NCBI RefSeq assembly: GCF_004010195.1
Contig: NC_057726.1
Span: forward strand, 70,596,532 to 70,642,057
Length of the DNA: 45,526 nucleotides
DNA from: Chiloscyllium plagiosum
Lineage: Eukaryota
Direction of reading: 5' to 3'
A program made the translations under genes and the position numbers. The notes under the pieces are model-generated. The model made no database searches. It was given only the letters and a program-made list of their open reading frames with translations, and was not told where the DNA came from. This document shows positions 1 to 45,526 of this stretch, in pieces (position 1 is the stretch's first letter; each line of letters opens with the position of its first letter).

Positions 1-194
1 AATGCTTTCTAAACAGCCCAGCACACTCCCTGCTCCAATAGCCAGTAGTGCCATTTTCCCAGTGCGATATTTTGTTCTTAGCTTCTTACAACAAGCAGCC
101 ACATATTGATGAAAGGTGAAAGCTAACATGAGCCACGCAGAAGACTGTGGTGTCAATAATAAGCACTGCAACCAAATGACATGTGAAATAATAT

Positions 195-665
195 CCTGAC
201 AAGAATTGAATTGAATTTATTGTCACATGTACCAAGGCACAGTGAGCCATACAAGCAAATCACGTAGTTAAGTAGCATACGTAAGTAAACAATAGGTAAA
301 CAACGGCAAAAACCAAAAGACAGATACAGGCAAATGCTAAGAGTTTGGGAGTCCATTCATTATCCTAACAATAGTAGGGTATAAACTGCTTCTAAACCGG
401 CTGGTGCATGTATTCAGGCTTCTGTACCTTCTCCCCAATGGTAGAGGTTGTAGAAAAGCATTGCCAGAGTGGGATGGATCTTTGAGAATGCTGGTGGCCT
501 TTCCTTGACAGTGAGCCTGATAGATGGATTGTATAGATGGGAGGTTCGCCTTTGTGATTGTCCGGGCCAAGTTCACCACTGTCTGTAACCATCTCTGATC
601 TTGAATGGTATAGTTGCCATACCAGGTCATGATACTTCCAGACAGAATGCTCTCGATGGCATAAA
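195..665 (-). mobile_element. Rex1/Babar-like non-LTR retrotransposon 3' fragment
   Basis: ORF 337-681(-) ESILSGSIMTWYGN...LKDPSH...GRRYRSL...RFRSSLYP matches the characteristic C-terminus of this LINE group, followed by a 3' UTR. Confidence 0.75.
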
Positions 666-1319
666 GTAAATGATAAACCATCTCAACATTACGTCAGATC
701 TGCCACTGCCATGGCCACCAGGTAATGATTGACAGTTTGGGAGAGTACACAACTTCTGTCACATTTCTGTCCGAGATCTGCTGCAATGTCCCGGTGAAGC
801 CCAAATCAGGCTGGAAGAATATTGTTCATTTCCCTTTATAACCTTCTGGACTCAACATTGAGTTCAAAAACTTCAAAACATAGACCCTATTTTCTATTTT
901 GTTTACCTCCCACACAATCCTACCTCAATATTTTGTATTCTTTGTTTCCCTTCATTGATACCTCACAAGATTTATTTCTATTCTCTTACAACTATCACTT
1001 GCACCTTTGCCCTTGGTTCTGTGACAACTATGATCTCTACTTTCCCTCATTCTGCAACCTTCCTTGGCCTTCTTTCTATCTAACATTTTCCTTGTGTCAA
1101 CCCTATCACTCTTCCATTTCTTTCGTCAGATGTGAAGAAATTCAAAATGTAAACTCTGTTTTGCTACAAACCTGCTGAGAGTTACTCCAATACTTACTGT
1201 TTTTGGCAGATATTCCAGCATCTACAGTGTTTTGCTGTTGAGTTAAATCAGTCTCCATTAACTTTTCTGTGAAAGGAAATGCAAAAAAGAATTCCTTGGG
1301 AAGGGAGAGATGAACAGTC

Positions 1320-2640
1320 AGTCAGACATGAGAGACCATAGTGCAGACTGACCATCACAAAGAAATTTAGGGAATTGCAAACAGTGAAGAGGATTGCAGA
1401 AGATAAAGCAGGATGTAGATAGGGTAGAAACTGAAGTATAGAAATAGCAGATGGAATTTAAACTGGACGAATGTGAGATAATGCATTTTGGCATTTTTAA
1501 TGTAGAATGGAGGCTACAGTAAATGACAGAACACTTAGAAGCATTAACATACAGAGAGATTAAGATATACAGGTCCACACTTCCCTGAAAGTGACAACAG
1601 AAGTGGATGAAGTGGTCAAGATGGAATGTTGCATGCTTTCCTTCATCCATCAGGGCATAGAGTTTAAAATTAGTAAGAGATGTTGCCGCCGTATTTATTT
1701 AGACTGCATTTGAAGTATTACATACAGTTCTGGTCACCACACTGCCAAAAGGATTAGTCATAGAGTCATACAAAATGGAAGCAGACCCTTTAGTCCAACT
1801 CGGCCCATACCGACCAAGTTTCCTAAAGTAAACATGTCCCACTTGCCTGCATTGGGCCCATTACCGTCGAAAGCTTTCCTATTTATATACCTGCACAACC
1901 GTCTTTTAAACATGAAAACTGTACCTGCATCTACCACTTCCTCTGGCAATTCATTTCAATGCAAACCATATTCTTTGTGAAAAAGCTGTCTTTCAGCCAC
2001 CTTTTAAATCATTTTCCTCTCACCTGCAACTATGCCCTTTAGTTTTCAATTCCTTTCCCTTAGGGTTTTTTACCTCATCTATGCCCCTCATGATTTTTTT
2101 AAAAAGCTACTTAAGCTCCTACACTTCAGTGAAAAAAGTCATAGCCTGTCTTTGGACAGAGTTCAGAAAAGTTTTACCAAGATGTTGCCTGGCTTGGAGG
2201 GTATTAGCTATGTAGAGAGTTTCGACTAATTTGATGCATTTTCACTTGAACATCAGAGGCTGAAATATGACCTGACAGAAGTTTACAAACTTATGAAAGA
2301 TATTGATAGAATTGATAATTGGGGTATTTTACCCAATATCAAAATATCTATTACTCGGTGTCTTAGATTTCAGATAAAAGTTTGAAGGAGATGTGAGAGG
2401 CAAGGTCTTACACAGAGATTAGTAAGTGCCTGGAAGGGACTGCCAGAGGAAGTAGTGGAAGCAGATACAACAGCAATATTTAAGAGGCATCTGGATACAT
2501 ATCTGAATAATATGGAAACAGAAGGATACGGACAGCACAGAGGCACAAGTTCTTTAATTTAGAAAGGCATCATGTGCTAGCGCAGGCTTGGTGGGACAAA
2601 GTGAGTGTTAATCTGCTGTACACTTCATTGTTCTTGAGTA
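1320..2640. mobile_element. Decayed CR1/HER1 LINE 3' fragments: + copy 1320-1755 and 2150-2640, interrupted by a - copy ~1757-2150
   Basis: Degenerate QFWSP, RVQKSFTKMLPGLEGISY and MPEEVVDAGTV..FKRRL motifs with CR1 3' UTRs. Confidence 0.75.
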
Positions 2641-4189
2641 GCACACTTGCAAATATTCAGTCCAAGCAGAATGTCATCCAGATCTTCTGCATGTTAGCAC
2701 TAACTGCATTTCTGTACATATGATGGAGGGAATGATACCGATGACACCGCTGAGAATATTTGACATGGCAATCCAAGAAACCAGAGATGGAAATGTGTTG
2801 CTGGAAAAGCGCAGCAGGTCAGGCAGCATCTAGGGAACAACCCTCTTTAGCATTGCACAGGTGTAGAAGGCTGATACCTATATCAGAAGTAATTTATATG
2901 ATCATGTAACCTTGCATTACTGCAAGATTCTATCGCAGAAACCACTAAGCAACCAGCGTACACCACCAAAGTCCCCAGGTACTGATGCAGGTCCCTCAGG
3001 GCAACTCAGATATACGGAGAATGTCTATCTTGCTTCCCCTGCAGTTTCACACTTAGATTTTTGGCCACTGTCCCTCCTTCAAATAGGTGTGCACCAGTGT
3101 ATGGTGCATACATTGTGATTCACTAAGACCAAATGTGACAACAAACTTGTTAAAACTGTCAACAAATGAAAAGTAATCACAACTATTGAATTTTGCATTC
3201 AGTCTTTAAGTATTTGAAGAACATTATTCATCATCCAAAAACATACATATTGCAGAGGGGTAAATTTAGCAAGGCTCCATGTTACTGCAGAAACATTATA
3301 GGTACAATGTTGCAAACAATGCTGTCAGCAGTGTAGGATTTTGCAAAATTCGCCTTATAGTTCACAGAAAAATGTAAATAAGAATGAATGCTGGAGTTCC
3401 CTGACTCTCCAGTGATTCACAACTTCTCATATTTGTAAGTGCTGTTTAGTGCTAGCTTGAATTATCATGAAACAGTCATGTTTCAGTGTGTTTCTGTAGT
3501 TAAGGAGTGCCTCACTTGTTACTCATTGATAGCTTCGAAAAAGTTGACATGAGTTTAGAATGTTAACTTAACTTTAGTGTTAATTAAAGAAGTAGATCAT
3601 GTGTTGGATCAAGATCAGTTTGGTTCATTAATTCAAATTGTCAATGGTAAATAGTGCGTGTTTCCTCCAATGTGAAGTAAGTGTGAGTCAATGTCTTGTT
3701 ACAGTTTTACTTCAAATACATTGCTTTGGAAAATTATTAATACAACTTGTAACTGAGCAGACCGAAATGTAAAGCTAAAAATTCAATACTACACAACTCA
3801 AAAATTTCAGTTACTGGAATCACAATGCCAGTTACCCTGACCCTGATTAAAATGCTGGCGACAATACACAAGCCTCATGCTGCTTTTCACTATGTTATGA
3901 TCTTGTACCAGATGCTCAGATTTGTTATAGTCCAGATAGGGATTAATAACTTTTTTTATTAAATGTCAATGAAGTTTGTGAATTCCAAATCCTTAATAAT
4001 AGAATGAAACCACAGGATTTCAGTAGTTTGAGTAATCAAAAAATAAACTTTCTGATAACAAAACAAAGTTACAATCTCTAGCTTAGACTCAAACATTCAA
4101 AAGCAGCATAAGGTATATTAATTAGTAATTAACAGATCTGACTGAATTTTTCAAAGAAGTGATGTGGTGTATAGAATCATAGAACTCCC

Positions 4190-4346
4190 ACTTAGCCTGC
4201 TGGACCAACTTTCCTCATTCCTGAAGAAGGGCTAATGCCCGAAACGTCGATTCTCCTGTTCCCTAGATGCTGCCTGACCTGCTGCGCTTTTCCAGCAACA
4301 CATTTCCATCTCTGATCTCCAACATCTGCAGACCTGACTTTCTCCT
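4190..4346 (+). mobile_element. Solo Penelope-like terminal repeat (pLTR) with minimal hammerhead motif at 4216-4252
   Basis: Same sequence as the 3' ends of the GIY-YIG elements at 8285-8845 and 14227-15442; cattc-CTGAAGA-a-gggc-taat-gccc-GAAAC-GTC. Confidence 0.75.
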
Positions 4347-5639
4347 CAATCCAAGAAACCACTCTGGTAATCTGACTCTGTAAACACGAGATATTGTGAA
4401 ACAAATCATGTATTCTTTATCTGAAAATTTAAATATTGGGATGCAGCTTTAGGAAGCTATTTAAATCACTGTCTGTGCACCTCAGTTTAGGTCCTGCAAT
4501 AGTTGCAAATAATAATGCCAAGCATGTGTTGAAAAAACAGTTTGGAGTTTGATGGTTGTATAAAACCTGGGATAATGGGATTAAATTCATAATCCTCTCA
4601 CTGAAGGAAGATCCAATTGATTTATGGATCATCGTCCCTGCAGATAGAACAGTCAGTCTTATTTTGGAAATTAACTGATTTATGTTCACTTTATTCCATG
4701 AGTTTCAAGGCAGGTAAGTGCTAGGTAGGTATGGGAGTAAGTAGAGTGCAAGGTGTGTACAGAGCAGATTGGCAGGTGCCAGGGAGGGTACAAGATAGGT
4801 AGTGTGACACGTACATCACGTGCCTACAGCTAAAGTGGAGACCATCATCTGATAGCTGGGAAGCATTTTTCAAGATGTCAGGAAGAAGGTGTCAGCTGCT
4901 GATGGAGTGGTGAGATGGTGTTTTGTTCTGGAGCAAGGCTTATTGGGCCTGGTGGGAGGAGTTTGTTAAGTCTCAAGTACATGTGGGGGATACTGGGACT
5001 GGAGATGACAATGCAGGTCAGGTTCCGGGAAAGTATGGGAGATATTGGATAACGAAGCAGGGGAAGATGGGAGTCAGATCTCAGGGGCTATGGAAACCGT
5101 CTTGAGGTGTTAGGTATGCTGGATCCGAGAGGTAAAAGGTTAGTTGTAGACTCTCGGGTTTCTCTTCGTGTGTGCGTGTGTTAGGATGGAGAAGTGGTGG
5201 TAGGCTGTTGTAATTTGTGAACTCAGATGACGAGATTGCTCAGGAGTCAGATTACATATTGAATAGTCTAATGTTTCCTGAGTTACTATTTGCTTAACTG
5301 CAGCAGAGCCCCCTAAATTCTCCAAAGTAAACTAATACTTTTAGAGCGTTCCAGGCATATTGGAATTCCTGGAGGAATCTTCACTTTTAAGCCTGCTATC
5401 CTGGGAACTCTACAAGGTTGCAATCTACAACTCCTATCTACACTTCAGAAACAGATATCTGGCCAGCAGAATATCTTGGATAAAATATGGTATTTCAGGA
5501 TAATGGAATTAATTTGGAACAAATGAATATTGTTAAATTCATCTGTTTGATGTCCGAAACATTATATGATGTGCATCTATTTCTGAAGATTTACTTATTC
5601 TCTCTTTTTTGTAAGATTACTACAAAAGGTAACACAGCT

Positions 5640-7490
5640 GACATGGAGTGAGGATTCCAAATGCATACACGGCAGACTGAAGACAAATGGATCATAGTCA
5701 GGTTGGTAAGGCTGCAACAGGCCTGATGTGGAACATCTCGTCAAGAGGAAGAAGGAAGCTTACAAAGGGTGAGGAGACGAGGATCAGATAGGGCTTTAGA
5801 TATTTACAAGGTAGCCAGGAAGGAACTGAAGAATGGACTTAGGAGAGCTAGCAGGTGGCATGACAAAGCTTCAGCAGGTAGGATTAAGGAAAACTCTAAG
5901 GCATTCTACGCTTATGTGAGGAAAACAGGAGGATTGTTAGAGTGAGGTTAGGGCCATTAGGGATAGTGGAGGGAACTTGCACCTGAATCGGAGGAGGCAG
6001 GGAATGTCCTTCGTACTTTGCTTCAGTATTCACTGCTGAGAGGGACCTTGACATTTCTGAGGACAGTGTGAAACACACTGATATGCTAGAACAGGTTGAT
6101 GTTAGGAAGGAGGATATGCTGAATTTTTTTGTAAAACAGAAGGATAGAACCCTGGGCCAGACAGGATATACCCTAGACAGGAAGGGAGAGACAAATTGCT
6201 GTGCCTTTAGCAATGATCTTTGCATCCTCACTGTCCGCTGGAGTAGTGCTAGGTGATTGGAGGGTAGAAAATGTCATTCCCTTGTCCAAGAAAGGGAATA
6301 GGGATAATCCTGGAGATTACAGACCAGTCAGTCTTGTGTCTGTGGTGGGCAAAGTATTGGAGAGGATTCTGAGAGACAAGATTTATGATTACTTGAAAAA
6401 GCATAGTTTGATTAGAGATAGTCAGCTTGGCTTTGTGAGGGACAGTTAATGCCGTAAAAGCGTTATTGAAGTCTTTGAGGATGTGACAAAACATGTTGTG
6501 AAGGTAGAGCTGTGGATGTGGTGTACATGGATTTTAGCAAAGCATTTGATAAGGTTCTCCATGGTAGTCTCATTCAGAAAGTAAGGAGGTATGGGATACA
6601 GGGAAATCTGGCTATCTGTATACAGAATTGGCTGGCCCATAGAAGACAGAGGCTCATTGACCTGTGGTGTGCGCAGGGATTGGTGCTGGGAGGTCGGCTT
6701 TTTGTGATTTTTATTAATGACTTGGAAGAGGAAGTGGAAGTGTGAGTTAGTAAGCTTGCAAATGACACAAAGGTTGGAGGAGCCGTCTTTTGTGTGGAGG
6801 GTTGTTATAGGTCACAACAGGACACTGATAGGATGCTGAGCTGGGCTGATAAATGGCAGAGGGAGTTCAAGCTGGAAAAGTGTGAAGTGATTCACTTTGG
6901 AAGGTCAAATTTGAAAGCAGAATACAGGGTTAAAATCAGGATTCTTTGCAGTGTGGAGTTATAGAGGGATCTTGAGGTCCACGTCCACAGATCCTTCAAA
7001 GTTGTCAACCAAATTGACAGAGTTGGTAAGAAGGGGTATGGTATGTTGGCTTTCATGAACAGTGGGATTGTGTTTAAGAGCCACGAGGTTATGCTGCACC
7101 TCTATAGAGCCCTGGTTAGATCACACTTGGAATATTGTGTTCAGTTCTGGTCACCTCATTATAGGAAAGATGTAGAAGAATTAGAGAGGGTGCAGAGGAG
7201 ATTAACCAGGATGATGCCTGGAGTGGTGGGCATGTCTCATGAAAAAATGTTGAAGGAGCTAGGGCTTTTCTCATTGAAGCAAAAATGGATGAGAGGTGAC
7301 TTGATAGAGGTGTATAAGATATTGAGATGCATAGATAGAGTGGATAACTAAACTTTTTCCCATGGTGGAAATGTTTATCATAAGGGGGGATAATTTTAAG
7401 GTAATTGGAAGAAGGTTCAGGGGGGATGTCAGAGGTAGGTTCTTTATGCAGAGAGTGGTGGGTGCGTGGAATCTACTGCAAGCAAATGGT
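5640..7490 (+). mobile_element. CR1/HER1 LINE ORF2 (RT and C-terminus), degenerate
   Basis: GDYRPVSL, DVVYMDFSKAFDKV, VIFINDL, HLEYCVQFWSP, RGDLIEVYK, broken by frameshifts and stops. Confidence 0.9.
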
Positions 7491-7899
7491 AGACACTTGA
7501 AGCCCTTGAACCTTCTCTAGCATACATTCAGATTATTGTGGCCGTCACTGAACTATCTTGCCTGTGTAACACCATCCCACACCCTTGACTCTGTTGGCCA
7601 TCAAATATCTGCCTAATGTATTCAATGAATAAATTCTCAATGTATTATATGACCTAACTACAGTGGGCTGCTGGGGAAGAGAATGTTAAAAGCCAGGAAC
7701 CTGCTGAGAAAGTAACATTTTCCCAATGTACATCGTTGAGATTCCCTGAAACATAGGAAACCGTGGTGTGTTTTCACATGGATTTCTAAAATCATGAGGG
7801 GCACAACTAAGGTGAATAGCCAAGGTCCTTTCCCCAGGGTAGGAAAGTCCAAAACTGGAGGGCACAGGTTTAAGGTGTGAGGAAAAAGATTTAAAAGGG

Positions 7900-8265
7900 A
7901 TCGAACTTTATTAACCAGTCTACCTTGCAGAACCTTGTTGAAGGCCTTGCTAAATATGATGTTTACCACTCTGCCTACATCTATGTTCTTGGGTATATCT
8001 TCAAACAACTCCAACAAATTTGTGAGACACAGTTTTTCATGCACAAAGCAATACTGACCATAGCTGAATAGTCCTTACCGTTCCAAAAGCGTGTAGATCC
8101 TGTCTCTGAGAATCCCTCCAACAACCTACCCACTACTGACTGTAGGCTCACAGATCTGTAGTTCCCTGGCTTTTCGTTGTAGACTTTCTTAAATAATGGC
8201 ACAGTATTAGTCTTCCAACATCTCAACTGCGGCTGTTGAAGACACAAATACCTCTGCTGGGTGCC
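7900..8265 (-). mobile_element. CR1 ORF2 fragment
   Basis: PLFKK..KPGNYRSVSL, CLTNLLELFE and KAFNKV motifs on the - strand. Confidence 0.8.
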
Positions 8266-8284
8266 CCCCAATTTTTTTCCCGCG

Positions 8285-8845
8285 ATTCCTACAATGTCCT
8301 GGGTGGTACTTGTGGAACGTTTCAGAGAACACCTCTGGGACACCCGGACCAACCAACCCAACCACCCTGTGGCTCAACACTTCAACTCCCCCTCCCACTC
8401 CACCAAGGACATGCGGGTCCTTGGAATCCTCCATCGCCAGACCATAGTAACACGATGGTTGGAGGAAGAGCGCCTCATCTTCCGCCTAGGAACCCTCCAA
8501 CCACAAGGGATGAACTCAGATTTCTCCATTTTCCTCATTTCCCCTCCCCCCCACCTTGTCTCAGTCAAATCCCTGGAGCTCAGCACCGCCTTCCTAACCT
8601 GCAATCTTCTTCCTGACCTCTCCGCCCCCACCCCCACTCTGGCCTATCATCCTCACCTTGACCTCCTTCCACCTATCGCATTTCCAACGTCCCTCTCCCA
8701 AGTCCCTCCTCCCTACCTTTTATCTTAGCCTGCTGGACACACTTTCCTCATTTCTGAAGAAGGACTCATGGCCGAAATGTCGATTCTCCTGCTCCTTGGA
8801 TGCTGCCTGACCTGCTGTGCTTTTCCAGTAACACATTTTCACCAC
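8285..8845 (+). mobile_element. Penelope-like element, 5'-truncated (end of GIY-YIG domain plus pLTR)
   Basis: ERFREH..PVAQHFNSPSH..LEEERLIFRLGTLQPQGMN, followed by the pLTR. Confidence 0.9.
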
Positions 8846-8859
8846 TTAAAGATCAGCAA

Positions 8860-10095
8860 GGCTGCCTATGTATCTACCACAGGAGATGGGGGAGATAGTA
8901 AGTGAGTATTTTGCATCTGTATTTCGTGTGGAGAAGGATATGGAAGCTAAAGAACTTGGTGAAATAAAGAGCAATATCTTGAAAAATGTCCTAATTGCAG
9001 AAGAGGAGGTGTTGAACATCTTAAAATGCATAAAGATGGATATATGCCCAGGACCTGATCAGGTGTATCTAAGAAATTTGTTGGAAGCTAGTGAAGTGAT
9101 TGTTAAATATTTGTATCACGGATTGTCGCAGCTGAAGTTTCAGAAGACTGGAGGTTGGCTAAAGTGATGCCACCATTTTAGAAAGGTGGTAAGAAAAAGC
9201 CATAGAACTATAGACCCGTCAGCTTGCCATCAGTGGTAAGCAAATTGTTGGAGGGTATCCTGAGGGTCAGCATTGACATATATTTGGAAAAGCAAAGATT
9301 GATTGGGGACTATCAACTTGACTTTGTACGTGGGAAATCATGTCTTACTAATTTGATTGAGTTTTTTGAAGAGGTAATGAAGAAGATTGATGAGGCAGAG
9401 CATTGAACATAATTGATATGCATTTTACGAGGTTCTTTTAGGTAAACTGGTTAGCGAGGTAAGATCACATGGAACACAAGGAGAACTAGCCATTTCGATA
9501 CAGAACTGCCTCCAAGATAGGAGACGGAGAGTGGTGGTTGAGGATTTTTTTTAGACTGGAGACCTGTGACCAATGGTGTGTCACAAAGATAGGTGTTGGG
9601 TCCACTGCTTTTCATCATTTATATAAATAATTCAGATGTGAATACAGGAGGAATGGTTTGTATGTTAGCAAATGACACTGAAATTGGAGGTATTGTGGTC
9701 TGCAAAGAAGGTTACCTCACATTGCAACGTGGCCTTGATCAGATGGGCCAATGGGCTGAGGAGAGGCTGATGGAGTTTAATGCTGATAAATGTGAGGTGC
9801 TGCGTTTTGGAAAGGCAATCAGGGCAGAATTTATACACTTAACAGTAAGGTCTTCGTAAGTTGCTGACCAAAGAGTCCTTGGAGAGCATGTTCATAGTTA
9901 GTTGGAATTGGAGTTACAGGTGGATAAAACACAAATGTGTTTTATATGCTTGCCTATAATGATTATTGCATTGCATACAGGAATCTGTAGGTAATGTTGT
10001 TACTGTTCGGGACATTGGTTCTGCCACTTTTAGAATACTGTATTCAATTCTTGTCTCCCTGCAATAGGAAGGATGTCATGAAATTGGAAACAGTA
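8860..10095 (+). mobile_element. CR1 LINE ORF2 fragment, degenerate
   Basis: CPGPDQVY, KSCLTNLIEFFEEV, LGPLLFIIYIN, MEFNADKCEVL. Confidence 0.85.
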
Positions 10096-10149
10096 GAGAC
10101 TGATGACACTGCCAATCCGTGAGGCGGCCAGGTCTGTCAATCAAAAGTT

Positions 10150-13100
10150 GGCGCAGAGGCAGAGCGGAAGAGTCTGACATCGCACAGAGCCGTGGTAACT
10201 GGGGACTCCATAGTTAGAGGAACTGATTGGGGTTTTTGTGGCAGCAGACGGGACTTAAGGATGGCGTGTTGCCTTCCCGGTGCCAGGGGTAAGACATCAC
10301 AGACAGAGTGTAGGAAATCCTCAAGGACGAAGGTGAAGAACCAGAGGTGGTGGCACATGTCGGAACAAATGATGTCGGGAAGAAGAGGAGGAACATACTA
10401 TTGCGGGACTTCGGAGAACTAGGAACAAGGCTGAAAAACAGGACGTCCAAGGTGGTTATCTTCGGATTGCTTCCAGTTCCTCAGGTTGGTGAGGCCAGAA
10501 ACAGGGACATAATGGACTTGAATGTGTGGCTGGGGAACTAGTGCAGGAAGCAAGGATTTAAATTCTTGGATAACTGGGGTATGTTTTGTGGTAATAATAA
10601 ATTCTACAAGAGAGACGGTTTGCACCTTAATAGGTTATGGACCAGCATTGTGGCAGGCAGGTTTGCTACTGCAACACAGCTACATTTAAACTAAGTAGCG
10701 GGGGTGAAGGGACAAACTGGATGTTTAAGAAGGAAATTGAAGGGAATGATAGAACAAGGGAAGTCAAGAAAGACAATTGTATCAATGAGGCAGAAAACTC
10801 AGAAATGGATCATGCTATAAGGTTGAGTGAAATAGGAGTTGATGGAAAGGGTGAGGGCAGTAACAAATTTAAAATACTATACGTGAATGCACGAGACATT
10901 AGAAATAAGATGGATGAGCTTGAGGCTGTTTTGGAAATTGGCAGATACGATATTGTGGGGATAACTGAGACGTGGCTTCAAGTGGACAGGGCCTGGGAAA
11001 TGAATATTCAAGGCTACACGTGCTATCGTAAGGACAGACTGACGGGCAGACAGGGTGGGGTGGCCATGTTGGTAAGGGATGATATTCAGTCCCTTGCGCG
11101 GGGGTCCTAGAATCAGGGGATGTACGGTCAGTGTGGATAAAGCTGAGAAATACTAAGGGTAAAAAGACCCTCTTGGGAGTCATCTACAGGCCCCAAAAAC
11201 AGTAGTCTGAATGTAAGTTGAATCAGGAGCTGAAATTGACCTGTCGCAAAGATGTTGCTACAGTCGTTAAGGGGGATTTCAAAATTCAAGTAGACTGGGA
11301 GGATCAGGATGGTATTGGACCTCAAGAAAGAGACTTTGTGCAGTGCCTCAGAGATGGATTCTTAGAACAACTGGTGCTGGAGCTGACCAGGGAGAAGGCA
11401 ATTCTGGATCTGGTATTGTGCAACGAACCAGAATTGGTCAGAGACCTCGAAGTGAAGGAGCCATTGGGAAGTAGTGACCATAATACAATAAGCTTCAATC
11501 TGCAATTTGAGAGGGAGAGGATACAATCGGAAGTGACAATATTTCAGTTGAATAAAGGGAACTTTATTCAGTTGAATAAAGGGAACTGGAGCAATGAGGG
11601 AGGAGCTGGCCAAAGTTCAATGGTGCAATACCTTAGCAGGGATGACAGTGGAGGAACAATGGCAGATATTTCTGTGTATAATGCAGAAGTTGCAGGATCA
11701 GTTCATTCCTAAAAGGAAGAAAGATCCTAGGAGGAGGCATGGGTGGCCGTGGCTGACGAGGGAAGTTAAGAAACACACTCTCTTTACCCAGAGAGTGTTG
11801 GGGGCATGGAATGCACTGCCTGTGGGAGTGGCAGAGTCAGAATCATTGGCGAACTTTAAGTGGCAATTGGATAGGTACATGGATGGGTGCTTAAGATAGG
11901 ACAAATGTTCGGCACAACATCGTGGGCCGAAGGGCCTGTTCTGTGCTGTATTGTTCTATCTTCTATGTTCTATGTTCTAAAGTTAAAAGAGAAAAAGTAT
12001 GACATAGCAAAGATAAGTGGGAAAACGGAGGACTGGGAAGTGTTTAAAGAACAACAGAGGAGTACTAAGAAGGAAATACGCAGAGAAAAAAATGAGGTAC
12101 GAAGGTAAACTGGCCAATAATATAAAAGAGGATAGTAAAAGCTTTTTTAGGTATGTGAAAGGCAAAAGAAAAATGGTTAAGACTAAAACTGGGCCCTTGA
12201 AGACAGAAACAGGGGAATATATTATGGGGAACAAAGAAATGGCAGAAGAATTGATTATTTTCCAGAGTTCGATAGATTCGGGATCAGTTCCTGCGAATTG
12301 GAGGGTGGCTAATGTTGTACCACTTTTTAAGAAAGGTGGGAGAGAGAAAACAGGAAATTATAGACCAGTTTGTCTGATGTCAGTGGTGGGAAAGATGCTG
12401 GAGTCTATTATAAAGGATGAAATTACGACACATCTGGATAGTAGTAACAACATAGGTCAGAGTCAGCATGGATTTATGAAGGGGAAATCATGCTTACCTA
12501 ATTTTCTGGAATTTTTTGAGGATGTAATTCTGAAGATGGACAAGGGAGATCCAGTAGATGTAGTGTACCTGGACTTTCAGAAAGCTTTTGATAAAGTCCC
12601 ATATAGGAGGTTAGTGAGCAAAATTAGGGCGCATGGTATTGGGGGCAAAGTACTAACTTGGATTGAAAGTTGGTTGGCTGATAGGAAACAAAAAGTAGTG
12701 ATAAACGGCTCCATTTTGGAATGGCAGGCAGTGACCAGTGGGGTACCGCAGGGATCAGTACTGGGACCGCAGCTTTTTACAATAAATGTTAATGATATAG
12801 AAGATGGTATTAGCAATACCATTAGCAAATTTGCTTATGATACTAAGCTAGGTGGCAGAGTGAAATGTGATGAGTATGTTAGGAGATTACAGGGTGACCT
12901 GGATAAGTTAGGTGATTAGTCAAATGCATGGCAGATGCAGTTTAATGTGGATAAATGTATGGTTATCCACTTTGGTGGCAAGAACAGGAAGGCAGATTAC
13001 TACCTAAATGGAATCAATTTAGGTAAAGGGGCAGTACAGAGAGATCTTGGTGTTCTTGTACACCAGTCAATGAAGGTAAGCATGCAGGTACAGCAGGTAG

Positions 13101-13390
13101 TGAAGAAGGCGAATAGCATGCTGGCCTTCATAATAAGACGGATTGAGTATAAAAGCAAAGTCATTCTTCTGCAGCTGTACAGGGCCCTGGTGAGACCACA
13201 CCTGGAGTACTGTGTGCAGCTCTGGTCTCCAAATTTGAGGGAAGACATTCTGGCTATTGAAGGAGTGCAGCGAAGGTTCACGAGGTCAATTCCTGGAATG
13301 GCGGGATTACCTTACACTGAAAGACTGGAGTGACTGGGCTTGTATACCCTTGAGTTTCGAAGACTGAGAGGGGATCTGATTGAGATGCAT
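10150..13390 (+). mobile_element. Near-full CR1 LINE: ORF1 SGNH esterase remnant plus ORF2 APE endonuclease-RT, with an internal deletion
   Basis: ORF1: GDSIVRG, HVGTND, DGLHLN. Endonuclease: VNAR, ITETWL, ILDLVL, SDHN. RT: [16 protein letters not shown], catalytic FADD mutated to FAYD. Multiple stops. Confidence 0.92.
11780..11979 (+). mobile_element. Short 5'-truncated CR1 3' end nested inside the larger CR1
   Basis: FTQRVLGAWNALP..QLDRYMD plus 3' UTR ending in (TTCTATG)n; the host ORF2 resumes afterwards. Confidence 0.8.
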
Positions 13391-13959
13391 GATTGTTATT
13401 CATGGTAAATTAATCCAACATTCGCAGCCTCTCCAGGATTATTGAGATGATAACCATTCTATTAATGCTACACATTCCTGTGCAAAGGATCTTCATTCAT
13501 GAAAGAGCCAGAGCTGCAGCACAAACTCAGTGATAATAAATTCCGAGGTTAGCATTCTGAATGCAAATGGGTTGGCTGTTAGGAAAGCATCAAGTAGCTA
13601 GCATTCTAAGACAGCTTCAACACAGATGTTTGGATTGGAGGTGGTTGGAAGATGCGGCCAGTGAGGTCAGGAATTCACCTTGTTATTTTCCTGAGGTGCT
13701 TGTTCTCTGATAGAACATTCACCCTCTCTCTTGCACTGTCTGCATACCCCACCAACCCCAGTGGAAAAGGAGCTGGTGGGGAGGACCCTGGGTGAACATA
13801 AACAGTGCATCAAGAAAGGATGAGTTAAGGAGAGAATTCTATCATCGGGATGGACACCACCCATTTGTGGCTGCCTGAAAACATCACCTCCTAGATTACT
13901 TTTGAGCTTGACAGCAAAGTGGCCAGGGAATGAGGAGCAGGATCAGGAGTCATCCATCA

Positions 13960-14225
13960 AAATATAGAAAATAGGAGGAGAGATAGGCCATTCAGCCCCT
14001 CGAGCTTGCTCTACCATTCACTCTCTGATCATGGCTGATCAGTGAACTCAATTCCCTGTTCCCACCTTCTCCCTGTATCCATTGATCCCTTCAGTCCTGA
14101 TAACTATATCTAACAACTTCATGAAAATATCCAATGTTTTGACCTCAACTGCTTTCTGTGGAAGGGGATCACTGGCTCACCACTCTGGACGATGATGTTT
14201 CTCCTCATCTCTACCCTAACTGGCC
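13960..14225 (-). mobile_element. CR1 3' end fragment
   Basis: Reverse-orientation CR1 3' UTR (ggccattcagccc...atcatggctgatc). Confidence 0.65.
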
Positions 14226-14240
14226 TACTGGGAACAGGAG

Positions 14241-14276
14241 ATTCGACGTTTCGGGCACAGGCTCTTCTTCAGGAAT
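14241..14276 (-). ncRNA. Putative minimal type I hammerhead ribozyme in the Penelope pLTR
   Basis: - strand reads auuc-CUGAAGA-a-gagc-cugu-gccc-GAAAC-GUC-gaau: 4-bp stem I, stem II with one mismatch, palindromic ACGU in place of helix III. Confidence 0.65.
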
Positions 14277-15308
14277 GAGCAGAGAGTGTTCAGCAGGAGA
14301 AGATAAAAGGTAGGGAGGAGGGACTTGGAGGAGGGGCGTTGGAAATGTGATAGGTGGAAAGAGGTCAAGGTGTGGGTGTTGGGTCGGAGTAGGATGGAGG
14401 CGGAGAGGTCAGGAAGAAGACTGCAGGTCAGGAAGGCGTTGCCGGGCTGGAGGGATTCGGCTGAGACAAGGTGGGGGGAGGGGGGATGAAGAAACTGGTG
14501 AAGTCCAAGTTCATCCCCTGTGGTTGGAGGGTTCCCAGTCGGAAGATAAGACGCTCCTCCTCCGACCGTCGGGTTGTTGTGGTTTGGCGGTGGATGAGTC
14601 CAATGACCTGCATATCCTCGGTGGAGTGGGAGGGGGAGTTGAGATGCTGTGCTACAGGTTGGTTGGGTTGGTTCGTCCGGGTGGCCCAGAGGTGCTCTCT
14701 GAATCGCTCCGCAAGTAGGCGGCCTGTCTCCCCAATATAGAGGAGGCCACACCGGCTGCAGCGGATGCAGTAGATGATGTGGGTGGAGGTGCAGGTGAAT
14801 CTGTGGCGGATATGGAATTTTCCTTTGGGGCCTTGGAGAGAAGTGAGGGGGGAGGTGTGGGCGCAAGTGTTGCACCTCCTGCGGTTGCAAGGGAAGGTGC
14901 CGGGAGTGGTGGTTGGGTCGGTGGGGGGTGTGGATCTGACAAGGGAGTCGCGGAGGGAGTGGTCTCTATGGAAAGCTGATAGGGGAGGGGAGGGAAATAT
15001 ATTCTTGGTGCTGGGGTCTGTTTGGAGGTGGCGGAAGTGACGGCGGATGATGTGCTGTACATGGAGATTGGTGGGGTGGTAGGTGAGGACCAGTGGGGTT
15101 CTGTCCTGGTGGCGGTTGGAGGGGCGGGGCTCAAGGGCGGGGGGGCGGGAAGTGGAGGAGATGCGGTGGAGGGCACCGTCGACCACGTCGGGGGGGAAAT
15201 TGCGGGTCCTTGAAGAAGGAGGCGTCTGTGTTGTACGTATTTTGAACTGGTCCTCCTGGGAGCAGATGCGGCGGAGACGAAGGAATTGGGAGAATGGGAT
15301 GGCGTTTT

Positions 15309-15442
15309 TACAGGGGGCAGGATGGGAGGAGGTGTAGTCCAGGTAGCTGTGGGAGTCTGTTGGTTTGTAGTAGAATACAGGGGGCAGGATGGGAGGAGGT
15401 GTAGTCCAGGTAGCTGTGGGAGTCGGTTGGTTTGTAGTAGAA
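15309..15442 (+). repeat. 67-bp tandem duplication at the truncated end of the Penelope element
   Basis: 15309-15375 is repeated at 15376-15442 with one mismatch. Confidence 0.9.
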
Positions 15443-15699
15443 TTTTAGTTTTTATGTCTTATATTCTTATGTCTTCTTGTCCAGTATGATGTATTTGATG
15501 CCACTCACTAGAATAGCCTTCTCACAGTTTGTGATTAATTTCCAAATAAGTCAATTCCCACATTGACCAAACATTCTTTCTAATTAATTTTCTGCACAGA
15601 CGTACTCGGGTGGGGCGCAGCAATTCACGGATAGAGAAAGCCAGCAGGCACAGATGCACTTAAATATCTTGAACAAAACGGAAATGACCGAGGTGACAA

Positions 15700-16085
15700 T
15701 AGCACAGTGATTCAGGGCTCAGGGACCGACCGTGATAGTGTTCAGAATTCAATGTCTGTGTACTTAACTCAAATCTATGCTCAGTAATGGTTACTGCAAA
15801 TTATTGATTGTCATAAATTTATATCATTCTCAAATGGCCTTAAGGGAAGGAAATCAATCATCTTCCTCTGGTCTGACCTATACAGTGAGTGATTTATGTT
15901 AATTCAATTTCCTAATAAGTGGCAGCTTTAAAAGACTTTTCGAGTCTCCATGTGTTGGTCAATAAGTACCTTCAACAAATCAAACAGTGAGTGATTGACT
16001 CCTATCCACATTCAAGAGATATTAGGAATATGCTGCAAATGCTGAATGTCCAGTCACATCATCAACCCATTTGCAACTGAAATAA
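15700..16085 (+). mobile_element. Ancient Deu-domain (SacSINE-like) SINE relic; paralog at ~28890-29205
   Basis: agggaaggaaatc...ctggtctgrccta...ttgactc core present in both duplicated blocks. Confidence 0.55.
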
Positions 16086-16559
16086 GAACAAACCCACATG
16101 ATTAAAATATGGCAATAAATAGAATTAATATCCATATTAAGGCAAATTGTGTGTTTTTAATTCCTTATTGGTTTTCTATCCTTCATGCTGCCACAATAAT
16201 GTTGCAAATTGGAAGGAAGAATGAAATTGATCAAGTAAGTTCCTGTGAGGTGGTAGTTTAAACGTTTTATTTCAAAAATATACATTATCCATAAAAAAAG
16301 CTTTGTATATATACATAGTTACAAATAAAGTTCAGTTCTGTCTAGACTTGCTATCCACAACACTTTTCATTTTGTGAATGCTCCGCAGCGTCCCCACTTG
16401 CCACTCCAACTCCAAAACTCGGGCTTCCAGGAGCTGCAGCTGGAGACACTTCTTGCACACTGGAATCATAGAATCTCTACAGGGTTGAAGTAGGCCATTC
16501 AGCCCTATGAGTCAATACTGACCCTGCAAGGAGCATCCCACCAAGACCCACACCCCTGT

Positions 16560-18585
16560 TCTGTGTTAGGTCAGTTCTGTGCAATAGCATATCAAGGAAA
16601 CAAGCAAAGAAACATTGGAGTTTGCCTCTATTCAAACAAATTAAATGCATCATTTATTTAAAAAAGGCTATATTTACCTGCTTTTGAGGCACAGTCAGTG
16701 TCCTGCTACTGAGTGGACCTGGGTTTAATATCAACAGAAGGACCCCAGACAGTGTTATTTTCTCACTGCACCTTGGACGTAGCTGCCACAAGTTTCAGTG
16801 TGTCCCTCATTACATCTTGGACCTTGGAATGCGCCACGCTGAAACACTCAGTTGAGATTAATTCCTTGTTCTGGAAGACCAACAACTTTCAGACATACAA
16901 AAGAGCATCTTAAACTGAGCTGATGGTCGTCCAGGAGTGGCTGATGTTTGACTCAGTGTCAAACAGAACAGAACATAGAACACAGAGTCTGGTGTCACAG
17001 TGCTGCTCAGAATGAACCTCGACAAAAATGATTTCATTATTATCCAGACTTTGCAAAGGCACATTCCAAAAGGGGATATGTGACTGGCTCAACTTTCCCT
17101 GCAGCTGCTTCAAGAGCAGCTTGCAGTGGCACAGACCAACCAGGCACACAAGAAGGATCGCAGTGGTAATGCTGAAAATATGTTGCTGGAAAAGCGCAGC
17201 AGGTCAGGCAGCATCCAAGGAGCAGGAGAATCGACATTTCGGGCATGAGCCCTTCTTCAGGAATCCCCAATGCGCCTGATGCCCGATGCCCGAAATGTCG
17301 ATTCTCCTGCTCCTTGGATGCTGTGTGACCTGCTGCGCTTTTCCAGCAACACATTTTCAGCTCTGATCTCCAGCATCTATAGTCCTCACTTTCTCCTCGC
17401 AGAGGTAATGGCCCTCTCACCACTGACCAAGTGATGTCTTAGTGATTTTTGGAAAGTTCTGGTTATGAGATATTCTGACAAACAACTTTGACAGGCTGCT
17501 CAGGGAGCCATACGACAGGATCCGTCCTCTCCTTTTCCCACAGGCTCTCAAGGATGCAACATGCTGCCCAACTCTGACGGACTTCTGGTCAAAGATATTT
17601 TTCTTGGCAAATTTCTCCAATAAGGGCAGGTGATATAGAACGGTCCAACTACTTGAAATGTTCTGTGGCAATGAGGCCAGTCCCATCCTTTGTGACAATG
17701 GGGATAGATAAAATCTCAGGATGTAGTGACACTTAGTGTTTGTGCATAGCTTGATGCAGATACATGAAACAATAGCCATCTGGATGAGGGCAACATTGGA
17801 TGCATTCTTCCCCTCTTTATCGAGAGTTTTTACATGTCGACATGGACCATCTAAGATCTCCAGATGAACTTAACGATTTAGGATGGCTGTATCAGCGTAC
17901 AAATCATGAAATTTGCCAGATCGTAACCACAGAGAAAAACAGAGAGAGTGCCTCATCCCTAGTGACCAGTTTTTTACCTGCAATGGAGAAACAGCGGTGC
18001 TCCCAAAAGACCAGTTTCTGACTCACCTTGGTGATGATCTTCTACCAAGATTTTGTGCTTGTCCTGGCCCCTCCAAACCATATTCACAGTACCTTCATGT
18101 AATCTGTCTTTGTCGTGAAAAGGATAAAGGATTGGTCAGCCAAGTTCCTTTGGCCTTGCTTTTGGGTCAATTTTTCTTGGCTCCCTGACCCAGTTTGAAC
18201 TGGCCACATATGCTCATGAATCTACAGTCTGACAGCAGATCTGAGCAGAAGTGGTGACATCGTCCATGTGCTGGGAGCATTTGACCTGCAGGCCTGCATT
18301 GCCTGGAATAGTCACCACACTCTGTCTCAAATCCTTCCTGATGGACTCAGCAAATGGTTCTATACAACAGTCAAATAAGGTAGAAGTAAGTCGGCAGCCC
18401 TGCCTGACTGTAAATCTGATCAGGAAGCTTTCTGATTCCTACCCATTGACTGAGACTGCACTAATGAGTTAGTGTACAGCAGTCAGTTCCAGTTGCGAAT
18501 TCCCTCACCAAAGCTCATTTTGGAGAGCACGTCCCACATGTACACGTGTGATATCCTGACGAAGGCCTTCTGCTGGTCTAGGCTG
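16560..18585 (-). mobile_element. Tx1/L1-like LINE ORF2 3' half, degenerate
   Basis: - strand KAF.RISH, VRQGC, CIEPFAESIRKD, MDDV, TKCHYILRFYLSP, LLECAFAK and HSKVQD motifs. Confidence 0.8.
17172..17398. mobile_element. Inverted pair of Penelope pLTR fragments (hairpin) inserted in the Tx1-like element
   Basis: 17172-17263 (-) is followed by 17286-17398 (+), giving ~75-bp complementary arms. Confidence 0.85.
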
Positions 18586-18609
18586 GTGGGGCAGGCTTCC
18601 CCATGATCC

Positions 18610-18955
18610 AGCATAGTGGCTCTGTGATTAGTACAAATGCTTCACAATGCCATGGACCTGGTTTTAATTCCAGCCTCAAGTGACTGTCTGTGTGGAGTTT
18701 GCACATTCCCCCTGTATCTGTGTGAGTTTTCTCCAGGTGCTCTGGTTTCCTCCCATAGTCCAAGACATGCAGTTTATGTGAATTGGCCATGCTACATCGC
18801 CCATAATGTCCAGGGATATGCAGGATAGGTAGATTAGGTGTAGTAAATATGGGGATAGAGTAGGGGTATGAGACTGGGTGGGATGCTCCTTGGAGGGCCA
18901 GTATTGACTCAGTGGGCTGAATGGCCTGCTTCCACACTGTTGAGATTCTATGATC
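18610..18955 (+). mobile_element. HE1-like (V-domain) shark SINE
   Basis: tRNA-like head, gtgtggagtttgcacatt...ggtttcctccca core, and CR1-derived tail. Confidence 0.85.
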
Positions 18956-18959
18956 CAAG

Positions 18960-21740
18960 TGTACAAGAAGCATCTCCAGCTGCAGCTCCTGGAAGCCCGA
19001 TTTTTGGAGTTAGAGTGCCAAATGGGGATCCTGCGGAGCATCCACAAAATGAAAAGTGTTGTGGATGCAAGTCTAGAGATGTGGTTACACAGCAGACTCA
19101 GATTCAACAGGCAGGAAGGGAATGGGTGACCACCAGGCAGAGCAGGAAGGCTAAGGAGGCAGTGCAGGAATCTTCTGAGGCTATTCCCTTACAAAACAGA
19201 TATGCCCTTTCAGCTGGTGTTGAGGGGAATGGCTTCTCAGGGGATAACAGCGCAGCCAAATTCATTGCATCAGAGGGAGGGAGGGTTAGGTGTGGAAATG
19301 CTATAAGTGTAGGGGTTTCAATCGTCAGGGGAATAGATAGGCATTTCTGTGGCGACAAATAAGAGTCCAGGTTAGTATGTTGTCTCTCTGGTGCTAGGGT
19401 CCTGGATGTCTCACAGCGAATGCAAGATCTTCTGGAGCGGGAGGGTGAACAGCCAGTGGTCATGGTACATATTGGCACTAACGACACAGTTAATAAGTTC
19501 CTAAAAGCAGAATGTAGAGAAGTAGAAAGTATGTTGAAATGTAACACCTTAAGGGTAGTTATCTCTGGATTAATACCAGTACTAGTAAGAGTAGAAACGG
19601 CACGATGTAGAGGAATAGCATGTGACAGAAAAAAACATAAGAGGGGAAGGGTTTGAAATTTGTGGTATCTGTACAAACTGGATGGATTACATCTGTGTCG
19701 AGAGTATGGTGCTGAAAAAGCACAACAGGAGATGGCTGAAAGAGGGACAGGACTGGCAGCTGAATTTCCCAAGATTTAGCTATTTCAGTCGTGACAGAAA
19801 GGGATCTAAAAGTGGGTGGGGAAGCACAGCAGGAGATGGCTGAAAGAGGGACAGGACTGGCAGCTGAATTTCCCAAGATTTTGCTATTTCAGTCGTGACA
19901 GAAAGGGATCTAAAAGTGGGTGGGGAAGTTACATTGCTGGCAAATGATCATCTTACCGCAGTACTGAGGGAAGATACATCAGAGAACCCATGGAGTCAGG
20001 CAATATGGGTAGAACTCAGGAATAGGAAAACTGAAATCACAATACTGGTGGTATAGTACAGAGTTCAGAACAGCCAGTGGGAGATAGAGGAGACAATATG
20101 TTAAAAGATTTTGGAAAGACGTAAAAACAGCAGGGTTGTTGATATGGACGATTTTAACTTCTTCTGTGTTGACTGGGAATCACTATATGCTCGGGGCTTG
20201 GATGGGGCGGAATTTGCAACGTCCATTGAGGAGGTATTCTTGACACATTATGACAACAGTCCAGCCAGGGAAGGGGTTATATTTGACCTGGTTTTGCAAA
20301 ATGAACCTGGCCAGTCTTGTGAATCTATAGTGAGGGAGCATTTTGGCAGTAGTGATCTTAATATCATGAGTTTTAAGACACTCATGGAGAGGGATAACAG
20401 CAGTCCTTGGATGAAAGTGTTAAAGTCAGTGAACTACAACAATATTAGGCAAGAACTAGAGAATTTTGATTGTGGGCAGCTGTTTTAAAGTAAATCTTCA
20501 TCAGACATGTGGAGCACTTCAAATTGCAGTTGACAAGAGTTTCGTGAGCGGCACATTTCTATGAGGATGAAGGATAGCTACCGCAAATTATATGAACCTT
20601 GGATGAGCAAGGGTGTTATGACCTTGGCCAGAAAGGAAAAGGAAGCATAGGAGGTCAATTGGAACTGATGAAGCCCTTGAAGTATTTAAGAAAAGTAGGG
20701 AAGAATTTCAACAAGGCTTGAGAGGAAAATGTAGCTGGTCTAACTAGTAAGTTTGCAGATGATACAAACATTGGTGGAGTATTTAAGAAAAGTAGGGAAG
20801 AATTTCAACAAGGCTTTAGAGGAAAATGTAGCTGGTCTAACTAGTAAGTTTGCAGATGATACAAACATTGGTGGAGTTGTGTATAATGAGGAGCATTGTC
20901 CGAGGATACAACAGAATATGATCAGTTGGAGGCATGGGCGGAAAAGTGGCAGATGAAGTTTAATTGGGACTCATGTGAGATCGAGTACAGGTAGAAATTT
21001 TACAGTGAATGGCAGGGCCCTTAGGAGCATTGATACGCAGAGAGGTCTGGGTGTGTAGACCCACAGATCACTGAAGGTGAGAGCGCAGCCAGGTAAGGTA
21101 CTTAAGTTAGTAAAAAGGGCTTATGGCATGCTTGACTTCATTGGAAGGGGCATTGAGGATAAGGATAGACAAGTTATGCTGCAACTTAATAGAACTTTAG
21201 TGTGGCCACACTTGGAATATTGCATATAGTTCTGGTCACCACGAAATCAGAAGGGCGTGGATGTTTTGGAGAAGGTACAGAAAAGGTTTACCAAGATGTT
21301 GCCTGGTGTGGGGGATTTTAGCTGTGAAGAAAGGTTGGAAAGACTGGGTTTGTTTTCACTCAAACACAGGAATTTCAGGGGCGATCTAATAGAAGTTTAT
21401 CAGATTGTGAATGACATGGATAGAGTAGAAAGTAAGATGTTTTCCCAGGGTGGAGGAATCAAGTACGAGGGGACACAGGTTCATGGTTTGAGGAAGCAAA
21501 TTCAAAAGTGAATGTCCAAGTCAGTTGGGGATGGTGAGTGCCTGGAACGTGTTGCCAGAGGAGGTGATGGAAGCAGATGGAATAGCAGCATTCAAAAATG
21601 ACCTGGATGAATACATGGATAGAGGGATACCGTTCCTGTAAGTGAAGGCAGTTTTAGTATGGAAGGGCAAAATGTTGCATCACAGGCTGGCAGAGACAAA
21701 CTGTCTGTTCCTGTGCTGTATACTTCCGTGTTCTTCTGTA
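18960..21740 (+). mobile_element. Degenerate CR1 LINE (ORF1 esterase, endonuclease and RT pieces, internal deletions)
   Basis: IPLQNRY, SIVRGIDR, HIGTND, DLVLQNEPG, SKFADDT, RGDLIEVY; two ~100-bp tandem duplications. Confidence 0.88.
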
Positions 21741-22005
21741 TCCGAGTTATCTGAGCCCCTCAGAGATCATCCTGCCTGCTACAACGCAGCAGCTTTGGCC
21801 ATGATGAATCACCAGTCTCAGTGTAGACCTGACTTGATAGGTTATGAGACCTGACTCGGTTAGATGGCAATTTGCAAATTGAAAGGAAAAATAAAATTGC
21901 CCAACTAAGTCGCTGAGAGATTTTATCTTTAATGTGAATACTACCTCTTACCTGACATTGGTTAATCATTGCTAACATTTCACTTATTCTCCCCCCTGTT
22001 TTTAG

Positions 22006-22112
22006 TGAACAGTGACAGGAAAAGGAATTCTTGGCGAGATGTGCTGTAGCAGGGTTATTATTTCTCCTGTTGGTAATGTTTGCGATACATTGCAAATTAT
22101 TTCAAACTAAAG
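22006..22112 (+). pseudogene. Transmembrane exon copy 1 (EKEFLARCAVAGLLFLLLVMFAIHCKLFQTK), frameshifted relative to copy 2
   Basis: Branch site gctaac, acceptor cccccctgtttttag, donor AAAG|gtaaga; 107 nt versus 114 nt, so a phase-1 reading gives xNSDRKRNSWRDVL*. Confidence 0.7.
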
Positions 22113-22479
22113 GTAAGACTTGAAACAATCTGTGTTCAGAATTCCATTTGAATGTTTAATTGGTCATGCCTGGGCCGCAGGTTTTCATTTGCTGTGTGTT
22201 GGGAGCATAATGATAGATGGAGCTAAAACCTTATCTCACCCACATTAAGAAACCAAGACCTATAAATAGAGAGGTGGGACATACCTCTTCCTCTAATCTC
22301 TTCCTCAGGCTAACTTCTCTCTGCTTGAAAATATAGTTCAACCACATTTCATTCTTAATATAATGGAAGGCAGTGATCTGAACCCAGTAAATTGCAATCA
22401 GCAAATTCTGAATTAGAAAATGATCTCATTTCCATTTAACAACAGAAGGCAATGCAACTTTTGTCACTTATGAGAATGA

Positions 22480-23300
22480 GGCTGAGAAGTGGCAGATGGA
22501 GGTTAATTTAGATAAATGCGAGGTGCTGCATTTTGGGAAAGCAAATGTTACCAGCACTAATACACTTAATGATAAGGTCCCAGGGAGTGTTGCGGAACAA
22601 AGAGACCTTGGAGTACAGGTTCATAGCTCCCTGAAAGTGGAGTTGCAGGTACATAGGATAGTGAAGAAGGCGTTTGGTATGCTTTTCTTTATCGGTCAGA
22701 GTATTGAGTACAGGAGTTGGAAGGTCATGCTGTGGCTGTACAGGACACTGGTTAGGCCACTGATGCAATATTGTGTGCAATTCTGTTCTCCTTCCTATCT
22801 GAAAGATATTGTGAAACTTTGAAAGGGTTCAGAAAAGATTTACAAGGGTGTTTCCAGGGTTGGAGTATTTGAGGTATAGGGAGAGGCTGATCAGGCTAGG
22901 GTTGTTTTCCCTGGAGCGTTGGAGGCTGAGGCTGACCTTATAGAGGTTTACAAAATCATGAGGGACATGGATAGGATAAATAGACAAAGTCTTCTCCCTG
23001 GCGTCTGGAGTCCAGAACTAGAGGGCATAAGTTTAGTATAAGAGGGGAAAGATATAAAAGAGACCGGAGGGGTAATGTTTTATGCAGAGTGTGGGAAAGG
23101 TATGGAATGAGCTGCCAGAGGAGGCTGGTACAATTGCAACATTTAAAAGGCATTTGGATGGGTGTATGAATAGGAAGGGTTTGTTGGGAAACGGGCCAGG
23201 TGCTGGCAGGTGGGATGAGATTGGGTTGGGATATCTGGTCAGCATGGACAGGTTGGACTGAAGGGTCTGTTTCCGTGCTGTATATCTCTATGACTCTACA
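22480..23300 (+). mobile_element. CR1/HER1 LINE 3' fragment inserted into duplicate copy 1
   Basis: MEVNLDKCEVLHFG, RDLGVQV, YCVQF and 3' UTR; absent at the matching site in copy 2. Confidence 0.9.
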
Positions 23301-23779
23301 ACCAGGTTCATTTATGATCATATTATCGTTTTATTATCATAACACTTGATTAACACAATGCCAAATGGTGTTTGTGATGATGTTGATCATTGATAATAAC
23401 GTTGTTCACAAGTCGACACCGAGATAACTCCAGTCAACTCCAGAGATAACAGCCAGTTCAAGGAACAGCTTCATTTCCCAATCACTTTTGTATTTTAAGA
23501 AATTGCAAGTTTTTGCAGTGTACAACATACCTGCATCATTATTTTCTGATCATCCTGAATAACAAAGCACCTCCCATCATGGGTTCCCAATGTTGCCTTT
23601 GCCCTAAACGTATGGTTCATGATCACTTATTTCCGCAATCATACTCACGCGTACCCAATCCAGTAGTTTCTGTGACAGTTTACGTTGTGTCACTGTAGAC
23701 TGGATAGTTATTCAAGTGTGCGAAGAGGCATAACCACACTCAAAGTGTAACATAAACTGTTTGGCATATTCATACTTTC

Positions 23780-23910
23780 CCTTGACAAAGAGTCAGTTAG
23801 ACTTGAAACATCAGCTCTTTTCTCTCCTTACAGATGCTGCCAGACCTGCTGAGATTTTCCAGCATTTTCTCTTTTGGTTTCAGATTCCAGCATCTGCAGT
23901 AATTTGCTTT
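23780..23910 (+). mobile_element. Solo pLTR-like short element with a 13-bp target-site duplication
   Basis: tattcatactttc at 23767-23779 and 23911-23923; body carries cagatgctgccagacctgctgag...ccagcatctgcag. Confidence 0.7.
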
Positions 23911-23929
23911 TATTCATACTTTCATAGTT

Positions 23930-24705
23930 TCAGAGTAATAGAAGCAGGACTGGGCCATTAGACCTATCCAGCCTGCTCTGCCATTTATGAAGATCATGGC
24001 TGATTGATCCACCGTCTCAGCTCCTCCTACCTGTATTATTCCCATAACACTTAATTCCCCTACCATGCAAAACCCCATCCAAGTATGTATTGAATTTATT
24101 CAATGAACTGCCTTTACTGCAACCATGGGCAGGGAATTCTCTGGGAAATGCAGTTCCTCCTCATCTCTGTCCTAAATCTACTCCCCCTAATCTTGAGGTC
24201 ATGTCCCCAAGTCTTCATCTCACCCACCAGGAGAAACAATTTGCCTGAGTGTACCTTATCTATCCCTTTCATAATTTTATCCGTTTCTGCAAGATCCCCT
24301 CTCATTCTTTGAAATTCCAGTGAGTACAGTCTCAGGTGGCTCATGCTCTCATCATCTTCTGAAATTAACCTGGTGAACCTCCTCTGCCCTGCCTCCTAAG
24401 CGAGTAGAGAGGAGCCTCAATTGTCTGAATGACACAGGTGGGGTGTATTTCGGTAGGTAATTGAATTCCGGATTATCAAATGACAGATAACATAATTTAG
24501 CAAGTACTGGGACCTTACAATCTTGCCAGATAATCCAATATTCAGATAATTGAATGCCGGATAATCAAGGTTCCTCTGCATATCTTTCCTCAAGTAAGGA
24601 GACCAAAACGGCACACAATACTCCAGATGTGATCTCAACAATACCTTGTACAATTGCAGCAGACCGTCCCTGCTCTGAAATTCAATCCATCAAGCAATGA
24701 AAGCA
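23930..24705 (-). mobile_element. CR1 3' fragment containing a MITE
   Basis: HLEYCVPFWSPYLRKD, RMRGDLAET, RFRTEMRRN. Confidence 0.85.
24407..24578. mobile_element. Tigger/pogo-like MITE (172 bp)
   Basis: Imperfect terminal inverted repeats gagaggagcctcaattgtctg / cggataatcaaggttcctctg, flanked by TA and CA; interrupts CR1 at a TA. Confidence 0.7.
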
Positions 24706-25429
24706 ATGTCTTATTTCAGTTTATTATGAATAAGCATTCATGGTAATGATTTTTGTCCATTTGTCCTGTCCTAGCTACAGCAGGGTTGGACTGCGTTATT
24801 AAATCGGATAATGATATTCTGATTTTGTTCATTGTTTCTGTAGGATAAGTTTTTGTTTTTCCTTTTCAGTTTGCATTTACTTTTGGCTTGGTGCCCCAGG
24901 AAAAGGGCTATTTTGTTGTGAATTCCAATCCCTTGGAAGAGTCAAAGGGACTTTTATTTTAGTCCCAGATTGCCTCTATCCCAGATGCACTTCATTGGGA
25001 TCAGTGTGAGAAGAGTTTTATTTCTAGTTGAAATGAGCAGGGGAACATCCTCTCGATTTTAAACCATTGCTATCCCTGCCCCAGGATGGTGATTTAGCAG
25101 AGGGGATTTGTTTATTTAATTGCTTATTTGCTTGTTTATTCGTTTTCTTTGATTTTGGTTGACTTTACTTTTATTTTCACTCCTTGTTTTCCCGTGCACA
25201 AGCCGTTGGTGGGGATGGAGTCAAGGAAGAGCTACTTTTTGTTTGTTTGTTTATTTTCTCCAGAGCAAAACGTTCTTTAAAATTGTTCAACAAAGTCAAG
25301 TTAGCTTTATTTTTTGTATTCAAGCAGCAGAATGGGATTTGCTCTGTGTTTCACCTCTGTCCTGGGAGTGCCTGATGGAAACAGTGTTGGAGATCTTGTT
25401 TTTTTTTCTTTTCACTCCTTTCATTTTAA

Positions 25430-26445
25430 AGAGTGAAGGGTTGCTTTACAGATTGGAGGTATGTCACCAGCAGTATGCCCCAAGGATTAATTCTGGGTCC
25501 TCTTTCGTTTGTCATTTACATAGATGATTTTGATGCAAATATAGAAGGCATGGTTAGGAATCTTGTGGACAACACCAAAATTGGTGACATAATACACAGT
25601 GAACAGGGTTTTCCTGATTACACATGGATTTTGATCAAATGGGTCAATGCGCTGTAAATGGAAGATGGATTTCAATTTGGATCAATGTGAAATGTTGCAT
25701 TGTGGTAAAACAGGCTGGGGCAGGAATTAGACAATTAATGGTAGGGCCTTGGGTAATGTTGTAGAATAGAGGGGACTATGAATTTAGCTTTATAATTCTT
25801 TGTATTAAACAAAGTGTTTAAAAAGGCATTTAGTTTGCTTGCCTTCATTGCGCAGTCCTTTGAGTCTAGGAGTTGGGAAGCCATTTTGAGGTTGCACCCT
25901 ACCTTGGTAAGACCTCGGCTGGTGTACTGTGTCTTGATTTGGTTGCCTAGTCTTAGGAAGGATATTATTAAGCTGCAGAGAGTTCATAAGCGATTGACCA
26001 GGATATCGCCAGGTGAGAAAGTTTTGAGTTATGAATAAAGACTTGATAGGCTGGGACTGTTTGTACAGAGCATCGGAATTTGAGAGGTGAGTTTACAGAG
26101 GTATATAAAACATGTAGGTAGGGTTACTGGTTAGGTTCTTTTCCCTAGGATGGCAAATCGCAAGAATAGGGGGCACATGTTTCAGGTAAGTGGAGGGAGA
26201 TTTTAAAAGATATGAGGGAGAATTTAGTTTACGCCGAGGGTGCTCCACATGTGGAATGAACTTCATGAAGAAGTGGTGGATATGGACACAGTTACAAAAT
26301 TTAAAAGACAGTTTGGTGAGTAGGAAAGATTTGGAGGGATATGGGCCAAAAACAGGCAGGTGCCAATAGCTTAATTTGGGATTATGTTTGGTAAGGTGTA
26401 TTCAACTAAAAGGTCTGTTTCTGTGCTGTGTGACTCTATGACTCC
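25430..26445 (+). mobile_element. CR1 LINE 3' fragment
   Basis: PQGLILGP, LVRPRLVYCV, and 3' UTR ending gactctatgact. Confidence 0.85.
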
Positions 26446-26487
26446 TTAAGCAGAAAGCACATACATAAGGAAGGCTAAACATTACAG

Positions 26488-27210
26488 TGCAGGTATCGTC
26501 CCGTTTCCGTATCAATTGAAGCAAACACTCAGAGACACAGTATGGCTGTACCTTCTTCATCTTTATTCCGAGCACTGGAGAGAGCGCGATAGCCCATGTA
26601 CACAAGGATATGAGTTCTTGATCTTCTCTCGAACAGCAGATTCTTAAGGAATTACATAATCAGTTACAGGGAACAGCACCCAAATATAGCCTCATCCATA
26701 TTGATTGGGTGACCGTTACTATCAGCAAGCATCAACAGTAAAGATTAAGCCATCTGGCATTACACAATAAATGATCTTCACCTCGGTAACTGGCATTACA
26801 TAAAAGGTGTTCTTCACCTCGTTAAACCACTACCCTTGCCTCCAGCACCTCGTTGTTTACTGCAATTTCTTATCTGGTCAATGTCATGCTAGCTGAACCT
26901 TTGTCACGCACTCATACCCTCCATTTATCATTTCATGACAACCACCTAGATAACACTATAACCTTCTTCATAAAATTCTTACGCCTAGCACTTAATCAAA
27001 TTATTGTCACACAACATGCAATGATTATAACAACAAAAATTACTAGTCCATGCAGTAGATAGGATCTCCAGGATCCTCCCATATGGAAAAGTATTTACCA
27101 GTAAAGGTCTTCAAACCACAGTCCTTAGTGACCATTCTACCCCCTCCAAGTCGAGTAGAAATGAGCCAGTTATCAAAAATCTCCTTCAGTAAAGTCCAAC
27201 CTGAAAACAA
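26488..27210 (-). mobile_element. Endogenous retrovirus remnant: env transmembrane C-terminus, polypurine tract and 3' LTR (~26488-26914)
   Basis: - strand GGSWRSYLLHGLVIFVVIIIACCVTII* (26980-27080), purine tract aaatggagggta followed by TG, ~36-bp tandem U3 repeats (26754-26826), CCAAT, AATAAA (26562-26567). Confidence 0.6.
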
Positions 27211-27540
27211 AATCTAGATTGTCCTTCTGCATCACTCCATGGCAAAATCTGAATTCTTAGATAAAGTCAGTTGAATACCTAACAAAACTGACAAGACTTC
27301 CATCCTTGCAGAGATGGCTCAGACGAAGAGTACCAGCATATCTGAGTGTAAAGTGCAGCAGCAGGCTCGGTGAATGCAGCATTCCTTGCTGCTTCTGCTC
27401 CCGCTCTGCTGTTAAATGGAACAAAACCATAGTTTTGATGTCAGTTTGATCAGTGAATCTTCATATACCTTAAATGATCAAAAGGCAAGATAAAGCTCAC
27501 GCACTTTAATGTTCATAAGAAGGTAACTAACAAAAAGCAT

Positions 27541-27661
27541 TCAGACCTCCTCTTCACCGTTGTTAGCTTCTTCACTTGTCGTGCCCATGACTAGGGAGCT
27601 GATTGAATCCGTTTGATCAGGCTGTTGCGGGACGGGTGATGGTCTGAAGGTGTGCTTTACC
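27541..27661 (-). other. Candidate terminal coding exon (VKHTFRPSP...NNGEEEV* or GKAHLQTITRPATA*)
   Basis: Acceptor tttcttcattcacag in non-repeat DNA; upstream donor AAAG|gtaaac near 27783. Confidence 0.3.
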
Positions 27662-29480
27662 TGTGAATGAAGAAACTGTGAAGATAATGTTAGCTGCTGC
27701 ATTTCCTCTCTTATTCCTTCCTTGCCAAAATGGGTATCAGTGTGAAGACAGTCACACATTTCCCTACACTAAATTGTGTTTACCTTTTTCAACATTCTCA
27801 GTTGCCTTGAAGTCTGTTACTCTGTTCACTAGTTATGAAATTATCAAGTTTTATAAAATCCATAAGCTTCTAAATTGAACTGCTTGAATAATTCAATCAA
27901 TTATAAACAACAATCAATGGTCAGAACGGGGACCCCATTCAGGTTATTCAAAAATTATTTTCCTTTGACAAATTAATACTTGACTAGTGTGAAAACTGTC
28001 AGGAAAATTGTTTCGAAATCTGGAACAGCAAGAAAACAACAAAATATTTCCTGTGCTTTAGCCATTGAAGAGGCAGTTTCAGTTCAGATTTAATCTCAAA
28101 TAAATGTGGGAAACAAATGCAGAATATATTAAAATATGTTGTCCAAATGAAACTTCCCAAATAAAACAATTGGGATTACAATGGTTACAGACCAGTAACT
28201 GTACAACTTTGCTCGAGATCAATATTCTTTGAATTTGCCATATGAAGTGGGGGGGGGGGGGGAGGGAAATTAAGTTTTAACAATAATTGACAGAACTTAA
28301 GCAGCCCAGCCTCAAGTTCTAATATTCTCTACAATCTTATTTCCTAACAAGCCATATTGTGCGACAGACTTTTCGAATCTGCATATTTAGATAATAAGTA
28401 CCTTCATCAAACCCCTCACATAATTTATAAAAGAGTCCAATTAAGTTAATGAAGTCTGAGCTGTTCTTAATAATCAGTGCTTAGTTTCATTCACCAGCAT
28501 TTATTTCCAACCTTCTGAAGTGCCACATGTGTTAAAGTGTTTAATGATTCTCATTCTGAAATAGACTGACTGGCTTTTAGTCACTGGACTGAAACCTATC
28601 ACCTAGCATATTATTTGGCTGTCATACAAAAGATAGTGCTGTGATGAGGAACGGAATTGAAATCCAGGTTATCCACACAGTGGTATCAGGTCCTGTGAGA
28701 TATATTTGATGCCACTCACTAGAATACTTTTCTCACAGCCTGCGATTAAACTCCATGCAATTTAATTCCACAGTGAGCAAACATTCTTTCTAATCAGTTT
28801 ACTTTTCTGCACAGCAAGTACAGAAGTGATGGAGAACAAATAGAGTAATTCACTTGCATGTCTGGAACAACAAGAAATAGACGGGGAGATAATGCCACAG
28901 TGGGAATCTGAAAGGGTTCAGATCCCACCATGATAGTTTTCAGAATTTAAACTATGTACTTAAAACATATAAAATTGAATGTCTGTACTGATTAATGGTT
29001 ACCATGAAACTACTACTGATTGTCATAAAATGAATATGCTTCTCAAATGGCATTGAGGGAAAGAAATCAATCATCCTTCTCTGGTCTGGCCTACATTTAC
29101 TCGAGCCCAACAGCGTGTAGTTGACTCCTATCTGCTTTCAAGTGATGCTAAGAATATGTAACAAATTCTGTGCCTAGTGACAACATCAACCCATGAGCAA
29201 CTGAAACAAGAATAAACTGCATGATTAAAATGTGTCAATTAATAGGATTAAAGATGTACTAACACAAATATACCATATGAGTATTCTTAATTCCTTATAA
29301 GAGTTTACTTACTTAAAGCCACCACAATAATGTTACAAATTATTGGAAAGATGGAATTTCCTGAGTAAGTCCCTGGGAGATGGTTGCTTTAATATATGTG
29401 CTACATCTTACCTGAAGGTAATTATCACTGCAATCTCTGCTCTTTAAGATGCTAACATTTGATTTGTTCTCCCATTTTAG

Positions 29481-29594
29481 CTAGCACTGTCAGCACGTTT
29501 CCAAAGGAGTTGGTGGCTCGATATGCTGTTGCAGGATTATTACTTTTAATGCTAGTAACAGTTGTGAATTGTTGCAAATTAGATACAATTAAAG
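29481..29594 (+). CDS. Intact transmembrane exon of an Ig-superfamily receptor (xSTVSTFPKELVARYAVAGLLLLMLVTVVNCCKLDTIKG)
   Basis: Branch site gctaac, acceptor ttctcccattttag, donor AAAG|gtcaga; 114 nt, phase 1-1, open; hydrophobic helix with an N-proximal Arg; conserved with the paralog at 22006. Confidence 0.8.
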
Positions 29595-29746
29595 GTCAGA
29601 CGTGACACAATGTATCTTTAGAATTGCACTTTGGTATTTACTCACAGCTCAGTGCTGCAGTGTCAGGAAAATTAACTGGTCACGTCTGCGGTGTAGGTTT
29701 TCACTTGCTACTGTTTTGGGAGCATCATCCCTCTGAAACCCAGTGT

Positions 29747-30058
29747 TTAGATTACTTACAGTGTGGAAACAGGCCTTCAGCCCAACAAGTCCACACCGAC
29801 CCACCGCAGAGCAACCCACCCAGACCCATTCCCCTACATTTACGCTTTCCCCTAGCACTATAGGTAATTTAGCATTGCTGATTCACCTAACCTGCACATC
29901 TTTGGACTAGGGGAGAAAACCAGTTCACCCGGAGAAAACCCATGCAGACCTGGGGAGAATGCGCAAACTTCACACAGACAGGTTCCTATGGCAGGAATTG
30001 AACCTGGGTATCTGGCGCTATGAGGCAGCAACGCTAACCACTGTGCCACTGTACCGCC
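29747..30058 (-). mobile_element. HE1-like SINE
   Basis: Same family as 18610 and 31006; absent from duplicate copy 1. Confidence 0.88.
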
Positions 30059-31005
30059 TATTCTAATTATAAAAAGAGCTAAAATCGAGTCTACACCTCA
30101 GGCTAATTTCTCTAGAAATGAAAATAAAGGTGAGCCCCCCATTACATTCTATGATAATGCAAGACAGTGATCTGAACCCAGTAAATTACAATGGGAAAAT
30201 TCTGACATAGAAAATAAACTTATTCTCATTCAACAATAGAAATAAATGCAACTTTGTCACTTATGATGAGAATGACCGTGTTGCTTGATTACAGCATTAC
30301 TTTTGACTGAAGTGATGCCAAATTATGTTGATGATGAAATTGATCATTGATGAAAATGTTGTTTTCTAACAGGCACCAAGATAACTCCAGTAGACTCCAG
30401 AGATAACAACCAGTTTGAGGAACAGGTTTGTTTCATGATCACTTTTGTTTTGCCAAGTAGAACGTTTCGACAGTGTGCAACATGCATACATCATTATTTC
30501 CTGAACTGCTGCAACATCACAACATTTCCCACTAAGACCATGGATTCCCAATGTTGTCTTTGCCCTAAACACATGACTAATGATCACTCATTTCAACAAT
30601 GATCCCCACACATACCTAACCCAGTAGCTTCTGCAAACAGTTGATGTTTTCATTGTGTCACTGGATAGTTATTCAACTGTGCAAAGTGGCATATGCTCAC
30701 ACAAAGCATAACAGATATTCAGCAGGGCAAGTAAAATCTATGCAGAGAAACAGTTAATGCATCAGGTCTAAGGCGTTGAATCATTGTGCAACAATTCTGT
30801 TGCTCACAATGAACTTGTACAGTAGCTTTACGCTGAGTGGTTGCGACCATTATTCAAATTCAGCCCCAATGTGTTATGACGAATTGTGCAAACTGGGCCC
30901 TTAGTTTATTGTTTAACGCCACAAGTCTAGTCTTAGACAAATTAATTGTGAATATTCACAGAAATGGTTATTCTCCTTTGTCCTGTTTTGAGAAATGATT
31001 TTTTT

Positions 31006-31304
31006 TTAGATTACTTTACAGTGTGGAAACAGGCCCTTCGGCCCAACAGGTCCACACCGAACCGCCAAAGCGCACCCACCCAGACCCATTCCTCTACATC
31101 TAACACTACAGGCAATTTAACTTGGCCAATTCACCTGACCTGCACATTTTTGGACTGTGGGAGGAAACCGGAGCACCCGGAGGAAACCCACGCAGACACG
31201 GGGAGAATGTGCAAACTCCACACAGTCAGTGACCTGAGGCAGGAGTTGAACCCGGGTCTCTGGCGCTGTGAGGCAGCAGTGCTAACCACTGTGCCACCGT
31301 GCCA
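31006..31304 (-). mobile_element. HE1-like SINE, well preserved
   Basis: Head ggcacggtggcacagtggttagcactgctgcctcacagcgccag, B-box ggttcaactcc, and V-domain core. Confidence 0.92.
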
Positions 31305-31468
31305 CCCATAATTTGAAAATTACATTAATGACTGCATGTTCTGAAATGGACTTTTCAGTTTTAGGTCATGAGTTTTGAAATGTGGATACGTTGTGCCATC
31401 TAGCTGGAGCGAGTTTGATGCACTTTAGTTTACTGCACTCAAACAGTAGCTTGCTCTTATCTCCCAAG

Positions 31469-31494
31469 GTCAAAGTCGACAGCAACGAGAATGA
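31469..31494 (+). CDS. Candidate short cytoplasmic tail exon (GQSRQQRE*)
   Basis: Acceptor ttgctcttatctcccaag; phase 1 matches the TM exon; AATAAA at 31631-31636. Confidence 0.45.
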
Positions 31495-31788
31495 GCATTG
31501 ATAATTGAACTTTAAACTTGAAATGGAGCCAGCAAGTCTAGAGAAAGGATCACAAAACTTCACTGTTAAATATAACATCAATTGAGCAGTAGGATAGGAG
31601 GTCATTTAGGAAAAACAATTATGAGAAGCAAATAAACAGGCTTGAAAGGAAAGTAAGAAAAGCTGACATGCTCAAGAAAATCAATGGTTTAGTAGTGTCT
31701 GTGGAGAGAGAATTAGAGTTAACTTTCACGTTTGATATGAAACTTGTTGAGAAATGAAAAGGGCTGTAAAATGGTCACTTGTGCTGTT

Positions 31789-31913
31789 AAAATCACACAA
31801 CACCAGGTCATAGTCCAATTTCGACTTCCAAATAAACCTGTTGGACTATTACCCTGGTGTTGTGTGATTTTTGACTTTGTCCACCCCAGTCCAACACCGG
31901 CACCTCTTCATCA
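31789..31913. mobile_element. Penelope family-2 pLTR remnant with inverted partial copy (hairpin)
   Basis: aaaatcacacaacaccagg...cctggtgttgtgtgatttt inverted repeat; same sequence as the terminus at 38985. Confidence 0.8.
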
Positions 31914-32689
31914 CTTTTGCTGTGACAGTTGGCAGAGAAACCAGTGGAAAAGTTAGCAATGGTGCCAAACGCAAAAGGCACAAGTTGTGTGAATGGTGGT
32001 AAAGGTGCAGGAAAGTTGTAACATCTCTAACTGAGATTTGTGAAATGGGAAGTAGAGTGTGCCTGCAGTGTGAACAGCAAGGCAAACAAAATACGAAAAG
32101 GTGTCAGTGCAGTTATCACGGTTAAAATCATAGTGGATGGCAGAGGTCATGTCCTCATATCTCTCAGGACACAAGAGAGTTAAAATAAGCATAAACGTCC
32201 ATTTGAAAAGATGTGATGTGGTATTCCAAAGAAAGTCTGTTGATTGTGAATGTACTTTTCTTCATACTTATGTGTGTGCATATCTAATTTTTCGAAGGGC
32301 TGATGTTTGCCAACTTATACATTGATTATGTTAAAATATATCAGAAGACACATGTTACAATGAGATAGTTTTGCTAGTTTATCAACTCCAGGCGTGTGAG
32401 ATGGTGCAAATGGGGTGAAGAAAGGCATTTCATAAATGCCCTGTTCTATTGCTGGGAAAGACGACTATGTTCCTTTAATGATCGGAAATTGATCTGAGTT
32501 GTAGTTTAAACTGGCAATACGCTGACTAAAATGTTAGTGCCATTAATAATAATACTATAATCCCATGGGCAATGTTGTGTTTTCCTTTAATCCTTTGATA
32601 ACCTACTATGTATTGTTGGCAATGCTTGGTTCTGCATTATACTTTACAACTTAAGACTCAGATGGTGTTTCTATAATATTCGTCCTCAG

Positions 32690-32800
32690 AGAATACAAGA
32701 AGGAGAGGTGGGGATTCTATCTTATGCTGCACTAAATGTCAGACACTACAAGAGAAGTAGAAAGAACAGACAGAAGGAAGACCGAACTTTGTATGCACAG
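32690..32800 (+). pseudogene. Cytoplasmic ITIM exon A (RIQEGEVGILSYAALNVRHYKRSRKNRQKEDRTLYAQ); donor appears inactivated
   Basis: Acceptor tttctataatattcgtcctcag; 111 nt, phase 0-0; LSYAAL ITIM; ends CAG|gaacaa instead of gt. Confidence 0.7.
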
Positions 32801-32940
32801 GAACAATTATAAAACACAACTGTGCTTTCTAATTAGGACCGCTTCAACACAAGTGCCGATTTCCATTGATGTATATTGAATAGCTACAAGAATTAATTTG
32901 ACTAGCAGCTGCTCTTGATGTTTCCTTATTGCTTTTACAG

Positions 32941-33072
32941 ATTAAACAAGGAACTGATGATAATCTGATTTATGTGTATCTGGAAATGACTGATTTTCCA
33001 AAAACAACAACAAAGAAAGAGACAACAAACATGAAGATAAGCAAGCCAAACAGAGAATCCAGGATTGCATAG
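32941..33072 (+). pseudogene. Cytoplasmic terminal exon B (IKQGTDDNLIYVYLEMTDFPK...SRIA*)
   Basis: Strong acceptor tttccttattgcttttacag; phase 0; its first Ile completes TLYAQI (ITSM); LIYVYL ITIM; AATAAA at 33259-33264. Confidence 0.7.
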
Positions 33073-34339
33073 CAAATTGTCCAATTTTCTCTGGGTCCAG
33101 CTGTCTTCATGAACAGATATTATATCTACCTGATTGAATTCGGCTTATTATAAACCACATTATTGTTTATCAGAAAGGAGGCAAAGAATCAAAAATGCAA
33201 ATGCAGCAATACGTTCATTTCTGTGTTTTTGTACTCTTTGGAAAACCAATGTCTGTAAAATAAAGGAATCTGTTTATTAATTATCATTAGTTAAGAAAAG
33301 TATCAAAGACAATGGATGTCCCTTTTGAATCCAGTTAGTAGTTGATAATGTTAAAGAACTGGATCATCTATCCGAATCTACCCAAGGAATTAGCAGCCTT
33401 GTGTTGAGCCTTGGACACAGAAGAATCAGACAACTTGGCTCAACTGCTCCCTTCTATCTTCTCAGCTACACTGAATTTCCACTCAACCCTGATCAATCTG
33501 AATCCACCAGTCTATCCATCTATCCATTTGTACATCATGCATCTATCAAACTTCGTTGTTAGTTTCTGTATGTTCATCACAGTTAAAAACCCTTCTGGCA
33601 GAAAATTCTATACACTAAACATTTGCTATGTAAAGAGCTTCTTCATAATTTATTGAGAGACTTACAAATAATAAAAATATAGTTCTGGACTATTGTTCTT
33701 ATCTCACTCAGAAGTCAAAATATCATTTCCACACCTTCCTTTAAGTCATTTTCATCATGGTGGAAAAAAAACTGTCTGGTCAACATTAGCTTTAAAACAG
33801 AATTTATACAGGTACACAACTATACCATTAAAAAAGATAATATCAAGAATATTCGACCCAATTGACTTTTCCAGAATACATATTACTCAATGTTTTTAAT
33901 TGCAAAAATATATCTATCATTTTCTTGCCTGTTCTCTATGGTAGTATTTTCGAAAAGAGCTGAGGAGAGAAATTAAAGTATATACCAGACATTGAATGAA
34001 GTATATTTCTTTTGATCTCGGTCTGAATTTACTATTTAGTTCCCTCAGCTAATGGCAATTTTCAATTAATATCTACTAGTCAAGCAATTTAAACATATTA
34101 TGTTTCAATTAGACCAGCAGATGTTGTTTCTAACTTGAAGCAAAATGGGCCTCTTTGTTGACGTTCACCATGTTGGATTGTCATTTGATGCCAGGAGTCG
34201 ATATAATGAAGTCCACTGCACTTTCTCCACAATAACTACATTGTTCCTTCTGTAAGAGTATCAGCTATCTGTGCATCAAAATCAAAGGTTACAGTTGATG
34301 CAAGAAAAGTGAGGAGCCAAACAAAAACATAAATCCTCA

Positions 34340-35835
34340 GAATGTATGAACAGTCAGGAAGGACTTGCACAGGCGAGTGGACAAAGAAATTCAGATAGCA
34401 TACAATGTGGGAACATATGAGATTTTACAGTCAGGTGGGAATAATAGAGACATTGACTATTTTCTAAATGGGGAAAGGCTTCAGAAATCCATAGCACAGA
34501 GTGACTTAGGAGCCCTCGTTCAGGATTCTCACAGATATGCAAGTTCAGTTGGCAAATAAGTAGCCAACTGCAATGTTGGCATAGGATCATTTTACATTCA
34601 ACAGAGATTTACCTGTACTTCCACACATGTCACCTACTCTGTCTGCTACTCACGGTGTGGTCTCCTCCACATTGGGGACACAGGATGTTAACTTGTGAAA
34701 TGTTTTAGAGAACATCTCTGGGACACATGCACTAAACACCACCACCCTGTTGCTGAAAACTTTAACTCCCCCTCCCACTCCACCAAAGACATGCAAATCC
34801 TGGACCTCCTCTTCATTCAAACTCTAGCCACCTGACCTCTGGAGGAAGTACGCCTCATCTTCAACCTTGAGGACCTCTAACCACACGGGATCAATGTAAA
34901 TTTCACCAGTTGTTTCATTTCCCCTCTCCACTCCTTATCCCAGATCTAATTTTCCAACTCAGCACTGCCCTGTTGAACTGCCTTACCTGTCCATCTTCCT
35001 TCCCACTACGTGCTCCATCCTCCTCTCCTATCTACCTATCACATTCCCAACTACCTTACACTCAGCCCTACACCCCTCCCATTTATCTCTCAGCCCCGTT
35101 GTGCCACCCCCTCATTCCTGATGAAGAGCTTGTGCTCAAAACTTTGACTCTCCTACTCCTCAGATGTTGCCTGACTGGCTGTGCGTTTCCAGCACCACAC
35201 TTTTCGACTATGAACTCCAGCATCTGCAGTCCTCACTTCCTCCTAATTCCTTTTGAGAGATCTAGAATACACGAACAGAGATGTATTGCTGAGGCTGTAT
35301 CGGACTCTGGTCAAATTGCACTTGCAATGTTGTGAGCAGTCTTTCGCCCCACATTTCAATTAACATGTAGTAAAATTGGAGGGAGATCCAGTGAGGGCTC
35401 ATTAAGACTGATCCCAAGAAAGGAGGACATGTCATATTAGGAGCAGCTAATGACTCTCTGCTTGTTGGAGATTATAATGATGAGGAGAATCTCATTGAAA
35501 CTTACAAAACATTGAGATGACTGGACAAAGTGGACCAAGTAGATGTTCCCGCGAGTAGGAGAGACTAGGACCCAAGGGCAAAGCGAGGGAATAAGGGAGC
35601 AGCATTTAAAACAGATCTGGGGGTTATTTCTTCAGTCAAGACGGTGGTGAGTCTGTGGAATTCATTGCCACAGGTTGTGGACGCCAGGTCATTGAGCATC
35701 ATTAAGAGTGAGATAGATAGCTTCTTGATTAGTGAGGGGATGAAGGATTATGGGAAGAATAAATGAGAATGGTGGTGCAGACTCGCTGGGCTAAATGGCC
35801 TTATTCTGCTCCAACATATTGTGGTTTTATGGTCC
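34340..35835 (+). mobile_element. Old CR1 3' fragment interrupted by a Penelope fragment (34585-35245)
   Basis: DYFLNGERLQKS..DLGALV upstream; GIY-YIG remnant plus pLTR in the middle; CR1 resumes at ~35250. Confidence 0.8.
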
Positions 35836-36059
35836 AGGACTAGATGTGTCATAAATAGCATAAAAGCACAACTAAAGAGTTTGCATTTTAATGCATGTAG
35901 CATTCTGAACAAATCAAACACATTGACTGCACGCATTGTGATGACTAAATATGATTTAATTGGCATTATGGAAATATTGTTATAGGAAGAGAAGTTTTAG
36001 GCTGTATTGGCCAGTCTACAAAATTCGAGAAACATAGGAAGCTTGCCATAAGCGAAGAG

Positions 36060-36860
36060 GTTAGAGACAATAAAATCTGCAGATACTAGAATCCAAAATA
36101 AACAGGTAGGAGACTGGAAGAACACAGCAAGCCAGACAACATCAGGAGGTGCAGATGTCGATATTTCAGGTGTAGCCCTTCTTCTGGACTGGGGGTGAAT
36201 GTGGGGGAAGCTGCAGATAAACGGGGTGATGGGAACAGGGTGGTGAAGTGGGGATAGGTGAAAACAGAAGAAGGGCTCCTTTCCTGAAGAAGAGCTCATG
36301 CCGGAAATGTCGATTCTCCTGCTCCTGGATGCTGCCTGACCTGCTGCGCTTTTCCAGCAACACATTTTCAGCTCTGATCTCCAGCATCTGCAGTCCTCAC
36401 TTTCTCATAGGTGAAAACAGGCAGAGGGTACAACCTGGTTGGTCAATGAGAGGGGTTAATCCAGTTGGAGGCAGGAAGCAGTGGAAGGGAGGGGGAGGGG
36501 CTGGGAAGGGAGACGAGGGAAGGCAAAGGAGATTAGTTGAAATTGGGGAACTCAGTGTTGAGTCTTCCAGGCTGTACGTTGCCCAGGAGGAAGATGAGGT
36601 GTTGTTCCGCCACTTTGTGTTGTGATTTGTTGTGGCAATGGAGAAGGCCAACGATGGTCATTTCAGAAAGGGAGTGGGGAGGGGAATTAAAATGGGCGGT
36701 GACTCAGAGATCTGGTTTGCCCCTGTGTGCCCAGCTGCGATGCTCGGAGAACCATTCCTTAAGTTTACGTTCAGTCTCCCCGATGGAGAGAAGACCACAT
36801 TGGGAGCCCTGATGCAGTAAACTAGGTTGGAAGAGAAGCAGGTGAACCTCTGGCCCTCCT
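36060..36860 (-). mobile_element. Older Penelope fragment containing a solo + strand pLTR (36268-36406)
   Basis: Degenerate GIY-YIG sequence at 36540-36850; the insert is flanked by a 14-bp duplication ataggtgaaaacag. Confidence 0.8.
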
Positions 36861-36989
36861 TGAAAGATTCGATTGATTAGAATGCAAATTCAGTGCCTAT
36901 TTCAATCATAGCCCCAAGTTAATTAAAGGTTGTATCAGTGTTTGCCTAACTTGCCAAACATCAATCAGGTAGAGATACAAAACATGAAA

Positions 36990-38980
36990 GGCCGACGAGG
37001 GTAGTGGCTATTTTGGATTTGATGCTCGGCAATGAGCCGAGACAGGTGTCAGATCTTGCGGTGGGAGAGCATTTTGGTGATAGTGACCACAACTGCCTCA
37101 CATTCGACATAGTAATGGAGAAGGAGAGAAATAGGCATAATGGGAGGATATTTAATTGGGGAAAAGAAACTGTGATGCTCTCAGACGTGAGTTGGGAAGC
37201 ATGAACGGGAGCAATTGTTCCATGGAAAGGGCAATATAGACATGTGGATAGTGTTTAAGGAACAGTTGATGTGAGTGATGCATAAATGTGTTCCTCTGAG
37301 ACAGGCAAGGAAGGGTAAGATAAAGGAACCTTGGATGACGAGACCAGAGGAGCTTCTCGTCAAAAGAAAGAAGGCAGCTTACGTAAGGTGGAGGAAGCAA
37401 GGGTCTTGCTGAACTCTAGAGGATTACAGGCAAGTGAGGAAGGAGCTAAAAATGGTCTGAGGAGAGCAAGAAGGGGGCACGAAAAAGGCTTGGCAGGAAG
37501 GATTAGGGAGAATCCAAAAGTATTTTACACGTATGTGAGGCGTAAGAGAATGATCAAAGAAAGATTAGGGCCGATCAGGGATAGAATAGAGAACTTGCTT
37601 ATAGAGTCTGAGGAGGTAGGGGAAGCCCTAAATGAGTTTTTTGCTACTGTCTTTACTAAAGAAAAGGACCTTGTAGAGGGAGGCAAATGTAATTCCTCTC
37701 TTCAAGAAAGGAAATAGAGAAATCCCCGGAAATTACAGACCAGTCAGTCTCACGTCTGTCCTCTGCAAGGTGTTAGGAAGGATTCTGAGGGATAGGATTT
37801 ATGACCATCTGGAAGAGCATGGATTGATTAAATGCAGTCAGCACAGCTTTGTGAGGGGGAGGTCATGCCTCACAAATCTTATTGATTTCTTTGAGGATGT
37901 TACTAGACAAGTTGATGAGGGTTGAGCGGTGGATGTGGTGTGTATGGACTTCAGCAAGACTTTTGATAAGGTTCCCCATTGTAGGCTCATTCAGAAGGTC
38001 AGAAAGAATGGGATACAGGAAAATTTAGCTGTCTGGATACAGAATTGGCTAGTCGATAGAAGACAGCGAGTGGTAGTGGAAGGAAAATATTCTGCCTGGA
38101 AGTCAGTGGTGAGTGGTGCTCCACAGGGCTCTGTTCTTGGGCCTGTACTCTTAATAATTTTTATTAATGACTTGGATGAGGGATTGAAAGATGGGTTAGC
38201 AAGTTTGAAGATGACACAAAGGTGGGAGGTGTCATTGACAGTATAGAGGACTGTTGTAGGCTTCAGCGTGACACTGACAGTATGCAGAGATGGGCTGAGA
38301 GGTGGCAGATGGAATTCAACCTGGATAAATGCGAGGTGATGCATTTTGTAAGGTCGAACTTGAAAGTTGACCACATGTTTAAAGATAGGGACACTGACAG
38401 TATGCAGAGATGGGCTGAGAGGTGGCAGATGGAATTCAACCTGGATAAATGCGAGGTTATGCATTTTGTAAGGTCGAACTTGAAAGTTGACCACATGTTT
38501 AAAGATAGGATTCTTAGCAGTGTGGAGGAACAGCGGGATCTAGATGTGCAGGTACATAGATATTCTATTTTGATCAAAAACACACAATTTGTAATCAGTC
38601 AGTGTTTGTAATCAGTCAGCATATATATTTTAAGATGCCTTAAAATTGCCACCCAAGTGGACAGGGTTGTTCAGAAGGCATATGGTGTTGTGGCTTTCAT
38701 TAACAGGGGGATTGAGTTTAAGAGCCGTGAGATCTTGTTGCAGCTCTATAAAACTTTGGTTAGACCGCACTTGGAAACTGTGTCCAGTTCTGGTCGCCCT
38801 ATTATAGGAAAGATGTGGATTCTTTGGAGAGGATTCGGAGGAGGTTTACCAGGATGCCGCCTAGATTGGAGTGCTTATCATACGAAGATTGGTTGACTGA
38901 GCTCAGACTTTATTTTTTGGAAAAAATAAGGAAGAGAGGGGACCTAACTGAGGTGTACAAGATAATGAGAAGCGTAGATA
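36990..38980 (+). mobile_element. CR1/HER1 LINE ORF2, degenerate, with a 120-bp tandem duplication (38270-38509)
   Basis: [50 protein letters not shown] twice, RGDLTEVYK. Confidence 0.92.
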
Positions 38981-38982
38981 AC

Positions 38983-40385
38983 GTTAAAAATCACACAACA
39001 CCAGGTTAAAGTCCAACAGGTTTAATTGGAAGCGCACTAGCTTTCGGAGCGACGCTCCATCATCAGGAGATTGTGGAGGGCTCGATCGTAACACAGAATT
39101 TATAGCAAAAATTTGCAGTGTGATGTAACTGAAATTATACATTGAAAAATTGATTGTCTGTTAAGCTATTCATCTGTTAGAATACAGTGATAGTTTCACT
39201 TCTTTCATGTGTAAATCACAAAAGTCTTTTTTTTAAAGTTGCATTCCCGGGTTAGCTGTTAACAATGGTGATAGCTGGACAATATGTTAAAGGTGTTAGC
39301 CCCCTGCGTTCTCTGTCTATGACCTGATGTTTAGGTTGATTCTAATCTAAAAAGTGAGATAACAGAGTTTTACATAAATTCATGCAGTTTTTGAGCTCAG
39401 AGTTCTACATGAATGTATGCAGTTTTTGAGCAAAGTGCAATGTAACTCTGCAAGTACAAATTCACGACACAAAATATATGTGTGCATGTGGGTCTTTGTC
39501 TGTCTGGGGTGGGGCTTGTGAGTGTGAGAAAGTGTGCGTAGTGAGTACAGAGTGTCTTAAGTCTGTGAGGGGGTGCATGTGTGGGAGTGTGTGTGTCTAT
39601 AAGGGTGTGTGTGGGTGTGTGTGTGCGCGTCTGTGTGTAGCTGTGTCCGTGTGTATGTGAGAGTGTGTGTGTAGGAATATCTGTCTGTGTGTGTGTAGTG
39701 CAATGGTGATCACCTGTAATGTGACATGAATCCAAGGTCCCGGTTGAGGCCTTCCCTATGGGTACCGAACTTAGCTATCAGCCTCTGCTCGGCCACTTTC
39801 CTCTGCTGCCTGTCCCAAAGTCCACCTTGGAGGATGGTCACCCAAAGGTCCGAGGCTGAATTTCCTGGACCACTGAAGAGTTCCCCAACTGGGAGTGAAC
39901 CGTCCTGTCTGTTGATTGCTGTGCGGTGACCATTCATCCGTTGTCGTAGCCTTTGCTCGGTTTCCCCAATGTACCATGCCTTTGGGCATCCTTGCCTGCA
40001 ACGTATAAGATAGACAACATTGGCTGAGTCACATGAGTACCTGCCATGTACAAGGTGGGAGGTGTTCCCACCTTGTACATGGTATCTATGTCCACAATCT
40101 GGCACGTCTTGCAGCGTCCACCGTGACAGGGTTGTATGGAGTTGTCCTGAGAGCCAGGCAGTTTGCTACGAACAATGATCTGTTTGAGGTTTGGCAGTTG
40201 TTTAAAGGCAAGTAGTGGAGGTGTGGGGAAGGTCTTGGTGAGGTGCTCATCCTCATTGATAATGTGTTGCAGGTCACGAAGAACATGGTGTAATTTTTCA
40301 GCCCCTGGGAAGTACTGAACAACGAAGGGTACCCTGTCAGTTGCAGCACGTGTCTGTCTCCTGAGGAGGTCATTATGGTTCCTTG
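38983..40385 (-). mobile_element. Penelope-like element family 2, 5'-truncated, with GIY-YIG, CA-rich UTR and pLTR
   Basis: RVPFVVQYFPG, CHGGRCKTC, NVVYLIRCRQGCPKAWYIGETEQ, RMNGHR, EGLNRDLGFMSHY. Confidence 0.92.
39035..39069 (-). ncRNA. Putative minimal hammerhead ribozyme
   Basis: - strand reads cuc-CUGAUGA-u-ggagc-guc-gcucc-GAAAG-CUA-gug: 5-bp stem II, palindromic AGCU, weak stem I. Confidence 0.65.
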
Positions 40386-41608
40386 CCCCCCCACCCCCCA
40401 TAAAAGGGTACTCAGGCTCATGGTCTATATCTCAATATATTGTGATCAAGTTTGATATGCATTTGTGTGCCATATCTCTAAATATAATTATATCGGAGAA
40501 TCTTTTAAATTTAATTAAATAACTTTGTGCCAATTACAGATAACGAATTATTCAAAAAATATCCTAAAGTTTGGAGAAATTAAAAAATTTTAAAGACAGT
40601 GACGATCAGTCACAACGAGCAGGACTCCATTCCCTTTAAGGGTCTAGGTAGTTTCTTGTACACAGGCCATGACTCTAAAGTGATACAAAAATATTAAGGT
40701 AAAATGATAAGGGAAAAAATCGATTGATCTTAATGAAAGGACTGGGATAATAAATAAAAGCTACATGTACACAGTCTGGCCCCTTCATTGCGTAATGAAT
40801 ACCTCCTGATGGCTATCCATTTCAAATATAGGAATGAAGTTAATTGCGAATTTTAAAAATAACCTATCATAAATTATGATCGTTAAGAATTTTGTAATCA
40901 AGTGCCCAGAACTGGGTTGCAGTGCTGAAATAGGCATTTACCAATAACAGGGTCATTAGGACCGATTTTTAAAAATTGATTTGACCCTGTTTGTCAAACA
41001 CGTATTTTTTTGTCACAGTCAGTGGTTGCAGGTGTTTAGTTTTCTGTACGTAATCACACAGTTTATCTTACATTCAGTTAGCTCACATTATTAGCATCCT
41101 AACATGCTCAGTCCAGCCTTGTCATTAGCTCTGTTTACTTCGCTCACACCGCCAAAGTAAACCTTATGCAACCTCCCAACTATAAACCGATTTTGGATCA
41201 CATCCAAATTTAACTAAAATCTTTTCAAAATTGATCCTCAGCAATTCTCAGATCTGCAAAGAGGCGTGTACCATGAGGGGTCATGCAGAAATCTTGAAGC
41301 AGTCACTGGAAGCTATGAAATGAGATGAGCCTGATAGTGATGTTTAATAGATCCAAAATGTAGCTGTTCTATCACTGATAACTCAGGCCAGGAGAAAGAA
41401 ATCAATAAACTCCGAAATTTATAGTCGGCATTCTATGTCATATCGCTAAATTTACTTTGCAACATGTTGTCAGATACCTAACCAAATTAAAAAAACGAAA
41501 GCAGAGTGGCGCTTTTCACTGTCATGTTTTAAACTGGTTCATATAGGTCACAAGGCGTCACACAAAAATAGGAACATGGAAACAGTATTAAAAGTTCACA
41601 TTTCTCAC

Positions 41609-41883
41609 CCTGAATTGTGTAGCTGACACTGGCTGGGAGCTGGAGGGTGTGTGGGAAATGCGGCACATACAAACCGATCCACTCCCCAGATGATTGAGAA
41701 TGCTGAAAACTTTAAATAAACTCCCTTCTTTCCATACGTTTGTGGCGTTGATCTCAGATGCAATTAGGATGTCAGTTTTATACCAAATGACGTGAATTTC
41801 CTCTGGGTAAAAAAGAGCTGTCGTGCAGCGGAGAGTGAGGGACGGAGCGGACAGACATGTAATCTTCATTGGCGTTGGTGGCA
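41609..41883 (-). pseudogene. Ig C1-set domain exon (SIRP/B7-H6-like), with a 1-nt frameshift near the 3' end
   Basis: Acceptor gtgttcacag (phase 1), donor CAGG|gtgaga; VPP..TLRCTTALFYPEEIHVIWYK..LFKVFSIL..CRISH has the C1-set C/FYP/W/CxxxH pattern; 275 nt is not divisible by 3. Confidence 0.85.
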
Positions 41884-43609
41884 CTGTGAACACATTGATG
41901 GGAATTGGTATTAAAGCGGTGTTAGTACATTACAGTGACAAAATAAATGAAAGAACGGACAACCCGAAGAATAATAATCAGGAAATAATAGGACTACTCA
42001 TTTAGTTTGGAAGCTATCGCTCCAGTAAGCACAGTAAGGCACCTAGGAGAACATCTGGTAAACATAAGACCGCTTCCACTCAGGAGGCCAAGCACAGCAG
42101 ATATATGGAAGGGGCACCATCTTCACATTCTCCTCCAGGCCACTCACCATCCTGACTTTGAAATGCCTGTATTGGGCCAACTGTTATTCTGAGCATCCAC
42201 CTACTGACGTTTTAATTTGTGCTGGTTGAATTGTAACTAATATTTTATTCACACAGTGCGAACTGCGATCACAATCACAATGCGTACTTAATGCAGAAAT
42301 ATAACTTATTCGCTTAGTCCATGTGGAGGGCCAATGGGATAGTTGGCACATTGTTTTCTATAGGCCAAACAGAATATGTCTGTTTTCATTCTGCTGACGT
42401 AATCATAAATTTGTGAGAATTAATTATGCATAATTTTTAATGACTCAATGGATTTGGATCGGCTCAGGCTTGGAGGGCCGAAGGGCCTGTTTTTGGGCTG
42501 CAAATGTTCTTTTTTCAGTGCAATGCCATTCCCTGGACAAGTTTGATGTTTATGGGAATGTAGAAATTGAGAGGCAATAAGTGCTCGCGACATCTGCATC
42601 CAATGACTGAACAAACGCAACTGAATATTTCCATTAGAAGGAAAGACTTGTGGAGGTTTAAAACATCGAACAGGCGCATTCTGATTAACTGAGCCTTAAA
42701 TTGGTTCCAGAACATAAACGGTGGCTTCCATCAAGTAGTGTTTGTATGAAGACAAGTGATAAAGAAGATCATTTCTACACTGAACTGATGTGTTTTAAAA
42801 ATATTACTCCTTGATAGTAAGTGCTTGTCGATTGCTGAACTGAGAATGAGGTGTTTCTGTTGTTAAAATTATCTAATTTCTCAACTCTTTATAATATTTT
42901 TCTATAATTAATGCCTTCTCATTGGCGCAAGGATATTTATGACTCTTTCTGTCGTTGTCCTTGAGAAGGTGGTGGGGTGGGGTGGGGGGGACTTCTTGAA
43001 CTGCTGTAATCCATTTGCCTAATCCCATTAAGGAGGGAATTGCTGGATTTTGACACAGTGATTCTAAGGGAACCGTGATAGACTGTAATCTGAATTTTCG
43101 AAGATCCTTGGCAACATTCTTGGTGTATGTCGTGAATTTCAGAGACTCTGTCCCAACATTAGGCTTTGTTGAAAAAAAAGTGTGAAATTAGTTTTGAACC
43201 TTTTCTCATCCTCTGACATCGCTGAAATGTGATCTCTGGGTGCTTGATGTGTTTCTTCGTTTCCTTTCAAGTTGCGTTTGAGACTGTTAAGACTGGAAAG
43301 CACATTTTCAGCTGCATTCCAAGGGGTTTTGCTCCTATCTCACATCATTTTCTGCGTCACTTTTTCGTTTGTATCAAGGTTTCTTCTAAATTAGTCTGGA
43401 CATAGTGCATCACCTTCTTTTGTAGTGCTTGACTAATCTATGTATTCCAACACAAAGCCTATTTTTCTAGCAGGTCTTTGAAAGACCTCATACAGCTTCT
43501 AGCAACCTCAACTTCGTGTTCTTTAATCAAAACTACACTAGATTGACAAATTGGCAGCTGGAATTTTTAAAAATTCATTCACGGATGTGGGTGTCGCTGA
43601 CTATGCTCA

Positions 43610-43950
43610 AAGTTATTCCCCGGCTGCATCGGCAAAGGAACCAACATAATCAAAGACCCCCCCACCACACCTGGTACACTCTCTTCCACTATCTTTGCTG
43701 GGATTGAAGTTATAAACTTTTGTTTACATATATGAACAGGTTCAAGAACAGCTTCTTACCCGCTGTTATCAGACATTTGATTGGTCCTCTTTAATGTTAA
43801 TGCTGATCTCTCTCTCTGACCCTTCTAGGCAGCTGAAACATTGTATCCTGCATTCTGTTCTGTTACCCTGATGCACTTGTATCGTGCTATCTATCTGTAT
43901 TGCACGTAACACAACACCTTTCACTTGTCTGGATACACTTGAGAGAAATA
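43610..43950 (+). mobile_element. Rex1/Babar-like LINE 3' end
   Basis: Remnant of NIIKDP.H, NRFKNSFLPAVIR, and 3' UTR. Confidence 0.65.
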
Positions 43951-43959
43951 ATTAAACAT

Positions 43960-44140
43960 CTCCAAATGCCTTGGCGTGCAGTTAAGAGGCAGCCACTTTG
44001 CAGTTAGTCGGTAATCACATGTAGGCCAGAGCAGGTAAGGAGGACAATTTTCTTCCCTAAAGGAGATTCATGGAACAGGTATCTTTTCCAGCAATGGACA
44101 ACAGTTGCCACGGCGGGATGTGAGCATGTGACTCCAGATA
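43960..44140 (-). mobile_element. Deu-domain SINE relic
   Basis: gcagttaagag...tcacatgtaggccaga.caggtaagga...cttccctaaagg. Confidence 0.6.
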
Positions 44141-44559
44141 ATACCAGGAGGTATTGTTCTCATAAGCAATACATCAAACTATATTCCACTTCCAAAAGCC
44201 CCCTTTAAAATCTGGTATTTTACTTCGAGGAGTTAAACCTAATCTCTGATGTATTCGCTTTACCACCCTGGCACCCCATAACGCATGCTGACTGAAAACT
44301 ATTCGGTCAAAGCATTTCTTTATTCTGGTATTTGTTCATCTCGGTTTTCCCAAAATGCCTTATGCATTAATTTTGCGAAGCATCAGGCTATAATGACATT
44401 CTAGTTCTATAATTACCTAAATAACATCCCAGTCAACATCCAGTGGACAAAATCGATCTTCTGTAGGTGCAACGGAAAATAATTATATATCTTTTGTGCG
44501 TGGTTCCTATGGATGACCTTATGTCATCAAACTGTCTTTAATTCAATTCATCTCTGTTT

Positions 44560-45282
44560 CAAATCATTTCTTGCAGAATGGCATTGGATTACAGTAAACA
44601 CTTTATTTTGACTGATGAGATCCCATGATTCTATAAGTTAGAGCAAGATATCAAAATAATAGTCAGGAGCTGGGGTGCAAGATACCCAGGAGGTAGAAAA
44701 AGCTGTGCAAAAAGGACAAAGTTACAGTAATCATGGGGGAGTTCAACATGCAGGTGAACTTGGAAAATTATTTTGCCGTTGGTTTGCAAAAAAATGAATT
44801 TTTGGAATGTCTACGAGATTGCTTTTTTGGAGCAGCTTGTGGTGGAGCCTACTAGGGAACTGGCAATACTGGATTTCATGATGTGCAATGAGGCAGACTT
44901 GATTTAGGGAGTTGACGGTAAAGGAATCCTGAAGGGGCAGTAACTATGATAGAAATCACCCTACAGTCTGAGAGGGAGCAGCTGGAATCAGATATAATGG
45001 GATAACAAAGATAATTACAAAGATATGAGGGATGAGCTTGTTAGATTTGATTGGATAGGGAGCCAAGCAGGAAAGATGGTGCGGCAGTACGAGAGGCACA
45101 GCAGTAAGTCATCCCAAGGAAGAAGAAACATATTAAGAGGAGCATGACCTTCCCTTGACAAAGCTGTGTTGACTTAATCACATGGCTGACAAGGGAAGTC
45201 GGGTACAGCATAAAAGAGAAAGTAAACAATGTGGTGAAATTTACTGGGAAGCTAGAGGATTGGAAAGTCACTGAAATCCAGC
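44560..45282 (+). mobile_element. CR1 endonuclease-region fragment
   Basis: IMGEFN, LEQLVVEPTRELAILDF and PWLTREV-like remnants. Confidence 0.75.
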
Positions 45283-45526
45283 TGTAGTCATTGTAACCAG
45301 GTGGATCACATTGATTATGAGATTCTTGACTGGGGCTGTTAACCTGGGCCATTCAGGGACCCCTGGCTGACAGATATAAACAGGAGAGCCACCCGGGTGT
45401 TTTCCTATCTTCCTGGTGGTGGAAATTGAATAAAAGATTCGTGCACTGTGTCCTTCACTGTGTCTCACACCTGCACACACACACACCATGGGTGCTGGGG
45501 AAAAAAATAAGCAAAAAAAAAAGAAA
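45283..45526 (+). mobile_element. LTR-like insertion interrupting CR1, cut off by the window end
   Basis: Starts TGTAG, then TATAAA (~45375), AATAAA (45429-45434) and a CA-rich tract. Confidence 0.4.

What the first reader, a model, noticed from the sequence alone, without database searches (positions are those of the whole stretch)
29505..29580. TM motif R-[YC]-AVAGL resembles the FcR-gamma-docking helix of mammalian LRC receptors
Both TM copies keep an N-proximal Arg followed by AVAGL (LVARYAVAGLLLL; FLARCAVAGLLFL) although their flanks have diverged. Fc-alpha-RI (LIRMAVAGL), LILRA, OSCAR, GPVI and NKp46 use an Arg at this position to pair with FcR-gamma/CD3-zeta, whereas SIRP-beta1 uses a central Lys with DAP12. 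Inference: a shark SIRP-like receptor may couple to an FcR-gamma-type adaptor, by convergence or deep homology.
Basis: partly seen in the sequence, partly recalled or inferred. Interest (0 to 1): 0.7.

Follow-up and report, generated by a model that had tools for sequence, protein, structure and literature searches.

The report
Shark receptor's repeated off-to-on switch
The two membrane-anchor exons are likely broken leftovers of a large shark and ray immune-receptor family in which one glycine appears to have changed to arginine many separate times, nearly always alongside loss of the 'off'-signal tail, which likely turns an inhibitory receptor into an activating one, while the letter-for-letter match to the mammalian motif is likely coincidence.

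Summary
Both motifs are real (Arg codons at 29519 and 22037), but the Arg is not 'kept'. The family residue is Gly (36 of 65 proteins), and AVAGL also sits in Gly-type, ITIM-bearing relatives. The NxxR signature of FcR-gamma-docking LRC helices is absent (LVAR, FLAR). Copy 1 is frameshifted. Copy 2 has open 3' exons but a lost tail splice donor, keeps one ITIM, and has no V or C1 exon in the assembly. These are chondrichthyan VJ-C1-TM paired receptors. Arg at this one site goes with loss of the tyrosine tail: 0 of 13 Arg versus 30 of 52 other proteins carry two or more motifs. It needs at least 8 changes among 37 TM exons of this genome, uses four different codons, and never appears at the Gly columns +4 and +5. 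A zeta/FcR-gamma-type TM exon with its Asp exists in the genome; coupling is inferred, not shown. Convergence, not deep homology. The scan noted this family before on other DNA (8 notes). I did not find it in searchable papers, but three shark NCR3/B7 papers were unreadable.

The parts
29481..29594 (+). TM exon of copy 2 (phase 1-1, open, AG..GT intact)
   Evidence: 89% of residues of paralog D2 and 79% of this exon match P0003
29519..29521 (+). Arg codon CGA at the family's Gly/Arg site; sister D2 has GGA
30373..30425 (+). first cytoplasmic exon of copy 2, open, splice sites intact
32690..32812 (+). middle tail exon (32690-32800) with ITIM-type LSYAAL; donor GT changed to GA at 32801-32802, so read-through ends TLYAQEQL-stop at 32812
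32941..33072 (+). last tail exon, open (LIYVYL where D2 has LIYVSL); likely cut off by the lost donor
22006..22112 (+). TM exon of copy 1, Arg AGA at 22037-22039, 7-nt deletion against paralog D1, frameshifted
23416..23468 (+). decayed first cytoplasmic exon of copy 1 (acceptor altered, donor GT changed to CT)
26448..26483 (+). 36-nt remnant of the middle tail exon of copy 1
15441..16285 (+). remnant of the intron upstream of the copy 1 TM exon, separated from it by repeats; no C1 exon before it
41609..41883 (-). C1-set exon of a third family member on the other strand, 1-nt deletion near its 3' end, no TM, tail or V exon of its own found; cannot serve the + strand TM exons

Best explanation
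The window holds the 3' halves of two duplicated, likely dead members of a shark and ray family of V(J)-C1 membrane receptors whose Gly-type forms carry ITIM-type tails and whose Arg-type forms have short tails, so the two types likely act as inhibitory and activating pairs. Shown: the exons, the breaks, the Gly/Arg site and its link to tail loss. Inferred: a one-base change of the GGN codon puts Arg at the outer end of the helix, where it would pair with the Asp of the zeta/FcR-gamma dimer and signal through its ITAM, and loss of the tyrosine tail removes the inhibitory output. This switch likely happened many times, including separately in copy 1's lineage (AGA) and copy 2 (CGA), before both lost their ectodomain exons. 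Copy 2 looks like a late, incomplete conversion (Arg plus one ITIM). The likeness to LRC helices is convergence on Arg position; AVAGL is the family's ordinary G-C-A-x-G-G-L stretch.
For: 65 public proteins: Gly 36, Arg 13; two or more Tyr motifs in 0 of 13 Arg versus 30 of 52 others (Fisher p 1e-4), median tail 28 versus 98 residues. Arg count 13 at the site, 0 at Gly columns +4 (36 Gly) and +5 (43 Gly). Ectodomain tree: 12 changes for 13 Arg rows; 9 independent pairs, tail state same way 5.6, opposite 0, median p 0.031. Arg and Gly forms are close sisters, e.g. P0007/P0010. Own genome: 15 Arg of 37 TM exons, open tail exon in 1 of 15 versus 17 of 22, at least 8 changes with the codon masked, codons AGA, CGT, CGA, CGG. 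Arg forms occur in sharks and rays. Adaptor TM exon with Asp. Breaks in the window copies. Arg near the top of the TM pairs with FcR-gamma in LILRA, KIR2DL4 and Xenopus XFL (PMC10679719, PMC3422731, PMC2413239; passages).
Against: The genome-level independent-pairs test is not significant (4 same, 0 opposite, 3 ties; p 0.125). The Fisher tests ignore kinship. 22 of 52 non-Arg proteins also lack two motifs, and many are automatic gene models that may be truncated. Several Arg copies in G000 are themselves broken (61.542, 68.954, 70.008, E, copy 1), so decay could add to the link. NxxR is present in only 2 of 13 Arg proteins. Arg gene E has an open last exon with two Tyr motifs and an open first cytoplasmic exon. 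Copy 2 has 18 private residue differences in 135 (unrooted), so its own Arg may be drift. Its open frames are unlikely under long neutral decay (2-6%), and the gap to its missing V/C1 lies in a repeat, so an assembly collapse is not excluded.
Confidence: 0.6

Rival explanations
1. Copy 2's Arg is drift in a decaying pseudogene: the Gly-type gene lost its ectodomain first and then gathered random changes, one of which hit this codon.
For: 18 window-private residue differences versus 4 (D2) and 8 (P0003); dN/dS 0.57, not clearly below 1 (p 0.075). Neighbouring C-to-Y and I-to-N changes in the helix. One lost splice site among several is expected at this divergence (intron distance 0.137).
Against: A given codon turning to Arg on a branch of about 0.087 has a chance of roughly 5% (my estimate). 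All four exons stay open (2-6% under neutrality). The same change recurs family-wide at this site and not at Gly columns +4 and +5.
Confidence: 0.2
2. Arg-type members are short-tailed decoys or non-signalling forms; the Arg is merely tolerated at the membrane surface and binds no adaptor.
For: The Arg lies at residue 3-4 of the best hydrophobic window. 11 of 13 Arg proteins lack the Asn of NxxR.
Against: Tolerance predicts Arg in long-tailed forms too: 0 of 30 proteins with two or more motifs have it. Lys, Asp and Glu are absent or single at the site. The mammalian docking Arg is also near the top of the helix (PMC3422731, passage).
Confidence: 0.15
3. Copy 2 is an intact gene whose V and C1 exons were lost in assembly; it encodes a KIR2DL4-like receptor with a TM Arg and a single ITIM.
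For: TM, first cytoplasmic and middle exons are open with intact acceptors and give a 96-residue read-through product. The break against D2 (27457-28338) is inside a repeat that no listed contig spans. 5 of 13 Arg proteins keep one Tyr motif.
Against: Only one C1 and one V of this subtype were found in the whole assembly, unplaced contigs included, for two TM-tail units; the searches score only the best candidates. An independent contig joins 28222-28700, across the point where similarity to D2 ends. Conserved tail positions are altered.
Confidence: 0.12
4. The helix is deeply homologous to LRC/XFL FcR-gamma-docking helices.
For: One subgroup does carry NxxR and is conserved between distant sharks (P0007, P0019; G000 68.917 and 68.954). 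PMC2413239 argues that this TM module is ancient (Discussion read).
Against: The window copies have Leu or Phe at -3. Their Arg is one base from Gly in sister genes. AVAGL is in Gly forms. The ectodomain is V-set plus C1-set. The exon has no PDB sequence match at E 10.
Confidence: 0.04

Closest known systems
SIRP family (SIRP-alpha/beta/gamma)
   Same: V plus C1-set ectodomain, tyrosine-motif inhibitory tails, paired short-tailed forms; many relatives carry automatic SIRP-alpha-like names; the family profile hits SIRP-alpha 2wng at E 1.6e-14.
   Different: One C1 rather than two and a J-like G-x-G-T end to the V; Arg at the outer end instead of the central Lys used with DAP12 (SIRP details recalled). 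UrIg2, CD276 and IgA score higher than SIRP-alpha, so orthology is not shown.
LRC activating receptors (LILRA, Fc-alpha-R, GPVI, OSCAR, NKp46) and Xenopus XFL TM1
   Same: Arg near the N-terminal end of the TM, short tail, inhibitory partners (PMC2413239, PMC10679719; passages).
   Different: They share NxxR and have C2-type or FcR-type domains; here NxxR is in 2 of 13 Arg proteins and in neither window copy, and the domains are V+C1.
KIR2DL4
   Same: Arg near the top of the TM with one ITIM (PMC3422731, passage), as in the read-through product of copy 2.
   Different: Unrelated ectodomain; copy 2 has none in the assembly.
NCR3/NKp30 and UrIg (non-rearranging VJ genes)
   Same: Germline-joined VJ domain; NKp30 binds CD3-zeta by TM charge (PMC12272517, passage); UrIg is VJ-C1 (PMC10751288, passage).
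   Different: Those are described as MHC-linked; this cluster is on C17, while the 45 MHC class I matches are on C37 or on high-numbered contigs and none on C17. Overlap with the eight shark NCR3 subtypes of Kinlein 2021 could not be checked (paper not held).

Membership tests
LRC/XFL FcR-gamma-docking TM | Arg near the N-terminal end of the TM | tested here: met
   residue 4 of the best 19- and 21-mer hydrophobic windows
LRC/XFL FcR-gamma-docking TM | NxxR motif (PMC2413239) | tested here: not met
   LVAR and FLAR in the window; N at -3 in 2 of 13 Arg proteins
LRC/XFL FcR-gamma-docking TM | C2-type Ig ectodomain (LILR, PMC10679719) | tested here: not met
   relatives are V-set plus C1-set
LRC/XFL FcR-gamma-docking TM | short tail without ITIM | tested here: inconclusive
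   copy 1 tail decayed; copy 2 keeps LSYAAL and loses the later motifs
LRC/XFL FcR-gamma-docking TM | association with FcR-gamma or CD3-zeta | not testable with these tools
   needs co-expression; a candidate adaptor exon exists
SIRP | V-C1-C1 ectodomain (recalled) | tested here: not met
   one V and one C1 in P0003, P0007, P0049, P0060 and in the genomic neighbours
SIRP | central TM Lys for DAP12 in activating forms (recalled) | tested here: not met
   no Lys in columns +1 to +19 of 65 TMs
SIRP | orthology by tree or synteny, CD47 binding | not tested
   only a profile search of PDB sequences, which did not rank SIRP first
NCR3/NKp30 | MHC linkage | tested here: not met
   0 of 45 MHC class I matches on C17
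NCR3/NKp30 | sequence grouping with shark NCR3 subtypes | not tested
Paired immunoreceptors (works like) | similar ectodomains with either ITIM tails or a charged TM and short tail | tested here: met
Chondrichthyan VJ-C1 paired family (intact member) | V and C1 exons in cis | tested here: not met
   none in the window or 150 kb upstream, 23,454 N

The most novel reading that the evidence does not exclude
Cartilaginous fish carry a large non-MHC VJ-C1 paired-receptor system in which activating members are made again and again by one base change (GGN to AGA, CGT, CGA or CGG) at a single pre-positioned TM codon followed by tail loss, recruiting the zeta/FcR-gamma adaptor without NxxR; copy 2 is a snapshot of that switch half done.
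Probability: 0.45. Interest if true: 0.7.

Novelty: new variant of a known kind. Interest (0 to 1): 0.48.

Why it matters
If right, it names a candidate innate on/off receptor system of sharks and rays and shows a one-mutation route from inhibitory to activating receptor, used at least 8 times in one genome. It gives natural Gly/Arg sister pairs to test whether a lone outer Arg, without NxxR, is enough to recruit zeta/FcR-gamma. The principle is known from mammals and frogs, and the two window copies themselves are poor test objects.

Tried and rejected
Complex prediction of copy 2 TM (37 aa) with two copies of the adaptor TM peptide: no answer, score 0.05, controls not folded, my alignment not used. 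RNA: no RNA holder listed; about 2 in 100 reads of single-cell run X21 gave zero depth over 29400-29715 and 30348-30950, and X20 contigs next to none; too thin to use. The lay covered 21500-30950 only, so the tail exons and the lost donor were not checked against reads. PDB sequence search with the TM exon: 0 hits at E 10. DAP10 family search in G000: 0 of 39 candidates; not proof of absence; DAP12 was not searched. Full-length adaptor proteins were not obtained (query too short). My first reading of TLYAQV versus TLYAQE as a V-to-E change was dropped: it is a lost splice donor. The idea that the exon is a leader exon was dropped: P0003 has it between C1 and the tail. The dN/dS is void (middle exon off by one base) and was redone; the simulation used the D2 frame and stands. 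The tree kept the site codon; one search masks it. Place look-up of earlier findings: 0. Papers not held: Kinlein 2021, Flajnik 2012, Ohta 2019.

Full report
Observation. A six-frame scan finds the two motifs on the + strand at 22037 and 29519. Copy 2 is a phase 1-1 exon at 29481-29594 with intact AG and GT, followed by exons at 30373-30425, 32690-32800 and 32941-33072. The Arg is residue 4 of the best 19- and 21-residue hydropathy windows. A contig of run X1 matches 29001-29553 with one unlisted difference.

State of the two copies. Copy 1 has a 7-nt deletion against its paralog D1, stops after 14 codons from the homologous acceptor, has lost the donor of its next exon and keeps only 36 nt of its middle tail exon. 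Copy 2 is open in all four exons, but the donor after TLYAQ reads GA instead of GT. Read-through gives 96 residues with one ITIM-type motif, LSYAAL, and drops the two later motifs. No + strand V or C1 exon lies in the window or in 150 kb upstream, of which 23,454 bases are N, including 5,281 directly before the window. The only Ig exon in the window is a frameshifted C1 on the other strand. The window is an 80-89% alike duplicate of C17:69.19-69.28 Mb and lacks the counterpart of about 34 kb that holds D2's C1. Genome searches found one C1 and one V of this subtype, the V on unplaced contig C86523, which could not be placed. The break lies in a repeat; one X1 contig spans 28222-28700, but no listed contig spans the repeat.

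The family. V and C1 queries gave 34 and 45 matches, mostly on C17 at 61.5-62.3 and 68.9-70.7 Mb. Public relatives are labelled as sharks and rays under mixed automatic names and are V-set plus C1-set (5 of 5 scanned, the V of P0019 partial and under the cut-off). The ortholog P0003 reads GGCAVAGLLL with three Tyr motifs. None of 45 MHC class I matches is on C17. A family profile against PDB ranks UrIg2, CD276 and IgA above SIRP-alpha, so no mammalian family is shown to be the ortholog.

Survey of the site in proteins. Of 163 proteins held, I dropped those over 650 aa, 6 isoforms or near duplicates, and those without a C1 motif followed by a TM, leaving 79; 14 more fell under 120 bits or had a gap at the site, leaving 65. 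The site is Gly 36, Arg 13, Ala 6, other 10. Two or more Tyr motifs: 0 of 13 Arg versus 30 of 52 others (p 1e-4); median tails 28 and 98 residues. Three short-tailed rows with Arg at +1 or +3 were counted as non-Arg. Gly columns +4 and +5, equally one base from Arg, hold no Arg, and no Lys occurs from +1 to +19. AVAGL follows Gly in P0003 and P0001, so it is not tied to the Arg. Asn at -3 occurs in 2 of 13 Arg proteins. On a quick tree of ectodomains alone, the 13 Arg rows need 12 changes; in 9 independent pairs the tail differs the expected way 5.6 times on average and never the other way (median p 0.031, range 0.016-0.125). Changes on an ectodomain tree can also reflect exchange of ectodomains between Arg and Gly genes: P0007 and P0019 share a TM type but each groups with a Gly-type protein. 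These are gene models, not checked transcripts.

Survey in this genome. From about 1.15 Mb fetched around C1 matches I read 37 TM exons; a 38th, of a different type (61.903), was left out of the tree. 15 have Arg (AGA 8, CGT 5, CGA 1, CGG 1). By my reading, an open tail exon with two motifs follows 1 of 15 Arg and 17 of 22 other exons (p 3e-5, kinship ignored; for some genes only 8-12 kb downstream was readable). With the codon masked the tree needs at least 8 changes; copy 2 is sister to D2 and copy 1 to D1, both starred. The pairs test gives 4 same, 0 opposite, 3 ties (p 0.125). With Gly in D2, P0003 and most outgroups, two gains (AGA, CGA) cost fewer steps than one gain with a reversal; the direction is inferred, since the tree is unrooted.

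Is copy 2's Arg selected? Against D2, dN/dS is 0.57 (p 0.075), with 18 window-private, 4 D2-private and 8 P0003-private residues in 135, unrooted. This suggests relaxed constraint. Yet neutral decay at the intron rate would leave all four exons open in only 2-6% of simulations. I read this as a gene that worked for part of its history; whether the Arg came before or after the ectodomain loss is open.

Mechanism. LILRA and KIR2DL4 use a TM Arg to pair with FcR-gamma (PMC10679719 and PMC3422731, passages). PMC2413239 (passages and Discussion) defines the shared LRC/XFL helix by NxxR and shows FcR-gamma dependence in Xenopus. G000 has one zeta/FcR-gamma-type TM exon with the Asp (1 match of 55 candidates), like CD3-zeta (E 1e-10) and FcR-gamma (E 6e-8). 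Coupling of intact Arg members to it is the likeliest mechanism and remains inferred.

Novelty. Paired receptors with a TM Arg are known. I did not find this family described in 10 full-text searches (six aimed at shark receptors, listings only unless named). PMC10751288, PMC12227049 and PMC12272517 (passages) mention VJ, VJ-C1 and NCR3 genes but not these. Kinlein 2021, Flajnik 2012 and Ohta 2019 were seen only as reference-list titles; they or their supplements may cover part of the family. Eight unchecked scan notes from other genomes describe the same family; my reading was recorded before them. What this window adds is the codon-level count of repeated switches and the negative result on AVAGL.

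Verdict. Real motif, misread in detail. The copies are likely relics, the resemblance is likely convergent, and the family-level switch is the part worth testing. Interest 0.48.

Noticed in passing
L049:7112-7219 (G000:C17:68917207, -) and C17:68954441; P0019, P0007: A subgroup with true NxxR (NIFR, NFCR, NLFR) and a short tail is conserved between distant sharks; the best candidate for an adaptor test.
   Followed up: partly
window 41609-41883 (-): Orphan C1 exon with a 1-nt deletion and offsetting 4-nt indels; no TM, tail or V counterpart of paralog E was found in the window or 50 kb downstream (gaps present).
   Followed up: yes
G000:C17:69531664 and 70240131: Gln (CAA) and His (CAT) at the site in copies related to Arg-type genes; possible loss of the Arg after decay.
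   Followed up: no
G000:C17:69190138-69211540: Gene C (V, C1, Arg TM) sits inside the upstream intron of the orphan D1 TM exon, so D1 also lacks its own ectodomain; C might splice to either TM.
   Followed up: partly
G000:C17:62012348: Arg three residues before the site (Ala at the site) in a gene with an open tyrosine tail exon.
   Followed up: no
P0002, P0004, P0018: Gene models that skip the TM exon but keep the cytoplasmic exons in frame.
   Followed up: no
window 15309-15442, 19718-19925, 20678-20871, 38270-38509; C17:69248074-69250739 and 69252966-69253239: Head-to-tail duplications 97-99.9% alike, two of them touching D2 exons; recent duplications or assembly artefacts.
   Followed up: no
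L114 (G000:C86228): Unplaced contig 98-99% identical to the D2 3' region; likely an alternate haplotype.
   Followed up: partly
L047:1480-1581 (G000:C12): Only one zeta/FcR-gamma-type TM exon was found in the genome; whether it is CD3-zeta or FcR-gamma was not settled.
   Followed up: partly
window 5700-15450 and 36900-40400: Many broken ORFs that look like LINE reverse transcriptase and GIY-YIG-type elements (labels recalled, no family scan run).
   Followed up: no

What the first reader, a model, noticed from the sequence alone, without database searches (positions are those of the whole stretch)
29481..33264. Shark SIRP-like receptor with an activating Arg-containing TM exon upstream of a decaying ITIM/ITSM tail: possible inhibitory-to-activating conversion
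Seen: on one strand and in order, an intact phase-1 TM exon with Arg, a phase-compatible stop exon (GQSRQQRE*) with AATAAA, then two phase-0 exons that join to give LSYAAL...TLYAQ|I...LIYVYL, with the joining donor reading GA instead of GT. Known: SIRP-alpha tails have the same order of ITIM, TxYxxI, ITIM, and activating members of paired-receptor families (KIR, Ly49, SIRP-beta, Siglec) arise from inhibitory ones by gaining a charged TM residue and losing the tail. Inference: this locus is such a conversion with the old tail still readable, or a dual-signalling receptor. None of these exons appear in the ORF track.
Basis: partly seen in the sequence, partly recalled or inferred. Interest (0 to 1): 0.85.

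Follow-up and report, generated by a model that had tools for sequence, protein, structure and literature searches.

The report
Shark SIRP-like receptor tail with arginine
This is the membrane-spanning and signalling end of a shark immune receptor gene, or a recently dead copy of one, that combines an "activating-type" arginine in the membrane helix with a mostly intact inhibitory tail.

Summary
The TM exon (29481-29594), the ITIM/ITSM exon (32690-32800) and the terminal exon (32941-33072) match a chondrichthyan V-C1-TM-tyrosine-tail family that NCBI names "SIRP-alpha-like/SIRP-beta-1-like".

It carries phase 1 to phase 0, so the Arg-TM exon is still joined in frame to the whole tail. The proposed stop exon has a good acceptor but no homology support.

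The Arg replaces a family-conserved Gly. The closest relatives, from epaulette shark and great white, have uncharged TMs.

Tail lesions are a GA donor at 32801-32802 and loss of the fourth tyrosine. The ITIM exon is a phase 0-0 cassette, so skipping it stays in frame. That gives the linker-to-terminal-exon tail seen in the epaulette shark model.

An older dead copy of TM plus linker lies upstream. No Ig exon lies on this strand in the window.

RNA and read checks were not possible, so function is unproven. Unchecked first-reader notes report similar cases elsewhere in this genome.

Verdict: a new member of the known paired or bifunctional receptor kind, of moderate interest.

The parts
29481..29594 (+). 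TM exon B, phase 1 to 1. Arg (CGA) replaces the family-conserved Gly of the 'AGC' TM motif
30373..30425 (+). Linker (juxtamembrane) exon B, 53 nt, phase 1 to 0.
   Evidence: It is 87% identical to copy A against 65% for the flanks, Fisher p=0.0013. It matches the P0023 juxtamembrane window, with 32 of 5000 shuffles reaching the score
31469..31494 (+). A possible cryptic or alternative terminal exon, not corroborated
32690..32800 (+). ITIM/ITSM cassette exon, phase 0 to 0 (LSYAAL ... TLYAQ)
   Evidence: phmmer hit to P0001 at E 4.6e-7. Best match is Callorhinchus P0005..QEDRTVYAQ. Family profile E 9e-4
32801..32802 (+). GA where the donor GT is expected. Read-through adds EQL and then a stop
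   Evidence: Not checked in raw reads
32941..33072 (+). Terminal coding exon (..NLIYVYLEM..KISKPNRESRIA, stop). The fourth tyrosine motif of relatives is replaced by ..ETTNM..
33259..33264 (+). AATAAA about 190 nt after the stop codon
22006..22112 (+). Decayed paralogous TM exon A. It has a 7-nt deletion, Arg kept as AGA, and Cys kept
23416..23468 (+). Decayed linker exon A. Both splice dinucleotides are lost
41609..41883 (-). Neighbouring C1-set exon of the same subfamily on the opposite strand, frameshifted near its 3' end
   Evidence: Pfam C1-set E 3e-5. 77% identity to P0012, with a second HSP in another frame

Best explanation
Positions 29481-33264 (+) hold the 3' half of a gene, or a very recently inactivated gene. 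It belongs to a cartilaginous-fish multigene family of V(J)-C1-TM receptors with SIRP-alpha-style tyrosine tails.

The real exon chain is TM (29481-29594), linker (30373-30425), ITIM/ITSM cassette (32690-32800), terminal exon (32941-33072). All phases are compatible.

A family-conserved TM glycine has become arginine, about 4-5 residues into the helix from the outside. This is the position used by short-tailed, activating-type family members of other sharks. The tail has been kept open.

Inferred mechanism: the receptor would dock an acidic-TM ITAM adaptor through the Arg and still recruit SH2 phosphatases through its remaining ITIM(s). That would make it a bifunctional or intermediate member of a paired-receptor family.

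The cassette exon's donor now reads GA. The most likely mRNA therefore skips that exon (linker to terminal exon, in frame), as in the epaulette-shark model P0012, leaving one ITIM (LIYVYL). The alternative is read-through to a stop after ..TLYAQEQL.

Shown: exon anatomy, family membership of the exons, derived state of the Arg, the lesions, and the old dead duplicate.

Inferred: expression, adaptor docking, exon skipping, and upstream Ig exons outside the window.
For: 1. Anatomy and phases.

2. Family assignment.
- phmmer of the ITIM exon found horn-shark P0001 (E 4.6e-7).
- The family was fetched (23 proteins at E<=1e-5).
- A family profile ranks the ITIM-exon ORF (E 9e-4), TM-A (0.008), TM-B (0.33) and the terminal exon (0.45) directly after the minus-strand C1 exon, among 1509 ORF pieces and at the matching profile positions.
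- 0 of 400 shuffles reach the observed scores for the TM, ITIM and terminal exons.

3. Same tail layout as P0023 (linker, ITIM exon, terminal exon) and P0012 (linker, terminal exon). The stop codon comes 3 residues after ..RES, as in P0012.

4. Linker exon.
- Its 53 nt convert phase 1 to phase 0 exactly.
- It is 87% identical to copy A against 65% for the flanks, p=0.0013.
- 32 of 5000 shuffles reach its score against the P0023 juxtamembrane window.

5. The Arg is derived and recurrent.
- In the TM alignment it occupies the Gly column of 'AGC'.
- 7 of 19 chondrichthyan TM segments carry a core Arg, at three different columns.
- 11 of the 12 uncharged segments have at least one ITIM.
- Most Arg-bearing ones have short tails.
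- Stegostoma P0006 (Arg TM, one ITIM left) pairs with the 79%-identical uncharged P0004.

6. Long maintenance.
- Copies A and B are 69-85% identical.
- A lost its frame and its splice sites.
- B keeps 134 codons open. The simulated chance of no stop is 3-6% at 0.15-0.2 substitutions per site, before counting indels and splice sites.
- B also keeps 7 of 8 splice dinucleotides.

7. Both copies encode Arg (CGA in B, AGA in A), and the linker has no stop. So an Arg-TM was already spliced to a longer tail before the two copies diverged.
Against:
- The GA could not be checked in reads.
- No V or C1 exon lies on the + strand in the 29 kb upstream.
- The neighbours are dead: TM-A, linker-A and the frameshifted C1 exon on the other strand.
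- No near-identical annotated protein was found for the ITIM exon (best 43% identity).
- TM-B alone is weak against the family profile (E 0.33).
- The linker is not significant against P0012 (3240 of 5000 shuffles) or against whole proteins (103 of 400).
- CGA and AGA are equally parsimonious with two independent Gly-to-Arg changes.
- The Arg might sit at the membrane interface rather than in the core.
- No shark adaptor was examined. A 2014 survey, of which I read passages, stated that the FcR common gamma chain appeared with bony fish (PMC4016189).
Confidence: 0.5

Rival explanations
1. This is an orphaned pseudogene fragment. The TM and tail exons are the stranded 3' end of a family member whose Ig exons were lost or separated by rearrangement, for example an inversion relative to the minus-strand C1 exon. 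Nothing is expressed.
For: - No + strand Ig exon in the window.
- GA donor.
- Fourth tyrosine lost.
- Dead TM-A and linker-A upstream.
- Frameshifted C1 exon on the opposite strand. Its best relatives, P0012 and P0023, are also the best relatives of the + strand TM and tail.
- The region is dense with LINE and SINE.
- No annotated near-identical protein.
Against: - 134 codons are open and 7 of 8 splice dinucleotides are intact.
- The stop position is conserved, and there is a poly(A) signal.
- The paralogous A copy decayed over the same interval.
- The ITIM exon still matches a holocephalan motif closely, KEDRTLYAQ against QEDRTVYAQ.
- C1 is 77% identical to P0012 but the terminal exon only about 38%, which argues against one inverted gene.
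Confidence: 0.3
2. The gene now makes a short-tailed activating receptor by splicing the TM exon to the stop exon at 31469 and polyadenylating near 31631. The ITIM exons are unused relics.
For: - The acceptor at 31467-8 has a pyrimidine tract matched by only 2 of 188 AG sites in the interval, and it is the only one of these with a poly(A) hexamer within 400 nt of its stop.
- Short-tailed Arg-TM members exist in the family: P0014-P0018.
Against: - The stop-exon peptide has no homology: 91 of 400 shuffles do as well.
- An in-frame stop soon after any AG is the rule, with a median of 41 nt.
- The conserved linker exon lies between the TM exon and this site and would have to be skipped.
- The tail exons remain open.
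Confidence: 0.08
3. This is a plain inhibitory receptor. The Arg is a tolerated substitution near the outer membrane interface with no adaptor role, and the GA is an assembly or allelic variant.
For: - The hydrophobic run after the Arg (YAVAGLLLLMLVTVV..) is long enough to span a membrane on its own.
- Three of four tyrosine motifs are intact.
- The existence of a shark adaptor was not shown here.
Against: - Arg recurs in the TM core of 7 of 19 family TM segments, usually together with short tails.
- It occupies the same column as in the short-tailed P0015-P0018.
- Both paralogous TM copies keep Arg through different codons.
Confidence: 0.12

Closest known systems
Annotated shark relatives: P0023 (Carcharodon, 'tyrosine-protein phosphatase non-receptor type substrate 1-like'), P0012 unit 2 (Hemiscyllium), and the Stegostoma pair P0004/P0006 ('SIRP beta-1-like')
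   Same: - TM framework.
- Linker, ITIM and terminal-exon tail layout, and the ..KI.KP.RES ending.
- P0006 shows the same combination of a TM Arg with an eroded but ITIM-bearing tail.
   Different: - P0023 and P0012 unit 2 have Gly-Cys where this locus has Arg-Tyr.
- P0006 and P0012 unit 1 carry the Arg three residues after the Cys, not one before it.
- Identity to this locus is only about 40% in the TM and tail.
- No Ig exons are seen for this locus.
Mammalian SIRP-alpha / SIRP-beta paired receptors
   Same: - V plus C1-type ectodomain in the relatives.
- Four-tyrosine tail order, seen here in the turtle SIRP-alpha-like P0025 (LTYADL, SEYACI, LTYADL, SEYASV).
- Pairing of inhibitory and charged-TM members.
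   Different: - The shark relatives have one C1 domain, not two.
- SIRP-alpha (2wng) is only one of many equal PDB matches: E 4.4e-9, behind Fab heavy chains, CEA and B7-H6.
- SIRP-beta uses a TM lysine and DAP12 (recalled, not tested), whereas here there is an Arg near the outer end.
- CD47 binding is unknown.
Bifunctional Ig-like receptors with a TM arginine and an ITIM tail (KIR2DL4, chicken CHIR-AB1)
   Same: - A positively charged TM residue combined with a cytoplasmic ITIM in one chain.
- PMC4016189 (passages read) notes the charged TM residue of CHIR-AB1 and Fc-alpha-RI and its role in docking FcR-gamma or DAP12.
- The ITIM of these receptors is recalled.
   Different: - No sequence relationship was shown. 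The TM exon has 0 PDB hits at E<=10.
- Those receptors have C2/I-set domains of the leukocyte receptor complex, not V-C1.
- Adaptor association is untested here.
NKp30 (NCR3)
   Same: - NCBI names some family members 'natural cytotoxicity triggering receptor 3-like'.
- The VJ-type V domain and TM Arg of NKp30 are recalled.
   Different: NKp30 has no C1 domain and no ITIM tail (recalled). Not tested.

Membership tests
Chondrichthyan V(J)-C1-TM-tyrosine-tail receptors (NCBI 'SIRP-alpha-like / SIRP-beta-1-like / NCR3-like') | TM exon matching the family TM | tested here: met
   Family profile: TM-A E 0.008 and TM-B E 0.33, at profile positions 227-263. TM-B against P0023 scores 52, reached by 0 of 400 shuffles. 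Column alignment.
Chondrichthyan V(J)-C1-TM-tyrosine-tail receptors (NCBI 'SIRP-alpha-like / SIRP-beta-1-like / NCR3-like') | Tail with ITIM, TxYAQ, ITIM, xEYxx[VI] in that order | tested here: met
   Three of four motifs are present in order (LSYAAL, TLYAQ|I, LIYVYL). The fourth is replaced by ETTNM. One exon has a GA donor.
Chondrichthyan V(J)-C1-TM-tyrosine-tail receptors (NCBI 'SIRP-alpha-like / SIRP-beta-1-like / NCR3-like') | V and C1 exons upstream on the same strand | tested here: not met
   None lies in the 29 kb of + strand upstream. The only C1 exon is on the minus strand. Sequence before the window could not be seen.
SIRP family proper (SIRP-alpha/beta/gamma) | V domain followed by two C1 domains | tested here: not met
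   The shark relatives have V plus a single C1 before the TM, for example P0003 with its TM at residue 233. This cannot be tested for the locus itself.
SIRP family proper (SIRP-alpha/beta/gamma) | Specific sequence affinity to SIRP-alpha over other V-C1 proteins | tested here: inconclusive
   P0003 against PDB: SIRP-alpha 2wng at E 4.4e-9, ranked below CT3, CEA, several Fab heavy chains, IgM and B7-H6.
SIRP family proper (SIRP-alpha/beta/gamma) | CD47 binding. Activating members have a TM Lys that docks DAP12 | not testable with these tools
   The TM residue here is Arg, not Lys. Ligand and adaptor are unknown.
Bifunctional Arg-TM plus ITIM receptors (KIR2DL4 / CHIR-AB1 type; a functional class, not a homology family) | Arg in the outer third of the TM helix and an ITIM in the tail of the same chain | tested here: met
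   By sequence and exon phases only. The mRNA joining them was not observed.
Bifunctional Arg-TM plus ITIM receptors (KIR2DL4 / CHIR-AB1 type; a functional class, not a homology family) | Association with an ITAM adaptor through the Arg | not testable with these tools
   No shark adaptor was examined.

The most novel reading that the evidence does not exclude
Sharks hold a large, so far undescribed V-C1 'SIRP-like' paired-receptor family in which a TM arginine has arisen repeatedly, at three or more helix positions.

This locus would represent a long-lived bifunctional state: an Arg-TM wired to an ITIM tail and maintained by selection since before an old exon-block duplication. The two paralogous TM exons may even have reached Arg independently (CGA against AGA, from a GGA glycine).

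That would place both the paired-receptor design and its stable intermediate at the base of jawed vertebrates.
Probability: 0.25. Interest if true: 0.6.

Novelty: new member of a known kind. Interest (0 to 1): 0.42.

Why it matters
Paired inhibitory and activating receptors (KIR, Ly49, SIRP, LILR, Siglec) are a textbook case of host-pathogen arms-race evolution. Almost all of the evidence comes from mammals and birds.

A shark family showing the same Gly-to-Arg TM changes, with tails in several stages of erosion, would show two things:
- the design, and the route by which activating members arise, are as old as jawed vertebrates;
- there are natural intermediates in which to test whether Arg-TM and ITIM can act together.

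This single locus adds one more case. Its value depends on expression data and on the upstream Ig exons.

Tried and rejected
1. RNA and read evidence. The look-up of sequencing runs listed 20 runs. None is on record as an RNA holder, and four DNA holders carry half or more of the words. So no junctions, no 3' ends and no check of the GA were obtained.

2. The search for homologous proteins with the 73-aa ORF around the ITIM exon found no candidate. Because of the length filter this says nothing about longer relatives.

3. phmmer of the ITIM exon gave 2 hits. One, P0002, is a low-complexity false hit.

Exon boundaries and donors of relatives could not be compared.

5. Further decayed copies of the ITIM and terminal exons were sought in the window by tblastn. 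None scored better than E 0.5.

6. + strand V and C1 exons were sought three ways. The pattern scan gave 0 strict matches and 8 loose matches, none Ig-like. tblastn with the family proteins and the family profile also found none.

7. The TM exon was not more conserved than its flanks between copies A and B: 74 of 107 against 157 of 222, p=0.8.

8. Pfam found nothing for the three + strand exon peptides. The PDB sequence search with the TM exon gave 0 hits.

9. Literature. Searches found no paper describing this shark family.
- I read the outline and passages of PMC12227049 (UrIg2, a different V plus many-C1 family), passages of PMC10751288, and passages of PMC4016189.
- 'Not described' therefore means 'not found by these six searches in this library'.

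10. I considered that the + strand tail is the inverted 3' end of the minus-strand C1 gene. I rated this unlikely, given 77% against about 38% identity to P0012, but it is not excluded.

11. The exons were never joined into a spliced model for any search or fold. Each was searched apart.

Full report
**What is in the sequence**

- A 114-nt exon at 29481-29594, bounded by AG and GT, phase 1 on both sides. It encodes STVSTFPKELVARYAVAGLLLLMLVTVVNCCKLDTIK.
- An AG at 31467-8, followed in the right phase by G-QSRQQRE-stop and, about 136 nt later, AATAAA.
- A 111-nt phase 0-0 exon at 32690-32800, RIQEGEVGILSYAALNVRHYKRSRKNRQKEDRTLYAQ. It is followed by GA instead of GT. Read-through adds EQL and a stop.
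- A last exon from 32941, IKQGTDDNLIYVYLEMTDFPKTTTKKETTNMKISKPNRESRIA-stop. Its AATAAA is at 33259-64.

It has AG at 30371-2 and GT at 30426-7, and reads G-TKITPVDSRDNNQFEEQ. Its 53 nt convert phase 1 into phase 0. The TM exon is therefore connected in frame to both tail exons without any need for the 'stop exon'.

Each exon was searched apart.

**Is it more than chance**

ITIM-like motifs alone are common, at 181 in 91,048 six-frame residues. The support comes from homology.
- phmmer of the ITIM exon against 1.84 billion representatives gave two hits. One is spurious (P0002). The other is P0001, a horn-shark V-TM protein with repeated LTYAAL...TVYAE modules.
- Searching with P0001, and then with an alignment of eight relatives, fetched the family. 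It gave 23 proteins at E<=1e-5, from Heterodontus, Stegostoma, Callorhinchus, Hemiscyllium, Heptranchias, Chiloscyllium, Scyliorhinus, Hemitrygon, Mobula, Rhincodon and Carcharodon, plus a turtle and teleosts.
- NCBI names these mostly 'tyrosine-protein phosphatase non-receptor type substrate 1-like' (that is, SIRP-alpha-like), 'signal-regulatory protein beta-1-like' or 'NCR3(-ligand)-like'.

A profile of the 23 chondrichthyan members was searched against all 1509 ORF pieces of the window. The ranking was:
- the minus-strand C1 exon, E 4e-21;
- the ITIM-exon ORF, E 9e-4;
- the upstream TM copy, E 0.008;
- the TM exon of the finding, E 0.33;
- the terminal exon, E 0.45.

Each hit lies at the matching profile positions. 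In shuffling tests, 0 of 400 shuffles reach the observed best scores for the TM, ITIM and terminal exons. For the 7-residue stop-exon peptide, 91 of 400 do.

**The closest relatives and the tail layout**

The best matches of the TM exon are P0023 (great white) and P0012 (epaulette shark). The best match of the terminal exon is P0012. The best match of the ITIM exon is Callorhinchus P0005, with ..KHQEDRTVYAQ against ..RQKEDRTLYAQ here.

P0023 reads TM..EGTEITENIPNQLEEQ, an ITIM-exon equivalent (..HGEVMGSPPYAALN..), and then a terminal part ..KLTYASLDF..AEYAGIKINKPNGES. P0012 unit 2 reads TM..EGTQITEDIPEQLETQ, and then directly TKQSADVKLIYTSVEF..KEYAKIKINKPHRESQLV-stop.

So the three-part tail of this locus is the tail of this subfamily. 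The stop codon falls three residues after RES, as in P0012. The linker-to-terminal-exon junction exists in an annotated relative.

The linker exon is short, and its homology is only moderately supported.
- 32 of 5000 shuffles reach its score against the P0023 juxtamembrane window.
- 3240 of 5000 do so against P0012.
- 103 of 400 do so against whole proteins.

It is independently supported by its exact phase bridging. It is also 87% identical to its upstream paralogue, against 65% in the flanks (Fisher p=0.0013).

**The arginine**

In an alignment of 19 chondrichthyan TM segments, the turtle protein and the two window copies, the family shows a conserved ..A-G-C-A-.-G.. motif. The finding has A-R-Y-A-V-A-G and the upstream copy has A-R-C-A-V-A-G. 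The Arg therefore replaces the conserved Gly, about 4-5 residues into the helix.
- P0012 unit 2 and P0023 are uncharged there.
- Seven of the 19 segments have a core Arg, at three different columns.
  - One before the Cys column: P0015-P0018, the same column as here.
  - Two after it: P0014.
  - Three after it: P0006 and P0012 unit 1.
- Eleven of the 12 uncharged segments have at least one ITIM.
- The Arg-bearing segments mostly have tails of 4-48 residues without motifs.
- Exceptions are P0006 (one LTYAAL left, with the second motif spoiled) and P0017 (one ITIM-like VGYDAL).
- P0012 unit 1 is uninformative, because the model runs on into a second unit.
- P0006 is 79% identical to the uncharged, four-tyrosine P0004 from the same Stegostoma contig.

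The family thus already contains annotated inhibitory, activating-type and intermediate members. The locus studied here is another intermediate.

**The upstream duplicate and what it implies**

Self-comparison and alignments show a second, older copy of the block.
- 15802-16261 matches 29014-29392.
- 21970-22149 holds a TM exon A (22006-22112).
- 23358-23752 holds a linker exon A (23416-23468).
- Identities are 69-85%.
- TM-A has a 7-nt deletion that breaks the phase. Linker-A has lost both AG and GT.

Copy B has kept 134 codons open, 7 of 8 splice dinucleotides and its stop position. A simple substitution simulation gives a 3-6% chance of no stop at 0.15-0.2 substitutions per site. Indels and splice sites would lower this further. 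B was therefore under purifying selection for most of the time since the two copies diverged.

Both copies encode Arg, CGA in B and AGA in A. This fits either an Arg ancestor plus one synonymous change, or two independent changes from GGA. The two are equally parsimonious.

The linker exon has no stop and is present in both copies. An Arg-TM was therefore, most simply, already spliced to a longer cytoplasmic tail before the copies diverged. This favours a long-standing bifunctional design over a conversion caught in progress.

The TM exon itself is no more conserved than its flanks between A and B (p=0.8).

**The lesions**
- GA at 32801-2. No alternative in-frame GT exists before the stop at 32810-12.
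- The fourth tyrosine motif of relatives (KEYAKI, AEYAGI) reads ETTNM here.

The ITIM exon is a symmetrical cassette. A dead donor therefore predicts in-frame skipping, giving a P0012-like tail with the single ITIM LIYVYL. The alternative is read-through to ..TLYAQEQL-stop, leaving LSYAAL. Neither outcome was observed.

**The stop exon**

Its acceptor is as pyrimidine-rich as the real ones. Only 2 of 188 AG sites in the interval reach it, and it is the only one of these with a poly(A) hexamer within 400 nt. But an in-frame stop soon after an AG is the rule, with a median of 41 nt, and nothing in 23 relatives resembles it. It remains a possible cryptic terminal exon, no more.

**What is missing**
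- No V or C1 exon lies on the + strand in the 29 kb upstream.
- The only Ig exon is a C1-set exon on the minus strand at 41609-41883 (Pfam E 3e-5). It is 77% identical to P0012 and frameshifted near its end.

Expression, the GA in reads and the exon boundaries of relatives are therefore all untested.

**Comparison with known systems**

As a working design, this is a paired or bifunctional Ig-superfamily receptor. SIRP-alpha/beta is the family NCBI's names point to. KIR2DL4 and CHIR-AB1 are the closest functional analogues, with a TM Arg plus an ITIM in one chain. The charged TM residue of CHIR-AB1 is noted in PMC4016189, of which I read passages. The rest is recalled.

Membership in SIRP proper is not established.
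- The shark relatives have one C1 domain, not two.
- SIRP-alpha is only one of many equal PDB matches.
- The charged residue is Arg, not Lys.
- CD47 binding is unknown.

UrIg and UrIg2 (PMC12227049, outline and passages read) are a different V plus many-C1 family.

Six literature searches found no description of this shark family. Supplements were closed.

**Earlier notes of this scan**

First-reader notes, all unchecked, report the same family at many places on this chromosome piece, and similar 'Arg TM plus disabled ITIM' cases. I tested the two that lie in this window, the TM-block duplication and the frameshifted C1 exon. Both hold.

**Verdict**

The exons are genuine family exons, the Arg is derived, and the tail is eroding. 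But the Arg-TM is still wired in frame to the tail through a missed exon, and the arrangement looks old. The thing is a new member of a known kind. Its functional status is open.

Noticed in passing
window 41609-41883 (-): A C1-set Ig exon, 77% identical to residues 351-428 of the Hemiscyllium model P0012. After ..ISH the match continues in another frame (..TLQLPASVSYTIQG), which indicates a one-base indel near 41650. No TM or tail exon for it lies on the minus strand of the window.
   Followed up: partly
window 42624-42743 (-): 40 codons, 55% identical to residues 11-50 of Stegostoma P0013 (E 7e-9), with an in-frame stop. It may be a dead 5' exon, or a repeat that was taken up into that gene model.
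   Followed up: no
protein P0012 (Hemiscyllium ocellatum model, 546 aa): The annotated model looks like two adjacent V-C1-TM units fused. The first has a TM Arg (..VVGCALRALAIL..). The second is uncharged and has a tyrosine tail. It is named 'cell adhesion molecule-related/down-regulated by oncogenes-like', which does not fit.
   Followed up: partly
window 22006-22112 and 29481-29594 (+): The two paralogous TM exons encode their Arg with different codons, AGA and CGA. Each is one step from a GGA glycine, so a single origin and a double origin are equally parsimonious.
   Followed up: partly
window 31789-31884 (+) and 38974-39032: A short palindromic element (..aaatcacacaacaccaggt.. and its complement) occurs twice in the window at 88-93% identity. 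It is probably a small mobile element.
   Followed up: no
window 5700-15500, 19100-21500, 36900-40400: Many LINE reverse-transcriptase and endonuclease ORF fragments lie on both strands. The longest is 300 aa, at 12017-12916 (+). High GC skew follows these blocks. A (CA)-rich stretch lies at about 39430-39700.
   Followed up: no
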